The notes under the pieces: model-generated | Told to the model about the DNA's origin: nothing | Database searches by the model: none | Seen by the model: only the letters and a program-made list of their open reading frames with translations | Part shown: positions 1 through 64,000 of the stretch, piece by piece | Position numbering within the stretch: the first letter of the stretch is position 1 | Layout: every line of letters begins with the position of its first letter | Made by a program: the position numbers and the translations under genes | Assembly: GCA_964453525.1 (NCBI GenBank) | Contig: CAYVOV010000002.1 | Span: 10,189 to 74,188, forward strand | Origin: an uncultured Dehalococcoidales bacterium | GTDB taxonomy: Bacteria > Chloroflexota > Dehalococcoidia > Dehalococcoidales > UBA2162 | Reading direction: 5' to 3' | DNA: 64,000 nucleotides

Positions 1-64
1 CAGAGCAGGATAAACCCACTCTGTTTTTATGTAAAACCACTTAGAGACGCCTGGACTTGATTCC

Positions 65-514
65 TCAGGCGTCCTCCCAGCGATACCGTCTTTTCTTGTT
101 AACCAGTTTATCAAGGCCGCAATTAAAGCAAATGCCGTTATGGCAGCATATCGTTTCGCCGCATTCCGGGCATATCCACTTCTCCTCTTCTTTTTTCAGA
201 AACCGGCCAATCCCGTTGTCCCGGATATAATCAAGGTTCTCAATCATGCTCATTCGATAATTTTCACGATAGCGCCTATCAATGTGCCTGAGATTTCTAC
301 AGGGGAAGTCCGGACACTCATAGCAGTATTTCACCTTTCCGTACAGGATTAAATCACACCGTTTCCTGAGGAAAGCACACTGCTTGTCTCTCGGCCGGCA
401 ACCAATACAGTATGGCGTTTTAACTCCCTTACTTTTCAGGTCATTTTTTGAAGCAAGGTAGCCACTGCATATTGCGCAGTTCATACCACAGGGAGCAATC
501 AGTACTTCTTCCAT
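65..514 (-). CDS. Cys-rich DUF3795-like protein
   Basis: 149-aa ORF with many CxxC pairs (CGMNCAICSG, CIGC, CYECPDFPC, CPECGETICC), the pattern I associate with DUF3795. Confidence 0.65.
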   Translation of the reverse strand: MEEVLIAPCGMNCAICSGYLASKNDLKSKGVKTPYCIGCRPRDKQCAFLRKRCDLILYGKVKYCYECPDFPCRNLRHIDRRYRENYRMSMIENLDYIRDNGIGRFLKKEEEKWICPECGETICCHNGICFNCGLDKLVNKKRRYRWEDA

Positions 515-547
515 CTCTTTAAATCCCGGACATGAAAGTATTCATAT

Positions 548-1432
548 TTACTGAGTCAGGCTCTGCATCTGAGGAACTATGCTCTCCAGCTCCCGCTGCT
601 GCTCGGTCATTAATTCCTGCAACTGGCTATATCGTCCCTCCAGCTCTTTAAATACAGCTACCTGGGAACTCATTTCGTCATACAGTGCCTGTGCTTCTTC
701 CGACATTACGTGTCCGGCATACTTGCTGTTGAACTCGTCAATAAGGTCCTGATAATCGTTATAAGCTTCCTGATATTCCTGATAGACTTCTTCAGCCTCT
801 TCAATCATCGAATTCAATATGCCAGCCCGGACGTTATACTCATACTTGAGTTCCTCGAACCTTTTATATTCCTGCGGATTATCGAAAGACCATCCCGCAT
901 AATAAAGCGGATTCTCCGTTTTCAGAACGGCCTGCCCGTTTGTTGTTTCCAGTGCCAGATATTCACCGGGAGATATCTCAGCCTTGACCCAGGCATGACT
1001 GGAGTCCTGCATATTCAATACTACCTTTTCCACATCTCCGATTTGTATGGCAGCATTGATACCCTGAGCCTGAAGCATATTCCAGACATCCATCGCCATG
1101 TCCGCACACACAAACAGGTCCTTTTTACTGTAGGTATGTGTTTCGTGGTAGTGCTTGACGATATTCCTGGCGGTCTCTTCGGCGGTATCACCAACAAGCC
1201 CGGATTCCGCCCCCAGTTCCATAATCTGCTGCTGTAAAGTACTGGCCTTCGCCTGCGAATCACCAAGTTCATCCTCCAGATTTTCAATCTTTTCTCTGGC
1301 AGCTGCAAGCTCGGTACCGGTTTCACCGGACACTGCCGGAGAGGTCGTACACCCGGTAATAAGACCAGGCAGCAACGTGGCTGCAATTAAAAGTACTAAT
1401 AATACGCCGTTCCTTCTCATAACAGTCCGCAA
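548..1432 (-). CDS. Lipoprotein with coiled-coil region and transglutaminase-like Cys/His core
   Basis: Signal peptide with lipobox (LITGC). Q/E-rich heptad-like segments lie at both ends. The central FVCADMA ... SHAWV pattern resembles transglutaminase-like cysteine peptidase folds. Confidence 0.55.
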   Translation of the reverse strand: MRTVMRRNGVLLVLLIAATLLPGLITGCTTSPAVSGETGTELAAAREKIENLEDELGDSQAKASTLQQQIMELGAESGLVGDTAEETARNIVKHYHETHTYSKKDLFVCADMAMDVWNMLQAQGINAAIQIGDVEKVVLNMQDSSHAWVKAEISPGEYLALETTNGQAVLKTENPLYYAGWSFDNPQEYKRFEELKYEYNVRAGILNSMIEEAEEVYQEYQEAYNDYQDLIDEFNSKYAGHVMSEEAQALYDEMSSQVAVFKELEGRYSQLQELMTEQQRELESIVPQMQSLTQ

Positions 1433-1708
1433 GTCTCCTTCATTCGATTCGAGACCAAGTATAGCATTATATTGTTTCCACTGACAGTATCAAAAGATTA
1501 CATTTTCCCATGTATATCAGACCCGATTGACTAATATTTTAGTATGTGCGGTTTTGGTTGATGAAGCACCCCTCCTTTTTAGTATATATGTTCCCGCCCG
1601 CCGCCCTAGAGGAAGCTAAAAATGACAACCAGATGCAAAAGAAACATGTTATTAAATATCTTGAATGATTGAATACTTTGCAACATTACAACAAATATGT
1701 TCTTTACC

Positions 1709-1737
1709 TTGACAATTGTTTAAGTATAATGTATATA
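1709..1737 (+). promoter_or_regulatory. Candidate sigma-70 promoter of SBP paralog 1
   Basis: TTGACA (1709-1714), 17-nt spacer, TATATA (1732-1737). It implies a ~400-nt leader. Confidence 0.4.
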
Positions 1738-2143
1738 CTGTCAATGAATACACATTATAATTGTCACCACGTGATAATTTGAGGATAATATCTTACAGTG
1801 TAGACGCATTTTGTGTAACCGGATTTCACAAAAGGAAAAACCTAAAGATTATTAATAATACGAGAAGGTTAATAATATCCGGCAAACAAAACTAAACTGT
1901 AAATAAGAGAGAATATGACGGAGAGTTGGCTTTGCCACGAGATTCGATGTTGTTGCAGGTCATATTTGCCAACCTGCAGCAACATCGTCACCTCCTCCAG
2001 ACCCCCTTGGCTGCAGCCTTGAGGAAACGTGACCTCACGGAAAGGCCAGCCAAGGGGGTTAAATAATTTATAACATAACCACTTGAAACACTCAATCAGA
2101 AAGTATATAATCCAAAATAAATGCAAAAAAGGAGGTGAAAAAT

Positions 2144-3952
2144 ATGACTAAAAAGATTGTATGGTTAATAATAAGCAGCCTGATGGCACTGTCGCTGGTG
2201 GTAGCATCATGCGGTCCGGCAGCAGTGGAGGAGGAAGAGGAGGAAGAAGTTGTAATCGGAGAAGAAGAGGAGGAGGAAGAGGAGGAAGAAGAACAGGAGG
2301 GATTTTTACCTCCGGACGTTCCGAAATATGGCGGAACGTTTACCTGGCATCTTCCGACGGATGTAATGGGATTCGACCCCATTTTGAAGCTTCAAATGGA
2401 GTGTAAGAGTCTTTGGATGACCAACGAAGAATTGATGACCGGTGACTGGGCGAAGGGTCCGGCAGGCAGCGGGGAGACCGATTGGACTTCTGGCTTCATT
2501 GGCCGCATTGAGTTACAGACCGGTTCTCTGGCTGAAAGCTGGGAAACGCCTGATAATGAAACGATAATATTTCATACCCGCCCGGGAGTCTACTACGGCC
2601 TGAATCCGGATAGTGAAGCAAGTAAACACGTTAACGGCAGGGAGTTTACAGCCGAGGATGCAGCCTATAGTATCGACCGTAATTTCAATACAACAACGGC
2701 TTATTCGTACAACGCCTACACCAGGGCAGGGTACGGTCCTACAGATATAGAGGTTGTTGATAAATACACGGTTAAAATCACAGTTCCCCAAACGATGCAT
2801 GGTCTGATGCTTCTGGTAATGGGAGACAACATGTTCCAGGTATGCAAGGATGTTACAGAAAAATATGGCGACCAGTCGGACTGGAGAAATCAGGTAGGGA
2901 CAGGCCCGTTTTTCCTGGTTGATTACGTTCCCGGCAGCTTGCTGACCTACAAGAGGAATCCCAACTACTGGAGGAAGGACCCTATTCATCCGGAGAACCA
3001 GTTACCATACCTGGACTCCGTAAAGACCCTTATTATTCCGGACACATCCACCCAGCTGGCAGCGATACGCACAGGAAAAATGGACAGGATGTATAACATT
3101 TCCTGGGAAGACGCAGAAATGCTGATGAAGCAGAGTTCCGACCTGAATTATAAGAAAGTTGTGGCTGCTCCGATACTTCCTGTTATGAGGGTGGATAAAC
3201 CGGAACTGCCTTACTATGACCTCAGGGTCAGGCAGGCAATGAACATGGCAGTAAACCAGCAGGAAATAGTAGATGAATACTACGAGGGCAACGGTATCAT
3301 GTTTGCTGTCCCATATCCTCCCACTCCGACATACTCGGAGATTTTCACTCCACTGGAAGAGCAATCCGAGGACGTTCAGGAGTTATTCACCTACAACCCG
3401 GATAAAGCGAAGGCACTTCTGGCAGAGGCAGGATACCCTGACGGCTTTCAGACCAAGATTGACTGCTCGGTGGTTGATGTGGACTACATTTCTATTATCA
3501 GAGAGTACTTGCTCGCTGTCGGTATAGACATGGAGATTAATCAGTTGGAAGCCGGCGTCTTCCGCAGTGTAGGCAGGGGGAGAACACACGATGAGATGAT
3601 AACCATGAACTGTGTCGACTATATTTTCCCCTTCAGGCTGCTTATGGTACGTCAGGAGAGTTTTGATAATCGCGCTTACTTTGAAGACCCGTTTACCCGT
3701 GAATCCTATGAATCAATTAACGCAGTCATCGGTAAAAATGACGCCGAGGCTAACAGGCTCATCAAGGAAGTAGGCAAATTCTCTCTATCAAAGGCCTGGG
3801 GAATATGGATGCCGGCAAAACACACCTACACCATGTGGTGGCCATGGGTGCAGAACTACCACGGCGAAAGTACTCTCGGTTATGACGGCCAGAACCTTTA
3901 CATTTACTACATGTGGGTAGACACGGACCTGAAGAGGTCAATGGGATACTAA
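2144..3952 (+). CDS. ABC transporter substrate-binding lipoprotein, family 5 (peptide/nickel type), paralog 1
   Basis: The track ORF starts at GTG 2135, but ATG 2144 sits 8 nt after GGAGG. It has a lipobox (VASCG) followed by a poly-Glu tether. Family-5 SBP-like motifs are present (GTGPF, YKRNPNYW, AAIRTGK, AGYPDGF). Confidence 0.9.
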   Translation: MTKKIVWLIISSLMALSLVVASCGPAAVEEEEEEEVVIGEEEEEEEEEEEQEGFLPPDVPKYGGTFTWHLPTDVMGFDPILKLQMECKSLWMTNEELMTGDWAKGPAGSGETDWTSGFIGRIELQTGSLAESWETPDNETIIFHTRPGVYYGLNPDSEASKHVNGREFTAEDAAYSIDRNFNTTTAYSYNAYTRAGYGPTDIEVVDKYTVKITVPQTMHGLMLLVMGDNMFQVCKDVTEKYGDQSDWRNQVGTGPFFLVDYVPGSLLTYKRNPNYWRKDPIHPENQLPYLDSVKTLIIPDTSTQLAAIRTGKMDRMYNISWEDAEMLMKQSSDLNYKKVVAAPILPVMRVDKPELPYYDLRVRQAMNMAVNQQEIVDEYYEGNGIMFAVPYPPTPTYSEIFTPLEEQSEDVQELFTYNPDKAKALLAEAGYPDGFQTKIDCSVVDVDYISIIREYLLAVGIDMEINQLEAGVFRSVGRGRTHDEMITMNCVDYIFPFRLLMVRQESFDNRAYFEDPFTRESYESINAVIGKNDAEANRLIKEVGKFSLSKAWGIWMPAKHTYTMWWPWVQNYHGESTLGYDGQNLYIYYMWVDTDLKRSMGY

Positions 3953-3985
3953 TATATTAAATTTACGGTCTTACAGACTGAAAAA

Positions 3986-4018
3986 GGGGACTGGAGATAG
4001 ATACTCCAGTCCCCTTTG
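3986..4018 (+). terminator. Rho-independent terminator after SBP paralog 1
   Basis: GGGGACTGGAG / CTCCAGTCCCC stem followed by TTTGATT. Confidence 0.7.
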
Positions 4019-4195
4019 ATTGACATCGCTCAGTAGCCTATCACTCATTTTATATATTTATATATTCATAGACGTATTTCTGAAAAAACCTGCATTCTCA
4101 TCTCATATTATTCTTTTTCTATCATCTATATAGGAATAAAACAGACATTGATGTTATAACTGGTCATACTTTATGTTTAATTATGCGTATTACTA

Positions 4196-4224
4196 TTGAC
4201 ATTTTGCTGAATTATCATTAATAT
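4196..4224 (+). promoter_or_regulatory. Candidate sigma-70 promoter of SBP paralog 2
   Basis: TTGACA (4196-4201), 17-nt spacer, TAATAT (4219-4224). It implies a ~300-nt leader. Confidence 0.5.
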
Positions 4225-4530
4225 ATTTGGTCAATACATGTATCAGTAGTACATTCATCGGTAAATAAATAGTTGGTGCTGGCTCTGCCAGGGGAAACCA
4301 GGGTGCTAAGGAGTGGCAGCTCAGTACTTAGCGTAAATACCAACCATACTCCTCCCGTGTCCGGAGCCCTGGGGGTAATCGGGCTTAGTGGCAGGGCCAG
4401 CAAAGGTGGTGATGCTACTGGGAAAAAATAAATAAAATAGCGTAAGACAGTGGTTTAATCCTTTGGAGGTGAAGGAAAACCCGGGACGGGTATCATTTAC
4501 TCGTCAAATATAGAAAGGAGGTTTGATGTT

Positions 4531-6354
4531 TTGATAAAGAGAATTGTATGGTTGCTGCTGAGTTGCATGATGGCAATCTCTCTATTGGTGGCATCATGCG
4601 GTCCAGCAGCTGAAGAGGAGGAGGAAGAAGAAGTAATTATCGGTGAGGAAGAGGAAGAAGAAGAAGAGGAAGAAGAAGTTGTAACACCTTCAGGTGAACC
4701 TGTTTATGGCGGGACGCTTTATCTTTGCTCTGCCGTCGATATCCTCAATTTCGACCCGATGGACTGGGTCGGCGGGGGACCCTCTCTTGACCTTACCATG
4801 AATAGACTGTGGGACGGCGACTGGGCAAAGGGCAAGGCCGGCGGCTACGGCACCGGAGAGACGGACTGGGCGACCAGCTACGATGTCCGTGCCCACAAGA
4901 GAGGATACATCGCAGAGACTATTAACTTCGAAATCGACGATGCTAGCGGAATGGGTAAAATCATCTATAAAATCCGGAAAGGCATACACTGGGCATTGAA
5001 CCCGAACAGCCGCGCCGCTGTCATCACCAACGGACGGGAAATAAACGCTGATGATGTGGTCTTTTCTCTCAACAGATGTATAACCGACCCCAATGCCAAT
5101 ATCTACCGGTCCAACCCATTCCTGCGCACTGCCGTCATCACCAAGACCGCGCCGGACACAGTAACGGTAGAAGTTCCCATCGAGCGTGTGCTGGAAGCAG
5201 CCAAGCGTTTTGGTGATTCTACCTTCCCGGTACCCAAGGATGCCATTGAACAACTCGGCAACATCCGCGACTGGAAAGATGCGGTCGGCACAGGTCCTTT
5301 CATCCTGACCGACTATGTGGTAGCCAGCACAGTAACCCTCAAGAAAAATCCCGATTACTGGCTGAAAAACCCGGTAGGTCCGGGCAAGGGTGACGACCTG
5401 CCATACCTCAATGAAGTAAAATGGCTGATAATCCCCGATGCTTCGACGAGGCTGGCCGCTTTGAGGACAGGAAAAATAGACCAGCTTTACGACATAACTT
5501 ACGAAGACGCCAAACAGCTTAAAGCGGCGGAAGATGAAGGACTTCTCAAGGTAGTACAGGACACCGTTCACGAATTTCCCGCCTACATGAGAACAGACAA
5601 GGAGCCTTACAGCGATGTCAGAGTCCGCCGGGCGATGATGATGGCTATTGACCAGGAAACCATAGAGAGGGACCTGTACGAAAGCTCCGGCAGACTTATC
5701 ACCTGGCCCTACTATTACAGCAAGGCTTACGAGAACCTTTACCTGGGTCTGGATGACCCGGAGATGCCGGCATCTGTGAAGGAGTTGTTTGAATATCACC
5801 CTGATAAAGCAAAGCAATTGCTGGCGGAAGCCGGATATCCTAACGGTTTCAAGACCGAGCTGATATGTAATTCCACGCAGGCCGATTACTATTCGATAAT
5901 CAAGGATTACTGGGACGATGTGGGTATCGAACTTGAGCTTAAAGTGGTAGAAGCCGGCGCTCTTCGTGCCGTCCAAACCGGGCGGACCCACGAGCATCTG
6001 GTTACCAGCTCGACCGGTCCTCCGTCCATCTGGCCAATGCTGATAGTACTGACCGGCGAAGGCTGGCAGAACACCAGTTTGCTTGATGACCCGGTAGTCA
6101 ACGAGGCGGCTGCTGAGATAGGCCGAATGGCAATAACCGACGAATTGGGTGCCATGGCCAAGACCAAGGAACTGATGAAGTACGTCCTCGACCAGGCCTG
6201 GGTGATTCAGAATCCGGACTTCCCCCGGTACGTATTTTACTGGCCCTGGATAAAGAACTACTCCGGTGAGAGAAGCATCGGCTACTTCTGGGTACACTCC
6301 TGGCCTCAGTTCGTCTGGCTTGACGAAGACCTCAGAAAGTCTATGGGTAAATAA
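4531..6354 (+). CDS. ABC transporter substrate-binding lipoprotein, family 5, paralog 2
   Basis: TTG start 9 nt after AAGGAGG. It shares the paralog 1 architecture: lipobox VASCG, poly-Glu tether, GTGPF, KKNPDYW, AALRTGK, AGYPNGF. Confidence 0.9.
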   Translation: MIKRIVWLLLSCMMAISLLVASCGPAAEEEEEEEVIIGEEEEEEEEEEEVVTPSGEPVYGGTLYLCSAVDILNFDPMDWVGGGPSLDLTMNRLWDGDWAKGKAGGYGTGETDWATSYDVRAHKRGYIAETINFEIDDASGMGKIIYKIRKGIHWALNPNSRAAVITNGREINADDVVFSLNRCITDPNANIYRSNPFLRTAVITKTAPDTVTVEVPIERVLEAAKRFGDSTFPVPKDAIEQLGNIRDWKDAVGTGPFILTDYVVASTVTLKKNPDYWLKNPVGPGKGDDLPYLNEVKWLIIPDASTRLAALRTGKIDQLYDITYEDAKQLKAAEDEGLLKVVQDTVHEFPAYMRTDKEPYSDVRVRRAMMMAIDQETIERDLYESSGRLITWPYYYSKAYENLYLGLDDPEMPASVKELFEYHPDKAKQLLAEAGYPNGFKTELICNSTQADYYSIIKDYWDDVGIELELKVVEAGALRAVQTGRTHEHLVTSSTGPPSIWPMLIVLTGEGWQNTSLLDDPVVNEAAAEIGRMAITDELGAMAKTKELMKYVLDQAWVIQNPDFPRYVFYWPWIKNYSGERSIGYFWVHSWPQFVWLDEDLRKSMGK

Positions 6355-6385
6355 TCAGTAAAACCAATGGACTGAAATAAGAAGT

Positions 6386-6417
6386 GAGAGGCTGGAGGAC
6401 CAATCCTCCAGCCTCTT
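6386..6417. terminator. Hairpin between convergent SBP2 and sirtuin genes
   Basis: 13-bp stem GAGAGGCTGGAGG / CCTCCAGCCTCTT. There is no clear U-tract, so its function as a terminator is uncertain. Confidence 0.4.
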
Positions 6418-6457
6418 CAGGTATCAACCATCTGAACAGGCACCGGTGCCAGTTATC

Positions 6458-7225
6458 TCAACCGCTTTTCGATTTTGTCATCTCTATTATCCGGGGAAGC
6501 ACTTCCCCGATTTTTTCATTAATTACTATGTCAGCGTACCTGTCATGCGGCGTCGGCATCAGGTTAATGATTACCAGCCTGGCGCCATTGTTTTTGGCAA
6601 TCAGCGGCATTTCAGCCGCCGGGTAAACAACCATTGACGAACCGCAGGCAAGTAAAAGGTCGCACTCGGCGGCTCTCCCCTGGGCTTCCCGGATTTCCTC
6701 TTCCGGCAGAGATTGTCCGAACTGGATAACGTCCGGCTTCATAATTCCGCCGCAGGCTTCACAGGTGGGCACTTTCTCTCCCGCCTCGAGTCTCACCTGC
6801 ACCTCGGCGCTCGGGTATTTCCGGCCGCAGTCAAGGCAAAGAGCCCTCGTCCAGGTCCCATGCAGCTCAATCACCTTTTCATCAGGCACACCGGACCGCT
6901 GGTGAAGGCTATCTCCGTCCTGGGTGATTATGCAATCGAGCTTGCCCATTTTATAAAGTCCGGCAATGGCAAGATGCCCGGCATTGGGTTCAGCGGCAGC
7001 AATAATCGGCCAGAGCAGTTTCTGGCGCTCCCAGTACGTCTCCCGGCTGGCCTGGCTGGAAAGGAACTTCTGGTAAGTAAGCTCGCTTGGATCATACCGG
7101 TCCCAGATTCCCCCGGGACTCCGGAAATCCGGGATGCCCGATTCCGTGCTGATACCGGCACCGGTAAAAACAACGATTTTCTCCGACTCAACAATAATAT
7201 CGGAAACAGCCTCAATCTTATCCAT
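6458..7225 (-). CDS. cobB: NAD-dependent protein deacylase (Sir2 family)
   Basis: GAGISTESGIPDFRS motif, Zn-ribbon CLDC...CEAC, HG catalytic region. It ends in TGA. Confidence 0.9.
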   Translation of the reverse strand: MDKIEAVSDIIVESEKIVVFTGAGISTESGIPDFRSPGGIWDRYDPSELTYQKFLSSQASRETYWERQKLLWPIIAAAEPNAGHLAIAGLYKMGKLDCIITQDGDSLHQRSGVPDEKVIELHGTWTRALCLDCGRKYPSAEVQVRLEAGEKVPTCEACGGIMKPDVIQFGQSLPEEEIREAQGRAAECDLLLACGSSMVVYPAAEMPLIAKNNGARLVIINLMPTPHDRYADIVINEKIGEVLPRIIEMTKSKSG

Positions 7226-7337
7226 TTACCACCTCTACCGGATATATTAAAGGTTAGAGCAAGAGGATTTCAACTTGAAGCAGCAGGAAATAAGAGTATA
7301 ATAGAACAATGGTGATCTGGAACAGGAAACTGAATAA

Positions 7338-7847
7338 ATGAGAGTTCATGGGAAAATATTACGCCTGGTCTTTCTTATTTTCGGACTTATACCTATGCTG
7401 ATGCCCGGCACGGTTCTGGCCCAGGAAGAGAAAACGGATATAAGCCTGAGATTGATTCGCGGAGACTACAATAAAGAGGTCATACCCGGAGAGGAAACCA
7501 TCTTGCACCTTGAGATTCATAACTCCGGAGATACTCCGGTGACGAATATCAGGCTGTCCGCGGAACCACCAGAAGGCTGGGACATCGAGTTCGAGCCGGC
7601 GGTTATAGGCTATCTTGGTACCGGCACTTTTCAAACTATTGACATCAACGTCAGGCCACCAAAAAGTGTAGGGAGGGATGGATACAATATCAATATTATT
7701 GCCGAGGCAAACGAAACGAGGAGAATCACAACAGTTTTTCTGAGAGTGGAGAAGACCACCACGATATGGACATGGGTTGGAATTGGCGTAGCGGCTTTGG
7801 TAATCGGCGGTTTTGTTATTGTTTACAGACGATATGGCCGGCAGTAA
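7338..7847 (+). CDS. Secreted, C-terminally anchored protein with beta-sandwich (NEW3/CARDB-like) domain
   Basis: Signal peptide and a C-terminal TM helix. The Ig-like repeat pattern resembles COG1470-type proteins. Confidence 0.5.
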   Translation: MRVHGKILRLVFLIFGLIPMLMPGTVLAQEEKTDISLRLIRGDYNKEVIPGEETILHLEIHNSGDTPVTNIRLSAEPPEGWDIEFEPAVIGYLGTGTFQTIDINVRPPKSVGRDGYNINIIAEANETRRITTVFLRVEKTTTIWTWVGIGVAALVIGGFVIVYRRYGRQ

Positions 7848-7889
7848 GCCGGGTAAACGAATAATCCATACGTGTATACAGGAGGAGAA

Positions 7890-8291
7890 ATGATTGAACG
7901 CGTTCATGAGCATATAACCAGCGAACTGAATACAAACTCACGTACCGATACGATTTTTGTCCTTTCAGCAATTATTCTCAACTTGATAACCCTCGGTATA
8001 AACTCCGGCGTCACAGGGATTCAAGAGGTCGGCACCAGGTTCACAGTGATGTTTATCATCGTTGCCCTGATAATTGTGGTCAACTTCGTTGCTGAAATCG
8101 GCCTGATAAGAGGCAGGCTGATGCGGAAAAAACTGCTGGAAGGTCTGCTGAAAATGTATAAAGACCAGGGAGTGGAAGGCTACTATGACTCTTCTCTACT
8201 GAGCGATTATTCAACAAGGTACAACCTTTTTATGCTTGTGGTCCTATGCACTGGTCTAATCGCTATTATCATACCCTTCATAATCAGGTAA
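7890..8291 (+). CDS. Small integral membrane protein
   Basis: ATG 7890 lies directly after AGGAGGAGAA. Three to four hydrophobic helices. No family recognised. Confidence 0.5.
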   Translation: MIERVHEHITSELNTNSRTDTIFVLSAIILNLITLGINSGVTGIQEVGTRFTVMFIIVALIIVVNFVAEIGLIRGRLMRKKLLEGLLKMYKDQGVEGYYDSSLLSDYSTRYNLFMLVVLCTGLIAIIIPFIIR

Positions 8292-8352
8292 TCCCGGTAA
8301 CCAACAAGTGACGGGTGAAACGATAAGGCAGACTGCCTTACAGTCTGACGCC

Positions 8353-8544
8353 TCAGGTGGAGCCTGCGGAGGGTCCGGGGGCGCAACCTTTACCGGAAGA
8401 GGAGATACCAAACGCGGAAAAAACCTTGCGTAAGTATTCCTCCCCGCATCCGGGGCATTTAATAGCGTCATCACAATCATTAATGCTCCGCCGCAGTTCA
8501 AACTTTTTGCCGCACTTATTGCATTCATATTCGTATATCGGCAT
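8353..8544 (-). CDS. FmdB-family zinc-ribbon regulatory protein
   Basis: MPIYEYECNKCGKKFE...CPGCG is the characteristic CxxC_CxxC_SSSS N-terminus. I prefer the internal ATG over the GTG at 8553. Confidence 0.8.
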   Translation of the reverse strand: MPIYEYECNKCGKKFELRRSINDCDDAIKCPGCGEEYLRKVFSAFGISSSGKGCAPGPSAGST

Positions 8545-8590
8545 TTTCTTCACCTTCCCCGATTATACACTTTATTCCAGAATTGACAAC

Positions 8591-8803
8591 TTAAATCTTC
8601 GATATCTGAATGGCATTCACCGGACAGGCTCTTACGCAATCGGCGCATCCCCGGCAGAGAAAAGGATTGGTCATCGGTATCTCGTAAGCCGTCTCCTGGA
8701 CAAGCAGTTTACGCTCGCAGGCTTCCGCCGCCTTACAAACGCCGTCTTCACATTCCTGAGGACGGCATTTATTGAAATCAATCATCGCCATTTTGCCTGG
8801 CAT
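8591..8803 (-). CDS. Small ferredoxin-like Cys-rich protein
   Basis: CRGCADCVRACP 4Fe-4S motif plus additional Cys residues. The start is uncertain (ATG 8803, 8791 or 8785). Confidence 0.55.
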   Translation of the reverse strand: MPGKMAMIDFNKCRPQECEDGVCKAAEACERKLLVQETAYEIPMTNPFLCRGCADCVRACPVNAIQISKI

Positions 8804-8871
8804 TGAAATGAACCTCTTTTTATTCTTTTCCTTTAACAGGATAGAACGGATAAAGCTATCCTGCAAGAGTT

Positions 8872-9663
8872 CTACTGCGAGGGCGTTAGGCAGGCTGGCC
8901 TGAGCCCCCTATTGGCAATCTCAAGCAACCTCTGCTTTGCCTTTTCTGAAAGACCAAAATCATCCAGATTTTCCTTCAGCTCATCCACATTGCCATATGC
9001 CCCTGCATAACCATTCAGGCGGGTCACCGCTGTTGAGTTAATGAAGTCATCAAGGTCAGGGTATATGGAGAGAAGCTCTTTCGCTATATCAGATACACCG
9101 CGAAGGGCGTACTTCTGGTGATAGTCTTCAGCCAGATAGAATCCGGAGTACGGGACAATCTCCGTATAGATAGTCAATCCCGGCTTCAATTCCTGCTGCT
9201 CTTTTGCCTCAATAGCCAGTTTTTTCTGCTCTTCATTGTGATAGAAGATTACAGACTTGTACTGGGTTGAATATGGTGGAGATGTGGGACTGTGACTGTC
9301 CCAGAAAACATCGAGCAACTGTTCATAGGATACCTTCGATGGGTCATAGTCGATTTGTATCGTCTCGCTATGATTACCCAGGTCATAGTAGGTCGGATTC
9401 ATTTTGTCCCCGCCCGCGTAACCAACACGGGTGCGTACCACTCCATCAATACTCCCGAACCGGGAATCCGGTCCCCAGAATCAACCCAGGGCAAAGGTCG
9501 CCGTTTCAATCACCTCCGGCACCCCGGTATCTATCGGCGGTATTTTAGCTTCCGTAAGCACAGTATTTCCTCCTCTTACAATATCAGCGCCACCGCAGCC
9601 AACCAGCAGGGTCGGCGCCAGCAAAACAATAACGAGTAAAGACATCAACAACCCCATTTTCAC
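8872..9663 (-). CDS. msrA: Peptide methionine sulfoxide reductase MsrA, selenocysteine form, lipoprotein
   Basis: Two track ORFs (9481-9663 and 8872-9441) are in one frame, separated only by TGA at 9481-9483. The junction reads ATFALG-U-FWGPDSRF, so the TGA sits at the catalytic Cys of the GCFWG motif. The N-terminus has a signal peptide and lipobox (LVGCGG). A hairpin at 9457-9474 follows the TGA. Confidence 0.8.
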
Positions 9664-9962
9664 GCCCCCTCTACCACAAATTCACTTTTTCAACCCATAT
9701 AAGCATTATGTTAACAACATTTTATTCTGTAATATGCCCTGCCGTCTGTGACTTTAATCTCAAAAGGTTCCGCTTGCACCAGATTGGTGGTTTTTTACCT
9801 TACCCCCCGCCCCTCTTCAGCTTCATCAAGGATGGCGGGCGGAATAGATAAAATAAGAAGAGGGAGAGTACTTCATTCAACTGAAACCGAAAAGTATCTC
9901 TCAAAACTCGTCTTGACGAGTGGTGAATACTTATTTACCATAGCACTGAGAGCATTTTACCC

Positions 9963-10847
9963 ATGGAAAACATAACTTTAGACCCCCGGACACAGAAAAA
10001 GCTGCTGACAGCACAGAAGACTGAAATAACAGAGCATTTTATCTACGATAAGCTTTCGCGCTCAATTAAGGGTGCTAACAATGTAAAAATTATCAGAGAT
10101 ATCTCAAAAGACGAGCTCAAGCATCACAACTTATGTAATCAGTTCAGCTGCCAGGACGTAAAACCGAACAAGTTCAAGGTCTGGATATACTATTTAATCT
10201 CAAGAGTACTCGGGATAACCTTCGGGCTGAAGCTGATGGAGAACAGTGAGGAGAAAGCTCACCGGGTCTATAAGGAACTATCAGAGATGATTCCTGCGGC
10301 AGAAGCTTTTGCCCGGGATGAAGAGAGGCATAAAACTCAGCTTATTGACCTTATTGATGATGAAAGCCTGAACTATACCGGTGATATTGTCCGGGGGCTG
10401 AATGTAGCCCTTGTCGAGATTACGGGAGCTCTGGCAGGTCTCACTTTCGCCTTCGAGAACAGCAGCCTTATCGTTACTACGGGACTGATAATCGGGATTA
10501 TTATGACGCTTTCCGTAACAAGCACCGAGTACCTTGCTGCCAAATCAGGCTTCGGCATTAAGAGTCCACTGAAGTCAGTAGTCTATGCTGGACTCGCTAA
10601 TATTATTACGGTTGCTGTCCTGCTGCTTCCTTATTTGCTGATTACGAATATATTCATCTCCTTCGGAGTGATGATTGCCATTGCCATAACAATAATTTAC
10701 CTGTTCTCATTCTATATGTCAGTTATCAGGGACATTCGCACAAGGGTAATATTCCTGGAAATGGCAGCCATCAGTCTGGGAATAGCGGTGTTAGCCTTTG
10801 CCATCGGACACCTGGCAAAAGAGTTCCTTGATATCCATATCGTATGA
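9963..10847 (+). CDS. Ferritin-like/VIT1 (CCC1) family Fe/Mn transporter (MbfA-like)
   Basis: N-terminal rubrerythrin-like helices (EHFIYDKL, ELKHH, DEERH) are fused to a C-terminal multi-TM VIT1-like domain. Confidence 0.7.
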   Translation: MENITLDPRTQKKLLTAQKTEITEHFIYDKLSRSIKGANNVKIIRDISKDELKHHNLCNQFSCQDVKPNKFKVWIYYLISRVLGITFGLKLMENSEEKAHRVYKELSEMIPAAEAFARDEERHKTQLIDLIDDESLNYTGDIVRGLNVALVEITGALAGLTFAFENSSLIVTTGLIIGIIMTLSVTSTEYLAAKSGFGIKSPLKSVVYAGLANIITVAVLLLPYLLITNIFISFGVMIAIAITIIYLFSFYMSVIRDIRTRVIFLEMAAISLGIAVLAFAIGHLAKEFLDIHIV

Positions 10848-10921
10848 TTAGTGGAAATAATAAAAGGGGAGCCGAGTTTATTAATCCGCAGAACTTCCTC
10901 TTAACTGCGTCTGTAATAGGT

Positions 10922-11140
10922 CTAATCTGATTGAACAAGCTGGCTTAAAAGACACTCCACGATATCACCAGTATCCTCTAGTTTAACCTCGCAGACCTTC
11001 TCTTTTATCACCTGTCCCTTTATGGCTGAGCGTATTGACTTGGTTTCCAACAGTGTGCCTATTTTACCAGTGTATGTATTATCACTATGTTCAATTATTC
11101 TGACTTTATCGCCGATTTTAAAAATAACGGATTCTCTCAT
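10922..11140 (-). CDS. Small hypothetical protein (KOW/SH3-like pattern)
   Basis: 72-aa ORF with an IGDKVRI...GKIG pattern. No family recognised. Confidence 0.4.
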   Translation of the reverse strand: MRESVIFKIGDKVRIIEHSDNTYTGKIGTLLETKSIRSAIKGQVIKEKVCEVKLEDTGDIVECLLSQLVQSD

Positions 11141-11184
11141 GCGGCACTCCCCTTGAACTAAATGGAAAAGGTGGTTTTGATTCT

Positions 11185-11700
11185 TTATTGTTGACCACCC
11201 TCTTTTTCGCCATACGACTCAAGTTCTCGAACTCTTTTCTTTGCCATATCCCTCTGGGCTTTAATACTCGACCTCGCCACTACTAGAGGGTCCGCCAAGG
11301 GCTTATAGACTTGGTTATCCACTAAATGTCTGTGACTTTGAAATGCTTTTAACATTTCTACGTCTGTTTTATAGTCCGATAATTCAAGGAACTTCTTATA
11401 ATCTGCTAATGCTTCCTTCTTCTTGCCGTAATCATCATATAATGCCCCCCGAGAAAGATAGGCATCTGCATATTCAGGGTCAAGAGCTATTGCTATGGTT
11501 AAGTCAGTAACGGCATCCTCATAACGCTCTATCCCCTTCTCTTTATCATCGTAGTAAGTTTCACTTACTCTATCATAATGAGCCTTTGCAGAGTCGATTT
11601 TTAATGCTTTACGCCACTCTGCATTTTTCCTTTTATTGCTAACCACGATTACTACATATAAAATAATGAATACGGCGACTAAAATAATCCATGTCTCCAT
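11185..11700 (-). CDS. Membrane-anchored TPR-repeat protein
   Basis: N-terminal TM helix, then TPR-like repeats (AIALDPEYADAYLSRGALY, ALADYKKFLEL). Confidence 0.65.
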   Translation of the reverse strand: METWIILVAVFIILYVVIVVSNKRKNAEWRKALKIDSAKAHYDRVSETYYDDKEKGIERYEDAVTDLTIAIALDPEYADAYLSRGALYDDYGKKKEALADYKKFLELSDYKTDVEMLKAFQSHRHLVDNQVYKPLADPLVVARSSIKAQRDMAKKRVRELESYGEKEGGQQ

Positions 11701-11930
11701 GGCTACACCACCCGTTCAGTTAAGCAAAGTTCACCACAAGGCTGTTTGACATGTAGAGATTTTTGAATATAGTAGCACAACCAAATTTTTCAAGCTAACG
11801 GAGCCTTACAAAACTTCAAGCTATCCTGATGCTCGAAGTATTAAGGTCTTTGACGCTGAGTTGACAACAGGTCTGTTCTTTCTTACATTGGGTATTGTGA
11901 AGACTACTCTGAAAGTTGCTCCGAAAATAG

Positions 11931-12003
11931 ATTGTCCCCCGTTCGCCCTGAGCTTGTCGAAGGGCCGTTCATGGTTTCGACAGGCTCACCACGAACGGCT
12001 TTT
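11931..12003. repeat. REP-like palindromic intergenic element (SLSKG-type), copy 1
   Basis: Long imperfect hairpin CCGTTCGCCCTGAGCTTGTCGAAGGG...TTCGACAGGCTCACCACGAACGG. It shares the CTGAGCTTGTCGAAGGG core with 27298-27316. Confidence 0.6.
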
Positions 12004-12107
12004 TCATCCTTTGTGGTGGCAATTGAAAAGTGACATGAAATGTTCTGTATATTTACCCGTTTAGGGGGGCTTTTCAGCCTCCCTTAGTATTTATGAGCAT
12101 TCATCAT

Positions 12108-12569
12108 TTAGTCAGGTGTGTACTTGGGGCCGTTATAGATGTACTCTTTGCCGTCCATCTGCTTGGTGAACTGTGGCGCCAGCAGAATGGCATGAAATAG
12201 AATCGGTTCGTCTATTTTCCTGAAATTCAGCGGACAGTGCACCATTCCCTTCGGGATGAAAATGATGGTGGCTCTATCTATTAGATACTGCTCCTGCTCC
12301 TCTCCCAGCCAGAAGTCTATTTCCGCCTTGAAATCGAAGACATCGGGCAGTTTACCGCCGAGGAAACAGAGGTATTCGTCCACGTTATGAGTATGAGGTT
12401 CTTTTTCAAGGTGAATCGGCTGAGTAAACAGCTGCCACCCCATGTTCAAACCTGCCCCAGGAATCTGGAGTCCGCCCCTGAAGTACGCCTGAGGACTGGC
12501 AATTCCGGGAAAATTGGGCTCTTCCCTGAAATCTGTCAGCACGAATTTCTGATATTTCTTTTCTGCCAT
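12108..12569 (-). CDS. Cupin-like hypothetical protein, paralog A
   Basis: HTHNVDEYLCFLGG ... IPKGMVHCPLNFRKIDEPILF. It is paralogous to 34973-35410. Confidence 0.6.
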   Translation of the reverse strand: MAEKKYQKFVLTDFREEPNFPGIASPQAYFRGGLQIPGAGLNMGWQLFTQPIHLEKEPHTHNVDEYLCFLGGKLPDVFDFKAEIDFWLGEEQEQYLIDRATIIFIPKGMVHCPLNFRKIDEPILFHAILLAPQFTKQMDGKEYIYNGPKYTPD

Positions 12570-12659
12570 TTTCCGTTCTCTCCTTCTTAGAGACTGTTCT
12601 CAATGTCTATCTGCCATAAAAACAGATTAACAGGACAGTAACACAGATATACCGGGTAG

Positions 12660-13667
12660 TCAAACGCTATTCGCGTCGCCCTGCGGTTCCACTGCTTCAC
12701 CTGCCTCAACCGGATATTTTCTCACCCGCCGCCACAGCCAGAGGAGAAAGAGGAGTGCTGCTATCCCGACCACCGTCATTCCAGTGGTGTTATCAACCCG
12801 CGATGTATCAAACTCGTGTACCGGGGCGAGGACTATAAAAAGGCTCAGCGGTCCGGATACCAGCGCCAGGCGTTGTCTGTCCGTCCAGGCTGAGCCATTC
12901 CCCGACATCCGGAGCACCAGCCAGCCAATAATCCCTATCCAGCAGACAATAATCAGCATGGTAACAAGCGGATGGATTCCCGTGTTCGGAAGCGCCCAGA
13001 ATATTAAAAAGAATGCTAAGGTACCGAGGAATCCGGTAAGCCAGAACCGGAAAGACTTCCGCAAAGTGGTAGCCCTAGGTGAAAATATCCGGCGGGGCAA
13101 GCGCCAAGCAATAATTATCAGGACTGCAACTACCACTACCGCCAGCCAGTACTGGACCACGCCCGGCCGGTACGGAGTCAGGACGGCATAGCCGAAGATA
13201 ATATCGATTACAAAAAGGATAAGGAGAATTATGAATCCCTTTTTCCCGACCCACGACTGGTTACGTCGGTCTTTGAAAACCATCTCCGTAATCAGTATCG
13301 GGACGGCAATACTGATTACGGCGTGGTAAACAATCAGTTGAAGACTCCATACCCAGTTGACGCCCACCCAGCGCCCGTAAGAGCCGAGAATTCCAATGTC
13401 CACCCAGTTGGGGTCGAAGAAACTTTTTACCATCAGTCCTTCCTCGATAATGGCATAAGCCGCTCCCAGGACCAGCAGGCTAGCCCAGCCCTTTTGCCAG
13501 CGGATTACTGTTTCGCGGATTAGAATAGCCCCGCCGCCATAGAGGACAGTCAGGACAACTAACATTACCGGATTGAAGAATTCCGCGGGCGGGGCTGACG
13601 ATAATAATAGCTCCGCAATGAGCGGAGACAAAAAGAACAGTATAACTGCCGGCAATCTCTTTTTCAT
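12660..13667 (-). CDS. Polytopic membrane protein, unknown function
   Basis: 335 aa with about 9 hydrophobic helices. No family recognised. Confidence 0.6.
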   Translation of the reverse strand: MKKRLPAVILFFLSPLIAELLLSSAPPAEFFNPVMLVVLTVLYGGGAILIRETVIRWQKGWASLLVLGAAYAIIEEGLMVKSFFDPNWVDIGILGSYGRWVGVNWVWSLQLIVYHAVISIAVPILITEMVFKDRRNQSWVGKKGFIILLILFVIDIIFGYAVLTPYRPGVVQYWLAVVVVAVLIIIAWRLPRRIFSPRATTLRKSFRFWLTGFLGTLAFFLIFWALPNTGIHPLVTMLIIVCWIGIIGWLVLRMSGNGSAWTDRQRLALVSGPLSLFIVLAPVHEFDTSRVDNTTGMTVVGIAALLFLLWLWRRVRKYPVEAGEAVEPQGDANSV

Positions 13668-13680
13668 TAGCTATTCTCTA

Positions 13681-14877
13681 TCAAAGAGAGTTTACTGCTG
13701 CTTCTATTCTCTGAAGGGCTTCCTCAAGAATCGACCGGGGACAGGCGATATTCATCCTCTGGAATCCGCTGCCGCCGGCTCCGAAGAGAAAGCCGTCATC
13801 CAGGCCTACCCAGGCTTTCTCCCGCATAAAGTTCCGGAGCGCCATATCATCCATTCCCAGCTCACGGCAGTCGAGCCAGACCAGGTAAGTAGCCTGCGGC
13901 ATAATGACCTTTATTTTCCTTATCTTATTTTTAAAATAGTCCACCATAAAGTCCAGGTTTCCCTGAAGATAGTCGAGTAGTTGCTCAAGCCATTCGTCGC
14001 CGAAGCGGTATGCCGCCTCCATGGCGATAAAACCAAAGATGTTCTGATTGGTAGCTGTGCCAATCATGGCGGTACCGAACATGTTGCGGAGTTTCTCATT
14101 GGGGATAATTATTGAGGAAATTCCCAGACCGGCGAGATTGAAAGTCTTGCTGGGAGCCATACAGACGATACAGTTCTGCTCAAATTCTTCGGAAATAGTG
14201 GCAAAAGGCGTGTGTTCGTAGCCCTTAAAAAGGATTTCGCAGTGGATTTCATCGGAAATCACTATAGCCCCGTTGCCGATGATAATCTCTCCCATGCGGA
14301 CCAGCTCATCTTTGCTCCAGAGACGCCCCACCGGATTTTGAGGATTACAGAGGATAATTGCCTTAACACGGCCGGGGACGGAACGCATGCCGACTTTTGA
14401 GCCGAACTTCCTTTCCAGGTCTTCATAGTCCACTTCATAACGACCATCAACAAGCTTCAATTCATTATTGGCTATCTGGCACCCGTTTGAAGTGACTGCA
14501 GGGAAAAAGGGGTAATAGACAGGCTCCTGCAGAATAATTTCATCTCCGGGACGGGTGAAAGCCCGGACGGCATAATGGAGGGCCGGGATTACTCCGGGAG
14601 TAAAAACCACCCATTCCGGCCGGATTACCCAGTCAAACTTGCGCTTCATGCGGTCGACAACAACCTCGATCACGCTTTCACCCGGCTGCGTGTAGCCGAA
14701 AAATTCGTGTTCGGTACGGTTCCGTAATGCCTCGGTAATCGGCCGGGCAACCGGGAAATCCATATCGGCAACCCACATCGGTATTACATCATCGCTTCCG
14801 AATATTACTCTGGCACCGTCCCATTTGGAGCAGCTGGTATTACTTCTGTCACAAACAATATTAAAATCGTATTTCAC
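13681..14877 (-). CDS. PLP-dependent aminotransferase, MalY/PatB cystathionine beta-lyase type
   Basis: GTG start. The N-terminal DRSNTSCSKWDG pattern, NPQNPVGR and SKTFNLAGL (PLP Lys) are typical of PatB/MalY. Confidence 0.85.
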   Translation of the reverse strand: MKYDFNIVCDRSNTSCSKWDGARVIFGSDDVIPMWVADMDFPVARPITEALRNRTEHEFFGYTQPGESVIEVVVDRMKRKFDWVIRPEWVVFTPGVIPALHYAVRAFTRPGDEIILQEPVYYPFFPAVTSNGCQIANNELKLVDGRYEVDYEDLERKFGSKVGMRSVPGRVKAIILCNPQNPVGRLWSKDELVRMGEIIIGNGAIVISDEIHCEILFKGYEHTPFATISEEFEQNCIVCMAPSKTFNLAGLGISSIIIPNEKLRNMFGTAMIGTATNQNIFGFIAMEAAYRFGDEWLEQLLDYLQGNLDFMVDYFKNKIRKIKVIMPQATYLVWLDCRELGMDDMALRNFMREKAWVGLDDGFLFGAGGSGFQRMNIACPRSILEEALQRIEAAVNSL

Positions 14878-15097
14878 CTGTGCTTACCTCTGAATTAAAA
14901 GGACAGTAACATAGATGGCTGGATGCATCAATTATATAACTCTCTCTTAGAGACGTGCAAAAATCAAGAATGCCTTGAATAGTGCGGATAAACATATTTT
15001 TTTTAGTTATTGCCAATGCTGGAAATGTAGATTAAATTATATTTCCTGATAACTTCATAAATAAACATTCGTTATATAATATATATAATATAAGAGT

Positions 15098-15856
15098 ATG
15101 AAAAGTTATTCATTTATAATTGTTATTCTCATAACCGTGGTTTTTATCGGTGGCTGTACTGAGCGTCAGGAGATGACCATAGATACAGCTAATGTAACTA
15201 TTCAGGATACGAATCTGGAGGAAAAACCACTGCAGGCATCGGATAATAAAACTAAAGTGAAATGGTACAATACGTTTCCCAACAGGGCAAGCAGAGTAAA
15301 AGTAATTGGTAGAATTGAGGCTGACATATCCAGTTTCACAGATCAATTTGATTTTCCTAAACCGGGTGGTCCAGTTGTTAGATTCTATGTTCCTGGAGAG
15401 AATATTTCATTTTTCGAATATGGTTATGGGGAGCCAAAGGATTGTGAAAACGGATGTGTTTTTAGTAACGCATACGGTATAAACAATAATGGTAAAATCG
15501 CGTGGATAAAGTTTAACGATCGTGATGGTTTTGATTACAGTAATATTGAGATGTACGACTACGATGACTCTGATGAATATTTATATACAGCAGAATTATT
15601 CATTGAACTGCAGTCCGAAGATGACTGGATATTCCGGGCTGCTTTCTTACCTTCAGTAGCAAAGGACCCTGATACACCCACAGACACTTTGCTAAGAATT
15701 GCAGAAAACTATTTACGTTCCGGTGTCAAAAGCTTATTAGAAAATCCAAGCGTTCAACAAAACAAAGAAATATTAACGATAATAGCTAGATTTGCTGGGG
15801 TTATACGGTACGAGTACAAGGTCAGAGCCAAGAATCTACTTAAAGAACTTGAATAA
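15098..15856 (+). CDS. Hypothetical lipoprotein in an AT-rich islet
   Basis: Signal peptide with lipobox (FIGGC). The gene and its flanks are visibly AT-rich compared with neighbours. Confidence 0.55.
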   Translation: MKSYSFIIVILITVVFIGGCTERQEMTIDTANVTIQDTNLEEKPLQASDNKTKVKWYNTFPNRASRVKVIGRIEADISSFTDQFDFPKPGGPVVRFYVPGENISFFEYGYGEPKDCENGCVFSNAYGINNNGKIAWIKFNDRDGFDYSNIEMYDYDDSDEYLYTAELFIELQSEDDWIFRAAFLPSVAKDPDTPTDTLLRIAENYLRSGVKSLLENPSVQQNKEILTIIARFAGVIRYEYKVRAKNLLKELE

Positions 15857-15945
15857 GACCAAATTCTATTGAGATATTTACATCAATGCATATAAAAACC
15901 GGCTAGCTAAGATATTTCCGAGCTTCACTAAGATTATCGCTATAG

Positions 15946-16521
15946 TTACATCATCCCCGGTTTCTGGTTCAGATGCGCCCGCCTGACAACCTCCCCGATT
16001 CTTCTTTTCCTCGTCGGTTCTGTTTTGGCATCGTTTATCCAGCCGATGTAGTTGTTCCTATAGCTGTTGGCGAACTGCAGGAAGTTCTCGAAGGCAACAG
16101 GGTCTTCCTCAAGGGCAGCCAGCAGGTCTTCCGGCATCTCCTCCTGACTCCGGCTGGTATAGGCGCTATCCCAGTTACCATTTTTCTTTGCCACCTCAAT
16201 CGCTGCCAGCCCGGCTTCCGTCATTCTGTCCGCCAGTATTAACTCTTCAGCCTTATCTTTATTCCTCTTTGACCAGAGGCTCTTTGCTTTACGCGGCGAG
16301 TACCTGATAACATACTTTTCTCCATCAACACTGCGCATCCTGCCGTCAATCCAGCCGAAACACAGCGCTTCTTCAAGGGCCTCGTCATAGCTGAGACTGA
16401 CTCTACCACTGTTCCTCTTGTAGAAAATAAGCCAGGCGGCGTCCGCAGTATCATGGTTTTTCTCCAGCCATTCACGCCATTCATTACCGTCAGTAAAGTA
16501 AATCGCTTTATAAGGTTCCAC
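15946..16521 (-). CDS. YdeI/OmpD-associated family protein
   Basis: WREWLEKNH...LSYDEALEEALCFGWIDG...RKAKSLWSKRN pattern. Confidence 0.7.
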   Translation of the reverse strand: MEPYKAIYFTDGNEWREWLEKNHDTADAAWLIFYKRNSGRVSLSYDEALEEALCFGWIDGRMRSVDGEKYVIRYSPRKAKSLWSKRNKDKAEELILADRMTEAGLAAIEVAKKNGNWDSAYTSRSQEEMPEDLLAALEEDPVAFENFLQFANSYRNNYIGWINDAKTEPTRKRRIGEVVRRAHLNQKPGMM

Positions 16522-16610
16522 AGCTAGATATTACTCCATGTCCCTTACAGTACTCAACTTTCATTTTCCTGCAAATAACCATTATACTGGTGGCAAGAAT
16601 GGATGGATAG

Positions 16611-17195
16611 ATGTCAGAACGTTATCTAATTGTAGTATCAGGCGCTCCGGGCAGCGGAAAAACGGCGCTGGCAAGGCGAATCTCCGAATATTTCCACATG
16701 CCTGTCCTCAATAAGGACACCATCAAGGAAACCCTGTTCGATTCACTTGGTTGGAAAAACCGTGAGCAGTCGATAAGTCTGGGAACAGCCAGCATCGAGC
16801 TGATGTTCCTCATCGCCGGGCAGATACTGGGAGCAGGGTATCCATTGATACTGGAGAATAACTTTCACCGCGACTATGACCCGCGCCGGTTCGCTGAACT
16901 GCAAAGAAAGTATGCGGTAAAGATAATACAGATTCACTGTGCTGCCGAACCAGATGAAATTCTGAGGAGATATCGTGAGCGTGTTGAATCGGGAAACAGA
17001 CACCCCGGGCATCTCGACCATACCCGCTATGATGATATCGCAGCCGGGCTGGCACAGGGTATCTGGGATACAACCAATAATATAGACGGCAAGCTGCTTG
17101 CAGTTGATACCACTGAATTTGATAGTATCGACTACGACGCCATATTCCGGTTAATCACGGAAGAAGGTCTGCAGCCGGCAGACAGCCAGGAATAA
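16611..17195 (+). CDS. P-loop kinase/ATPase (AAA_33-like)
   Basis: Walker A motif GAPGSGKT at the N-terminus. Confidence 0.65.
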   Translation: MSERYLIVVSGAPGSGKTALARRISEYFHMPVLNKDTIKETLFDSLGWKNREQSISLGTASIELMFLIAGQILGAGYPLILENNFHRDYDPRRFAELQRKYAVKIIQIHCAAEPDEILRRYRERVESGNRHPGHLDHTRYDDIAAGLAQGIWDTTNNIDGKLLAVDTTEFDSIDYDAIFRLITEEGLQPADSQE

Positions 17196-17201
17196 TAGAT
17201 G

Positions 17202-17534
17202 CTAGCGCCGTTTCTTTCCTTTTGCCACCCGTACCGCCCGGGCTATAGCCATAGATATGCCAGCCCACTCATAGAGCTTTTCGTCGTCTTCAAGCACCTC
17301 ATCCGGTACCGCCCAGTATGATATCCCGTGAGGGAATATACTGCTTCCGGCTTCCTCATACATTTCCCGGTTCGTGTCATTCACCTTGAAGTAAAGAACG
17401 TCATCCGAGATTAAGGCAAACATCAAACCTTCGTTAAAAATGCCGTATCCGCCGAACATCGCCCGACTCTTCACTTCACCGGCCGGAGCCAGTTTATCCA
17501 TGATAAAATTCAGATATTCGCGACTGACACCCAT
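17202..17534 (-). CDS. TfoX/Sxy N-terminal domain protein
   Basis: The RAMFGGYGIF...LYFKVND pattern is typical of the TfoX N-domain. Confidence 0.7.
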   Translation of the reverse strand: MGVSREYLNFIMDKLAPAGEVKSRAMFGGYGIFNEGLMFALISDDVLYFKVNDTNREMYEEAGSSIFPHGISYWAVPDEVLEDDEKLYEWAGISMAIARAVRVAKGKKRR

Positions 17535-17600
17535 CCAGTTACTCCTTTGACAAGAGAAACTACATTTAGCAAAGGTACTATTCTGTTTTGTTTGGTAATG

Positions 17601-18152
17601 TCATTGCAGGGAGTCCGCCATCTGCCTGCCGAGCCGTTTTGCCGCTTCTACAAGGCTGGGGTTTGTCTTTACCTCTCCGGGTTCGCTGGCATAACCGGAA
17701 ACAATGAACTTGCCGCCCTCTTTAATATCAAAGCTCCAGTCAACAAACTGATTCAGGGTATGCAGGGTATCCTCGATTGCCTCCATTTCAGCCACCACTA
17801 TCATACCTACCACACTTGCTTTATAGGGGAGGTCATGTTTATAAGGGAAGTAATTTCTATCGATGAAGGCTTTCATTTGGGACGTAACGTTATACCAGTA
17901 GACCGGCGTGGCAAGGATAACTCCATCGGCATTCCGGAAATCCTCAATTATCCAGTTGGCATCGTCCTTCTGGGTACAGGACTCAAAGGTGGAGCAGTTA
18001 TAATGTCCCAGGCACGGACCGACATTGTACTGACTCAGTACTATTTTTTCAGTCTGCACTCCGTGCTTCTCTGCTTCTTCAAGCGCCATGTCAACAAGAT
18101 AGCTGGTGTTTCCTTTTATCCTCGGGCTGCCGACTATTGCTACAATCTTCAA
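17601..18152 (-). CDS. Flavodoxin-fold NAD(P)H-dependent FMN reductase/iron-sulfur-flavoprotein-like
   Basis: MKIVAIVGSPRIKGNTSYL N-terminus. It lies immediately downstream of the Bam-like cluster on the same strand. Confidence 0.7.
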   Translation of the reverse strand: MKIVAIVGSPRIKGNTSYLVDMALEEAEKHGVQTEKIVLSQYNVGPCLGHYNCSTFESCTQKDDANWIIEDFRNADGVILATPVYWYNVTSQMKAFIDRNYFPYKHDLPYKASVVGMIVVAEMEAIEDTLHTLNQFVDWSFDIKEGGKFIVSGYASEPGEVKTNPSLVEAAKRLGRQMADSLQ

Positions 18153-18413
18153 CCTTCTTCACCCCTGTGCACTGTTGGCGAAATTCCCTGCATCTGCCAG
18201 TGTTCCGGGTCCATGCCGCGGATGAAGTGGCAGGAAAAAGCCTTTCGCAAAGTGCCTGCTCCCGGCTTGAACAGGGAGAGATTGAGAGGGATTTATTATA
18301 AAATCCCTGTTCAATTCCAATGAGTTACATCTGAGAAAGCCACACTTTTTCAGTTTACAGCAGACCGGCTGCCATAAGACCGTCAAGAATCCCGGTAAAT
18401 TCACTTTCTTTCT

Positions 18414-19250
18414 TTATCTTCCTCTACCCTTTCTGGCGATAGTCCTCGCCTCCTCGGGGATAGGTGCCGGAATCGGCCCGGAAACTATCTCCCTGATTGC
18501 GGCAAAGCGAGGCGGACAGGCTTTAAAACAGGTCCCGCATTTTATGCATCTCTCCTGGTCGATGATATGGACAAGGTTCTTGCCACCAGCAACCGCCTCC
18601 ACAGGGCATTCCCTAGCGCAAATCCCGCATGCCTGGCACTTATCCGGCTCAATATAGTACGAAACAACTTCACCAAACAGCTTCTCTATCTCATCAATTG
18701 TAAAAAGTTGGTTATATTCTTCGGGATCCGTGAGGCGTGTCCCCAGCTTCTCATTTTTTACCAATTTTATATACGGGACTAACTTAATAATGTCTGAAAG
18801 TCTGGACTTTAATTCATCTTCATCAATACCTTCGCTTTTACCGAGTGGTCCCACCTCGCGCACCTTTTTGCCGAAATCGTTCATTATTTCCGTGAAAAGG
18901 ATTCCGTCACCGGAAGTCATAAACTCAATCCTTAACCTTTCCAGATTCAGGCCAATGTGTTCAATTATTCTTTTACATAAAAGCACCATGTTTAACGCAT
19001 CATAATTTCCTTCAGTGGTATAATTACATTCATTCAGACGGCAGCCGCCAATAAATACCCCGTCGGCTCCGTTCAGGAAAGCCTGGAGCACCATCTCCAG
19101 GTCGACCCTCCCGGTGCACATTACGCGTATCAGCTTGGTTTCAGTTGAATATTGCAGTCTGGAAACTCCAGCCAGGTCAGCAGCGCCGTATCCTCACCAG
19201 TGGCAGACGAAACCAAGTATCCCCGGTTTGAAATCGAGTGCCGTACTCAT
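18414..19250 (-). CDS. MvhD-like / 2x[4Fe-4S] ferredoxin fusion, selenoprotein (BamF-like)
   Basis: The track ORF (18414-19121) extends in frame to ATG 19250 through TGA at 19194-19196. The N-terminus reads MSTALDFKPGILGFVCHW-U-GYGAADLAG, placing the TGA at the second Cys of the MvhD CxWC motif. The C-terminus has two CxxCxxCxxxCP motifs. Confidence 0.8.
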
Positions 19251-19289
19251 TCTTTTCTCCCTTGTAATCAATAAACCTTACTTCTTTAA

Positions 19290-22200
19290 TTAGTGAGCCG
19301 TTACGCGGTCCGGAAACGCCACATAAATCTGGCTTAAGAGTTCTTCATTGGTAAAGTGTTTAAGTGAAATAGCCCCTGTCGGACACTTTGCGTTGCAGAG
19401 ACCATCTCCTTTACAGAGAACAGGATTAACCCTTGCCTTTTTACCCTGTTTCGTTTCCTGAAAATCAATGGCTCCATAAGTACAGGCTCTAATACATGCC
19501 CCGCACTCAATACACTTTTTCTCATCCACCTCGCAAACCGAGCCAGATGTGGTGACCGTATCATTAGAGAGTAGTGTCAGGACCCGGCCGGCTGCTCCAT
19601 AAGCCTGATTAATCGTTTCCGGTATATGCTTTGGATAATGAGCCAGTCCACATAGATAGACACCGTCCGTAGCAAACTCAACAGGTCTTAGCTTTACATG
19701 GGCTTCTTTGAAGAAATCATCCGGGTTCAAAGCAACCTTGAATAAAGCTGCCACTTCTCTGGTTCCTGCGGAGGGAATAACAGCGGCGGCCAAAGTGAGG
19801 AAATCAGCGTCTATGGCAACCATCTTACCCATAACAGGGTCGGGCACGGTAACCCTCAGAATCTGCTGGCCGCCCTCCTCAATGGCTTCCACCTGAGGTT
19901 TGTTTTCCGGCTCATAGCGGATGAACATAACGTCCTTCTCACGTGCTTCCCGGTAATAGTCCTCTATGAATCCATAGGTTCTCATGTCCCGGAAAAGTAT
20001 GTAGATATCCATCTCAGGATTAATTTCTTTCAGTTTCAATGCGTTCTTTACAGATTCGCTACAGCATATCCGGCTACAGTAATTTCTGTCTTCGTTTCTG
20101 CAACCCACACATTGAATCATCACCAGGCACCGGGCATTTACCAGACTTTCTTCTCTTCCGGCGATTTTATCCTCCAGTTCCAGGTGGGTCAATACCCTCT
20201 TATCCCGCCCGTAAAGGTACTCGGTGGGAGTATATACATCGGCTCCCGTGGCAATCACGGTCGCTCCGTGATTTATCTCCGTGATACCTCGTTCAGAATC
20301 CACCGTGGTCACGAAATTCCCGATATAACCGGTAGCCTCTGTAATTATAGCATCGGTATAAACATGTATTAACGGATTATGGTAAACCTTGCCTATAATA
20401 TCGCTCAAATACGCCTGAACATCCAGCCCATCCAGCGTGTAATGAATTCTCCGGGCTATTCCTCCAAGGTCCTTGTCCTTTTCCACAAGATGGACCTCAT
20501 GCCCCTGTCCGGCTATGGAGAGAGCGCAGGTCATACCGGCCAGGCCGCCACCAATCACTAACGCCACCTTGTTTACCGGCAGTTCGAATTCCTCTAATGG
20601 CTCCAGATAACAGGCTCGCGCTACCGACATACGAACTATTTCCTTTGCCTTCCGGGTGGCTTCTTCCTTTTCCCGCGAGTGAACCCAAGAGCAATGTTCT
20701 CTTATATTGGCGAATTCAAAGTAATACTGATTAATCCCTGCCTCCCGGAGGGTGTCCCGGAATAACGGCTCAAGGGTTCTGGGGGAGCAGGCGGCCACAA
20801 CCACACGGTTGAGCCCTTTTTCCTTTGTCACGTCCGTTATTTCCTGAGCGCAATTGGTAGCGCATGAAAATAGTTGTTCCTGAGCGTGGACAACATTGGG
20901 TAAGGTTGATACATATTCAACCGTGGAGGGAACGTTTACCACTCGCCCGATATTGGCTCCACAGTGACAGACAAAGACTCCCACCCTGGGCTCCTCTCCC
21001 GAGACATCCCTTTCCGGCGGATATACCCTTTCCCTGGCAAGTTTGCCCCGCCTGTAGTCGAGGAGTTCGCCACTCTGGGAGCCAGCTCCGCTGGCAGTAA
21101 AAACCGACTCCGGGATATCCATCGGACCCTGGAATGCCCCGCTGACGAAGATTCCCGGCCGGGTGGTCTCGATAGGGTTAACAGGATTTGTTTTACAGAA
21201 CCCATGATTATTGAGCTCGATGCCGAAGGTGTCAGCTAAATTCTCTACGCCATCAAGGGCATCCAGCCCGACGGACAATACCACAAGGTCAAATTCCTCT
21301 TCCTTTACTCCCTCATCGTAAGTGGAGTATTTCAATGTCACGTTCTTGCTTTCCGGTATCTCTTTTCCAATCGATACATAGCTTCTTATAAACCTGACCC
21401 TGGGGAGGTTCTCCGCTCTCTGATAAAACCGCTCGAAGTCCTTGCCGAACGACCGGATATCATTATGGAATACGGTACATTCGACATCGGCATCATGTTC
21501 TTTTGTCAGAATCACCTGTTTCTGGGTATAGGTGCAGCACACCGCCGAGCAGTAGCTGTTACCGCCCGGTATGACCTGTCTGGAGCCGACGCACTGAATC
21601 CAGGCTACCTTTTTCGGATGTTTCCCGTCTGAAGCGCGCCTTATTTCCCCTTCGTATGGACCCGTGGCGCATAACAGCCTTTCATAGTCCATACTGGTTA
21701 CCACATTCTCAAACTTCCCATAGCCGTACTCATCCTGCAAAACCGGATCGAAAGGCTCAAGACCGGGAGACAGGATTATCGCCCCAACACTTATTTTCAA
21801 CTCCTCGGGCTTCTGACTGAAATCTATAGCATTGTTCTCACAGACTCTTTCGCAAAGACGACACTTCTTCTCTTTAAGATAAAGACAGCTTTCATCTATA
21901 TAGGCAACAAGGGGAATTGCCTGAGCGAAGTATATATGGACGGCTTTGTTCTTGGATATTTCCTGATTATATTTATCCGGGTACTGGACGGAGCAGTATT
22001 CCACGCAGGTAGTACAGCCCCGGCACTTATCCTCTATAATATACCTTGGCTTTTTAACCAGAGTTACCCTGAAGTTTCCTGCTTCACCTTCTACTTTTTC
22101 GACTTCAGTATAACTCAGAACCTCTATGTTTGGATGCCGGCCGACCTCGACCAGTTTGGGCGAGAGTATTCACATCGAGCAGTCATTGGTGGGGAAGGTC

Positions 22201-22385
22201 TTATCGAGCTGGGCCATATGGCCGCCGATGGCAGGTAGTTTATCAACAAGGTAGACCTTAAAACCAGCATCAGCCAGGTCAAGCGAGGCTTGAATACCGC
22301 TGACGCCTCCTCCAACGACCATTACATCTCCATAGCCCTTAGCAGGTTTCTGAGTTCTCTCATCTGGTAATAGTTCTTTTTCCAC
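19290..22385 (-). CDS. Large HdrA-like FAD/Fe-S oxidoreductase, selenoprotein (BamE-like)
   Basis: ORFs 22170-22385 and 19290-22004 share one frame, joined through TGA at 22170-22172. The junction reads [19 protein letters not shown], the HdrA DCSMC motif. There are two dinucleotide-binding folds (VVGGGVSG; VIGGGLAG) and several ferredoxin motifs. Total length is 1031 codons. Confidence 0.85.
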
Positions 22386-22415
22386 TTTATTATTCCCTTA
22401 CCGGATTTCTTGGCT

Positions 22416-23561
22416 TCACCGAATCACTTCCCGGATGATTTCCGTAATATCTTTAATCTCTACTGCGTCACTACCCTTCACAGATAACTTGCTGTCCTCG
22501 AAATTGGTGATGCAATACGGGCACGAGGTAACCAGTACCTCAGCCCCGGTATCCATTGCCTGTTCCAGTCTGATATCGGAGAACCGTTCACTCTTCGGGG
22601 TGTCCATCCAGATCCTGCCGCCTCCGCCTCCGCAGCAGAGACTATTCTCCAGCGAGTCAATCATCTCAACCAGTTCCAGACCGGGTATCTTTTCCAGGAC
22701 CTCCCTTGGTTCGTCATATATGCCGTTATGGCGTCCCAGGTAACACGGGTCATGATAGGTGACTTTCTTCCCGCACTCTCCGGTGAGTTCAAGTTTTCCG
22801 TCGTTAATAAGTTCGAGTAAATACCGGGTTATATGCACCACCTCAAAATAGACATTAAATTCGGGATACTCGTTTTTGAAGGTGTGGTAGCAATGAGGGG
22901 AAGAAACAAGGATTTTATGCACTCCATTTTCGATAAACGTTTTAATGTTTTCTATAGCCAGGCGCTCGTATAATTCCTCATCACCTGTCTTACGGATGCT
23001 TTCTCCACAGCAGTTCTCTTTTTCTCCAAGTATCCCGAAATCTACCCCTGCCCTGTTAAGGATACCGACTGTGGCAGCAGCCACCTTTTTTAATCTCGGG
23101 TCATAGCAGAGATAGCAGCCGGGAAAATAAAGAACTTCCATCCCTCTGGTGAACGGTTTAACATCAAGACCTTCCGCCCAGTCCGCCCGGTTTGCCCGTG
23201 CTTCACGCAGGGGGTTACCTTCAGCGCCGAGGCTGGCACTCACGGTGTGGATTGGAGCCGGAGAAATCCCGTACTCCGAGGCAATCCTGCGGAAGGACAG
23301 GCTAACATCTATCGTGCCCACTCCCTCGGGGCAGCGTTGAGGACAGCTTCCGCAGGTGGTACAGCGCCACATATCTTCGCCTTCTATTTCGGGGAGACCG
23401 AAGGCGGCCTGCCGGACTATATTGCGCATACTGAAGTTTGTAACCCTGTTCCAGGGGCAAACAGTATCGCATTTTCCGCACTGATAGCATAGTTTATAGC
23501 CTTCTCCGCCGGCTTGCTTTATTTCGTCTATTGCCTCTCTGAAGCGTGATATAGTCTCCAC
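22416..23561 (-). CDS. HdrD-like Fe-S protein with CCG domains (BamD-like)
   Basis: N-terminal CYQCGKCDTVCP and CTTCGSCPQRCP motifs. Two CCG-type Cys-rich regions are present (ENCCGES, SLCCGGGGG). Confidence 0.85.
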   Translation of the reverse strand: METISRFREAIDEIKQAGGEGYKLCYQCGKCDTVCPWNRVTNFSMRNIVRQAAFGLPEIEGEDMWRCTTCGSCPQRCPEGVGTIDVSLSFRRIASEYGISPAPIHTVSASLGAEGNPLREARANRADWAEGLDVKPFTRGMEVLYFPGCYLCYDPRLKKVAAATVGILNRAGVDFGILGEKENCCGESIRKTGDEELYERLAIENIKTFIENGVHKILVSSPHCYHTFKNEYPEFNVYFEVVHITRYLLELINDGKLELTGECGKKVTYHDPCYLGRHNGIYDEPREVLEKIPGLELVEMIDSLENSLCCGGGGGRIWMDTPKSERFSDIRLEQAMDTGAEVLVTSCPYCITNFEDSKLSVKGSDAVEIKDITEIIREVIR

Positions 23562-23594
23562 TGTCTTTCCTGACCCTCTTCTTTTGCCTTAACG

Positions 23595-24140
23595 TTAGTC
23601 CTTCTGTGACATCCGGGCAACAGCATCCGCAACCTTTTCCAGTCCGTACTTGTCAACAAGTGATTCCAGTCCCGTTTCCATCTCCCCCAGCTTCTCTTCC
23701 TCTTCGACTTCCTCTTCCCTTTCTTCGTAGGTCAGGGCATCGGATAAGCACCACTGAACACACATCGGCTCCTCCAGCGGAGGGTCACTTTCACACATAT
23801 TGCATACCAGAGGAAGACCGGAATCCGGTTCTTTAAAAAGTGTTCTGGACGGGCAGGCAGCCCTGCAGAAAGAACATTCGTCATGTTCATTTCCGTCCAT
23901 CACGTATTTATATCTGCTGACGCACTCGGCTCTGGCGTACTCCCCGGCGATTACAGGAATAAAAATATCTTTCAGCGGTTCACAGGTCACCCCGATATGA
24001 GATTTCGCCGGGCTATTACTGCCGTACTGAGGCTCGGCGTGAAAGGCGGAGCAGGCTACCTCACATGCCCGGCAACCGTTGCATTTATCAACATCTATCT
24101 TGATTACCTTAACTGTTTTCTTTTTTTTCTCACCCATCAC
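23595..24140 (-). CDS. Poly-[4Fe-4S] ferredoxin-like subunit (BamC-like)
   Basis: CNGCRACEVAC, CSFCRAACP and CNMC...CVQWC motifs. It lies directly downstream of the AOR-family gene. Confidence 0.8.
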   Translation of the reverse strand: MMGEKKKKTVKVIKIDVDKCNGCRACEVACSAFHAEPQYGSNSPAKSHIGVTCEPLKDIFIPVIAGEYARAECVSRYKYVMDGNEHDECSFCRAACPSRTLFKEPDSGLPLVCNMCESDPPLEEPMCVQWCLSDALTYEEREEEVEEEEKLGEMETGLESLVDKYGLEKVADAVARMSQKD

Positions 24141-24156
24141 CGCTCAGTTCCTCATA

Positions 24157-26163
24157 TTATTTTTTCTTTGTCTTCGCCGGAGTCTTTTTTGAGGGAGCAG
24201 CTTTGTCATTTTTCAGGATGCCCCTTTTCAGGAAGTCTTCACTGATGTAACCCAGACCCAGTTCCTGCAAAGACTCTCTGGTAGGAATTCCCTGGTTATT
24301 CCATCCCTTGAATTTGTAATATTCGTCCAGGAGCTTCGTTTCAAGCTCAGGAAACCTTCTTCTCCAGTGGTCCTCAGGCGGCTTCTCATCACTTCTCCTC
24401 ATGCCTCTTCTTATATTAATCGCTCTGAGCAGAGTCCGGTTTCTCCGGGCTATTTGTGATAACCCGGCTTCATCGATATCGATTCCGGTCGCCGACGAGA
24501 TAAAAGCCGGGAAATTGTGTATATGATAAGGAGGTTTAAGGGGGAACGATGACAGACCAGCGCACACTCCCAGAGAGTCATCGATATAGTGCATCTTCTC
24601 CTGCCAGTCAACAATGTCGCAGGCTGCTTCAACGGTCGGGTAATAAGGATTCGAGTGTTCTCCGCGAGGGTCCCAGTCAAGAAAGTATTGCTTGAACTTT
24701 TCATCGGGAACCTGTATCCAGTCCTTTGCAAAATTTTCCCTCTCTTCTCTGGTGGCAAAGGGTTCCTGAGGGAAAGACCCTTCAATCTGGGTAATGTTTA
24801 TCTTCTCACCGGTAGCGTACATAAGGAAATAGACGGGATTCAGCATTCCCAACTTCAGAGGCAACTGCTCATGTTTTTTAATAGTGTTATGGTCATATTC
24901 TTCGGCGCCATTACCAATCTGGCGGGCGGCGTGATAAACGCCATTGGCCAGAACATCTCCTATCCCTTCCCGCCGTACGATTCTGTCAAGCAACCAGAAG
25001 AACCTGCCCTCGTTATCGGGTGGAAATCCCGGCAGATCCTTATCAGTTAAAATACCGGCTTCACAAAGCTCCAGGGCGAAAGCCATCACCTGAGGGGCAG
25101 TGAATCCGTCCACGCCGTACTCCGTAGCCCGCTGAGCGATTCTAAAACCGAAATCCAGGTCTGACATGGCTGCCATTGTATAGGTAAGCTTCGTATAGCA
25201 TTTCATCATGTACTTAGAAACTCCCGGGTAGGAAACTATTGCTCCGCATTTCATCGGACAGTTATAGCAGCTTATTAACCGCTCTAGCACACTTTCCTGA
25301 GTTTTTCTCCACTTCCTTTCAACATTCCTGGTCCAGAAATCTCTTCTTCTGTGGCGGGCATTTCCCCAGGTGAAATTGGCGGTGTGCCACTCCTCATCAT
25401 ATAATGCCATCTCCTGAGGTGAGCCCAGCCCGGCTATAATGGGAGGTACTCCCGGTATTGGATTTTCATTTCTCCATTTAATATACTGCAGCACTTCATT
25501 GCAGAGCGCGAAAAACTCTGTCGGGCGGGCAATATTAATTTCCTTTGTTCCGCGGACGGCTATTGCCTTTACCCCTTTATCGCCCATAACGGCGCCTATT
25601 CCTAATCTACTGGCACTGGACCTGCCATGCTCGATGGAGGCATAGTATACCCGGTTTTCACCGGCAAGGCCTATAGATGCTATCTGGGCTTTTGGTTCGT
25701 CCAGCTCCTGGCGGATGAGTTCTTCGGTTTCAACAGCGCCTTTACCTCGTAAATGAGAAGCATCCCGTATTTCTATCTTGTCATTGTTTATCCACAAATA
25801 GACCAGGTCAGGTGACTTGCCGCGGAGGACGACTTTGTCATAACCGGCAAACTTCAATTCCGGTGCCCAGAATCCTCCCATCATTGAATACGCCATCAGC
25901 GAAGTCTGAGGAGAAAAGGTAGAAACAATGGTACGATTGGCGCCGGGAGCAGGTGTGCCACATAAAAGACCGGTGCCGAATATTAATAGGTTATCAGGAG
26001 AAAAGGGCTCGATTTCAGGGGGAACCCTGTCCCATAACATTTTGGCGTTGGTACCCAGTCCGCCGAGATAAAGTCCGGTTAATGCCGGGTCAGTTCCTTC
26101 TTTCTCGATATTTCCCCGGGAAAGGTCAATCTGCAGGTCGACTCCTGTCTCCGCATACCTCAT
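24157..26163 (-). CDS. Aldehyde:ferredoxin oxidoreductase-family tungsten/molybdopterin enzyme (BamB-like)
   Basis: 668 aa. It has an AOR N-terminal domain pattern (LYLGGLGTNAKMLW, GANRTIVSTFSPQT) and an AOR C-terminal domain. Confidence 0.85.
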   Translation of the reverse strand: MRYAETGVDLQIDLSRGNIEKEGTDPALTGLYLGGLGTNAKMLWDRVPPEIEPFSPDNLLIFGTGLLCGTPAPGANRTIVSTFSPQTSLMAYSMMGGFWAPELKFAGYDKVVLRGKSPDLVYLWINNDKIEIRDASHLRGKGAVETEELIRQELDEPKAQIASIGLAGENRVYYASIEHGRSSASRLGIGAVMGDKGVKAIAVRGTKEINIARPTEFFALCNEVLQYIKWRNENPIPGVPPIIAGLGSPQEMALYDEEWHTANFTWGNARHRRRDFWTRNVERKWRKTQESVLERLISCYNCPMKCGAIVSYPGVSKYMMKCYTKLTYTMAAMSDLDFGFRIAQRATEYGVDGFTAPQVMAFALELCEAGILTDKDLPGFPPDNEGRFFWLLDRIVRREGIGDVLANGVYHAARQIGNGAEEYDHNTIKKHEQLPLKLGMLNPVYFLMYATGEKINITQIEGSFPQEPFATREERENFAKDWIQVPDEKFKQYFLDWDPRGEHSNPYYPTVEAACDIVDWQEKMHYIDDSLGVCAGLSSFPLKPPYHIHNFPAFISSATGIDIDEAGLSQIARRNRTLLRAINIRRGMRRSDEKPPEDHWRRRFPELETKLLDEYYKFKGWNNQGIPTRESLQELGLGYISEDFLKRGILKNDKAAPSKKTPAKTKKK

Positions 26164-26217
26164 TTTCTACCCTCTCAGGTTGCACAGTATCATAATAATT
26201 TTATTAAGAACGAAAAG

Positions 26218-27093
26218 TTAATATGCTTCTACCACCGAATAAAAATACTCATTGGCTTTTTCAGTCAGCAGGTCGTGGAATTCCTGAAACAGAGCTGCCG
26301 CCTTGGGCCGTAACCAGTCTTCAGGTAACAGTTCTTCGGGTAGGTCAGGGTCATAGAAGGGTAATTTTCTGTATTCATGAATCAGAGCAAATCTTTCCAC
26401 GAAGTGCTCACTGGCCTCGACAGGCTCAACGGCCTGAAGGCGCTGCAGCCAGTTCTCATATCTGGGCTGGTATTCCGCCATAAATCTGGCGTACATTTCA
26501 TGTATCCGGTCCAGGTCCCAGCACGTTGATACTACTTTACTGGCATCAACAAGGCCCTGCTGCCTGGCCTGAAAGATTTGAATACGCTCGGTGACACCGA
26601 ATTTTTCCGCCAGCTCTATCACTTCCGCGGTTAAATCATAGGGTGAAATCATGGTAGCCCCTCCCAGTGTCCCGTATCCCATCCAGATTAGTTCGCGGCG
26701 GAATAGGTCCCTCGTTTTCCGGTTCTGTTCGGGAATCGAATAGGTCACGATATTCCAGGTCCCGTCCCAAGTGGTGTCTTTCCTGACGAAGATGCGCTGG
26801 GCTCCCGTGGTGAGCAGGTTATGTCCCTCTGTGGTCAGGGAGTAATAGCTTTTGCGTGCCCGACTCTTTCCCCTGCTCCTTACTTTTAGCAGACCGGAAC
26901 GGCACATTCGGGATACCGCCGACCTCACCGCCTGCTCGGAAAGCCCGAAGTTACCGAAGAGGACTATCAGACTCCCGATGCCGATTTCTTCTCCACGGTC
27001 GAGAAGGTAGTCCCCGTACAGGGTCAGCATGGCTGATTGCGGACGAATAACACGTTTACGAGTATTCTGTGAACTTAAAGTCTTATATGTCAT
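26218..27093 (-). CDS. paaX: PaaX-family transcriptional regulator
   Basis: LYGDYLLDRGEEIGIGSLIVLFGNFGLSEQAVRSAVSRM and a PaaX C-terminal domain. It lies 54 nt upstream of, and co-oriented with, the AOR-family gene. Confidence 0.8.
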   Translation of the reverse strand: MTYKTLSSQNTRKRVIRPQSAMLTLYGDYLLDRGEEIGIGSLIVLFGNFGLSEQAVRSAVSRMCRSGLLKVRSRGKSRARKSYYSLTTEGHNLLTTGAQRIFVRKDTTWDGTWNIVTYSIPEQNRKTRDLFRRELIWMGYGTLGGATMISPYDLTAEVIELAEKFGVTERIQIFQARQQGLVDASKVVSTCWDLDRIHEMYARFMAEYQPRYENWLQRLQAVEPVEASEHFVERFALIHEYRKLPFYDPDLPEELLPEDWLRPKAAALFQEFHDLLTEKANEYFYSVVEAY

Positions 27094-27235
27094 TTAATTT
27101 ATATGGCGTTTTATTTTCGTTATATAAATAATAAACACATTCGGCATTTTTGTCAATAGGGAGCTAGAAAACTTTTTACTTAATTATGGTTGCACAGGCA
27201 ACAATGAATACCAATATTTCTTTAGCCGCTGTGGT

Positions 27236-27322
27236 TCCCTTCGGCTTCGCTCAGGACAGGCTAGCTACTCACCATGAGCGGCACGCATTCCCACTCATCC
27301 TGAGCTTGTCGAAGGGTCTCTA
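27236..27322. repeat. REP-like palindromic intergenic element (SLSKG-type), copy 2
   Basis: It contains TCCTGAGCTTGTCGAAGGG, shared with copy 1, plus an upstream partially complementary arm CCCTTCGGCTTCGCTCAGGA. Confidence 0.5.
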
Positions 27323-27538
27323 ACTAAGATTGAGAAGAACCCTAGAAAAGGTATCAGTTGATACTCCCAACCTGAACATGAACTCTGTTTTACACCTGGT
27401 TGAAAGTGCTGTAAAATAAACGAATTCACAGAGTCCTCAGTTAAGTACCCGCGCTCTCGACCCCGCCTGGCAGGACAGCAGTGACGAGAATATCGGATTC
27501 TGGGGATAGAACACGGTCAGTAAGCTAAGAGCCGAACA

Positions 27539-28897
27539 ATGAGAAGAGCCGCACTGCAGAAAGACTGGACAAAAGGCAGCATTGCCGGTAATCTCTGGTC
27601 TCTATCCTGGCCTATTATTATCACTCAAAGCCTGAATATGCTGGGTCCCACTATCGACATGATTTGGGTGGGGAGACTGGGAGCAGCCTCTATTGCCGGA
27701 GTCGGTATTTCCGGCATGGTCGTCCAGATGATTAACTCGATAATGATGGGCCTTACCACCGGGATGAGGGCGATGATTGCCCGCTTCGTTGGAGCCGGTG
27801 ACGCCGAAGGTGCCAATCACGTGGCGAGGCAGGCTTTCACTGTCAGCGCCGGCTTCGCCCTGCTTATGGCAGCAATAGGCATTTTCCTTTCCGAACCGAT
27901 ATTAATCCTGTTCGGCCTGGAGACCGACGTCGTCGCCGAAGGGACGGCATACATGCGGATAATGTTCATCGGCTCGGCGGCAATGTCCTTCCGGATGATG
28001 GGTGAGGGAATTATGCAGGCCTCGGGAGATACGCAGACTCCGATGAGGATAGCCGTTTTCTACAGGCTTTTCCACGTTGCCCTCTGTCCTTTACTCATCT
28101 TCGGCTGGTGGATATTCCCCAAACTGGGTGTCAGCGGAGCGGCTACGACCAATATCATCTCTCAGGGACTGGGACTGGTTGTCGGATTATGGATACTCTT
28201 TACCGGGCGTACCCGGATGCGGCTATCACTGAATAACTTTCGCTTCGCCCCAGATATAATCTGGCGGATAGTCAGGATTGGAATTCCGGCTGCTGTCACC
28301 GGCATGCAAAGGACTCTTGCCCAGCTCGTTTTAATGTGGATTATTGTTCCGTTCGGCACGCTGGCGGTGGCAGCTCACACGCTGACGCACCGGGTAGAAG
28401 GAGTATTGGGAATGCCCGCCGGGGCACTGGGCTCAGCAGCAGGAGTACTGGGCGGGCAGAACCTGGGAGCAGGCCAGCCAGGGCGGGCAGAAAAGACCGG
28501 CTGGCTGGCAACAGGCTTTGCCGAGGCTTTCATGTTCACCTGCTGCCTGGCAATATTTCTCTGGGCAGAGCATATCATCGGTATCTTCAGCCCGGAGCCG
28601 GAAGTAATAGAGATAGCCAGCGATTTTCTGAGGATAGCGGCGGTCGGCTTTCTGGCCTTCGGCTTTGTTATCGGATTGCAGCAGTGTCTGGCCGGTATCG
28701 GTGATACAATGCCGGCAATGGCGGTAAGCCTGGGGACGCAGTGGCTGATTCAGTTGCCCCTTGCCTATACTGTACCGCGAATTACAGACCTCGGCGTATA
28801 CGGCGTACGCTGGCCGATGGCAGGTAGAATGTTACTCTCCGGCACTATCTATGCCATCTATTTTAAACTCGGCAGATGGAAGCGGAAGAAAGTCTGA
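27539..28897 (+). CDS. MATE-family efflux transporter
   Basis: 452 aa, 12-TM pattern, N-terminal WPIIITQSLNML...VGRLG motif typical of MATE/NorM. Confidence 0.85.
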   Translation: MRRAALQKDWTKGSIAGNLWSLSWPIIITQSLNMLGPTIDMIWVGRLGAASIAGVGISGMVVQMINSIMMGLTTGMRAMIARFVGAGDAEGANHVARQAFTVSAGFALLMAAIGIFLSEPILILFGLETDVVAEGTAYMRIMFIGSAAMSFRMMGEGIMQASGDTQTPMRIAVFYRLFHVALCPLLIFGWWIFPKLGVSGAATTNIISQGLGLVVGLWILFTGRTRMRLSLNNFRFAPDIIWRIVRIGIPAAVTGMQRTLAQLVLMWIIVPFGTLAVAAHTLTHRVEGVLGMPAGALGSAAGVLGGQNLGAGQPGRAEKTGWLATGFAEAFMFTCCLAIFLWAEHIIGIFSPEPEVIEIASDFLRIAAVGFLAFGFVIGLQQCLAGIGDTMPAMAVSLGTQWLIQLPLAYTVPRITDLGVYGVRWPMAGRMLLSGTIYAIYFKLGRWKRKKV

Positions 28898-28927
28898 GGT
28901 ATCACAGCACTGTATCGAAATAGGAAC

Positions 28928-28955
28928 AGGCCGGGTATTCATAAATACCCGGCCT
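28928..28955. terminator. Bidirectional terminator hairpin
   Basis: AGGCCGGGTAT / ATACCCGGCCT stem between convergent genes, with A/T-rich flanks. Confidence 0.6.
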
Positions 28956-28981
28956 ATTTCATTATCATGTAAAGGGCGAGG

Positions 28982-29122
28982 TTATCCTTTTCCAATCCTG
29001 AACATCTTCGTTCCGCATACGGGGCATGTTCCCTGTGTAGCTGGTTTACCATTTTTCATGGTAATAGATTTGGCATCCTTCATGTCTCTTTTCGAACGAC
29101 ATTTCACACAATATGCTTCCAT
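28982..29122 (-). CDS. Small zinc-ribbon protein (DUF5679-like), below the ORF-track cutoff
   Basis: Hand translation gives MEAYCVKCRSKRDMKDAKSITMKNGKPATQGTCPVCGTKMFRIGKG (46 aa) with two CxxC pairs. Confidence 0.6.
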   Translation of the reverse strand: MEAYCVKCRSKRDMKDAKSITMKNGKPATQGTCPVCGTKMFRIGKG

Positions 29123-29167
29123 ATGAGCCCCTTATTATGAGTTATTCTTCGTAACTTTATTCAGATG

Positions 29168-30978
29168 TCAGTAGCCCATCGATTTCTTCATGTCCTGGTC
29201 AACCCAAGCGTACCTGATTAATCCTACCCCCTGACCGTAGTGGTTTTTCAGCCAGGGCCACCAGAAAGCGTAGCTGTAGGGTAACGGGAAGGGTATAACA
29301 TAGGCTTGCTCCATGACGTAATGGTTAACCTTCTTAACCGCTTCGTAAACCCTGGGCATATCTACAAAGAGATACTCGTCCTGCTCGTTAAAGAGGTCTT
29401 CCAGATACGGGTCTGTTCCATACGGGCTGTTGATATGACTTATATTCAGTATCGCAGGGCCCCGGGTAAAAGCCTGATAAAGGTGCATGTTGAAAAACGA
29501 ACCCGGGAAGGTTCGATAGAGCATTTCATCGTATGGAACGCCGGCACCGACGTGTGCAGTATAAGCTCCTCCTTCTTTAATATCCAGCTCCAGCTCGACT
29601 CCTATTTTTGCCCACATCTCTTTTATTATTGATAGTTCATCGACACGCTCCGGAATAGACTGGACAATAATACTGGTCTTGAAACCATCGGGGTAGCCGG
29701 CTTCGGCCAGAAGTTGCTTTGCTTTATCTGGGTTATATTTGAAAAGCGTTTGAATCGCCTCCGGAAGCTTATCTAATGGCTCGTAGAAAATCAAGGTCGG
29801 ATTTGCCGGCCAGTTCACTATTTCAGCCTCACCAAGATAGTAGTCTTTCTTGATTATTTCGAAATCGGTAGCCATCATAAGCGCCTGGCGTACCCTGACA
29901 TCACTGTAAGGATTTTCTTCCTTTTCCTGCGCCATGCCGATTCCTTGCATTCCAGTTACGAATTTCACGTACTCGAGATCAGGAGCCGTCTTCCACAGGG
30001 TTTGGGCGTCAGTCAGCGTGACACCTGCTTGAAAGTCAAGCTTGCCGGTGCGCAGCGCTGCATAAGTAGTGGACAGGTCAGCTATTATCAGTTCCTTCAT
30101 CGCATCTGGATAAGGCAGCTGGTTTCCCTTACCAGGGCCTGCCGGGTCTTTTTCCCAGTAGTTCGGATTTTTCTTGTAATTTAGTACGCTTCCTGGAACA
30201 TAATCAACCAGCATGTAAGGTCCCGTCCCGACGGCGTTTCGCCAGTCTGCCACGTTACCATATTTGGTTATCACTTCGGGGGGATAGACCCGGAAAAATC
30301 CAGCCCCTTGGATTATCCATACAAATGCTGTCATTATTTCTTCAGGTGTCCTGATGGTTACTTGCATGGGACCTGTTTTTTCAATAGTTGCCGACGCTGT
30401 TACTTTCGGCTGTCCGCGTACTATCCATGAGTTGGGAGTATTCCCATCTTTGTTGAGCAAGTAGTTAAAGACGTATACGATATCATCCGCTGTCAATTCC
30501 CGGCCGGCCATCAGACGCCCGGCTTCACTATCGACGGGTTGCCAGTGGACACCCTTGCGAATGTTCAATACCCAGACACCTTTTTCGGGTATTTCCCAGC
30601 TCTCGGCAATCTGAGGCCCGTATGAGTCCTCTATTGAGCCGGCACCAGCGGCATAATTGGTAACTCCGCTGCCGGCAGGCCCTCTAAGCCAGTCGGAGCC
30701 CATGAATTGCTGATATACAGTATCCACCAATGCTCCGGGTGCGGCATCGTGGCGCTATCAAAATTAGTCGGATCCATTACAGAACGATAGGTAATAGTTC
30801 CGCCATACTTGGGCTTATCGGGAGAAGGTAATGTTTCTTCCTCTTCCTCTTCTTCCTCTTCACCGATTACAACCTCTTCTTCCTCCTCTTCTTCCTCTGC
30901 CGCCGGACCGCAAGACGCCATTACCAGGGATATCGCCATCAAACAGCTCACCATCAACCACACAACTTTCTTGGCCAT
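29168..30978 (-). pseudogene. ABC substrate-binding lipoprotein, family 5, paralog 3, frameshifted
   Basis: The N-terminal ORF (30631-30978: signal peptide, lipobox, poly-Glu tether, KYGGTITY) and the body ORF (29168-30730) overlap in different frames. Alignment to paralogs 1 and 2 places a 1-nt deletion near 30750-30754. Confidence 0.75.
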
Positions 30979-31549
30979 TTTAATTTCACTTCCTTCTTAG
31001 TAAACTGAAATTAATAACATCTCTTTCTGAAATATTTGTACTGACAGGTGTTTGTTAATCACCTTTTTCCCAAATGTCATATAAATCCCATTATATACCT
31101 CCCACTTTCACCAGCCCTGCCACAGACCTTCTTAACACCGGCTGACGTCCACCTCAGGTATCAGGTGAACGTCAGCCACCAGGCCAGGTATAAACGCCTG
31201 TAACATCCTGCTTCTTTTATAGCAGGGCTAGCTCATCTAAATTATAATCCTATATATATTCGCCCTTTTTGGCTTGTTTCCCGGAAATATTTCCCCTGCT
31301 ACAGATAAATTTTCAACCTCAAAAAAAGGACATCAGAAACCGTCAGTAAATTCGATGATTCCTGATGCCCTGTCCGGGCGGAGCATTTCCCCGCTCTAGC
31401 TCATATATTATTCTTTCCCAGCTTGGCGGGAGTATAGTCCATAGAAAGAGTTTTGTCAAGACGTGGGTGAAAATAATGGCTTCAGCCAGTAAAAACCGCT
31501 CCCGATATGGGAAAAACAGCCGGATTTTCTATCGACGAACTGGCAGCGG

Positions 31550-32698
31550 TCAGTTCCGCCTGCCCCACAATAGTACACCGCAAAACAGAGTAATTACCAC
31601 CATTGCTGCTCCCACGATGGAGAAACTGGTATTGAATCCGTAATTATCGATAATATAGCCGATTACCGGGGCTATTGCCGGACCTCCCCGGCTGCCCAGG
31701 TAATAGATACCTAGGACTGTAGAGCGGTTTTTCTCTGAAGTATTGCTGATAATGTAAGCCTCGGCTACAGGCATTCCGAGGTACATCGACGTGCCAATGA
31801 CAACAAGTATCACTGAAAAGCCGATACCGAAACCAACCAGGTTCAATAAATAAATCACCGGACCGGCAACCAGACCTACCGCCAGTATTACCGGTATCCT
31901 GCCGAATCGGTCAGATGCCCATCCGCCAAGCGGACCGGCCCAGAGTCCGCCTATATAGGCAAGGGACAGCATGGCCGCGGCAGCTTCCTCAGAGGCATCG
32001 AAGTTATCGACAATATAAAGCGGGATGAAGGATATAACGGAGTAAACAACAACCATCTGGCTGACGCCAAGGATAACAAGCGCCGTCAGCCGGCGAGTAT
32101 TCCCCGGCGTAGAAATCAACTCCGTATCACCGGAGATAGTTCCCTCTTTTTCTCCACCTGTATATACCAATCGCCCCAGCAGTATGTAGAAAGCGATACC
32201 AATAACAATAGCCGGGATAGAAATAGCGATGAACGTGCCGCGCCACCCGAGGGCACCGGCAATTCCGGCAGTTATCAGCGGTGCCAGGAAGAAGCTTGCG
32301 GAACCACCAATCTGGTGAAATCCCAGTGCCTTCCCCCGGTTCTCCTCGGTAGCCGAAGCGGAGACCATTGGCGCCGCCGCCGGGTGATAACCGCCACCGG
32401 CCAATCCCAGTATCACGAGTAACAGGCCGAGAATAATATAGTTCGGGGAGAGACCGATTAAAAGTCCGGTCACGGCTATTCCAGCGACACCGATGGTCAG
32501 GACAATGCGGTTTCCGATGCGGTCTGCCAGCCACCCACCGGGAAGCTGACCGACGCCATAGGCAAGGTTGTATGCCATAAGCAGCCATCCGGCCTGGGTA
32601 TAGTTCAGGGAAAAATCGTTGCGGATATAGGGCAGGAGGGGTGTTAGAAGCGCCGTCATAAGGTGATGGATAAAATGGGCAATTACAAAAAGAGGCAA
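31550..32698 (-). CDS. MFS transporter
   Basis: 382 aa, 12-TM pattern, GWLADRIGNR loop motif. The annotated TTG start truncates TM1. An in-frame ATC at 32735-32737 sits 5 nt after GGAGG. Confidence 0.8.
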   Translation of the reverse strand: MPLFVIAHFIHHLMTALLTPLLPYIRNDFSLNYTQAGWLLMAYNLAYGVGQLPGGWLADRIGNRIVLTIGVAGIAVTGLLIGLSPNYIILGLLLVILGLAGGGYHPAAAPMVSASATEENRGKALGFHQIGGSASFFLAPLITAGIAGALGWRGTFIAISIPAIVIGIAFYILLGRLVYTGGEKEGTISGDTELISTPGNTRRLTALVILGVSQMVVVYSVISFIPLYIVDNFDASEEAAAAMLSLAYIGGLWAGPLGGWASDRFGRIPVILAVGLVAGPVIYLLNLVGFGIGFSVILVVIGTSMYLGMPVAEAYIISNTSEKNRSTVLGIYYLGSRGGPAIAPVIGYIIDNYGFNTSFSIVGAAMVVITLFCGVLLWGRRN

Positions 32699-32769
32699 TA
32701 AACCGGTAAGGAACGAGAAAAATCGGTTATTTCTGATTTTATCCTCCTGACAGGTCTAAAAATACGTTT

Positions 32770-34179
32770 CTACCCTAACTTTATTTCTTGCTTCATATTA
32801 TAGTAATCCAGCGCTTTTCTCAAAGCAAAAGCACCGCGTTCCGGGGAAATGAATACAGGCACACCGCCGCTCTGGAAACCCTGAATTATCTCCCCGGCCA
32901 GCTTTACTCCATCGGGTGAAAATGACCAGGAGAGAATAACCATCACTGGTTTGAAGGTATTTCTGCTTATATCAATCACCGAATTAATATGTTCCTCCAT
33001 CGTGTCGCTGGAGCGTGCATTCATCAATAGCACCATACTGTCGATATTCTCGTCCCTAACCAGAATTTCCATGATGCGTTTCATCCGCCTGTTATTGGTA
33101 TTGGCGGTATCTACGGGATTTTGATAAGCCCCGCCTATCATGTCAAAGAATGTTGCCAGCTCATCATATGATTTCCTGGTAAGAGCGGGCACTTTCAGTC
33201 CGGCTTCGGTAAAAACATCAGCGGTTACTACCGATTGCCCTCCTGAACCTCCGGTTATTCCCACTCCTTCGCCCGGTACTTCCGGCAGGTAAGCGAGGGC
33301 TTTCAGGGTATCGATAAGCTCCTCCATTTTGGACACCCTGATAGCTCCACCCTGCCTGACGGCAGAGTCCCATATTGTTCTTGACACGGCCAGCGTCCTG
33401 GTATGAGAGGCACTGGCTCTTTCTCCTTCTACAGTGCGTCCGCCTTTCCATATAACCACCGGCTTTCTAGCAGAAACTTCTCTTAGCGCAGTGAGTAATC
33501 GTTTACCGTCCCTGACTCCTTCTATGTACATACCGATGGCTTTTATTTCCGGGTCCTGCCCGAAGTACTCCAGGTAATCGGGAGAATCAAGCACCGTCCC
33601 GTTACCAAAGCTCACCGCTTTATTAATATCCAGTCCCTGGAGATGTGCCTCACGGTTGAAGGTTACGGCGTGCATACCGCTCTGCGAGATTAAGCCCACA
33701 TGCCCGGAATAACTCTCAGTCCAGGCACTGCCGAGTCCCAGCCCGATTCCAGGATTGAAGACCCCCATGCAGTTGGGACCTATCAGGTGAAAGCTGGCTG
33801 CTTCCGCTTTTTCAACAAGCAGGCGCTCGAGTTTAATCCCTTCCTCGGAATTGCTTTCGGAAAAGCCGGCGGTAAAAAAATGAGCGGCGGTAACATCCTT
33901 ACGGATGCAATCATCAAGGATTTTTGGAGTTACTGCCCTGGGTACGGCAACAATAACAAGGTCTACCGGCTCAGGAATATCCAGCAAGCTGGTATAATTC
34001 TCCACCCCCATGGCTTCTATACCCTCGATTTCTTTCGGGTCGACCTGCACTGAATAGAGTTTGCCCTTGAAGTTGCTATTGGAGCGGGACCACATAAAGT
34101 TGTTTTCACCCTTATCGCCCACAATGGCAACGCACTTGGGATTAAAAGCCCTGTCAAGTTTGCTGAAATCTACCTTCAT
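32770..34179 (-). CDS. Acyl-CoA synthetase (NDP-forming), alpha/CoA-binding subunit-like
   Basis: CoA-binding N-domain (VAIVG...) and a succinyl-CoA-synthetase-like flavodoxin domain (GPNCMG, SQSG, His-loop-like ASHT). Confidence 0.75.
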   Translation of the reverse strand: MKVDFSKLDRAFNPKCVAIVGDKGENNFMWSRSNSNFKGKLYSVQVDPKEIEGIEAMGVENYTSLLDIPEPVDLVIVAVPRAVTPKILDDCIRKDVTAAHFFTAGFSESNSEEGIKLERLLVEKAEAASFHLIGPNCMGVFNPGIGLGLGSAWTESYSGHVGLISQSGMHAVTFNREAHLQGLDINKAVSFGNGTVLDSPDYLEYFGQDPEIKAIGMYIEGVRDGKRLLTALREVSARKPVVIWKGGRTVEGERASASHTRTLAVSRTIWDSAVRQGGAIRVSKMEELIDTLKALAYLPEVPGEGVGITGGSGGQSVVTADVFTEAGLKVPALTRKSYDELATFFDMIGGAYQNPVDTANTNNRRMKRIMEILVRDENIDSMVLLMNARSSDTMEEHINSVIDISRNTFKPVMVILSWSFSPDGVKLAGEIIQGFQSGGVPVFISPERGAFALRKALDYYNMKQEIKLG

Positions 34180-34406
34180 TTAGTTTCTTCCTTTTATCCC
34201 GGCCGGTGCATATGGACTCTATAATACCATACTTTTTAATTCTGTGGCCGGGATTTTGTCTGACCTGAATACGCGTGGTTGGACCGTAGCATAATAGCAT
34301 AAATGTAATTAAAAAGCCCCCTGTTTCTCTGAGACTTCAAGGACTTTATAGCCTGTAAACCGCCAATAGAAGCCGGATTAAAAGGTAAAGGTTGAAAACG
34401 AGCGGG

Positions 34407-34835
34407 TTATTTACGCAATCCGGGTGAATCCAGCCAGAAACCAGCGAGTTTCATCTCGTTATCTTCTTCCTGGAAAACCGCCCTTACCGTAACGGTGCCC
34501 GGTTCTTCTGTAAACTTCGCATCGTAATAGGCTACTTCATAGCCGTTTTCCACTTTTACCGAAGTAAAAGTCTTGCTCACATAAGTACCGATTTTCCCTG
34601 TAATAAGCTGATTCGCCTGCCGGAAAGCGTCTTCTGTCAACTGGCTCCGGGCTTCATCGTTAAAGAGATTGACATACCTATCGTAATCTCCGCTGCTGAT
34701 GCTCTTCAGTGCACTTTCCACAACGGGCACGGCATAGTCCGGCTCTTCCGCCGGCTCAGTATTCGTGCCACAGCCACTGAAGGCAGTAAATAAAAGCGTT
34801 AGAACAAGTGATATGCAGAAAATCAGATTCTTCAA
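34407..34835 (-). CDS. Hypothetical lipoprotein (DUF3887-like)
   Basis: Lipobox FSGCG and an NTF2-like/DUF3887-like pattern. Confidence 0.5.
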   Translation of the reverse strand: MKNLIFCISLVLTLLFTAFSGCGTNTEPAEEPDYAVPVVESALKSISSGDYDRYVNLFNDEARSQLTEDAFRQANQLITGKIGTYVSKTFTSVKVENGYEVAYYDAKFTEEPGTVTVRAVFQEEDNEMKLAGFWLDSPGLRK

Positions 34836-34972
34836 GCATCTCTCCCCGCAAATATATTATTTAAATAACTATGACTCTCCACGCCGGTTTCAAAAAGACG
34901 CAGCATCTCTTTATCCTCCGTATCAACTACAGGAGGACTTCCTCCAACATACCCCGGTAAAGAAAAACCGCT

Positions 34973-35410
34973 CTAACTCTTTACTTCTCTGTCGTAAGTT
35001 TTCTGGGGCCCGGTGGCTAAAAACCAGATAGGATAATCCACTCGTCTGAAATATACCGGGCAGTGCTCAAGCCCTGCCGGACAAAATACCATGCAGCTTT
35101 TAGTGATTATATGTTTCTCGCCGCCAAGATAGAGTTCTATCTCTCCGCCCAAATCCAGAGGGTCGTCCGGATTGGTGCCGATAAATCCAAGATATTCATC
35201 GAAGTCGTGCGAGTGCGCCTTGTCCGGATGGGGTTCATCCGAAGCCTTATACCACCAGGTACCCATGAAATAGTAGCCGCCTTTGACAATCTCACCGTCC
35301 ACATACACGTTGACTTTTCGAATATCTCCTGTCTCTTTCCATCCTTCAATATCCTGGTCCCGCGGTTTTGTAACTATATATTTTCCGTACTTTGTCTCAG
35401 CCATTTTCAC
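34973..35410 (-). CDS. Cupin-like hypothetical protein, paralog B
   Basis: HSHDFDEYLGFIG ... CPAGLEHCPVYFRRVDYPIWF aligns with 12108-12569. Confidence 0.6.
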   Translation of the reverse strand: MKMAETKYGKYIVTKPRDQDIEGWKETGDIRKVNVYVDGEIVKGGYYFMGTWWYKASDEPHPDKAHSHDFDEYLGFIGTNPDDPLDLGGEIELYLGGEKHIITKSCMVFCPAGLEHCPVYFRRVDYPIWFLATGPQKTYDREVKS

Positions 35411-35658
35411 TCCTCCTTTATAGAGCGTTTTTTATGTCCACCATTATACTCCGAACATCAGGAAAGTAACACAGATATATAAGACAGTCAACCGGTATAA
35501 GCGTGTGGAAACAATATCATCAAAAACAGAGAGGCAAAATCACTTCACCAATGGACTTTGTAGCTAGAGTCAGCTTCGAAAGGGGTGAATGACGATCAGG
35601 TTGACAGCGTAATAAGTCGGTGATAGATTTGAGCCAAATAGAGAAAGGGGGTCTCAAC

Positions 35659-35751
35659 ATGGCTAAATACCTGATTGAGGAAACTTTTTCATCTCAGGCA
35701 GCAGCAGGTGTAATGCAGAAGCCTTCCTGGGAGTATACGACACTCGGTTGA
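35659..35751 (+). pseudogene. Truncated GYD-domain gene fragment
   Basis: MAKYLIEETFSSQAAAGVMQKPS... matches the N-terminus of GYD-family proteins but stops after 30 codons. It coincides with the apparent composition shift. Confidence 0.45.
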
Positions 35752-35820
35752 GTCCCGACAAGCCCCTTTTCGCGACGTGGCGTTTCTGGGTACAGGCACA
35801 GACTCCTTTATGCTCATCTC

Positions 35821-36576
35821 TTGTTGATGAAAGGTGAACAGAGGTATAATACCCATAATAAATCAGCAAAAGGCAGATTCATGACTGATATAGAAAGGAC
35901 TTCCCCACTTCCACCAAGACTCAAACGGTTATCTGACCGTATGCGTGAACTCATCAATGAAGGCAGGAGCGTTGCGGAACTAGAAAGGCCGTCAGAGTAT
36001 GGAACCGAATACATCATGGACAAACCTGCCCTCCATTCATGGCTGTCTAAAGTCGTTAACATAATAGAAACGAGTTTTGGAGTACAGAGTTCTCAATCTC
36101 GCCATCTCTCCCAACTTATGCCGAACGGGATTCAATTTGTTGAACATTCCCACGAGGTGCTTTCGATTGTTGGCTTACTGTCTGGCGCTCTCAATGACCT
36201 TGAAGGCGGGTACCTTCTTAAACAAGAATTCTTTATAGCGGGAGACCTATTTGATTCCATTCTTGAGCAAGCTAAGCATCTAAATCAAACTGGTTATAAA
36301 GACCCTGCTGCCGTACTTGGACGTGTGGTACTTGAAGACGCTCTTCGTCGCATCGCAAAGCGAGAAAGCTTGGATTCAAGTGGTAAGGCTAGCGCAATCA
36401 ACGACTCGCTTAAGAATGAAGGCATATATGCACAACCGAGATGGCGTATGGTTCAGGCATGGTTAGACATAGGTAATGCTGCCGCGCATGGTAAGACAGA
36501 TGACTTTACTGAACAAGATGTTACTAAAATGATAGAGGGTATTACTGAATTCCTAGCCGATAACTTTAAAGTCTGA
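35821..36576 (+). CDS. DUF4145/HEPN-like domain protein
   Basis: The C-terminal WLDIGNAAAHGK motif resembles DUF4145. The start is uncertain (TTG 35821, ATG 35827 or ATG 35881). Confidence 0.55.
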   Translation: MLMKGEQRYNTHNKSAKGRFMTDIERTSPLPPRLKRLSDRMRELINEGRSVAELERPSEYGTEYIMDKPALHSWLSKVVNIIETSFGVQSSQSRHLSQLMPNGIQFVEHSHEVLSIVGLLSGALNDLEGGYLLKQEFFIAGDLFDSILEQAKHLNQTGYKDPAAVLGRVVLEDALRRIAKRESLDSSGKASAINDSLKNEGIYAQPRWRMVQAWLDIGNAAAHGKTDDFTEQDVTKMIEGITEFLADNFKV

Positions 36577-36602
36577 GTTATCACTGGAGGTGATCAGCAG
36601 CG

Positions 36603-37184
36603 TTGGACGCCTTAACATTTGTATCTAATCTAATCTCATCTATTATTTGGCCACTCATTGTGATCTTTATTGTTATTCTCCTTAGGAACCCTCTCCGAGA
36701 GCTTATTCGTGACTTGGGGCGGAGGCTTCATAGCATCAAGTTTCCGGGAGGTGAAGCCGAATTCTCGCAGGAGTTGGCTGAAATCAGGGAAGCTGCTGAT
36801 GAGGCTAATCTTCCTCCTGTAGAAGCTGTGCCAATAGGTGAACCTTTATTATTGAGGGTAGAAGGAGATGTAAGCCAATGGGCTAGGCTAGCGGAATTGT
36901 CTCCAACGGCCGCGATAACCGAGGTATGGCGGCAGGTTGAAAATGCGATGCGCGAGGCGGCTAGAAGATTTGAAATCCCAGAGTCGGAGACCCATTCCGC
37001 AATCGCACTGATTAGAGCATTGGGGAAGCGTCAAGCTCTCAGTGCTGAAACGATTGCCATAGTTAGCGACTTGAGAGGTATTCGTAATACTGCGGCGCAT
37101 GGGATGAAGGTTGAGATATCACAGTCGGATGCAATTGAATATATTTCACTCGCAAGAAGAATCATTGCCGCGTTACAGGTTTAA
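36603..37184 (+). CDS. Membrane-anchored HEPN/DUF4145-like protein
   Basis: N-terminal TM helix. The C-terminal LRGIRNTAAHG fits the HEPN Rx4H motif. TTG start after GGAGGTG. Confidence 0.55.
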   Translation: MDALTFVSNLISSIIWPLIVIFIVILLRNPLRELIRDLGRRLHSIKFPGGEAEFSQELAEIREAADEANLPPVEAVPIGEPLLLRVEGDVSQWARLAELSPTAAITEVWRQVENAMREAARRFEIPESETHSAIALIRALGKRQALSAETIAIVSDLRGIRNTAAHGMKVEISQSDAIEYISLARRIIAALQV

Positions 37185-37201
37185 CAATCTGACAGCATAC
37201 C

Positions 37202-37939
37202 CTATGCAATATGTTTTCGACTCAGTACTCCATCCACAATCACATAATTCCGCATCAAGTTGGTTTCTTTATCTATGAAGTAACGCATCCAAGCAAGTGA
37301 CTTGAGGGCGTCTTCTTTGGGAGTCAGCCCATGTCCATGTGCGTAATCGTTTCGTAAGTCTGCCATACTTTTGCATAAATCAAGAGTCTCTGATGAGAGG
37401 ACTTGATTCTTCTGCAATATACTTCTTACTTGCTTCATATTGTGATTCCGTGTGGCACCATAGGGTGCAGCTTTGTCCCGCTGGAACCTTTCAAATGAAA
37501 TCCCGCACATTGCTACACAAGCATAGAAGTGCCCATCAACAAAAACATCCCTGACCTCTCTTATAAGCTTACAATAAGAGCCGTCTTCCATAAGCAAAGG
37601 CGGCAGTTGAGAAAGCCTTTCCAATTTATCATCAGGTGGTGTACCTTGCGTGTCAGATGACAGTTCTGCAGCCTGCTCCTGTAAATTCTTCGACAGTTTC
37701 TCTCTTAACTCACGCTTGGCTGAATTGGGTCTGAAGTCAACATAGGCAGGTTGCGTTTGTCCACTGACGCTCACAATCGCCTCGCCACATTCCTGAATCC
37801 ACCCGTAATGACCCATAGGCAAGTTGACCTGAGTGATACCAAGGACTTGGGATAAGTCCGTACCACTGTATGCACATACCGTGTAAGGTGCAGCACCAGG
37901 AACCTGACAGACTATGCTGTACTGTGTAAGAATACTCAT
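37202..37939 (-). CDS. HEPN/DUF4145-like protein
   Basis: C-terminal MADLRNDYAHGHG (Rx4H). Confidence 0.5.
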   Translation of the reverse strand: MSILTQYSIVCQVPGAAPYTVCAYSGTDLSQVLGITQVNLPMGHYGWIQECGEAIVSVSGQTQPAYVDFRPNSAKRELREKLSKNLQEQAAELSSDTQGTPPDDKLERLSQLPPLLMEDGSYCKLIREVRDVFVDGHFYACVAMCGISFERFQRDKAAPYGATRNHNMKQVRSILQKNQVLSSETLDLCKSMADLRNDYAHGHGLTPKEDALKSLAWMRYFIDKETNLMRNYVIVDGVLSRKHIA

Positions 37940-38327
37940 TTCAATACTGTGAAGCTAGTTCGCAAGATAAAAGAAAAAATGCAGTGATTGAATTCACTTT
38001 TCTCCTATTATGGGCTATAGGCACTTGCTTCATATATAGATACTGGCTATGTATCATTTTACACCGTTGAGCCATTAAGCTAAAGTGCCTTTGCCCAACT
38101 TCCATGATTCCAATAATCCAGCGTGCTAGTGCCTTTTCATCAGTCAGGCATGAAACGGATGCCGTTGGCTGGAATGGAAAGGCATGGCTAGTGATATTCT
38201 TTCCAATGTGACCCACGCCCGACTATACTGTCCTTAAACGCCCCTAAACGCCCGTAACCGCCGTGTACGAATCTGCTGAAATGCGCCATTATTATTACAG
38301 AACGCGAGACAAAGGAGGTAAAAAGAA

Positions 38328-38606
38328 ATGGCGAGAGATAAGCAGCATGTGTTCTCCGCCAGGACGACGGAGAAGGGGTTGAGGCTCCTCAACCAGATCA
38401 AGGCGGAGAAGGGCATCGGCTGGGATGACCTTGTATTGGACGCCGTCTGTGGCCAGTATGGGCTGGACAAGGCGGTGATGGCGCTGCCGAAGAAAGAGAA
38501 ACCCGCCAAGGAAGAGAAAAACGGCGAAATGTCCTCAGAGCAGACCACCGAAGAGCACTCGGCTGAAGAAAAAGTCCCAGTGAAAAAACAGGAAAAGAAA
38601 AAATAA
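38328..38606 (+). CDS. Small hypothetical protein with Lys/Glu-rich tail
   Basis: Strong RBS AAAGGAGGT 8 nt upstream of the ATG. I prefer it over the overlapping antisense ORF. Confidence 0.5.
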   Translation: MARDKQHVFSARTTEKGLRLLNQIKAEKGIGWDDLVLDAVCGQYGLDKAVMALPKKEKPAKEEKNGEMSSEQTTEEHSAEEKVPVKKQEKKK

Positions 38607-39018
38607 ACAGCGGAGGGCAAGGCGGTTGATTCACATGGTGGGGGCTATAAAATGAAGGGACCGCCCATTTCTGAGCGGCCCTGCCCTTTCACTAGGACAA
38701 CTGAATCACGGCAAGAACGAAGATTGCAAAGGTGACGTATAGAAATATGAATCCAATGAGTCCAGTAATATCATCCGTGTCGACTAACCTCTCTACGTAT
38801 TCAGGAAAAGGATTGGTAGCCCGAGTTATTTAATAGATAGAACTTTCCGCATGGAATTCGCACTGGTATAAAAATTAAAATTAATAATCTTTAAAGGTAA
38901 CAAAACAAGCTTTTGTGATCTACTCGTCTCTAGACGGTTGACGTAAGTTTAAGTAGACACTAAGATTTACCTCATAAACGTAATACTAGAGTGATCGACA
39001 AGGAGGGACAGTAAGAAA

Positions 39019-39318
39019 ATGGAGGAGATAACAGGCAAGTTTCCAAATTACGAGGTAAGCATAAAGGTCATATCTCAGGAAAATATCTGCACAGTTGGGC
39101 ATAAGGTTGGTGATGAATGGGTAATTAAGGGTAAAGATTGCCAATGGAAAGCTCCCAGTATTTGTATGTTTGCTCTAGCATCTATATTTCCCACCTTGCA
39201 GATGATGATGTATGGTGGCTCTTTCCCTTGGGAACCTGATTCTGAAACAGCTCTCGTTGCCTGTCCTGATCCGAGGAGTCCTGCAGTTTTCGAACTTAAA
39301 CGAACAGGAAAAGCTTAG
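39019..39318 (+). CDS. TIGR04076-like small Cys protein
   Basis: C..GH.VGD...PS.C..A...FP......G..PW.....VACPD....VFELKR pattern. Confidence 0.55.
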   Translation: MEEITGKFPNYEVSIKVISQENICTVGHKVGDEWVIKGKDCQWKAPSICMFALASIFPTLQMMMYGGSFPWEPDSETALVACPDPRSPAVFELKRTGKA

Positions 39319-39549
39319 CTAAAGCCTACCAAATGCAAAAATGCCCTCCAAACCTATGCTAATATAGTAATTCTTACATGTAATCGCCTTCTCAAAATCG
39401 TAAAGTAGAAAGGTATTGAATATTTGTACTCCAAAGTACGTGTAATGGAAAGCGGCCCGGCATGAACTTTAGAGCGTCGTGTAATCAGTTCATATTGTCT
39501 CTGCGGAGTGGTACAATGTTATTTACTATCTATCGGAGTTTTATGATAT

Positions 39550-40818
39550 TTGCTAGGTGATGCAGATTTAACGCCCCAGAGACTTCAAGAGTTCATCGAT
39601 ATTGCTGGTTCGGAGTGGATTACCGAACAGCTAACTAGATATTCCACCTTTCGCGAAACTAATTCGCCGAATGGATATTGGTCACACCGACTACCTTCGA
39701 TGTCTCCAGTCATCCCGCTGGTTTATTGGGGTTCACGAGACGTATATGTGCCAACTAATGAAATGCCAATGGGATATTGGTTCGGTGAACCGAAATCGAT
39801 ATTGGGCCGATTGGCAGCGCAGATCAACGACTTCAGCGATTATTGGAAAAACTTACCGGATAATGTAGGCATAAACAACATCCGAATGTTCCTCAGGACA
39901 CCCGGTAGATTTGCAAGCTTCGAGCACGAGGTTCGGACGGCGAGCACTTACATGGCTAGGACACCATACCATATTGAGCCTAGGTTCTTTGACCCACGCA
40001 GCGGTTCAGGTGAACCCGACATTGTTCTTACCAAAAACGGTAGCAAATTTAATGTGCAATGTAAAGCTATGGACCCAACAAAGAGTTCCAATATTTCGTT
40101 TAACCTGTTCCAGTATCTCGTTGGCCGTGTCGGACGCATCTGTCACGACCACGACAGCCATGGGTTTCTTACTATATACCTTGAAGAATCTATGAATAAA
40201 CCTCTTGTCAGACGAGACTTAGACTATGTTGTGAAAGCCGTGTACGAACTGCTCGAGCGGGGTAGAAATGCAGCTAGTAGTGCATCGTGTCCGGGCGGTA
40301 AATTCACATTCAAATCATCGCCTTCGAAACAGAGCTTCCCTCCGCATCTATGGAGCCAGTTTTCAATGTGGCAAGATGGTTACCTATTTCGCGAACGCAG
40401 AACTATACCTCGTGGGAAACACGGCCAATCGGTACTTGCATGTAGCATTACGGGCGGAAAGGTCCCTTCTTTCGAGAGCTATTTGTACCCTAAGCTTGAG
40501 GAAGCGGCTAAGGAAGCTCCAAAGTCAGACCCATTGATTATCTCTTTCCATTTATATCCGCCGGTACCTGTGCATGACTATAAGCGAAATCCGGCTGTTC
40601 AGAAGAGGGTTATTCCCGCTCTTGAGAAATTCTTCGAGCGAAATCGCCACGTTTGTCTCATTCTAATCTCTTCTTTCGCACAATTACCGATGCCTATATC
40701 TACAACCAAGCAGACAATTCTAACACCCGCTTGGGAAGTCGAGAGTCAATACTGGTCAGGTGAACGTCCAGACTACTACCCTGAGAATTCGCTGGCCGGT
40801 TTAATTGAAAATACCTAA
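39550..40818 (+). CDS. Hypothetical protein with PD-(D/E)xK-like nuclease motif
   Basis: GEPDIVLTKNGSKFNVQCK resembles a PD...QxK nuclease core. TTG start. No family recognised. Confidence 0.4.
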   Translation: MLGDADLTPQRLQEFIDIAGSEWITEQLTRYSTFRETNSPNGYWSHRLPSMSPVIPLVYWGSRDVYVPTNEMPMGYWFGEPKSILGRLAAQINDFSDYWKNLPDNVGINNIRMFLRTPGRFASFEHEVRTASTYMARTPYHIEPRFFDPRSGSGEPDIVLTKNGSKFNVQCKAMDPTKSSNISFNLFQYLVGRVGRICHDHDSHGFLTIYLEESMNKPLVRRDLDYVVKAVYELLERGRNAASSASCPGGKFTFKSSPSKQSFPPHLWSQFSMWQDGYLFRERRTIPRGKHGQSVLACSITGGKVPSFESYLYPKLEEAAKEAPKSDPLIISFHLYPPVPVHDYKRNPAVQKRVIPALEKFFERNRHVCLILISSFAQLPMPISTTKQTILTPAWEVESQYWSGERPDYYPENSLAGLIENT

Positions 40819-40938
40819 TGCCATCTCATCACCGACAAAAAATAGTCCGGAGCGAACACTGAACAAATGCCAGTTCTTGTTAGGTAACAATATAAGCTTT
40901 TGTTTAATATTGATACTCAGAAATTTATACGGTTGTTT

Positions 40939-41065
40939 GGACGGGGAGTTCGACTCTCGAGCCTGTCTCAGAATTCCTAAAATGGTGATTTTTTAAAGCC
41001 AAGCATTTGCTACCTCACGCCTGGGGGGCAACTTATGAGACAGCCTGTCTCCCCTACCTCCACCA
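40939..41065 (+). other. Split tRNA/tmRNA-like 3' end (T-arm, acceptor strand, CCA) interrupted by ~93 nt
   Basis: GGAC-GGGGAG-TTCGACT-CTC (40939-40958) and CTCCCC-TACCTCC-ACCA (41049-41065). Joining them gives a canonical 6-bp T-stem, 7-nt T-loop, 7-nt acceptor strand and ACCA. The 9-nt direct repeat GCCTGTCTC occurs at 40961 and 41043. Confidence 0.4.
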
Positions 41066-41372
41066 TAAAAGCTTCTCTTGAACCTAATATTATGAATATC
41101 ACACAAAACATCGGTTTGGTTAGCCGGTTGAACAATAAGATGTTTTGTTCAACCCTGGCTAAATTAGGTTTCCGCCCATTTCCTGCAGCATAACATTCCT
41201 GTGAATAAAGGTCGTTTCCTTCACGGAGCAGTTCATACAGGTGTATAATGATCCTTGATAGTGAAAAACCAACCTATAGCAATCTGCACTCCCTGTTATT
41301 TTATTAATTTCTTTTACACAGGCAAATAGTACCTATTGTTTACGCTGTGAGTCTGGATAAATAGGTGGACTG

Positions 41373-42392
41373 ATGAAAAAGCTGATAACGGGACTGATGT
41401 TAATAATACTGGTTATGGGCAGTATTTCTGCCTGCGGGACTCCGGTAGATACTTCTCCAGACCAGGAGGTGAACTTTCCAGACCCGAAATTCGAGGCACG
41501 TATCAGGACTCATATCAATAAGCCGGAAGGCCCGATTTACATCGGCGACCTGGAAAAGATAACCCATATAAACGCTGGCGATTTTGATATCTCCGATATA
41601 AGTGGAATAGAGCACTGTATCAACCTGCGGAAGCTGTTTATTATTGAGAACCACATAACCGATATATCTCAGCTGGCATCGTTAACCAGCCTTGAGATCC
41701 TCGACCTTCACACTAATGCTATAACAAATGTATCGGCACTGGGAGACCTGGTTAACCTGACTTATCTGGATATTCATAACAATCAAGTAACCGATGTTTC
41801 CGCTATATCCTCATTGAGTAAGCTACAATTCCTGAACCTGAGCAGTAATGAGATAACCAGTCTTCCTTCGTTATCGTTACTTACCAATCTTAGAGAATTA
41901 CATGTTAAAGAAAACATGATAACAGATATTTCTCCCCTGGCTTCCCCGAGAAATCTTACTAAACTTGATATATCAACGAACCGGGTCTCCAATATTATTC
42001 CGCTGGCTTCCCTGACCAATCTCGACGTTCTTTTCCTTAATAATAATCGTGTTTCCGACATATCTCCGATTGCGGACATCAATAACGTCCAGTCGTTACG
42101 TCTCGGTGAAAACCAGATAGAAGATATCTCTCCTCTGGCGGACCTGCAAAAACTCCAGCAACTGAGCCTTGAAAACAACCGGATAGCTGATGTATCTCCT
42201 CTGACCGGTCTCAGGCTTCTGGCAGACCTGGACCTCTCCGATAACCTGATAGAGGATATAAAGCCTCTGACCGAGAATACCAGTTTCAATACTTTTACGG
42301 AGATTGACCTCGAAGGCAATCCCCTGAATGAGAAATCACTGAATACGTATATTCCCCAACTTAGAGAGAAGGGAGCGGATATCAGGTGGTAG
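41373..42392 (+). CDS. Leucine-rich-repeat lipoprotein (internalin-like)
   Basis: Lipobox ISACG, then about 12 tandem 22-residue LRRs (LxxLxxLxLxxNxIxDISPLA). Confidence 0.8.
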   Translation: MKKLITGLMLIILVMGSISACGTPVDTSPDQEVNFPDPKFEARIRTHINKPEGPIYIGDLEKITHINAGDFDISDISGIEHCINLRKLFIIENHITDISQLASLTSLEILDLHTNAITNVSALGDLVNLTYLDIHNNQVTDVSAISSLSKLQFLNLSSNEITSLPSLSLLTNLRELHVKENMITDISPLASPRNLTKLDISTNRVSNIIPLASLTNLDVLFLNNNRVSDISPIADINNVQSLRLGENQIEDISPLADLQKLQQLSLENNRIADVSPLTGLRLLADLDLSDNLIEDIKPLTENTSFNTFTEIDLEGNPLNEKSLNTYIPQLREKGADIRW

Positions 42393-42780
42393 TGAGTTTG
42401 AAGAAGATGGATATTTTATACAGATAGTGCTGGGGATACTGATTGTAGCTTCCTTGGTTTTCTGGACCGACTCTTTGTCACTCGACTATGTATAAGAACC
42501 CACACAAATATCTCACGGTCGTTCAAAGATGACAATTCAGTAAGGTGTTCGGGACTGCAAATCAAATGACAACCTTTTAGCATCTTCTGACAACAAAAGT
42601 CCAATTAGGGGACAATGGGCGCTACTGTACGATATGTAGAACTTTTACCCTTTCCTTCAGCATTTAGTCTGCCTTAATCGTAAATTAGTCCCTTTTTCCC
42701 CTCATTTAACAAAAAGTCATTAAGTGAAATCAGAAGAACTAGCTAGTTTTACACCCTCCCCGGAGCATTAGGATGAAATG

Positions 42781-42813
42781 GAAAAAGAAAAAGCCTCCCT
42801 ATATAGGGAGGCT
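42781..42813 (-). terminator. Rho-independent terminator downstream of the cassette operon
   Basis: AGCCTCCCT-ATAT-AGGGAGGCT stem-loop, followed on the minus strand by TTTTCTTTTTC. Confidence 0.65.
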
Positions 42814-42955
42814 AATAATTCTGGGCAGTGGTCAGAGGCTAAGAGTAGAATTTACTCACTGAACACACAACTCGGGTTCGAATCCCCCTAGCTGGAGCCG
42901 GGGTTATAATAGGCAGAACTTTTTCAACCTCATTTGCAATGAGTGTATAATCAAT

Positions 42956-43135
42956 AGGCTCGTATCTACTACCACGTAGTTGTACCGTAGTCCTACCGCG
43001 CATTTACTGTGGTTTTAGGGAGCAGCACCGATGGAGGTAGACTTAGCTGCGATTTAATGGTCTCACGAGTGGTTGAAAACCAATCGTCTAGTCTTAAGCA
43101 TTCAACCAGCACCAAACCAATTTGGCATACATTAT
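42956..43135. repeat. Left inverted repeat (IR-L) of the ~8.8-kb cassette
   Basis: Hand alignment shows 42956-43135 matches the reverse complement of 51600-51798 at most positions. Examples are AGGCTCGTATCTACTACC, ACGTAGTTGTACCGTAG, GGAGGTAGACTTAGCTGCGATTTA and ACGAGTGGTTGAAAACC. Confidence 0.75.
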
Positions 43136-43144
43136 TATCAGGTT

Positions 43145-43636
43145 TCAACTTGAATTCTTCTCAGCAAGAGCAAGTAGGAATATATACAAAGCTACCGCAA
43201 GTATCAAGCCTCCAATCAGGCCGATTAACAATCCGATATCTATAGTGCTTCCCTCGTTGAGGATAGTTTTTGCCGCGTAAACAACTATAATGGTAACCAC
43301 AGTAGTCAACAACATTCTCTTTACCATTGCCACTGAAATGCGATGCAAGTGTGGTGCTCGTTCAGTATGAGGCATTTCACCGAAGACTGTAATCTGGAGC
43401 GCAAATGCAGTAAGGAAAAGTAATAAAGCGAGCAAATAGAACTCTGCGATTGTTAATACTTCTATAGCTAAGTATTTTAATTCAAATAAGGAACGGTTCA
43501 AAGAAATTCCCGCTTCTATCAGGTGCCAAGTACCTGTAAAAACTGTTGCTGCAGAAGTAAATAACAAAGCAAATACCGCCACTTTGATACCCCAAGATGA
43601 TAGCCAGAGAAAAATATGATATATGTCTATGTTCCG
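43145..43636 (-). CDS. Small 4-TM membrane protein (candidate effector)
   Basis: Four hydrophobic helices. I prefer the internal ATG (MRNIDIY) at 43636, which removes the 71-nt out-of-frame overlap with the upstream gene. Confidence 0.55.
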   Translation of the reverse strand, partial: RNIDIYHIFLWLSSWGIKVAVFALLFTSAATVFTGTWHLIEAGISLNRSLFELKYLAIEVLTIAEFYLLALLLFLTAFALQITVFGEMPHTERAPHLHRISVAMVKRMLLTTVVTIIVVYAAKTILNEGSTIDIGLLIGLIGGLILAVALYIFLLALAEKNSS

Positions 43637-43661
43637 CATGATCTTGTTGTCAGAAAATATA

Positions 43662-44231
43662 TTAATCACCAAAAGGGCTACGGAATATTCCCCTTTTTTT
43701 CTCTTTCCCAACAGAACGAATCTTCCAATCACATGTTCTGTTCCAAATAGATATGCATAAGTTTATCGGAGATTTATCACCTTCTTCTAATGAAAATCTG
43801 CTATCATCACGAATTAAGCCGTGGTGTGACTCCAACAATTTATAAACATATCCATCGCTATAGCTATCGAATGTATATATCCATAATTTATTTTTTATTT
43901 CTCTAATATTTGCGAATTCAATTGCTTCGGCTGATGAACCGGGGGTTATTGCCAATATTATGGCTAAATCCGAATCAAGAACTTCAGCTTTTAATATTGA
44001 ATACCAATTACTGTTTTTAAAGTCCTTATCCCGGATTATAACGGTAAAACCGTATTGTGTTAGAACATATCCAATGTTCTCACGTAAATAGTAAAGCTCA
44101 TCTCCTGATTTTGGTCCACCCAGCCATACTTTGAATTTCTTAACGTTACTCTTAATAAGGTTGACCAGTGGTCCAGGTAGCTCTGCTTCTCTTTTGTGAA
44201 TCTCTTGTAACCAAGATGTTGTTATTTTCAT
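43662..44231 (-). CDS. Nucleoside 2-deoxyribosyltransferase-like (NDT/SLOG-type Rossmannoid) protein
   Basis: KVWLGGP ... ILKAEVLDSDLAIILAITPGSSAEAIEFA matches the NDT-fold pattern (YLAGP ... D.v.a......G...E.G.A). Confidence 0.5.
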   Translation of the reverse strand: MKITTSWLQEIHKREAELPGPLVNLIKSNVKKFKVWLGGPKSGDELYYLRENIGYVLTQYGFTVIIRDKDFKNSNWYSILKAEVLDSDLAIILAITPGSSAEAIEFANIREIKNKLWIYTFDSYSDGYVYKLLESHHGLIRDDSRFSLEEGDKSPINLCISIWNRTCDWKIRSVGKEKKRGIFRSPFGD

Positions 44232-44253
44232 TGTGTTTTGAGAAAATAAGCTA

Positions 44254-45117
44254 TCATACGAAAAGCTTCAGATACTCCTTCCCGCTATCAGTCATCTGAA
44301 CATAACTCTGATTACAATTAACGAAATGCGCAGCCTCAAGATCGAACAACGTATCCGAAAATTTATTTGACTCTTTTAACTCGTAGTATAGTTGTTTTCT
44401 TTCAACAATTTGCTTGTCAGCTAGAATGAGAAGTAAGTGCAAAGCTGTAGTACTATTCAATGACATTGCCAGCTCACTAAATACAGTCACAGGGACCTGA
44501 AATGAATTTTCAAGTGTTTGATACGTTCTTGGGGCAATTTGTTCGAAAAGATATTTAGACTCAATAAACCAAACTGGCTTTGAAGGTTGCGTATGAGAGT
44601 GCTTTGCCTGAAGTAAAATAAATTTGTTTTCAAAAATGCTATAATGGATCTTTTCTTCATTTGGGATAGCGAATAGATTAACTTCTGCATCCGCCAATAA
44701 ATCAAGTGCATCCATATGATTTTGCCAGCTAGCATTACCCCAACAATCCCACATTTGAGACAATATACGGCGCCCCAATTGTTTCCAGTACGTAGGCGTT
44801 CGTGTTTCTCCAGATGGATACCAATTCTGAATGGAAGATATCATATTGACGATTTCCGAACCTGATGCAGCTTTTTCCCAACATACATATCTGTGCTTTT
44901 TGTCAGCTAGTGCTCTCATTTCGCCAGTAATATGTATAAATCTGCCAGGATTCCCCTCTTTTATTAATCGGTGTAAGCATTCATTTACTGTCGAATATAC
45001 CCGTTTGTTACCTTCTACTTCAGAACCAGACTCGTCTAATATCTTAAATTGATTCGAATCTATTCTTGTAATACCAAGACTGGCTAAGGTTTTGAATAAG
45101 TCACCATTCTTTGTCAT
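44254..45117 (-). CDS. Hypothetical protein with C-terminal winged-helix domain
   Basis: 287 aa with a C-terminal MarR-like wHTH pattern. Its start overlaps the radical SAM stop (ATGA). Confidence 0.5.
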   Translation of the reverse strand: MTKNGDLFKTLASLGITRIDSNQFKILDESGSEVEGNKRVYSTVNECLHRLIKEGNPGRFIHITGEMRALADKKHRYVCWEKAASGSEIVNMISSIQNWYPSGETRTPTYWKQLGRRILSQMWDCWGNASWQNHMDALDLLADAEVNLFAIPNEEKIHYSIFENKFILLQAKHSHTQPSKPVWFIESKYLFEQIAPRTYQTLENSFQVPVTVFSELAMSLNSTTALHLLLILADKQIVERKQLYYELKESNKFSDTLFDLEAAHFVNCNQSYVQMTDSGKEYLKLFV

Positions 45118-46259
45118 ATCAAAACCTCCACTAAATTACTATTACAATTATGCTGTTTCGATTTTCGCCGTGCATCCCAATTTAGTTTTTCTTTCCATAT
45201 GAATTCATCTTGGTTTGGTTTAAAAGAGAAACACAACGGAACGAAATCCCCAAACTTATCAAGTTTGCTTCTATTGGTACAAGGAGTTAATACCTCTAAC
45301 TGATGGTCTCGTATTTCATTCGTAGAACTGTTATCCCAAATAATTCTGTTTTTGTAATATCTCGCTATTCCGTAAGGAGATGACAGAAGGTTAGAACAAA
45401 TCTGAATCATTCCATTTGAGTGAACCAGTACTCTTTCCCCCATTTTTACCGGACAATAGCCATAGTATTCAGGATTTCTTTCAAATTCTTGTCGTGTTAC
45501 AAAGCATTGAGGGAGTCTAACTGAGATAGCATATTTACCGTTTTCTATATTCTGATAAACCTCTCTATATGCACCAATCCAATCCTCGATAGATGGATCT
45601 AGATTACCCGTCCAAGTATCCATTGGGGCACCGGCTTTAAAGAGATCATGAAAATTAATGCCATGAACTCCTAGAGATTCAGCGAATCGAATCATATTGT
45701 GTATTCCCAAGTTGCCATGTTCATCACGACGTAAAAGATTCTTATGTATGCAACATGTAATATCGACTTTGTATCCTAAACGTACAGCCTCTATCAGATT
45801 CGACATACATATATCAAACGTATTTTTACCTCTAATACAGTCATTCATTTCAGAGTTAGGCCCATCTAGACTAAAGGTTATTTCGTCCAATTTTTTAAAA
45901 TCATCCATTAGCATGAGTCTATGATTGAAAGTTCCGTTGGTACTAATCCTAATATATTCATATCCGAGTCTCTTCGCCGTGCTTATAAGTGTTAGCAAAC
46001 TAAGATTTTCTTCTCGGGCTCCGTAGAGTGTGGGTTCTCCACCCAAAAGTGATAATTTACTCGCACCTAATTCCCTGAAATCAGATATCAGGTTAATTGC
46101 TTTATTAAGTTCTATCTCGTGCTCCTTAAGATGGAAAGTTAAACTTGGTTTATATATACATTGAACACACCTGAGATTACATTCGTCTGTAATGTACAAA
46201 AAGACCTGTTTTAATTTCCTAAAGTGGGATAAAAACTCATCACTTATTTGATATTTCAT
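45114..46259 (-). CDS. Radical SAM enzyme with Cys-rich C-terminal extension
   Basis: The YITDECNLRCVQCIY motif (CX3CX2C) and the GGEPTL SAM-binding motif are present. At least five additional C-terminal Cys residues may bind an auxiliary cluster. It has ATGA overlaps with both neighbours. Confidence 0.8.
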   Translation of the reverse strand: MKYQISDEFLSHFRKLKQVFLYITDECNLRCVQCIYKPSLTFHLKEHEIELNKAINLISDFRELGASKLSLLGGEPTLYGAREENLSLLTLISTAKRLGYEYIRISTNGTFNHRLMLMDDFKKLDEITFSLDGPNSEMNDCIRGKNTFDICMSNLIEAVRLGYKVDITCCIHKNLLRRDEHGNLGIHNMIRFAESLGVHGINFHDLFKAGAPMDTWTGNLDPSIEDWIGAYREVYQNIENGKYAISVRLPQCFVTRQEFERNPEYYGYCPVKMGERVLVHSNGMIQICSNLLSSPYGIARYYKNRIIWDNSSTNEIRDHQLEVLTPCTNRSKLDKFGDFVPLCFSFKPNQDEFIWKEKLNWDARRKSKQHNCNSNLVEVLI

Positions 46260-47155
46260 TTTTGTAAATCTCCTAGAACCAACTGTCGGGGTTTCTCTAC
46301 TTCGAACAGTTGATTATCAGAGTCTTGTAGGTTCCTGAGTATATCCAGATTATCTTTGCTTTTTTCGTCACGTTCTGGGATTTCAAGTATTTTGGGAACG
46401 TTAATGAATCTTCTGTCCCTCACAAGGGAGTGAAAAGCCTTTAATCCGATATATCCCTCGCCAATTGACGCGTGGCGATCTCGCTTTGAACCTGGCATGG
46501 TTTTTGCATCACTCACATGGAATACCTTAATTTTCTCTGTTCCGACTATATTATTAAAGCGTTTTAGCGTAGCCTCATATTCTTCATAATCACTCATAGG
46601 ATATCCTGAAATGAAAACGTGTGCAATATCAAAACAAACACCAATAAGCTCCGATCGATAGACATTTTCAATGATAGTAGCAATTTCCTCAAATCGACTT
46701 CCAATAGCCCCCTGCTGACCAGCCATTGTCTCCAGAGCAACTATACTAGTAAAGTCACCGGTATTTTCAAATACCGCATTTAAGGCATCTGTTACTCGTC
46801 TGATTCCTGCATTCCTATCAGTACCTCTCCAAAAGCCAGGGTGTAATACGAGAATGCGGACACCTAGTTGGTTCGCTCTTTTCAACTCATTTGATAAACG
46901 AACGATCGATTTACATCTAACGTCATTATCTACAGAAGCTAAATTAACTAGCAAAGGCACATGAGCTATTACTTCTTTCACATTGCTATTATTCCAAGCG
47001 GTTTTAAAGTCAAGTATCTCTTCGTTAGACAATTCTGGTACATCCCACCTTCTAGAGAGGGTGATATATACTTGCATACAATCACAACCCCAATCCTCAG
47101 CGTATTTAAAACCGTTGATCAATCCACCTATTGTTGGTACGTTAGATCCTAACAT
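46256..47155 (-). CDS. nfo: Endonuclease IV (Nfo) family AP endonuclease
   Basis: It aligns along its length with E. coli Nfo as I recall it. Matching segments are IGGL, HVPLLVNL, LHPG, ETMAGQ, GVCFDIAH, FHVSDAK..GSKRDRHASIGEGYIG and ILEI, with the metal ligands conserved. Confidence 0.8.
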   Translation of the reverse strand: MLGSNVPTIGGLINGFKYAEDWGCDCMQVYITLSRRWDVPELSNEEILDFKTAWNNSNVKEVIAHVPLLVNLASVDNDVRCKSIVRLSNELKRANQLGVRILVLHPGFWRGTDRNAGIRRVTDALNAVFENTGDFTSIVALETMAGQQGAIGSRFEEIATIIENVYRSELIGVCFDIAHVFISGYPMSDYEEYEATLKRFNNIVGTEKIKVFHVSDAKTMPGSKRDRHASIGEGYIGLKAFHSLVRDRRFINVPKILEIPERDEKSKDNLDILRNLQDSDNQLFEVEKPRQLVLGDLQK

Positions 47156-47302
47156 TATGCAACTACTTATCTCTACTTAGTGTTAATTGTGTGCATCATC
47201 TGATTAGTATAGCCCAAGGATAATTACCATTCAAGGACGAGCTTCGGTTGGATCACCTAAAAGCTGGTTCAACCTTCACCAGTATTGTCTACCCCTTTTA
47301 TT

Positions 47303-47950
47303 TTATGATAAATCAAGAAAAAGATGTACTAGCGTTATAGGTATTTGAGAACCATTCTGAATATGTTGACTATGGTATGTATATTCATGAGGGCACAGAG
47401 AATTGTTTAGGTTTAGCGGTAAACATTCCTGAGTGATAATCTTGCGCTTGGCCATTGCTTTTTCAACACGTAAGATTGCATTAGATGTTGCAGAAACCAC
47501 AACATATCCCATCATTATGCCATAATCATGCCCCCTTCCATATCTAGCTTTGACAAATCGCATTATACCTTCATCAACATAATCACCTGCAAGTGAGCTA
47601 CCCTTACCTCTTAGCTTCTTCGCCTCTGCTGCTAAATACCGATCATTATCATTAGGATACTCTGTCCAACGGAATTTGATATCAATCCTTAACATTTCAA
47701 GGGGATTTTCAAGGTTACTCTGTGTACCTACTTGGGGATCCCAATTAATAATATCACTTACACCTTCTCGCTGAGCGTGCTTCATTTCATCGCTAAGGTA
47801 TAGAGTGATATCATCCTCAGCTAAATCTGGCGTTGCTATGTTTCTTGCTCGAAGCCTACTCCATCCTGCTACAAGAAGATCTAAGGCTGCACTTACATAT
47901 AACTGAGAAACAGGGAAGTATGGTATGCCCAAATAACTAGCATTAGTCAT
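47303..47950 (-). CDS. Putative PD-(D/E)xK nuclease partner of the methyltransferase
   Basis: RIDIKF...(about 18 aa)...AAEAKKL fits D...ExK. It lies 7 nt downstream of the MTase gene. Confidence 0.45.
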   Translation of the reverse strand: MTNASYLGIPYFPVSQLYVSAALDLLVAGWSRLRARNIATPDLAEDDITLYLSDEMKHAQREGVSDIINWDPQVGTQSNLENPLEMLRIDIKFRWTEYPNDNDRYLAAEAKKLRGKGSSLAGDYVDEGIMRFVKARYGRGHDYGIMMGYVVVSATSNAILRVEKAMAKRKIITQECLPLNLNNSLCPHEYTYHSQHIQNGSQIPITLVHLFLDLS

Positions 47951-47957
47951 TGGATAA

Positions 47958-50900
47958 TTACTCCATATGCTCGCGTACTACAGTGTCAGCATCATTAAGT
48001 GCGGAAGCCTCGTTCCACAGACGGCTTTCACTTGGCTTAATAATCCAGAAAGTCTCGTTATCATAAACTCTTAGGTTACGTTGTACATAAAGATGATCAG
48101 TGATTTTTAAGCGAAGGTGCTCTGATATTTGACCTAGAAGGTCCTGAATACCCGCTATTTGAAATTCATTAATCGTGTTAGCATTACCTCGTTTTTGTAA
48201 CGTGAAATGACATGCTCTTAATGGTGCCTTTTGCACGTTAAATATTGTAGCTGAAAGCTGAAGGTCACCATGATATAAAATTTCATTTAGCTGCAAACAT
48301 ATTCGTCTTGCATAGTCGATAAGTTCTTGGGAAGTTGGTTCTCCAATCGCGAGACTATACTTAGCAGTCCTCCTTTGAAGTAAAGGATCTATCGTATATG
48401 TTATTGTATCCCTAATTAGAATAATTTCTTGCTCAGTTAGTTCATATAGACTGAATATTTCGTTATCTAGAGCATCTTCTGCTTGCTTTATATTATCCGC
48501 AAGTATTCCAATAGCGTTTAAAGTCCAGTTGTTTCGGAGCCAATTTTCCAAAGCCAGCACTCTATTCCATTTTGTACCAGAGCTTTCGTTAATAGAGGCT
48601 GGTACAGGTATATGCATCCAGTCTCTTGGCTCGATTGTCCTCCAATCCCAACCTAAAGCATAGCCAAACATAAAGGTAAAATATCTAGCTGCCTTTGAGT
48701 TAAGAACTGCATTCAATCGAAAGGCAAGCGACTGTGATGTATGCGCGAACGAAATTCCATAGTACGTATGGTCAATAATAGCTTGATTCATATCATTCGA
48801 TGCTTCTAGCAAAGCAGCGCATTGTTTGTTATCTTGTAATGCTCTACAAAGAACTAGCATGGGTAATTGGAATTTACCTAATCTATAGACCTTTCGATAA
48901 TTAAAAGGTTGAAGATCATGAAAGTCAATTCGATAGCGGCTCCTAAAGCCCGAAGCTAGAAACGGTAATCCTAGGAGTTTCGAAGCATCACGCTGTCCCT
49001 TGTCTGTTACGGAAATACCATATGCCCGATGGATTTGCTTACGGATTCCTGCTTCTAGCAGTACTCTATCTAAAGTGGGTAATTCCTGTGTTCTGGAGAG
49101 TAAGCGGAAGTCTCGCGGAGTACCACGGAAAGCTGACTTCCAGAGGAAAGAGTAATTTTGTAATAGATCTTGAGAAAGAGCCTGGATATCATTACCAGAT
49201 ATGACTATTTCGTCTCGCTTGCGTATCCCTGGATACCATTTTGGTGTTATATATTGTAACAAGGAACTAGAGTCCGGCTTTTTAGAAGAGTATATTACCA
49301 CTGACGCTGGTAATCCAGCTGATGACATCTTACCGAATAGAAGCTTCTCACTAGCAAGGTCAGATAGGTTTACTACACAGTGCAAAGTGTTATTTTGCAT
49401 AAACTTTTTTCTCCAGCGTTCGCCTTTCAAAGACGACTGGTGAAACAAGCGGCTACCAACTACGAGAGCAATTGTAGAATCCTTATTAGAAAAATCTCTG
49501 GAACGCCACATGAAAGCTTGGTCTGGTTTGTTGTCTGGAATATTTTCTTGCTGGCAATATTCTAAATCCCATTGACGTTCTATATTTTCAAGGTTCTCAG
49601 GTTTCTTCAGGGCAGTCCATGGGGGATTCCCAGAAATAAGATCAAATCCACCATTGGAAAATGGGAAATTATGATTAAAATCATGTTCAGTATTGAAAAA
49701 ATCCTGGATGTATAGATTGGGTGGTTGGTTATCTTGCTGATTGTTTTCAAGCAGTGGAGGAAAACGCAGAGCATCGGGTGGTTGAGGGTCTGGATCAAGC
49801 TCTAAAAGTGCTAAGTAAAGACTAAAAGCTGCTACATAGACTGCATCGGGATCTTTGTCCATTCCGAAAATCTGCTTCTGCAGTGTCTCGTGAAGTTCCT
49901 CTCTATTCAATTCACGGCCGCATTCCTTTTCTTTAAGCCAGACAAGTCGTCTAAATGCCTCTACTAGGAATACTCCTGAACCGCATGCAGGATCGAGTAT
50001 TCGAGCTTTAGGTCGGATATTTTTCATGCCCAGACTGAGGACCAGTTCAACTAGATTAAATCGTGTATAGTGAATACTCATTGCTTCTGCCTTTTCCGGG
50101 TCTCTCACATGGGCAAACATTTCATATATACTGCTGATCAATTCAATAGGGATGATATTAAATGAATAAGGCCAAAGCCTGGGTTGTGTGTCAGGAAAAG
50201 CCTTCATATCGTGCCCTGACAGGAAGCGGTAAAGAATATCTAAATGATCCAATTGAATATCTTGTTCCTCTTTTGAGGTAAGAGGGAACAAATCGCCGTT
50301 AAAAGTAGTACGAAGCCATTCAAAGAAGGTGTAGGTCTTCTCTTTATCACTAAGAAGCTCCTTAAATTCGGTGCAGTTGTAGGTATGAAAATTAGCCGAT
50401 TTTATTATTTTTCTATCTTCCAGATACTTGACAAATATAGCTCTTCCAAGCAATGCGTGAGCCGTCGTAGAATCAAGTTTCTTGCCGACTAATAATCTTT
50501 CAGTTGTTGTCAGATCTCTTAGTAATGCCGAATCTACACGCTGGTCTGGGTTTACCTTACGTCCTTGTCCGGTTCGCCAAAACTCACCAGTGTCAAATTT
50601 GCTTTTGTGAAATTCCTCAACATTTTTGAGGTCCTGTTCAATACTACCTATTTCTCCAAGCAAGTGATTTTGGGGATTTTTCAGGTCGTCAGGCTGAGGC
50701 CGAGCGAAACTATTGTAAATTCGTATTGCATCAGTAGTGACTATCCAGAGAGTCGGTATTCGCCCATGGTTCCATATCTTAGTACGAAGTTGATAAATCA
50801 TCTCATTGGTGAGAGTATCTGTGAATTTGAAATATATACAGGGAGTCCCTGGAATCTCATCTGTGGGGCCAGGTACTTCGTAGATAAGATCGGTATTTAT

Positions 50901-51056
50901 ATCAGTTTCCTTTAATAGGCTTCTATAGCGTAGATATGTGGTGACTCTTTCTTTGGCGCGCTCGGAATTAATGAGGCCGGAGACTACTTGCCCTTCTTCA
51001 ATAAATCCACACTTTTCTAATAGTTCTTTGAATTGTCCGATTGTCTCGGGACTCAT
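47958..51056 (-). CDS. Large N6-adenine DNA methyltransferase (gamma-class, type IIG/BREX PglX-like architecture)
   Basis: Motif I ILDPACGSGVFLVEAF precedes motif IV ISGNPPWTA. It has long N- and C-terminal extensions (1032 aa). Confidence 0.85.
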   Translation of the reverse strand: MSPETIGQFKELLEKCGFIEEGQVVSGLINSERAKERVTTYLRYRSLLKETDINTDLIYEVPGPTDEIPGTPCIYFKFTDTLTNEMIYQLRTKIWNHGRIPTLWIVTTDAIRIYNSFARPQPDDLKNPQNHLLGEIGSIEQDLKNVEEFHKSKFDTGEFWRTGQGRKVNPDQRVDSALLRDLTTTERLLVGKKLDSTTAHALLGRAIFVKYLEDRKIIKSANFHTYNCTEFKELLSDKEKTYTFFEWLRTTFNGDLFPLTSKEEQDIQLDHLDILYRFLSGHDMKAFPDTQPRLWPYSFNIIPIELISSIYEMFAHVRDPEKAEAMSIHYTRFNLVELVLSLGMKNIRPKARILDPACGSGVFLVEAFRRLVWLKEKECGRELNREELHETLQKQIFGMDKDPDAVYVAAFSLYLALLELDPDPQPPDALRFPPLLENNQQDNQPPNLYIQDFFNTEHDFNHNFPFSNGGFDLISGNPPWTALKKPENLENIERQWDLEYCQQENIPDNKPDQAFMWRSRDFSNKDSTIALVVGSRLFHQSSLKGERWRKKFMQNNTLHCVVNLSDLASEKLLFGKMSSAGLPASVVIYSSKKPDSSSLLQYITPKWYPGIRKRDEIVISGNDIQALSQDLLQNYSFLWKSAFRGTPRDFRLLSRTQELPTLDRVLLEAGIRKQIHRAYGISVTDKGQRDASKLLGLPFLASGFRSRYRIDFHDLQPFNYRKVYRLGKFQLPMLVLCRALQDNKQCAALLEASNDMNQAIIDHTYYGISFAHTSQSLAFRLNAVLNSKAARYFTFMFGYALGWDWRTIEPRDWMHIPVPASINESSGTKWNRVLALENWLRNNWTLNAIGILADNIKQAEDALDNEIFSLYELTEQEIILIRDTITYTIDPLLQRRTAKYSLAIGEPTSQELIDYARRICLQLNEILYHGDLQLSATIFNVQKAPLRACHFTLQKRGNANTINEFQIAGIQDLLGQISEHLRLKITDHLYVQRNLRVYDNETFWIIKPSESRLWNEASALNDADTVVREHME

Positions 51057-51352
51057 TTTTCGTCTCCCTTGTCTCCTGGTTGGGGACTGCTAACTAGTTC
51101 GTAACACCAACCATGATCGTCACGTACGGAGCGAATATTATATCCACGATTCCTAAGTTCGGTGATAATTCTATGGGTGGTAGCTTGAGAAACATGTATA
51201 GAGGTGGAGATTTTTTTCGCGTTCATCGAATTGTGAGTGATTAGATCAATTACTCGCTGAAATCGTCGCTCAATTTGACGGGAACGCTCATAAGGCATAT
51301 GCTTCACACTTTTTCTAAAATTATAAATCAAAAAATGATATATGTCAATCAT
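51053..51352 (-). CDS. HTH transcriptional regulator (candidate controller protein)
   Basis: HTH segment AKKISTSIHVSQATTHRIITELRNRGY. Its stop overlaps the MTase start (ATGA). The true start is probably ATG 51298 (MPYERS), which leaves the palindromes upstream. Confidence 0.65.
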   Translation of the reverse strand: MIDIYHFLIYNFRKSVKHMPYERSRQIERRFQRVIDLITHNSMNAKKISTSIHVSQATTHRIITELRNRGYNIRSVRDDHGWCYELVSSPQPGDKGDEK

Positions 51353-51394
51353 AAATTGATATATTTATATCATTAACTGATAGATATATATCAG
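51335..51394. promoter_or_regulatory. Three AT-rich palindromes upstream of the HTH-MTase operon (operator candidates)
   Basis: ATGAT-N8-ATCAT (51335-51352), TGATATA-TT-TATATCA (51357-51372), CTGATA-N6-TATCAG (51377-51394). Confidence 0.5.
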
Positions 51395-51599
51395 TATTAT
51401 GATGCCCGAAGTGACGTAACCGATTACAGCTTCATACCCTTTGATCCCAAACTAACTCCCTAATCTTGAATCCCTGAGCACAAGCCTCGTTCTCTTCACA
51501 TTCTTGTCTGAAGAAATTTATTAGCTTGATAGGCATGTAAATTGTTTATCCACTTGTTCTTTGCTCCAACCATTAAAGCTAAAGTGGTCACCCACTGGT

Positions 51600-51798
51600 C
51601 AAACCACCAAGACCAGATTGGGTAACCACTGGTCGAACCACTGAAGCTAATTGGGTGGTTTTCAACCGCTCGTAAGACCCCTAAATCGAAGCTAAATCCG
51701 CCTCCACCAGGGTCACCCCCCTTGAATTCAGTGAATACGAGGCAAAACTACGGTAGCAAATACGTGGCAGTAGATACGAGGGTAGTAGATACGAGCCT
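51600..51798. repeat. Right inverted repeat (IR-R) of the cassette
   Basis: It is the reverse-complement match to 42956-43135 and carries an extra copy of the CTCGTATCTACT iteron. Confidence 0.75.
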
Positions 51799-51975
51799 AA
51801 TTTTCAAGGGTGGTCATTTAGGGGCCGGGGGGTCACCCCCTGGGTCACTTCCAATAGAGCTAGTAAATAGGCGATAAAACTACGGTAGCAGATAGGTGCC
51901 AGTAGATAGGAGGGTAGTAAATAGGAGTCCATATTTTTAGGGTGGTTATTAAGGGGCCGGGGGTGACCCCTCCCT
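51712..51975. repeat. Two diverged ~130-bp tandem units with iteron-like 11-mers and GGGGTCACCCC/GGGGTGACCCC hairpins
   Basis: AAAACTACGGTAGCA recurs at 51744 and 51876. There are multiple RTARATASGAG motifs. GC-rich palindromic cores end each unit, next to the recombinase gene. Confidence 0.7.
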
Positions 51976-51988
51976 ATAGGTGGGGATA

Positions 51989-52678
51989 CTATGCGCTGCT
52001 GGTACTCCAGAGTCTTTGGTACCAGTCTCTATGCTCATCACCAGACACCTTGCGGTATTTCATGGTGGTAGCAATGCTCTGGTGACCGAGATGCTCTTGT
52101 AGAAGCCTGAGACCATCACTGGAACCATCAAGCTTGATGGCATGAGTAGCAAAGGCATCACGCAGCCGGTGCGGGCTGATACCCTTGACTTGTCCGGTCT
52201 CTCGATTAGCCAGCTTCTCCAGTCCCGCTCTTTCACCACAGCTCTTGATAATATACCAAGCAGCATAACGGGTTAGGCCAAAGAGCAGCCGATGACCGTT
52301 TACGCCTACAGGACCACCACGAGTGATGTATTCTCTCAGCATATCAAGGGTATCATCATCCACTGGTAGAATCCGATGACGTCGGTGTTCTCTCTCATTA
52401 ATTACTGCTTGTTCTACCATTAAGCCACACCCCGGACAGAACCGGGCAGTTCTACTTAACCTCTGCTTGCAGGTAGGACAGGAGAGTTTGATTCTCCTCT
52501 TCAAGTGGACAATAGTAACTGTACCCTGGTCGAAGTCGATATCACTGACTGTAATACCCAAAGCCTCAGAGACTCGACAGCCAAGGCGGGCCAGCAACCT
52601 GACCAGGAGCTTATCCCTTAGGCATTCAGCTGCTTGCTCAATCCGGTCTACTTCCCTTGGCTCAAGGTATGTCTTCAT
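51989..52678 (-). CDS. Short tyrosine recombinase/integrase with inserted zinc ribbon
   Basis: Catalytic-domain motifs are present: RVSEAL (Arg I), HRLRDAFATH (H-x-x-R), LGHQSIATTMKY (His, Tyr). A CPTC...CPGC insertion is present and there is no N-terminal SAM-like domain. Confidence 0.8.
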   Translation of the reverse strand: MKTYLEPREVDRIEQAAECLRDKLLVRLLARLGCRVSEALGITVSDIDFDQGTVTIVHLKRRIKLSCPTCKQRLSRTARFCPGCGLMVEQAVINEREHRRHRILPVDDDTLDMLREYITRGGPVGVNGHRLLFGLTRYAAWYIIKSCGERAGLEKLANRETGQVKGISPHRLRDAFATHAIKLDGSSDGLRLLQEHLGHQSIATTMKYRKVSGDEHRDWYQRLWSTSSA

Positions 52679-53061
52679 CTTGCTAGTTCTTAAAACATTT
52701 GATTTTTAACTTTTTGCATTCTTAGTATCCAACATAAAGTCATAAGGTTAAATTTCCAGAACGAGCTATATTATCATAACTTCCCAGCGGAGAAGGAAAA
52801 TTTACAGACTCCGGAGTTTGACTTCATTATGAGACAAAAAGGGCATACTTAGTACTTGTAAATTTCAGTTGGATTCCACTTTCCTTTTTAATAAGATTCG
52901 TTATTTTCAAAATATACCTAGGTACCACAGAAGTTTATTTGTCGGTAGTATTCTAGCGGGTCGTTTTTTGACAGGTCCATTTCAGGGTATTACACTGTTA
53001 GTTGTACGGAAGTACGAGCCGGTCAGGTAGTAATATTTCCTGTTACACACAGGGGTGAGAG

Positions 53062-53730
53062 ATGGGTCGAATAAAGGTGCTTTTACTGGATGATAAAGAG
53101 ATTCCGCGGGAGGCTTTAGCCCGACTACTCGATGAGCAAGAACAGATAGAGGTGGTTGCCCGATGCTCCAATGTTAAGAAAGCTCTTAAGGAGGTCGAAC
53201 GAACTAAACCTGACCTGGTCCTAGTAGATAGCAATCTATCCGAGTGTGATAGTAATGAAGCCGCCCGAAAGATAAATGAATCTGCCCCAGAGGTGAAGGT
53301 AGCCATGCTCACTGATTCAAATAAGCAGGATGATATGATTTCTGCTATAGAATCAGGAGCCATCGGATACCTTCACAAGGAGAGTACAGTTGGTACCTTT
53401 ATTGAGTCCATTGAAATAGTTGGTAAGGGCGGCGTTGTAATATCTTCTCAGGTGGCTGAAAAGCTTGGTGATAGATTGAGTTCAGTGCCCTCAGACAAAG
53501 AGCTTGCGCAAACGATTCTTACTGAGCAGGAAATAGAGGTGGTAAAGCTGCTAGCAAAAGGTGCCAGCAATAAGGAAATAGCCAAGGCTCTATATATTGC
53601 AGAAAATACGGCCAAGGTACATGTTAAAAATATTCTGGGCAAACTGAAGTTGCGTAATCGTCAACAAATAGTAGCTTATGCCGTACAGAAGGGTCTTGTA
53701 ACTGAAATAGACGATAAAGAGAATAAGTAA
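53062..53730 (+). CDS. NarL/LuxR-family response regulator (orphan)
   Basis: The receiver domain has LLLDD and DLVLVD. The C-terminal LuxR HTH reads ASNKEIAKALYIAENTAKVHVKNILGKL. No kinase gene is adjacent. Confidence 0.85.
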   Translation: MGRIKVLLLDDKEIPREALARLLDEQEQIEVVARCSNVKKALKEVERTKPDLVLVDSNLSECDSNEAARKINESAPEVKVAMLTDSNKQDDMISAIESGAIGYLHKESTVGTFIESIEIVGKGGVVISSQVAEKLGDRLSSVPSDKELAQTILTEQEIEVVKLLAKGASNKEIAKALYIAENTAKVHVKNILGKLKLRNRQQIVAYAVQKGLVTEIDDKENK

Positions 53731-53894
53731 ATACCCAACAATTAGTTAATCATCTGAAGCGCTGCAAAAAGGGTTATCGAAAGATAGCCCTTTTCTTTTA
53801 TAAAAATACCCCGGATGCGGTATATCTTCACAGTATACGAGAGACTAGACTGGTATTTAGAACTCACAGCGATAGAGATAATGCATGATAATTC

Positions 53895-54095
53895 ATGGAC
53901 TGGGGGGAAATAGGTATGCAGGAAACAAAATCGACTGAGTTTAATGTAGGAGAACGAGTAGTTTACCCCAAGGAAAACAGGAAAGGCACTGTGATTGATC
54001 TTACCGTTTACGGTGCAGTGGAGGTTAAGTGGGACAATGGCCAGCAACAGCTTATGAATGCCGACCAGCTTAGAAAAATCGAAAGTGGAGGTTAA
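53895..54095 (+). CDS. Small hypothetical protein
   Basis: 66-aa ORF with an SH3/KOW-like VGERVVY...GTVIDL pattern. The start is uncertain. Confidence 0.35.
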   Translation: MDWGEIGMQETKSTEFNVGERVVYPKENRKGTVIDLTVYGAVEVKWDNGQQQLMNADQLRKIESGG

Positions 54096-54772
54096 AACAA
54101 ATCCGGATATGTAGTGCATAACTTATATTTGCCGGAAATCAAGCCTGTAAGGCCTGGGAAGCAATGATCATAAATGAAAGTAAAAACGAAAAAAAGTAAA
54201 AAGAAAACCCGCAGACGTCTGAAAGCGTCGGCAACCGGTTTGCCCGCTGGCAGAACTACGTTAAAGAATTCTGTGTCTCCTGAACTGACTAAACTCAGTC
54301 CGATAAAATTATACAGACTGCGAAGGAAATCTTCATTAATGCACCTGTTAATGTCTGCTTCTCCCTCCTCAGAACTCAGCTTGAGCACCCACCTCAGTGG
54401 GACCCGGTAATTGTTAATGCCTGGCCTGTATCGGATTTCAGGAGTCAGGCAGGCACTACGAGCCAGCTAATTCTAAATCTTGGCAGTAGAGAGATAAGCT
54501 CTCAGGCAGTTATATACAAATACCGTCCTGAAAATGCCATAAGTTGGGTACTACCGACGAGCCAAAGGTAAGAGAAGAATGGCGATTAGAGATGAAGTCC
54601 GGTGGAATAGTAGCAAACTTGAAATTTGCTTATGAATTTAATGGAAACACCATAGAACGCTTCATATACAGGATTCTGTACTGGAGAAAGGTAAAAAAAG
54701 ATCTGAGAAGAACTCTTGCTCAACTTAAACGTACTATCGAGAATAATACGGTTAAGCAAAGGAGTGGAGGAA

Positions 54773-54997
54773 ATGAATATAGAGTACGGCTCCGAAGTAG
54801 TTGATAGAAGTGGGGTATTACTGGGAACCGTGGATTATGTGATACGAAATAGCTGGACTGGTGAAATTAGTAAATTTGTTGTTTATCGTCAATCACCTGA
54901 AAAAGATTTAGCCTTTTCTCCAGAAGATGTAATCGAAGCAACCGAGTCTGGCATTAGACTTGGCGTATCTTCTAGCGAATTAACAAAGAAGGACTAA
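54773..54997 (+). CDS. PRC-barrel domain protein
   Basis: ATG 54773 follows GGAGTGGAGGAA. The pattern G..V.D..G..LG.V......TGEI..FVV is present. Confidence 0.55.
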   Translation: MNIEYGSEVVDRSGVLLGTVDYVIRNSWTGEISKFVVYRQSPEKDLAFSPEDVIEATESGIRLGVSSSELTKKD

Positions 54998-55028
54998 TAG
55001 CAGGAGATTACAGGAGGAAAGATACACT

Positions 55029-55229
55029 GTGTTTGCGTTAAGGTGCCCGAGTTGTAGTAACAATACTTTTTTATCGTTAGCAGATTCTGGATATGAAGGT
55101 CCTTTCCGTTGCTGGAGATGCAAGGGACTCTTCATGGTTAAAATTGAGAATGAAGAACTTAAGTCCTGCAAGCCGATGACCGAAGACGAGCTTGAAAGGT
55201 TGCAAGAGGCCGAATCTCTTGAAAGCTGA
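55029..55229 (+). CDS. Small zinc-ribbon protein
   Basis: CPSC...CWRC. GTG start after AGGAGG. Confidence 0.45.
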   Translation: MFALRCPSCSNNTFLSLADSGYEGPFRCWRCKGLFMVKIENEELKSCKPMTEDELERLQEAESLES

Positions 55230-55257
55230 ACAAAACTGACCTTGCTAGATACAAATT

Positions 55258-56139
55258 ATGATAACTAAAAGACAAGCTAGAGCAGTAGAAGAGGATTTTT
55301 CTCTGGAAGCAACCACGAGATATATCAATGACGTTTCCAGGTTTACCCTCCTGAAAAGCGAACAGGAGAAATTATATGGTTGGCAGATGAAACACGGCAA
55401 TTATGAAGAAGCTAGGAAGGCAAGGCGGTGCCTTATCGAAGGTAATTTACGCCTCGTGATAAGTATTGCCAGGAGATACCAGGATAGAGGGCTTTCTTTA
55501 ATGGATCTGATTCAGGAAGGTAACCTGGGGCTAATGAAGGCTGCAAATAAATACGACTATCGAAAAGGCTTCAAGTTCAGCACTTATGCCACTTGGTGGA
55601 TTCGGCAGTCTATTAACCGTGCTCTTGCTGATAAAAGCCGGACTATACGTATTCCGGCCCATATGGTGGAGTCAATGAGTAGGCTTTCTCGTGTCAGCCA
55701 TAATCTTATTCAAGAATACGAAAGGGAACCAACTAATCAGGAACTGGCGGATGAAATGCAAATCTCTCCTGACAAAGTAACCAGAATAGTTAAAGCCGCA
55801 AGGCATCCGGTTTCGTTAGAATCGCCTGTAGGGGCAGAAGCGGACGGAGACACGCTTGCTGATTTTGTGGAGGACAAGGATTCGCCTCAGCCAGTGGAAA
55901 TAGCAGCAGGTAACTTACTTAAGGAACAACTGGATGATGTATTGTCATCTCTTACGGAGAAAGAGCGTCGCGTCATTGAGTTGAGATTTGGCTTGAATAA
56001 TGGTCGTGGTCATACTCTTGATGAGATAGGCCATGAGTTTGGAATTACAAGAGAGCGTGTCCGTCAGATTGAAAAGAGAGCGCTGGTTAAGTTAAGGACA
56101 TGTGAAATTATTCAGGAAATGAGGGAATACCTGGATTAA
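55258..56139 (+). CDS. RNA polymerase sigma-70 factor, RpoD/SigA-like (no region 1.1)
   Basis: Region 2 ([47 protein letters not shown]), region 3 and region 4 ([19 protein letters not shown]). Confidence 0.9.
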
Positions 56140-56163
56140 ATTAAAGAGAGGACATTATTGAAT

Positions 56164-56477
56164 ATGTTATCTGTAAGCAACAGGGCTATACAGCAATTAA
56201 AAGAGCAATTGATAAGCAAATGCTATAAGGCAAATATAGGGGCTTCAGGGTAGAAGTGAATACGGATAATTCTGGAGGGAGGGCCTTCAGTATCAGACTT
56301 GACAGGAAGCGTCAGACAGATGAGGTCGTAGAGTCAAACGGCGTAAAGATATTAATTGACCCGCTTAATGCTTTACGAATAAGCGATTATGAGCTTGATT
56401 TTCAGGATGGGAGAGAAGACGGATTTTTTCTGAATAATATGCAGAATATGCAGGAGGTAAAAGTTGAGCCAGAATAA
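56164..56477 (+). pseudogene. HesB/IscA-fold small protein, paralog a, frameshifted at a G-run
   Basis: MLSVSNRAIQQLKEQL...ANIG stops at TAG 56251. The family body (GFRVEVNTD...VVESNGVKILID...LDF) continues in another frame from about 56240. A 1-nt indel near GGGG 56239-56242 would restore the gene. Confidence 0.6.
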
Positions 56478-56715
56478 TGCATTGAAATTGTGTCAAAAAC
56501 TAAAAGATGAGGTGAATATAACCGAGGATTCGGATCCAATTAACAAGCTAAGGCTACGCATCCTGGACTACTTTATTGACCGGGGAGTCGGTGATGATAT
56601 TTTCGAAGAAGTTTTAAAAGCGAGGATAAATGACCCGGACCCGGCTAAAAAAGAAAGTGGGGTAATCTGTGCCCAGATTCTGGAGGCATGGCAGAGTTAC
56701 ATTAAAGCTTATTAG
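56464..56715 (+). CDS. Small hypothetical protein
   Basis: 83-aa ORF overlapping the previous gene end by 14 nt. No family recognised. Confidence 0.4.
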   Translation: MSQNNALKLCQKLKDEVNITEDSDPINKLRLRILDYFIDRGVGDDIFEEVLKARINDPDPAKKESGVICAQILEAWQSYIKAY

Positions 56716-56736
56716 TAAAAAAGGTAAGTTGGCGCT

Positions 56737-57075
56737 ATGTTTTGGAAAAAGAAACAAAAGAAGAAAGAATCAGTCAAGAAGATTGAAGGCGACCTGTGGC
56801 AGTATTTTGTTAATAAGCAACACGTTCCACTTGATATATTGCGTAACATGAGACTGGTCGAACGTGACGCTACAGTCGGGGGAATGTTAGTAGGATTAAT
56901 AATGTTTCGTATTTTTCAGCCTAATGCCGCCAAGGAAAAAGGCATAACAATTGACAGCTATAGGAGCCTTGATAACTATCCAGAATTGATATTGTTCGAA
57001 GGCTACTATCAGATTACCAATGGTCAAATAAGTAACATCCGAATTGAAAAAACGCCGGAAAGACGAATCGTATAG
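56737..57075 (+). CDS. Small hypothetical protein with Lys-rich N-terminus
   Basis: 112-aa ORF, co-oriented in the array. Confidence 0.4.
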   Translation: MFWKKKQKKKESVKKIEGDLWQYFVNKQHVPLDILRNMRLVERDATVGGMLVGLIMFRIFQPNAAKEKGITIDSYRSLDNYPELILFEGYYQITNGQISNIRIEKTPERRIV

Positions 57076-57089
57076 TAGATGAGGCTTAT

Positions 57090-57356
57090 ATGGTATCCAT
57101 AACCGAGCGTGCAAAGCGATATTTAAAAACAGTACTGGTCGATAGTGGTGAAGGTCCTGACAAAGGGCTGAGGCTATTACCACTGAGCGACGTTGACTTT
57201 GTGCTGGTTATTGACACTGAAATGTCAGGTGATCAGGTTGTGGAATACAACGGATATAAAGTTCTACTAGTAGGTATCGAGTACTATAAATTCCTCGATG
57301 GTAAAACGTTGGATTGCCAGGATATAGAAAATGGGGCAGTTCTATTTGTGCGGTAG
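57090..57356 (+). CDS. HesB/IscA-fold small protein lacking cluster Cys, paralog b
   Basis: MVSITERAKRYLK...GLRL...DQVVEYNGYKVLLV...LDGKTLD. Confidence 0.65.
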   Translation: MVSITERAKRYLKTVLVDSGEGPDKGLRLLPLSDVDFVLVIDTEMSGDQVVEYNGYKVLLVGIEYYKFLDGKTLDCQDIENGAVLFVR

Positions 57357-57397
57357 CCAGATAATACGGTGAGTGAAAAAATTAGAGAGATATAAAA

Positions 57398-57604
57398 ATG
57401 CAGATAAGGTGGAGCGGTAATATCACATTTAGGATGGAAGGAAAAGAAGTCACCTACATCCTCGAAACTATCGGAGTAGAACAGCAAGGGAGAGATGTGC
57501 TTAACCTGAAAATCGCAACCAAAGGAAATAGAGCCGGGGTGGAAATTCCGCTATCGAGGCAGGACTGTAAAAAGCTTGTAATGGAACTTATACACAATCT
57601 ATAA
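57398..57604 (+). CDS. Small hypothetical protein
   Basis: 68-aa ORF between paralogs b and c. Confidence 0.35.
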   Translation: MQIRWSGNITFRMEGKEVTYILETIGVEQQGRDVLNLKIATKGNRAGVEIPLSRQDCKKLVMELIHNL

Positions 57605-57642
57605 CCTGGAAATAATACGTCGGACAAAGGAGGTGCTCAGGA

Positions 57643-57918
57643 ATGTTAACAGTAACTGAAGCAGCCATGGATAAACTGAAAGAGACCTTAAAGGCAAATA
57701 CCAATGACCAAGAAACCAGCCTGAGGTTAACTATGAAGCCGGCAGGACAGCTCGGCTTGGTGCTGGATAAAATATCGCCCGCTGATAGCATAGTAGAACA
57801 TGAGGGAGAAAAAGTCCTGATAATAAGCCATGAGATTGCCGAGCTGCTCAAAGGAGCGAAGCTTGATGTTGAAGATACTCCTGATGGTAAAACGCTGAAA
57901 ATATTCCAGGAACAATAA
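57643..57918 (+). CDS. HesB/IscA-fold small protein, paralog c
   Basis: MLTVTEAAMDKLKETL...SLRL...DSIVEHEGEKVLII...LDVEDTPDG. AGGAGG RBS. Confidence 0.7.
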   Translation: MLTVTEAAMDKLKETLKANTNDQETSLRLTMKPAGQLGLVLDKISPADSIVEHEGEKVLIISHEIAELLKGAKLDVEDTPDGKTLKIFQEQ

Positions 57919-57956
57919 ATCCAGTAACAAAGGATAACCTAGTGAAATTAGATTTA

Positions 57957-58046
57957 ATGGGGCAAAAAGATAAAGACACAAAATCGGTAAAGAAGGCATA
58001 TAAACAGAGTGCGGCTTATACCAGGAAGGGTCCTAAGAAGAAATGA
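57957..58046 (+). CDS. 29-aa Lys-rich peptide, copy 1
   Basis: MGQKDKDTKSVKKAYKQSAAYTRKGPKKK. A near-identical ORF is conserved at 59798-59887 within the duplicated segment. Confidence 0.4.
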   Translation: MGQKDKDTKSVKKAYKQSAAYTRKGPKKK

Positions 58047-58124
58047 AGAAGAAAACTTAGTTGTGTAGCTTCGCTGACAGGGACGAAGGCACCATGGCAT
58101 ATAGAGTAAGAAGAGGTAAGTAAA

Positions 58125-58469
58125 ATGCTAAAAGTGAATCAGCGGGCCAAAGAAGAGCTGAAAAGAATACTCTCTACCGAGGGAGATAATCCACAAGCGG
58201 GGGTGAGACTCTTTGCTAGTGGTCAGGACAACTTTGGACTAGGCTTAGATGTAGAGAAGCCCGGTGACCAGGTAGTAAAACATGAGGGCTTGAAGGTGTT
58301 ACTGGTAGATAACGAACTGGCCCCCAGACTTGACGGATATACACTCGATTTTGAAGGTAAGAAAGAATTTGTTATGGCCAAGGGACCGCTATCCGGCTTT
58401 AATACAAGTATGGTTACGTTAAACTTGGACGAAAGAAAGCATAAAAAAATCAGTGTGAAAAATACATAA
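58125..58469 (+). CDS. HesB/IscA-fold small protein, paralog d (C-terminal extension)
   Basis: MLKVNQRAKEELKRIL...GVRL...DQVVKHEGLKVLLV...LDGYTLDF. Confidence 0.65.
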   Translation: MLKVNQRAKEELKRILSTEGDNPQAGVRLFASGQDNFGLGLDVEKPGDQVVKHEGLKVLLVDNELAPRLDGYTLDFEGKKEFVMAKGPLSGFNTSMVTLNLDERKHKKISVKNT

Positions 58470-58525
58470 ATGAGGCTTACTTGAAAACGGGATCTAAGAA
58501 AAATGAAGGCGAAGAGGATGTAAAA

Positions 58526-58801
58526 ATGCTAACAGTGACTGAAGATGCCAAGCAACATTTGAAAAAGGCCTTGCTTGGCGGTACTGCTGATCCGGATCTT
58601 GGCATAAGGCTAACAGTAGACTCGTCGGGAGAATATGGGATGACACTCGATAGGGAGGCACCTGGTGACAGCGTCGTGGAACACGAAGGATCAAAGGTGC
58701 TCCTTGTGGGACGCGAAGTTTCAGACCGGCTTGCGGATATGACCTTGGATACTCACGATACTCCTGAGGGAGCAAGGCTAAGACTAGTCCCCAAAGAGTA
58801 A
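58526..58801 (+). CDS. HesB/IscA-fold small protein, paralog e
   Basis: MLTVTEDAKQHLKKAL...GIRL...DSVVEHEGSKVLLV...TLDTHDTPEG. I prefer the internal ATG by family alignment. Confidence 0.65.
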   Translation: MLTVTEDAKQHLKKALLGGTADPDLGIRLTVDSSGEYGMTLDREAPGDSVVEHEGSKVLLVGREVSDRLADMTLDTHDTPEGARLRLVPKE

Positions 58802-58832
58802 TCTGGCACTAATTTGAGATATATAGACAGGG

Positions 58833-59087
58833 ATGGTCTATGAGGGGAGAGAGACAGGACATATGGCAGAATTGAGGGATTTGGGAGATGGAAAGACCAT
58901 AGTCCTCCACGCCAATAATAATCGTATATATAGAAAAGTGCTTGAATCAGTGAAGCCTATCAAGATAGTCCCGTACGAGCAAGAACAAGGAGGGAAGTTA
59001 ACTTTGGTTGGGATTGACCTTTATTTCCCTAAGGAGTATCGAAAGCGACTGGAAATGAATATTGGGATCTGTACTCGCGAGCAATAA
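58833..59087 (+). CDS. Small hypothetical protein
   Basis: 84-aa ORF. The start may be the internal ATG (MAELRD). Confidence 0.35.
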   Translation: MVYEGRETGHMAELRDLGDGKTIVLHANNNRIYRKVLESVKPIKIVPYEQEQGGKLTLVGIDLYFPKEYRKRLEMNIGICTREQ

Positions 59088-59278
59088 TTCTACCTTCGTG
59101 AATCAGAGAGAGCCTGAAAGAACGGAGATATTATCATTTTGAGATGAAGGCTAAAATAATGTTCTTCCTAGACAGATAGGTAGTGCCATCTCTTTCTAAG
59201 GAGAGGCAGGATAACTGCATCTAAGAGAGGCAATCCTTACAGCCCTCACTCTAGATAGCTAGATTGGAGCATGTGTTA

Positions 59279-59572
59279 TTGGCTAAGAAAAGCAGCAGCA
59301 AATCGAAAACTCGGAGGCGGAGGCGAGCGAAATATGTACCCTGACGCAAAGTTTGCTCCTTTTGCAGTGAGAATGTTAAAACAATTGACTACAAGGAACC
59401 TGCTCGGTTACGTCGATATGTAGCAGATGGGGGGAAGATTGAACGTCGTCGAAAAACTGGGATTTGTGCCAAACATCAACGTTCACTCGCAGTGGCGATA
59501 AAGAGAGCTCGCCACCTAGCACTTTTACCTTATGTGCCAGCCCATATCCATAAAATAGGAGTGTCGGAATAA
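59279..59572 (+). pseudogene. rpsR: Ribosomal protein S18 paralog (Cys-containing form) with in-frame TGA at codon 22
   Basis: Hand translation gives (M)[87 protein letters not shown]. There is no start codon after the TGA (59342-59344). Confidence 0.6.
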
Positions 59573-59728
59573 GAAAATATATAGACAGTCAAAGAATGTG
59601 AGTAAAGACAACAGAATTGAACAATAGTAATGGAGTTGAGGGAGAAATGATGAAAAAGAGCGGCATTGATGAGGGTATGGTCAAGAAGTTCTTAAAATAT
59701 AGGCAAGAAGACTGCCAACGGAATATAG

Positions 59729-59782
59729 GCCGGGATTGAAGATACTCCTGACGGCAAACCACTGAAAGTATTTCTTGAATAA
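59729..59782 (+). pseudogene. C-terminal remnant of a HesB-fold paralog
   Basis: AGIEDTPDGKPLKVFLE* matches the C-terminus of paralog c (VEDTPDGKTLKIFQEQ*). It is preceded directly by TAG. Confidence 0.55.
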
Positions 59783-59797
59783 AGGAACGTGATTGTA

Positions 59798-59887
59798 ATG
59801 GGGAAAAAGGGTAAAGACAAGAAGACAGCAAAGAAAGCGTATAAACAGAGTGCAGCTTACGTAAAAAAAGGTCCAAAGAAGAAATAA
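59798..59887 (+). CDS. 29-aa Lys-rich peptide, copy 2
   Basis: MGKKGKDKKTAKKAYKQSAAYVKKGPKKK. Same length and position as copy 1. Confidence 0.4.
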   Translation: MGKKGKDKKTAKKAYKQSAAYVKKGPKKK

Positions 59888-59906
59888 TCGCGAAAAGGAG
59901 TGGGGG

Positions 59907-60188
59907 ATGTTAGCTGTTACCGAGCGTGCTAAAGAAAGGTTAAGAACAATTCTATCATCTAAAGTGGATAATCCACAGGCTGCTCTGCGGCTGGGTGTTA
60001 CCGAACAGGGAAAGCTTGGTCTCTATGTAGATGTAGAAACACGCAAAGATGAGGTGGTAAATCATAAAGGTAAAAAAGTGTTGGTGGTGGAGAGAAAACT
60101 GGCTTCCAGCCTTGATGGATTAACCCTCGATGTTGAATATACATCAGATGGTGTTGAACTGACTATGTTTAAAGATCAGGCGGAATAA
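59907..60188 (+). CDS. HesB/IscA-fold small protein, paralog f
   Basis: MLAVTERAKERLRTIL...ALRL...DEVVNHKGKKVLVV...LDGLTLDVEYTSDG. Confidence 0.65.
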   Translation: MLAVTERAKERLRTILSSKVDNPQAALRLGVTEQGKLGLYVDVETRKDEVVNHKGKKVLVVERKLASSLDGLTLDVEYTSDGVELTMFKDQAE

Positions 60189-60425
60189 AGAGGGCTGTAG
60201 TGGGAAGCATTACCGATGAAGTAGTCATAGAGTCAGGAAAGCCTGTGTTGGTTGTCAATCGACAAGCTCGTAGGAAGTAAAGCTCCTTATAACTAATAGA
60301 GAAATGATAACCTAGCCCTCAAAGGTTCCTCATTTTGTGGCATTGACAACGCTTTTTCAGATATATAGAGTATTTATTACTTGAATACTGATACCGGTGA
60401 CAAACTCTAAAGAGGATTATATGTC

Positions 60426-61712
60426 ATGGAAAAAGTTTTAGCTTTGGTCTTAGCTGGGGGCGCTAGTGAGAGGCTTAGTATCTTGGCATCAGAAAGAGCG
60501 AAGCCAGCGGTGCCATTCGGTGGGAAATACCGCATCATTGATTTTACACTGAGTAACTGCTGCAATTCCGGAATCCAGAATGTAGCGGTACTTACCCAAT
60601 TTAGCCCCCGCTCTCTAATGCAGCACATAGGTAATGGTAAGACCTGGGACTATGATAGGCCTGGTTATAGCCTTATAGTGCTTCACCCCTTTGTTAGTCG
60701 CACAACACGCAGTTGGTACCGGGGAACAGCTGATGCAGTATACCAAAACCTACTCTACATTTCAGACCAGCCGATATCTGAAGTCCTTATTTTAGCTGGG
60801 GACCACGTTTACTTTATGCGTTATGATGAATTGGTAAGGTATCACCGGAAGAAGAGTGCGGATGTAACCGTCGGCTTATCGGAGGTGCCGCTGGCTGACG
60901 CTCCTCGATTTGGCATTGTAACCGTAAACCGTCAGGGAAGAGTGGTTGGTTTTGTAGAAAAACCGAGTAAACCTAAGAGCAATATGGTTTCTATGGGTAT
61001 ATACGTCTTTAATAAAGATGCCCTGATTGACATTTTGGAAGCAAATGCGAGAGAAAAGGGATCACATGACTTCGGTCATAATATTTTACCGGAAATTATT
61101 AGTACCTATAAGGTTTACGGCTACAAGCATAAAGGGTATTATCGCGATGTAGGTACGATTGATTCTTACTGGAAGGCTAACATGGATTTGATTGCAGATG
61201 TGCCCGACTTGAATCTCTACAACTTAAGGTCTCAATTGAGAACTTCTACGCAAGATCAGAATATGCCTCCTGTAAAACTAGGCCCAAAAGCACAAGTATC
61301 AAGAAGCCTAGTGTCAGATGGAGCAGTCGTTAATGGTCAGGTGGTAAATTGTATTATTGCCCCAAGGGTATACATTGGGGAAGATGCTCGCATTTGTGAT
61401 TCTATTGTTTTTCAAAATACCATCATAGGCAAGGGGGCTGTTATCAACCATTGTATAATCGACAAGCAGGTTTTGGTCGGTGCTGGGTCACACATAGGTT
61501 ATGGTAATGACCTTATACCGAATCAAGAGCAACCAGAGTATCTCAACATAGGCATCACCTTGGTGGGCAAGAAAGTAAAAATACCTGAGGGGATTAAGAT
61601 TGGGCGTAACTGCAGAGTTGCCCCCAGAACTAATAGTAGTGACTTTGACAGCGACACCATACCCAGTGGCAGCAGTGTGCGGAGAAAAACTGTCAGACGA
61701 CACGGACTCTAG
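60426..61712 (+). CDS. glgC: Glucose-1-phosphate adenylyltransferase
   Basis: LAGGASERL...RAKPAVPFGGKYRIIDFTLSNC, GTADAV, and a C-terminal left-handed beta-helix region. Confidence 0.9.
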   Translation: MEKVLALVLAGGASERLSILASERAKPAVPFGGKYRIIDFTLSNCCNSGIQNVAVLTQFSPRSLMQHIGNGKTWDYDRPGYSLIVLHPFVSRTTRSWYRGTADAVYQNLLYISDQPISEVLILAGDHVYFMRYDELVRYHRKKSADVTVGLSEVPLADAPRFGIVTVNRQGRVVGFVEKPSKPKSNMVSMGIYVFNKDALIDILEANAREKGSHDFGHNILPEIISTYKVYGYKHKGYYRDVGTIDSYWKANMDLIADVPDLNLYNLRSQLRTSTQDQNMPPVKLGPKAQVSRSLVSDGAVVNGQVVNCIIAPRVYIGEDARICDSIVFQNTIIGKGAVINHCIIDKQVLVGAGSHIGYGNDLIPNQEQPEYLNIGITLVGKKVKIPEGIKIGRNCRVAPRTNSSDFDSDTIPSGSSVRRKTVRRHGL

Positions 61713-62003
61713 GAGAGTTTAAGGATGGAAATACGGTGCTTGGTTTCCGTTTCCACCGTGGCATGTCTTACTAGGTATAGTTCAACAATGCTAGCTTCTA
61801 ATCAACGAATATATATATGGTGATCCATCGAATTATCTGCTGACTTTCAGGAAGACAGCTACGCAGGATTAGTTATGTTCACTAAACAATCGTCCATCCC
61901 TGAAAACGCTGACTTTGTCAATAGCTGACAGGGTATTACCTACTCATCCCTTCGTAGCTTCCTGGCTACACTATGTCGTTCAGGTTGAGGCTGCCCAATC
62001 ATT

Positions 62004-63063
62004 TTAGCGGTCTGTCAGACCAGGACGATTAGCGGACTCACCTTTTCCTATTTCTGCAACCACACGCTCCACTTCCTGATAGGATTTCCCGTCTCTGAGG
62101 ATGTGGTAGATCCACTCCAGGAGCTTTCTTGCGGTGGCTACCTTAGCAATTTGCCCTCCCTTCTTCCTCTGAACTTTATAATAGAATCGTCTAATTGGCC
62201 CGGGCCTTTTAGCAGCATGTATCGCTGCTTCGATCAATATCCACCGAAGCCACTTCGAGCCTCTTTTCGTTATGTGTCCGTGGTAACTCATGTTTCCTGA
62301 TTGGCGTGTCGAAGGTACGAGTCCTGAGTAGGAACAGAGCCTTTTTGCTGATGGAAAACGCCTGACATCGCCAATCTCACTCTTTATCAGCAGAGCGCTG
62401 TAATAGCCCACTCCGGGAATCGTCATCAAAAGCACCGCGTCATGATCCTTTTCCGCTATTTGCTGTACCTTGTTACTGACAGTCCTGATTTCTCCCCTGA
62501 CGGTATCTAGCACATTCAGATATCCTTCCAGGGCGATCTTGTAGTTCTCAGGCAATGCTAGTAAATGCAGGAAGGCCATTCCCGACTTGCCAAACAGGTC
62601 ACTGTATTCGTTATTTACATTGTTCTTAGCCAGGACCATGTGTATCTTATTCTTCACCCTAGTCTGTATATTTACCAGGCTGGCCCTGTAACGTAGGAGC
62701 TCTCTACTCAACCTTACTGGCCGTTCCCGGTACATAGGACAATGGAAGAAGATTACTTCTTAAAAGGTGCGCTAGGGTAGCAGAATCCACTTTATCAGTC
62801 TTAACCTTAGCATATGCTATCGCCTTGGTTCTCAAAGGATGAGAGAGTTTGACATCGAAACCCTCATCTTCAAGGCTGTCATAGAGCCAGTACCAACTGG
62901 GAGTAGACTCAATCGCTACTTCCATACTATCCCCGAACCCTTTAAGGAAATCGATGATCTCTCCGTTACTTGGCAACTTCTTCTGGCTAAGAATCTCTCC
63001 CTTTTCGTCCATGGTTGTAACGTACGTAAAACTCCTGTGAAAATCTAATCCCGTATAAAGCAT
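62004..63063 (-). mobile_element. IS110-family transposase gene, frameshifted
   Basis: The N-terminal DEDD-type ORF (62704-63063, MLYTGLDFH) and the C-terminal IS116/IS110/IS902 domain ORF (62004-62735, IPGVGYYSALLI...LCSYSGLVPS) are in different frames. The shift is near the CCGGG run at about 62720. I did not identify terminal repeats. Confidence 0.75.
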
Positions 63064-63245
63064 CGCTGTACCTCCTGAGCTTATTATGCTCTATAAGGTC
63101 AGCGTTTTTATGACATCAGATTGTTACTCCAAACATAAGTGAAAAGGAATTACCAGAGTTCTATGTTCACGTCGACATCCCGGTGTTTATCTGTCCAAAA
63201 ATATACATAAATATTGACAAACATGTTGTATTTTGAAATGATGAA

Positions 63246-63344
63246 ATGGTAAAGGGGAGTAGCTAAGTCAACAGCTAACGTCAACACGGTCTATAAGACC
63301 CGGAGCTGCTGGTTAGGCAAAAGCTAACAAGCGAGACCTTTATT
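63246..63344 (+). promoter_or_regulatory. yybP-ykoY (Mn2+) riboswitch aptamer
   Basis: The 5' AAAGGGGAGTAGC and the 3' ...AGCGAGACCTTTAT match the conserved ends of the yybP-ykoY motif as I recall the L. lactis sequence. The P1 3' strand overlaps the terminator 5' arm. Confidence 0.65.
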
Positions 63345-63380
63345 GCGATACAAATCATCGCAATAAAGGTCTTTTTGCTT
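63334..63380 (+). terminator. Riboswitch expression-platform terminator
   Basis: 16-bp stem AGACCTTTATTGCGAT / ATCGCAATAAAGGTCT followed by TTTTTGCTTT. Confidence 0.8.
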
Positions 63381-63457
63381 TAAAGAACTGAATTCAATAG
63401 AGTGCACGATTGTTTAGCTAATACTGTAATTTCTTGATAACAGGGAGGGGAGAAAAC

Positions 63458-64000
63458 ATGTCTGAACATGACATTTTGTATCTGGGTTTATTCGGACTTT
63501 GCTTGATTATATCTGCATTCTTTAGTAGTTCGGAAACAGCATTCTTTTCTATGCAAAAAGTAAGACTAAAATACCTCGTTGACAATCAAGTTAAGGGAGC
63601 AAAAGCTGTAAATAAAATGATCGAGGAACCGGCAAAACTGCTTTCAACCATCTTATTAGGTAATAACCTGGTCAATGTTGCGGCTGCGGCCCTTGCGACG
63701 ACTCTTGCAATCACGTACTTACCAGAAGATCAAGGTGTTCTTACAGCTACCATATTCACTACTATTATTATCCTCATATTCTCTGAAACAATTCCAAAGA
63801 CAATAGCAACTCATCATGCTGAGAAACTGTCACTAACGTATGTTCGGCTACTCGAAGTAATTGCTTGGATATTTGCCCCGTTTGTAATAGTTATAAGCTG
63901 GATAACCTCGGTATTTACTAAACTCTTAGGGATTAGCTCTACATCCAAAACCCTATTCAGTCAAGATGAAATACGAACCATGATAACAGCAGGGCATCAG
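63458..64000 (+). CDS. CNNM/DUF21 (TlyC/CorC-type) transmembrane protein, 3' end outside the window
   Basis: FFSSSETAF, LLSTILLGNNLVNV and SETIPKT motifs of the DUF21 domain. The ORF is open to the window end. Confidence 0.8.
   Translation, partial: MSEHDILYLGLFGLCLIISAFFSSSETAFFSMQKVRLKYLVDNQVKGAKAVNKMIEEPAKLLSTILLGNNLVNVAAAALATTLAITYLPEDQGVLTATIFTTIIILIFSETIPKTIATHHAEKLSLTYVRLLEVIAWIFAPFVIVISWITSVFTKLLGISSTSKTLFSQDEIRTMITAGHQ

Follow-up and report, generated by a model that had tools for sequence, protein, structure and literature searches.

A probable short form of class II benzoyl-CoA reductase in an uncultured Dehalococcoidales bacterium, with a BamH-like ferredoxin domain in BamF

Class II benzoyl-CoA reductase is a key enzyme of aromatic breakdown in strict anaerobes, and it is among the few biological systems that operate below the potential of ferredoxin. 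A locus in an uncultured Dehalococcoidales bacterium raises the question of how such an enzyme would be supplied with electrons when bamG, bamH and bamI do not follow the genes for its core. We analysed 64 kb of a larger contig, and this whole stretch is referred to below as the window. We consider it probable that these genes specify a short form of class II benzoyl-CoA (aryl-CoA) reductase, the ATP-independent enzyme with tungsten and selenium, and that ferredoxin, without NADH, would be its only electron input.

The genes paaX-bamB-bamC-bamD-bamE-bamF form a close-packed block on the minus strand (18414-27093), with intergenic gaps of 16-54 nt. The initial annotation had read them as a PaaX regulator, an AOR-family enzyme, a poly-ferredoxin and HdrD-like, HdrA-like and MvhD-ferredoxin proteins resembling BamB to BamF, and all six were found in that order, at those sizes and places. 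The PaaX-family regulator (26218-27093, 291 aa; Pfam PaaX, PaaX_M and PaaX_C) is followed by bamB, for the tungsten-pterin catalytic subunit (24157-26163, 668 aa; Pfam AFOR_N and AFOR_C), and by bamC, for an electron-transfer subunit (23595-24140, 181 aa; 236 bits against 4z3w_E over residues 2-180). Then come bamD (22416-23561, 381 aa; Pfam Fer4_8 and two CCG domains), for the subunit of high-potential output, a fusion of HdrC and HdrB; bamE (19290-22385, 1031 aa, GTG start), for a flavoprotein; and bamF (18414-19250, 278 aa; Pfam FlpD at 11-134 and two Fer4), for an adaptor. The components of the class II core, namely a BamC with three [4Fe-4S] clusters, an HdrD-like BamD, a double-HdrA BamE and a selenoprotein, MvhD-like BamF, are all present in order.

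BamB aligns with Geobacter metallireducens BamB (PDB 4Z3W) at 71.6% identity over 651 aa without gaps, and its best AOR match reaches 227 bits, compared to 1140 bits for 4z3w_A. According to a review (PMC12096430), a Cys ligand to tungsten marks BamB and is lacking in aldehyde oxidoreductases, while Glu251, His255, Glu257 and His260 are Zn-site or proton-relay residues described as invariant. In the ungapped alignment, the window BamB has the tungsten ligand Cys322; it also keeps Glu251, Glu257 and His260 (Glu251 and His260 being the proton donors) and the likely Fe-S ligands Cys299, Cys302, Cys306 and Cys534, and all of these are invariant in 83 relatives. Position 255 is Tyr instead of His. 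Since His occurs there in only 37 of the 83 close relatives, this position is not truly invariant, and the substitution was rejected as a mark of a non-BamB function because it varies among clear BamB orthologues. In an unbootstrapped neighbour-joining tree, Geobacter BamB nests in the group that holds the window BamB, and the second-copy paralogues are about 60% identical. On the two checks that the initial annotation had named for its reading, the AOR homologue lies inside the BamB clade and retains BamB-specific residues, and these comparisons confirm the gene cluster itself as a genuine class II benzoyl-CoA reductase BamBCDEF core.

Selenocysteine had been claimed for the Hdr- and Mvh-like components, and the aligned codons of homologous loci bear this out. 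The in-frame TGA of bamE (22170-22172) is residue 72, in the motif C69-S-M-U72, and the aligned codon is TGA in 54 and TGC or TGT in nine homologous loci (n = 63); that of bamF (19194-19196) is residue 19, where the relatives carry TGA in 44 cases and TGC in one (n = 45). As homologous loci have either TGA or Cys codons at these positions, the two codons are not errors. Hairpins begin 18 and 23 nt past the two UGAs, and when the 63 nt following each UGA were folded, their stability was about that of shuffled sequences (z = 0.08 and 0.28), so that the assignment of selenocysteine rests on the comparative codons. Neither tRNA-Sec nor any other tRNA was detected in the 64 kb window, nor were Rfam families, including the Moco/Tuco riboswitch. 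Three stretches of BamE match the NCBIfam HdrA2 model (937 bits); the protein also has the HdrA-type lysine, in a motif at 289, and carries a 2x[4Fe-4S] domain at its C-terminus. In BamD, Ser221 stands for Cys in the CxxC motif of the first CCG domain, like the Cys-to-Ser change reported at the D4 cluster of Geobacter BamD; unlike in Geobacter BamE, Sec replaces Cys at the second position of the pair equivalent to Cys59-Cys62, the Geobacter residue numbers in BamD, BamE and BamF being mapped by motif and not by alignment.

In the canonical complex, BamG, BamH and BamI are HydABC/NuoEFG-like subunits that together make up the NADH/ferredoxin input module. The lack of BamGHI genes noted in the initial annotation holds throughout the 64 kb window: among the larger ORFs, Pfam scans revealed no NuoE-, NuoF- or NuoG-like genes, and tblastn with BamG, BamH and BamI of a related locus gave as its sole match the C-terminus of bamF (18438-18671). 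This part of BamF is a 2x[4Fe-4S] ferredoxin domain (residues 194-278; 18417-18671, minus strand) that is homologous to the C-terminal domain of BamH. It shares 60% identity and 81% similarity with residues 558-640 of BamH from the related locus L012 over 83 ungapped residues, and the match extends to the C-terminus of both proteins. Scores against BamH are 119-142 bits, compared to at most about 56 bits for other solved ferredoxin domains in the PDB, of which those at the C-termini of HydB, HoxF and NfnB come closest in sequence. In some loci, the BamH match reached about residue 498, an extension that was judged too weak to interpret. In canonical BamF, the C-terminus is an ArsR-type HTH (Pfam HTH_5); the window BamF lacks it and has the ferredoxin domain of about 85 residues in its place. 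The AlphaFold model of BamF combines an MvhD fold with a ferredoxin domain, and its top matches are MvhD and then HydB/NfnB-type B subunits.

A 2026 cryo-EM preprint on the Geobacter complex (10.64898/2026.04.10.717634) provides the functional background. In that complex, BamF bears Sec19 and its winged helix interfaces with BamI, the C-terminal H1 and H2 clusters of BamH take electrons from external reduced ferredoxin, BamD passes electrons to an electron-transferring flavoprotein (ETF) as high-potential acceptor, and reduction below the potential of ferredoxin is ascribed to two serially coupled electron-bifurcation modules. By homology, the C-terminus of the window BamF is the ferredoxin-accepting domain of BamH, which replaces the BamI-docking winged helix. 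Compensation of the BamGHI loss within BamF itself, a point overlooked in the initial annotation, would be a better explanation of the cluster. As the canonical gene order is F-G-H-I, the simplest origin of the fusion would be an in-frame deletion running from inside bamF to inside bamH.

Across related loci, the C-terminus of BamF goes together with the presence or absence of the three genes: 30 loci have a ferredoxin-type BamF without GHI, 18 have an HTH-type BamF with GHI and none is mixed (Fisher p = 1.4e-13, ignoring shared ancestry). Of the nearest relatives, 48 could be classified, and 30 of these have the short form. A single origin of this form is unsupported, since BamB and the BamF N-domain of both architectures intermix in unbootstrapped neighbour-joining trees. 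BamB proteins of the long and short architectures are up to 94.5% identical, which implies that one catalytic core serves both kinds of input. Downstream of the Desulfobacterota short-form clusters lie genes for a benzoate-CoA-ligase-like protein, an HdrD-like membrane Fe-S protein with ETF, a 4-hydroxybenzoyl-CoA-reductase-like protein or SelA. The 64 kb window has no genes for ETF, ETF:quinone oxidoreductase or benzoate-CoA ligase, and none for dienoyl-CoA hydratase, dehydrogenase or hydrolase (equivalents of bamR/Q/A or dch/had/oah).

Two sulfate reducers resemble the window in having a self-contained bamBCDEF with G, H and I not alongside, as far as the accessible parts of the two sources go: in strain NaphS2, bamB-F are NPH_7171-7176 and bamGHI are NPH_6169-6171 (PMC2988823), and the cluster of culture BzS1 is annotated 'BamB-F' (PMC13416013). 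Unlike in the window, their hosts are Desulfobacterota and PaaX is not involved, and the same parts of these sources hold no mention of the BamF domain swap or of a mechanism drawn from it. Likewise, no description of a BamF-ferredoxin fusion was found in the literature searched, whose reach did not extend to key subscription papers. The short form is apparently a common, yet undescribed variant of a known reductase.

We infer that the ferredoxin domain of BamF may be the entry point for free ferredoxin, the role being carried over from BamH by homology. Reduced ferredoxin would dock straight onto this domain, and electrons would pass from its two clusters through the [2Fe-2S] cluster of BamF with Sec19 and/or the C-terminal clusters of BamE to the bifurcating FAD of BamE. 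From there, one electron would climb through BamE and BamC, reach the tungsten centre of BamB and reduce the aromatic ring there, and the other would run down through BamD to an acceptor of high potential that is encoded elsewhere and is probably an electron-transferring flavoprotein. Neither NADH nor the FMN-based confurcation known from Geobacter would figure in this path.

Several known systems share parts of this scheme. The cluster shares with G. metallireducens Bam[(BC)2DEFGHI]2 the B-C-D-E-F order, Cys322, Glu251 and His260, the fused double-HdrA BamE and Sec19 in an MvhD-like BamF; it differs in the lack of BamG, BamH and BamI in the 64 kb searched, in the domain at the end of BamF and in the PaaX-family regulator at its head. 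As in the methanogen HdrABC-MvhAGD (PDB 5ODC), an MvhD adaptor feeds an HdrA-type bifurcating flavoprotein, and the N-domain of BamF matches 5odc_D with 134 bits and a fold match of TM 0.70 on the target. The cluster departs from HdrABC-MvhAGD in having a donor other than hydrogenase, a tungsten enzyme in place of ferredoxin as low-potential acceptor, HdrB fused to HdrC, and an altered CxxC motif in one of the two CCG domains (Ser221). Residues 192-252 of BamF align with the C-terminal ferredoxin domain of HydB/BfuB-type subunits (7T2R_B, 9BOV_B, 7P5H_B and 8A6T_B), in which this domain is the ferredoxin interaction site; unlike in those subunits, the domain in BamF is off the FMN/NADH-binding core and joined to an MvhD-type protein.

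We also examined the regulator and the region upstream of it. PF07848, PF20803 and PF08223 all exceed their cut-offs in the PaaX protein, which has the same three domains as PaaX of E. coli and Pseudomonas and, like it, is sited with genes of aryl-CoA metabolism. Unlike that PaaX, it falls below the cut-off of the phenylacetate-operon repressor equivalog (TIGR02277, 218 bits, cut-off 264.55) and stands beside an anaerobic ring reductase, not aerobic paa genes; its closest named homologues are all from Dehalococcoidales. The link of PaaX to the cluster that was claimed initially is borne out as a linkage, with paaX adjoining bamB in 11 of 13 Chloroflexota loci and in none of 57 loci from other phyla. 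A sigma-70-type promoter-like site (27128-27156, minus strand; TTGACA, 17 nt spacer, TATTAT) precedes the start codon of paaX by 35 nt. It agrees with the consensus at 11 of 12 positions and ranks first within 17-28 kb, and its -35 and -10 boxes are invariant in an alignment with the Dehalococcoidales loci L004, L007, L032 and L043. The operator-like element ATAACGAAAATAAAACGCCATA (27102-27123, minus strand) follows the -10 box and precedes the start of paaX, with two CG cores 9-10 nt apart in A/T-rich surroundings; it is conserved in alignment A1 and found once in the 64 kb window, where the chance expectation is 0. Judged from these features, the element is a candidate PaaX binding site, and it differs from the PaaX box published for E. 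coli. Between paaX and bamB, a further operator was rejected, as the spacer is conserved only at the ribosome-binding site. Expression of the cluster is probably under autoregulation by the PaaX-family repressor, from the single conserved promoter and operator upstream of paaX, and an aryl-CoA such as benzoyl-CoA may be the inducer.

Electrons could reach this core by other routes. It is quite unlikely that the enzyme is the canonical eight-subunit complex, with bamGHI elsewhere in the genome still assembling with the window BamBCDEF. Such a separation of bamB-F and bamG-I into two clusters does occur in strain NaphS2 (PMC2988823, as far as its accessible text shows), and the window is just 64 kb of a longer contig. 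Against this, BamF is without the winged helix that contacts BamI in the Geobacter structure and already bears the BamH ferredoxin domain, and GHI is missing downstream in 30 of 30 loci with this type of BamF. A role of the same domain in wiring the complex to an unlinked redox partner (a hydrogenase, a formate dehydrogenase or an Nfn-type enzyme), and not to free ferredoxin, would fit the origin of MvhD as an adaptor between HdrA and hydrogenase and the use of two-[4Fe-4S] domains as generic connectors, and no gene in the window names the donor. This too is unlikely, given that the domain is specifically BamH-like in its scores, that its Geobacter BamH counterpart is assigned to external ferredoxin, and that the Chloroflexota loci show no recurrent additional partner gene 3' of bamF. 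The initial annotation had looked instead to the flavodoxin-fold FMN reductase (17601-18152, 183 aa; Pfam FMN_red) as a different low-potential input in place of BamGHI. Its position stands, as the gene adjoins bamF on the same strand about 262 nt downstream, a gap that compares to 16-54 nt within the cluster. Its electron-input role is unsupported because 80 related loci (14 of them from Chloroflexota) contain no homologue of the gene, and NAD(P)H-dependent FMN reductases of this family work far above the required potential of about -500 mV, which makes this source highly improbable. The TfoX gene beside it also has a counterpart in 0 of the 80 loci, and the FMN reductase, TfoX and MatE neighbours were rejected as parts of the system, none being conserved beside related clusters.

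Separate from the question of architecture is that of the substrate, which might be a substituted or other aryl-CoA, or the enzyme might be mainly ring-forming. Many anaerobes have several BamB paralogues of unassigned specificity, the varying residue 255, a Tyr here, is near the active site, PaaX-type regulators are classically tied to phenylacetyl-CoA, and benzoyl-CoA pathway genes were not found nearby in the 64 kb window. We nevertheless consider such a departure somewhat unlikely, since the window BamB, at 71.6% identity, stands nearer to Geobacter BamB than does the Geobacter paralogue Gmet_1802, at 66%, groups with the BamBs of clusters beside benzoate-CoA-ligase-like genes, and retains both Glu251 and His260. 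Among these possibilities, a ferredoxin-fed short form of the reductase remains the reading that we prefer.

In a wider reading, which is plausible but which we hold only tentatively, the cluster represents a widespread minimal class II reductase, in which BamGHI has been cut down to a docking domain grafted onto BamF, a single HdrA-type bifurcation with ferredoxin as its sole feed suffices, the serial confurcation-bifurcation coupling of the Geobacter enzyme is an optional energy-saving addition, and PaaX acts as an aryl-CoA sensor in Dehalococcoidales. If the short form is active, it would define the minimal machinery of ATP-independent ring reduction, ferredoxin would be enough as the sole donor, and the five subunits would offer a target for biochemistry and heterologous expression. 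Metagenomic surveys that demand bamGHI for a "complete" class II reductase would under-count this form. For uncultured Dehalococcoidales, the link to PaaX points to a candidate regulator, and a candidate operator, of aromatic catabolism.

Six closely spaced minus-strand genes run from 27093 down to 18414, with intergenic gaps of 54, 16, 33, 30 and 39 nt: paaX (26218-27093, 291 aa, all three PaaX Pfam domains), the AOR-family gene bamB (24157-26163, 668 aa, matching Geobacter BamB), the poly-ferredoxin gene bamC (23595-24140, 181 aa, 236 bits against BamC 4z3w_E), the HdrD-like bamD (22416-23561, 381 aa, Fer4 and two CCG domains), the double HdrA-like bamE (19290-22385, 1031 aa, GTG start, 937 bits against the NCBIfam HdrA2 model) and bamF (18414-19250, 278 aa, MvhD plus ferredoxin, with FlpD and two Fer4 domains). 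The order, strand and sizes that the initial annotation had given for a BamBCDEF-like module under PaaX were thus all borne out by ORFs and by Pfam, NCBIfam and PDB matches. The AOR homologue scored 1140 bits against Geobacter metallireducens BamB (PDB 4z3w_A) and only 227 bits against the best aldehyde oxidoreductase, and is 71.6% identical to Geobacter BamB over 651 residues with zero gaps. BamB is distinguished by the tungsten ligand Cys322 and the Zn/proton-relay residues Glu251, His255, Glu257 and His260 (PMC12096430). Cys322, Glu251, Glu257 and His260 are present in the window BamB and invariant in 83 relatives, as are Cys299/302/306/534, which are taken to be Fe-S ligands. Position 255 is Tyr in the window and His in just 37 of the 83 clear orthologues and, since it varies among them, the substitution need not be disqualifying. 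In an unbootstrapped neighbour-joining tree, Geobacter BamB is nested within the group holding the window BamB; the second-copy BamB paralogues of two loci are only about 60% identical. Tree, scores and residues therefore place the protein inside the BamB clade, and it is a true BamB. In summary, the feature is real, and the initial annotation was right to see in it a class II benzoyl-CoA reductase core, an assignment we hold with high confidence; benzoyl-CoA itself is the likely substrate. The interest lies in a domain graft on BamF.

A scan covering one genome per species gave 586 relatives, and the best 80 loci, analysed with flanks of up to 10 kb, all share the bamBCDEF order. Canonical BamF (255 aa) has an ArsR-type helix-turn-helix at its C-terminal end (Pfam HTH_5, residues 204-235) and is followed by three genes, encoding BamG (about 150 aa, 2Fe-2S_thioredx), BamH (642 aa, Complex1_51K, NADH_4Fe-4S and a C-terminal double Fer4) and BamI (about 204 aa, Fer2_4 and Fer4). 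Short-form BamF (about 275 aa) has two CxxCxxCxxxC motifs where the helix-turn-helix would be, and no G-, H- or I-like gene follows it in these loci. The window cluster is of the short form. Pfam scans of the larger ORFs found no NuoE/F/G-like gene in the 64 kb, so that the reported absence of BamGHI holds within the window, where the sole BamGHI-like sequence (18438-18671) lies inside bamF. BamF residues 194-277 align without gaps to residues 558-640 of BamH from the canonical locus L012 (60% identity, 81% similarity), reaching within two residues of both C-termini and including the proline-rich tail. When this C-terminal part was compared by sequence with solved structures, it matched best the ferredoxin domains at the C-termini of HydB-, HoxF- and NfnB-type subunits. 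In the AlphaFold model (pLDDT 76.7), a helical linker joins an MvhD fold to a ferredoxin fold; by fold, the model matches MvhD best and then HydB-/HoxF-/NfnB-type B subunits. Since the canonical gene order is F-G-H-I, a single in-frame deletion from inside bamF to inside bamH would yield exactly this fusion.

Of the BamF genes in the best 80 loci, 48 had 2.6 kb or more of sequence downstream. GHI was absent for all 30 ferredoxin-type genes among them and present for all 18 of the helix-turn-helix type (Fisher p = 1.4e-13, loci being treated as independent despite shared ancestry). The two architectures are mixed in unbootstrapped neighbour-joining trees of BamB and of the BamF N-domain, and the nearest BamB in the set to several canonical clusters comes from a short-form one. 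The BamB proteins of L012 and the short-form locus L027 (encoded at 10001-11965 in both) are 94.5% identical, which shows that very close relatives have exchanged the input module. Judged by these sequences, the two forms are not separate lineages. A third architecture is seen in some canonical clusters, which encode a shorter BamH (about 547-555 aa) with no ferredoxin domain at its C-terminus (L022:18189-19847, L071:18233-19861, L061:1291-2970, L059:5869-7549).

Directly downstream of short-form clusters in Desulfobacterota comes an AMP-binding CoA ligase (L008, L014, L024, L027), an HdrD-like 673-aa Fe-S protein with ETF (L016, L026, L030, L053, L060, L069, L073, partly L035), SelA (L003, L057, L079) or, in L063, a xanthine-dehydrogenase-family enzyme similar to 4-hydroxybenzoyl-CoA reductase. 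L001, from Dehalococcoidales, has a second bamB downstream, together with the HdrD-like protein of the Desulfobacterota loci. By its gene neighbourhood the short form looks functional rather than decayed, and these contexts fit ETF as the acceptor at BamD (10.64898/2026.04.10.717634). Near Chloroflexota bam clusters, one protein of about 250-286 aa is encoded repeatedly (L051:9341-10201, L002:975-1772, L064:2019-2771, L072:2113-2817); in L051 its gene sits between bamD and bamE, an insertion that the window cluster lacks, and the ORM2a cluster has an FdhD sulfurtransferase in that slot (PMC13101534).

In the Geobacter complex (10.64898/2026.04.10.717634), electrons from external reduced ferredoxin enter at the C-terminal H1/H2 clusters of BamH, and BamGH joins them with NADH at FMN (confurcation). 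Through BamI, whose interface with BamF is the winged helix of the latter, they reach the BamF [2Fe-2S] cluster and the C-terminal clusters of BamE. The BamE FAD bifurcates them into a low-potential branch to BamC and BamB and a high-potential branch via BamD to ETF. Several required features are kept in the window BamE: its C-terminal double-cluster domain, its Cys-x-x-Cys/Sec pair and the HdrA-type lysine motif ([11 protein letters not shown]289). The window BamD has a Cys-to-Ser change in one CCG domain (Ser221), as the same preprint (10.64898/2026.04.10.717634) reports for the distal cluster. Unlike its Geobacter counterpart, however, the window BamF lacks the BamI interface and itself bears the ferredoxin-accepting domain, from which we infer that reduced ferredoxin would feed BamF directly and that NADH would not be a co-donor in the short form. 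We lean towards such ferredoxin-only input for the window enzyme. The initial annotation had instead suggested the neighbouring FMN reductase as a substitute electron input. On that flank lie the FMN_red gene, a TfoX_N gene and a small kinase, and on the other a MatE transporter, a solute-binding protein, an MFS transporter and an NDP-forming acyl-CoA-synthetase-like gene; none recurs beside related bam clusters in the 80 loci compared. This removes the basis for the FMN-reductase idea, which was dropped. A 258-aa plus-strand ORF (17547-18323), antisense to FMN_red and longer than it, is probably spurious since the minus-strand ORF has a Pfam match (E = 3.5e-28). Pfam scans of larger ORFs in the window found no ETF, AMP-binding CoA-ligase, enoyl-CoA hydratase or related pathway gene. 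The synthetase-like gene (32770-34179, minus strand, 469 aa, CoA_binding_2 and Succ_CoA_lig) lies 5.7 kb upstream of paaX beyond transporter genes; an organic acid, perhaps an aryl one, could be what its product activates.

Selenocysteine in the Hdr/Mvh-like components gained support from the aligned codons of homologous loci. The in-frame TGA of bamE (22170-22172, residue 72, motif C-S-M-U) aligns with TGA 54 times and a Cys codon nine times, and that of bamF (19194-19196, residue 19) with TGA 44 times and Cys once; Geobacter BamF has Sec19 (10.64898/2026.04.10.717634). On these comparative grounds, both are genuine selenocysteine positions. Hairpins 3′ of both UGA codons are statistically not distinctive. 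The BamE residue is the second position of a C-x-x-C pair, and in Geobacter BamE the Cys59-Cys62 pair is a redox-active disulfide between the bifurcating FAD and cluster E3 (10.64898/2026.04.10.717634). As TGA occupies this position in 54 of 63 relatives, the bond would be a selenenylsulfide in most environmental enzymes.

PaaX heads the module as proposed. Of the 13 Chloroflexota loci whose upstream sequence is long enough, 11 have paaX directly 5′ of bamB and two have it at another place in the locus; it is present in none of 57 loci from other phyla. Its score is below the NCBIfam equivalog cut-off for the phenylacetate repressor. Its nearest named homologues are all from Dehalococcoidales, and the closest BamB sequences (80-83% identical) are also from this order, to which the host therefore probably belongs. 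Upstream of paaX, on the minus strand, lie a near-consensus promoter-like site (27156-27128) and, between the -10 box and the start codon, a 22-nt candidate operator-like element (27102-27123) that occurs once in the window. Both are conserved in four Dehalococcoidales loci whose flanks diverge, and the paaX-bamB spacer is not conserved beyond the ribosome-binding site. Hence, paaX-bamBCDEF probably forms a single autoregulated operon, which an aryl-CoA would induce.

Elsewhere, a probable mobile or defence island spans 44000-52700, where GC is low (37-40%, compared to about 48% around the bam cluster). It encodes an Eco57I/MmeI-type restriction-modification methylase (47958-51056) and a phage-type integrase (51989-52678), along with a radical SAM protein (45114-46259) and a xylose-isomerase-like TIM-barrel protein. 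The segment 55258-60400 has unusually strong skews (GC +0.25, AT +0.22) and consists of a sigma-70-family gene (55258-56139) and about 4 kb of small plus-strand ORFs (50-114 aa) with no Pfam or Rfam match. An IS110-family transposase (62004-63063, minus strand) is split into two overlapping ORFs (DEDD_Tnp_IS110, Transposase_20), suggesting either a frameshift or programmed slippage. The window also has three genes for family-5 solute-binding proteins of peptide/nickel-type ABC transporters (2135-3952, 4531-6354, 29168-30730), two with acidic GAA/GAG repeats near the N-terminus (tandem repeats 2234-2300 and 4648-4678).

Dehalococcoidia MAGs with bamB genes are already on record from surveys; so are NaphS2 bamB-F clusters without adjoining GHI, with GHI homologues elsewhere in the genome (PMC2988823), and BamB-F annotated in culture BzS1 (PMC13416013). 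In the literature searchable in full text, the 2026 preprint among it, neither the BamF-ferredoxin fusion nor its strict link with GHI loss nor the PaaX association was described, though an earlier description may exist. The domain graft on BamF marks out a five-subunit variant of the enzyme, which is common and probably ferredoxin-only.

Follow-up and report, generated by a model that had tools for sequence, protein, structure and literature searches.

Within the window (the whole 64,000-nucleotide stretch of DNA analysed here), a tyrosine recombinase gene, rec, is followed by a right arm of repeated sites, then by 8.2 kb of low-GC cargo and by a left arm in the opposite orientation (Table 1). 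The initial annotation had described rec as a catalytic-domain-only recombinase carrying a zinc ribbon, and a Phage_integrase match (1.4e-22) together with a zinc-ribbon match at residues 64-95 supports this. The CxxC...CxxC ribbon (residues ~66-84) caps an elongated beta2-beta3 hairpin; the AF2 model (pLDDT 79.5) has strands at 52-65 and 91-104. Its best structural matches are XerA (5hxy and 4a8e) and XerH, and rec aligns with only the catalytic half of XerA and XerD. Across 32 rec homologues, the catalytic R, H-x-x-R, H and Y and the four cysteines are invariant or nearly so; from this conservation the enzyme looks active, and, with several copies possible per contig, it is not a housekeeping one. 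We infer that the zinc-ribbon hairpin stands in for the missing core-binding domain, reading either the iterons or the palindromes. Upstream of rec, the conserved 5' region carries both a promoter-like ATGACT/TTGACT...TAAGAAT and an inverted repeat, CTAGTTCTT/AAGAACTAG; at its outer edge it is similar to the left half of the context that surrounds the P1 palindrome in relatives (AGGGAGrGTGA|TAAAC).

Table 1. Features of the recombinase locus (window coordinates).
Feature	Position	Strand	Description
Intrinsic terminator	42792..42813	(-), cargo strand	9-bp stem, 6 GC pairs, T run
Left arm	42949..43125	(+)	Inverted, partial, diverged site copy: four iterons (42955-43010), degenerate P2 (AGGGAGCAGCACC, 43017-43029), EXT-1 alone
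Cargo block 2	43145..47155	(-)	Five-gene operon; GC 0.37
Cargo block 1	47303..51352	(-)	Winged-HTH protein, type IIG restriction-modification enzyme, unknown protein; GC 0.39-0.41
215-aa protein	47303-47950	(-)	Cargo block 1; unknown function
Type IIG restriction-modification enzyme, 1032 aa	47958-51056	(-)	Cargo block 1; Pfam Eco57I/N6_Mtase/MmeI_Mtase
Winged-HTH protein, 99 aa	51053-51352	(-)	Cargo block 1
P2 + extension (EXT)	51541..51721	(-)	P2 51710-51721; EXT-1 ~51613-51709; EXT-2 ~51541-51612
Unit B (U)	51722..51844	(-)	P1 51827-51840, spacer, five CTCGTATCTACT-subtype iterons, 15-nt period; outermost iteron 51781-51799
Unit A (U)	51845..51988	(-)	P1 51959-51970, ~35-nt conserved spacer, five CTCCTATyTACT-subtype iterons
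rec	51989..52678	(-)	229-aa tyrosine recombinase, Xer-like catalytic domain alone, without N-terminal domain
Conserved 5' region of rec module	52679..52790	(-)	Homology with relatives begins ~110 nt upstream of ATG

The right arm comprises two copies of a unit, U, followed by the P2 palindrome and an extension, EXT. The tandem duplication noted initially is evident as 77% identity between 51704-51831 and 51836-51963, at 132-nt spacing, and an nhmmer U profile matches both Unit A (51981-51858, E 7.7e-34) and Unit B (51844-51725, E 1.9e-36). The EXT profile matches with E 7.3e-54, at 80-88% identity to copies in seven other contigs; EXT contains many short palindromes (TGGTTGAAAACCA, ACCAGTGGT, GGGTGACCAC) and terminates in a DnaA-box-like GTGGATAA. 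The reported RTARATASGAG iterons are likewise genuine: five occur in the window, every one within the arms, against 0.36 expected. Each unit had also been said to end in a hairpin next to the recombinase. Palindromes of the GGGGTGACCCC type are present at P1 and P2, and that of Unit A does abut the gene, ~20 nt from its stop codon, but with a loop of 1 nt these could not fold into real hairpins. Single-strand structure of the units did not rise above that of shuffled sequence (z +0.2 to +1.7). We infer that the stretch from U through P2/EXT is the double-stranded attachment region of the recombinase.

The two arms are indeed inverted relative to each other: an alignment of 42955-43125 (+) with 51612-51799, reverse-complemented, has 76% identity, counted on ungapped columns (128 matches), ~15 sd over shuffles (global score 59 vs -21.9 +/- 5.2 in 300 shuffles; local score 102 vs 19.7 +/- 2.2). 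The single 15-nt gap reflects an additional iteron in the right arm. The outer ends match as claimed, 42955-42973 and 51781-51799 being perfectly complementary over 19 nt (TAGGCTCGTATCTACTACC), and 16 of these 19 bases are the family-wide iteron consensus. All elements of the earlier description are present, close to where they had been placed. The right-hand ‘end’ of the bracketed segment is ordinary site interior, which in all cases leads on to a palindrome and then rec.

The bracketed DNA is cargo, as had been proposed, and was acquired horizontally: its GC content of 0.37-0.41 compares with 0.45-0.51 for the arms and recombinase. Block 1 is headed by a consensus promoter (TTGACA-17-TATAAT at 51348-51320; 12/12 in a promoter scan), and its type IIG enzyme is recognised by PADLOC (REase_MTase_IIG, 4.3e-78). 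Block 2 encodes an endonuclease IV (Nfo)-like protein, a radical SAM protein, two proteins of unknown function (287 and 189 aa) and a UPF0114-like membrane protein. This Nfo-radical-SAM operon is portable: it recurs in contig L109 beside an unrelated 380-aa integrase, with neither U nor EXT found around it.

At the other side of the cargo, the left arm consists of the iteron block and the initial ~110 nt of the extension; missing are EXT-2 as well as P1 and the spacer, which precede the iterons in every other site copy. It matches positions 63-125 of the U profile (E 5.7e-09) and 4-112 of the EXT profile (E 7e-19), and shows the greatest divergence of any copy in the family (mean identity 70.8%, vs 78-83% among the others); its identity to the window's own right arm, 69.9%, does not exceed that to the copies of other genomes. 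It is also the sole inverted copy among nine site-carrying contigs; contig L102, assembled independently for the same strain in Logan, runs through it in the same orientation without a branch. Because P1 is absent, P2 degenerate and divergence the highest of all copies, the left arm looks decayed, and it is most likely a fossil site that no longer serves as a recombinase substrate. Both of its ends fall on module boundaries seen repeatedly (U position 63, EXT position 112); given this, it could be a genuine product of recombination and not of random decay. The intrinsic terminator lies 140 nt past the left arm, which therefore probably falls within the 3' UTR of the cargo transcript. Low GC runs on for ~500 nt past the arm (42393-42954, 0.41, near the cargo value).

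Another key set of observations comes from relatives. The sole block conserved in seven Dehalococcoidales/Chloroflexota contigs (L001, L002, L013, L014, L103, L104 and L108) is the promoter, recombinase, U and ~180-nt EXT: homology with the window begins ~110 nt upstream of rec, continues across U and EXT, and is lost on both sides, with none further upstream. The rec module adjoins at least six different upstream gene sets. In five of the seven contigs, extra downstream copies of U or U-EXT stand as direct repeats between genes, mostly defence genes. L103 thus reads rec, U1 (10694-10814), an AbiU2 gene, U2 (11645-11765), a 261-aa gene, U3 (12690-12816), EXT; L013 reads U, U, EXT, RNaseH-like and AbiV genes, U, EXT, a methylase/BsaWI restriction pair and a reverse transcriptase; L001 and L014 each read U, cargo, U, EXT; and L108 has three tandem rec-type genes, two with their own U. 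The relatives' cargo includes AbiV, AbiU2, restriction systems and reverse transcriptases. One cassette occupies different array positions: a 900-nt membrane-protein cassette, 93-100% identical between L001 and L103, is first in the former array and second in the latter, and the U copies upstream of it are merely 55-68% identical. Cargo has turned over at an orthologous position: L014 and L104 share a chromosomal site, with 6.4 kb of upstream core genes 82% identical and rec 86%, and their downstream cargo is unrelated. The distal U carries the coding end of rec (~50 nt in L014, ~12 nt in L001); the site overlaps the 3' end of rec, an arrangement typical of integrative elements that leave the gene they target intact.

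We hypothesize, with a probability of roughly 60%, that the right arm and rec form a resident site-specific recombination platform in a Dehalococcoidales clade, the repeats being the docking site at which a small recombinase gathers cassettes of phage-defence genes. The module is ordered promoter, rec, U (rec 3' end, P1, spacer, five 15-nt iterons), then P2 and EXT. A circular DNA with a homologous U, or U and EXT, would recombine with the resident site, and every insertion would leave a copy of U at either side; accretion would then yield arrays of the form rec-U-cargo-U-cargo-U-EXT, from which cargo, mostly anti-phage defence, could later be lost or exchanged. The window has the order rec-UA-UB-EXT followed by 8.2 kb of cargo (the type IIG restriction enzyme block and the Nfo/radical-SAM operon), and its inverted left arm, decayed iterons plus EXT-1, may have been brought with the cargo or left by an older rearrangement. 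It is probably rec that catalyses cassette gain and loss, with strand exchange presumably somewhere in U; our best guess for the crossover is the point where the constant P1-spacer gives way to the variable iterons.

Site/cargo junctions fall at several points (after iteron 5, P2, EXT-1 and EXT-2), a variety that counts against the platform model inasmuch as a single fixed crossover does not predict it; homologous recombination or deletion among the repeated modules could lie behind parts of this pattern. The restriction of U-bearing arrays to a close clade (rec at least 83% identical; nine distinct contigs) also counts against it. Remoter rec homologues (60-70% identity) have conserved protein genes directly downstream in place of U. 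Distant homologues also occur in mobile-element contexts, beside serine integrases and phage-like genes.

The initial annotation had offered two readings, an invertible segment or a mobile element with iterons. The tie between repeats and recombinase, the acquired cargo and the idea of an iteron-bearing mobile element survive; the flip switch is unlikely, the copies in relatives being direct. Inversion would have rec flip the 8.8-kb segment through its arms between two phase states, like FimB/FimE or the Rci shufflon. The arms are real and significant, identical over their outer 19 nt, and the left one ends on module boundaries; rec is small and without an N-terminal domain, like ~200-aa tyrosine invertases, whose models its N-terminus weakly matches (PRK09871, 36 bits); and the symmetric GGGGTGACCCC palindromes would not by themselves fix orientation. 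We nevertheless consider inversion unlikely. All related loci are direct; P1 and P2, lost or degenerate in the left arm, are kept in all other copies; the arms, 70-76% identical, bear no sign of homogenisation, the left being as distant from its partner as from foreign copies; most of the identical outer bases belong to the iteron consensus; and the independent contig crosses the left arm unbranched. An inversion had further been thought to switch promoter context, but the cargo operon has its own promoter, so inversion would leave that context unchanged, and with the terminator past the left arm no expression switch is apparent.

A transposon-like element spanning 42955-51799, mobilised in trans through ~170-bp terminal inverted repeats with subterminal iterons (Tn7 or Mu style), would account for the 19 identical terminal bp on arms otherwise ~75% identical, the multiple direct iterons on either arm and the low-GC interior. 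It is very improbable: no transposase was found in the cargo, no target-site duplication at 42954/42955 and 51799/51800, the ‘right end’ runs unbroken into spacer, P1 and rec in every relative, where further copies are direct, and low GC extends beyond the left arm. Rather more thought is due to the proposal, still quite improbable, that rec is the sole chromosome-dimer resolvase (like XerS, XerH and XerA), with dif in U and EXT and cargo that exploits Xer. Among structures and profiles, XerA, XerD and XerH come closest; the site directly adjoins the gene, just as difSL adjoins xerS; the location is orthologous over species-level divergence (L014, L104); and GC skew and gene strand switch sign near 52-53 kb. 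That skew, however, has origin-like and not terminus-like polarity, up to three copies occur on one 15-kb stretch, and the variety of upstream gene sets and the mobile-element contexts of remoter homologues do not suit a resolvase; moreover, rec lacks a core-binding domain, scores far under curated Xer cut-offs (XerA 110 vs 220; XerC 78 vs 335) and has no evident 28-31-bp dif-like core beside it. Most remote of all is the analogy with IS110/IS1111 bridge or seeker RNAs, in which the ~300 nt conserved downstream of rec would be a structured RNA guiding or regulating the recombinase. A long conserved non-coding block directly 3' of a gene without a core-binding domain fits this, as does the window EXT, which folds better than shuffles (z -3.4); against it, the L014 EXT gives z -0.8, neither strand shows covariation (covariation term +0.34 and +0.09), an Rfam search gave no match, copies are found far from any rec gene, and the short DNA palindromes and direct iterons that make up the block are typical of protein-binding sites.

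A literature search found no published description of the proposed platform. FimB/FimE invertases and the Rci shufflon resemble the window in having a small recombinase beside repeats inverted around a DNA segment, but theirs are short (9-19 bp), well-matched repeats around promoters or gene ends, whereas the window's arms are ~170 bp, 76% identical and one of them defective, and relatives' repeats are direct. Single-recombinase Xer systems (XerA, XerS/difSL, XerH/difH) provide the closest catalytic-domain relatives and a site adjoining the gene, and dif-integrating elements likewise accumulate foreign DNA at the site; the platform differs in its recombinase without a core-binding domain, its multi-copy module in many contexts, the lack of a short dif core and scores under all curated Xer thresholds. 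In function the platform would resemble an integron without being one. Both have a resident tyrosine recombinase gene beside a cassette array in which a repeated site separates the cassettes, most of them co-oriented and many with a single gene, with one cassette at different array positions, and sedentary chromosomal integrons also store anti-phage genes (compare bioRxiv 10.1101/2024.07.02.601686). On the other hand, rec is not IntI (integron-integrase models 52 vs cut-off 265, 45 vs 435), has a zinc ribbon and no N-terminal domain, and is co-directional with the cassettes; the sites are ~130 bp, conserved in sequence (80-89%) and built of direct iterons, not folded single-strand hairpins; cassettes carry their own promoters; and whole rec-bearing modules are stackable. 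CIME/ICE accretion and tandem tRNA/tmRNA islands share with the platform direct attachment-site copies that overlap a gene 3' end and bound tandem islands, and, as in CIME/ICE accretion, some of the units no longer have a recombinase of their own. The ssrA islands of Dehalococcoides likewise occupy a region of high plasticity, in a member of the same bacterial class, and rely on large serine recombinases (DsiB) with 20-bp repeats (PMC3146451). The platform, in contrast, has a minimal tyrosine recombinase and composite sites of 130-300 bp, and its target, unlike that of ssrA/tRNA islands, would be the recombinase's own gene, at its 3' end and in the region downstream.

The DNA that the window has in common with seven relative contigs runs from ~110 nt upstream of rec, the gene for a 229-aa tyrosine recombinase, through a downstream leader-to-iterons unit (U) and its ~180-nt extension (EXT), and includes nothing else. 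The initial annotation had proposed looking in related genomes for the site beside other cargo, and such copies of U and EXT were found: both flanks of the shared block differ from those in the window. Downstream of rec, the relatives carry direct repeats of U or U-EXT between genes (Table). Four of them (L103, L013, L001 and L014) have arrays in which sites beside the recombinase separate cassettes, and one cassette stands at different array positions: a 900-nt membrane-protein cassette occupies the first position in L001 and the second in L103; the two versions are 93-100% identical and the U copies upstream of them just 55-68%. The window itself has only U-U-EXT and one large cargo block. 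In L014 and L104, 6.4 kb of core genes upstream (82% identical) and rec (86%) correspond, but the cargo downstream is unrelated; the module is therefore a long-term resident of that site, at which the cargo turns over. Its upstream gene contexts number at least six.

Several features of the relatives are those of tandem accretion: distal U copies hold 12-50 nt of the rec 3' end, cargo is flanked by direct U copies, and rec-U-cargo modules are stacked in L108; in the window, on the other hand, the distal copy is inverted and partial. The three tandem recombinase genes of L108 lie within 9 kb, and the third, which is divergent, begins right at the leader and P1 element. Across the cassettes compared, site-cargo junctions fall at four or more module boundaries.

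Complete copies of the site all show, in the orientation of rec, the same succession of leader, P1, spacer, iterons, P2 and EXT, P1 and P2 being palindromes.

Table. Elements of the recombinase-associated site, features of the window and site arrangements in relatives
Feature	Record	Coordinates	Strand	Description
leader	complete copies			last 12-50 nt of rec coding sequence, or variant
P1	complete copies			palindrome GGGGTGACCCC
spacer	complete copies			~35 nt, conserved; CGGCCCCTTAATAACCACCCTTAAAAAATGG
iterons	complete copies			five, direct, period ~15 nt; CTCGTATCTACTrCC and weaker copies
P2	complete copies			palindrome GGGGGTGACCC
EXT	complete copies			~180 nt; many short palindromes (TGGTTGAAAACCA, ACCAGTGGT, GGGTGACCAC)
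rec	window	51989-52678	-	229-aa tyrosine recombinase, CxxC...CxxC zinc ribbon
UA	window	51845-51988		copy of U
UB	window	51722-51844		copy of U
P2 + EXT	window	51541-51721		
right arm	window	51612-51799		aligns with the left arm as reverse complement
left arm	window	42955-43125	+	inverted partial copy
cargo block 2	window	43145-47155	-	five-gene operon: endonuclease IV-like, radical SAM, two unknowns, UPF0114-like membrane protein
cargo promoter	window	51348-51320		own consensus
array	L103			rec, U - AbiU2 gene - U - 261-aa gene - U - EXT
array	L013			rec, U - U - EXT - RNaseH-like + AbiV - U - EXT - methylase/BsaWI, GHKL ATPase, reverse transcriptase
array	L001, L014			rec, U - cargo - U - EXT
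array	L104			rec, U - U - EXT - cargo; order as in window
recombinase genes	L108	4340-13388		three tandem rec-type genes; own U in two
third recombinase gene	L108	12729-13388		219 aa

The tandem units that the initial annotation had described on the right side are indeed two in number (~130 nt each, 132-nt spacing, 77% identical). Since their iterons are of different types, CTCGTAT in UB and CTCCTAT in UA, the latter type being that of the first unit of L013, the pair is not a recent duplication. A hairpin had also been placed at the end of each unit; as single strands, however, the units are unstructured (fold z-scores over both strands of +0.2, -0.5, +1.7, +1.2, +1.2 and -0.4), and we rejected U as an attC-like single-strand hairpin. 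Instead, sequence is conserved among U copies, which are made of direct iterons. EXT considered as RNA shows no covariation on either strand (RNAalifold terms +0.34 and +0.09), and the Rfam search gave no family at gathering thresholds, its chance-level matches lying near 42.8 kb; with covariation absent and fold z-scores inconsistent, a structured RNA in EXT or U was likewise rejected. In view of these negative results for single-stranded structure, RNA covariation and Rfam families, we read the whole U-EXT block as a probable double-stranded protein-binding region. Viral contigs lack the EXT pattern.

Variant sites occur in L105/L106 (5460-6007 and 11346-11620), with leader, P1, spacer and EXT alike and iterons of a different, CGTrTTCACAGG type. 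A recombinase gene and several others lie between these two direct copies, and the segment adjoins a large serine recombinase and a phage-repressor-like cluster. In the variant sites of L105 and L057, the iteron sequence changes at the boundary between P1-spacer and iterons.

The recombinase is, as the initial annotation held, a catalytic-domain enzyme with a zinc ribbon. Tested as a two-domain Xer-type recombinase it falls below the curated thresholds (XerA model 109.7, cut-off 220; XerC 77.8, cut-off 335; XerD 75.9, cut-off 330), and its alignment with XerA and XerD is confined to their catalytic half. In an AlphaFold model (pLDDT 79.5), whose top structural matches are XerA and XerH, the ribbon tops a long beta-hairpin (residues 52-65 and 91-104), which is the beta2-beta3 hairpin, the one with the catalytic lysine in this fold. 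The ribbon on this hairpin is the sole insertion in rec, which falls outside the IntI subfamily; IntI models score it far below their cut-offs (TIGR02249, 51.9 bits against 265; PRK15417, 45.5 against 435). Across 32 homologues there is little or no variation at the catalytic residues and the four cysteines.

Relatives of rec in databases number in the thousands; clustering at 50% leaves ~80 clusters with E < 1e-30, whose full-length members have ~225-270 aa. The closest (87-94% identical) come from Chloroflexota and Dehalococcoidales metagenome-assembled genomes, and phage records hold no close relatives. None of the 60-70% identical homologues (L003-L100) has U or EXT; conserved ORFs directly follow the recombinase in mobile-element-like surroundings. 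In one subgroup of these (L003-L005, L015, L039, L049, L063, L071 and L084), a conserved ORF without a family, M-x-LRP-x-RGGFLRPFGCGWF..., starts right after the recombinase stop; in another, an ORF beginning MGKYANHEEFG... and a DUF192-like ORF follow.

The inverted arms of the window are real. Exact alignment of the left arm with the reverse complement of the right gives 128 matches (76% identity over ungapped columns) and a single 15-nt gap, due to one extra iteron in the right arm; the scores are well above those of shuffles (global 59 vs -21.9 +/- 5.2; local 102 vs 19.7 +/- 2.2). The outer ends singled out in the initial annotation are perfectly complementary over 19 nt, of which 16 belong to the family-wide consensus of iteron 1. 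The 11-mer RTARATASGAG, with which the right-hand repeats had been said to be studded, occurs five times in 64 kb against 0.36 expected, every time inside the arms. In profile searches the left arm matches only the iterons of U (positions 63-125) and positions 4-112 of EXT; it has neither P1 nor the spacer, and its P2, kept in every other copy, is degenerate. It is the most diverged copy (mean identity 70.8% to the others, vs 78-83% among those), resembles the right arm of the window no more than it resembles the copies of other genomes, and is the sole inverted copy among nine site-bearing contigs. Because both its ends fall on recurrent module boundaries (model positions 112 and 121 are where EXT ends in L103 and L002, and the left arm itself ends at 112), the left arm may stem from an old recombination event and not be random debris, but no simple event yielding it could be reconstructed.

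Only one orientation of the segment is seen in two independent assemblies, namely the window and Logan contig L102 (public run SRR14802574), an independent assembly of the same strain that is 100% identical over 42723-51786 and unbroken at the left arm. A further Logan contig from this run, L101, is 100% identical to 52672-57156, such that the assembly is interrupted exactly around the rec-UA-UB segment (51786, 52672). We did not accept these breaks as evidence of recombination, since rec-U shared among strains or present in several copies could also cause them. Near the left arm, at 42860-42900, lies a T-loop-like GGGTTCGAATCCC whose 13-nt match to the tmRNA 3' end is no better than chance (E 0.17); this may be what remains of another attachment site. 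ARAGORN found no tRNA or tmRNA at the arms.

Between the arms are eight genes in the orientation of rec, with GC of 0.37-0.41 against 0.45-0.51 for the arms and rec, and an intrinsic terminator lies on the cargo strand 140 nt past the left arm. The first block encodes a winged-HTH protein, a 1032-aa type IIG restriction-modification enzyme (PADLOC 4.3e-78) and an unknown protein. The second, the Nfo-radical-SAM operon, is the sole part of the cargo traced elsewhere: it recurs at 58-71% identity in L109 (601-4626), from another metagenome, where it adjoins an ordinary 380-aa integrase without U or EXT. The operon is portable, and may represent a defence or DNA-modification system not described before; its radical SAM protein has weak viperin/MoaA-like matches. 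To the left of the left arm, 35821-42392 holds a DUF4145 protein, a Swt1-like HEPN protein, several family-less ORFs and a 339-aa leucine-rich-repeat protein. These genes resemble additional variable or defence cargo, and the island may therefore reach past the arms. At 62004-62735 (-), a 243-aa, probably partial ORF carries an IS110/IS116/IS902-family transposase domain.

GC skew, AT skew and gene strand all flip sign at ~49000-53000 (negative to the left, positive to the right), an origin-like polarity that may reflect only divergent gene orientation, or may mark an old inversion breakpoint at the recombinase module. A replication origin, prompted by this switch and by the DnaA-box-like GTGGATAA that ends EXT, was considered and rejected: the region has no DnaA-box cluster, and EXT is duplicated within loci.

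We hypothesize that rec and U-EXT form a resident attachment platform. A circular DNA with a homologous U would recombine with the platform, leaving a U copy on each side; repeated events, together with stacking of entire rec-U-cargo modules, would build arrays, and later deletions would remove redundant rec copies while leader remnants stay. We infer that rec catalyses these events and that its zinc-ribbon hairpin takes the place of the missing core-binding domain. Crossover would occur within U, our best guess for the exact spot being the boundary between the constant spacer and the variable iterons; with cargo junctions at several module boundaries, this spot stays tentative. In the window, the right arm would be the active site and the left arm a fossil in the cargo 3' region. 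We give a probability of about 0.3 to the full reading, namely that this is an independent, non-IntI, integron-like form of gene capture, in which the core-binding domain has been traded for a zinc-ribbon-tipped hairpin and double-stranded, iteron-bearing sites of ~130 bp serve active insertion, excision and occasional inversion of defence cassettes in Dehalococcoidales chromosomes.

The initial annotation had read the arms and cargo as an invertible segment or an unusual mobile element, a claim that finds partial support. An inversion switch, with the recombinase flipping the segment between the arms, is possible, given the inverted arms and a rec close in size to small invertases; yet the left arm is defective, the arms (70-76% identical) are not the matched sites of an invertase, a single orientation is observed, and the repeats are direct in relatives. 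The further suggestion that flipping would switch promoter context fails, since the cargo has its own promoter and we see no promoter logic. Against a transposon with terminal inverted repeats, the cargo has no transposase domain and the flanks, ...ATAATCAA on one side and ATTTTCAAGG on the other, lack a shared target-site duplication.

An Xer/dif system with hitch-hiking genes would draw on the kinship of rec with Xer enzymes; it is weakened by the multiple copies per contig, the many different contexts, the sub-threshold Xer scores and, within the 64-kb window, a skew switch of origin polarity at the locus. Were U or EXT to encode a guide RNA for an RNA-guided recombinase of IS110/IS1111 type, covariation or an Rfam family might be expected, and neither was found; furthermore, rec is a tyrosine enzyme rather than a DEDD or serine one.

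Should the attachment platform prove active, it would give bacteria, besides integrons, another means of keeping a fixed recombinase beside a growing shelf of exchangeable genes, with double-stranded, iteron-based sites rather than folded single strands. It would partly explain the turnover of phage-defence genes in streamlined Dehalococcoidales genomes, and would offer a very small site-specific recombinase with a long, well-defined target, which could interest genome engineering and serve as a model for how DNA is recognised when the usual core-binding domain is absent. For annotation, U and EXT profiles flag the island boundaries at which metagenome assemblies now break: contigs often stop within a few hundred bases 3' of rec, as expected of a repeat-bounded variable region.

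Searches of open-access texts yielded no account of such a recombinase or array. The system is distinct from the known Dehalococcoides ssrA islands, which use serine recombinases and 20-bp ssrA repeats (PMC3146451); the enzyme here is of the tyrosine type. Xer/dif comprises one recombinase locus and one dif of ~28-31 bp per chromosome, at the terminus, whereas the rec module is multi-copy in L108. The nearest functional counterpart of the system is an integron, or the site-specific accretion of integrative elements. It is nevertheless no integron, given that rec does not pass the IntI models, that the sites are unlike attC, and that the system departs from integrons in gene orientation and promoters. 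Here, attC sites are imperfect, sequence-variable palindromes that fold as single-stranded DNA, in contrast to the conserved, unfolded direct iterons of U, and the integron integrase belongs to a subfamily with an IntI-specific insertion, in place of which rec has only its zinc ribbon.
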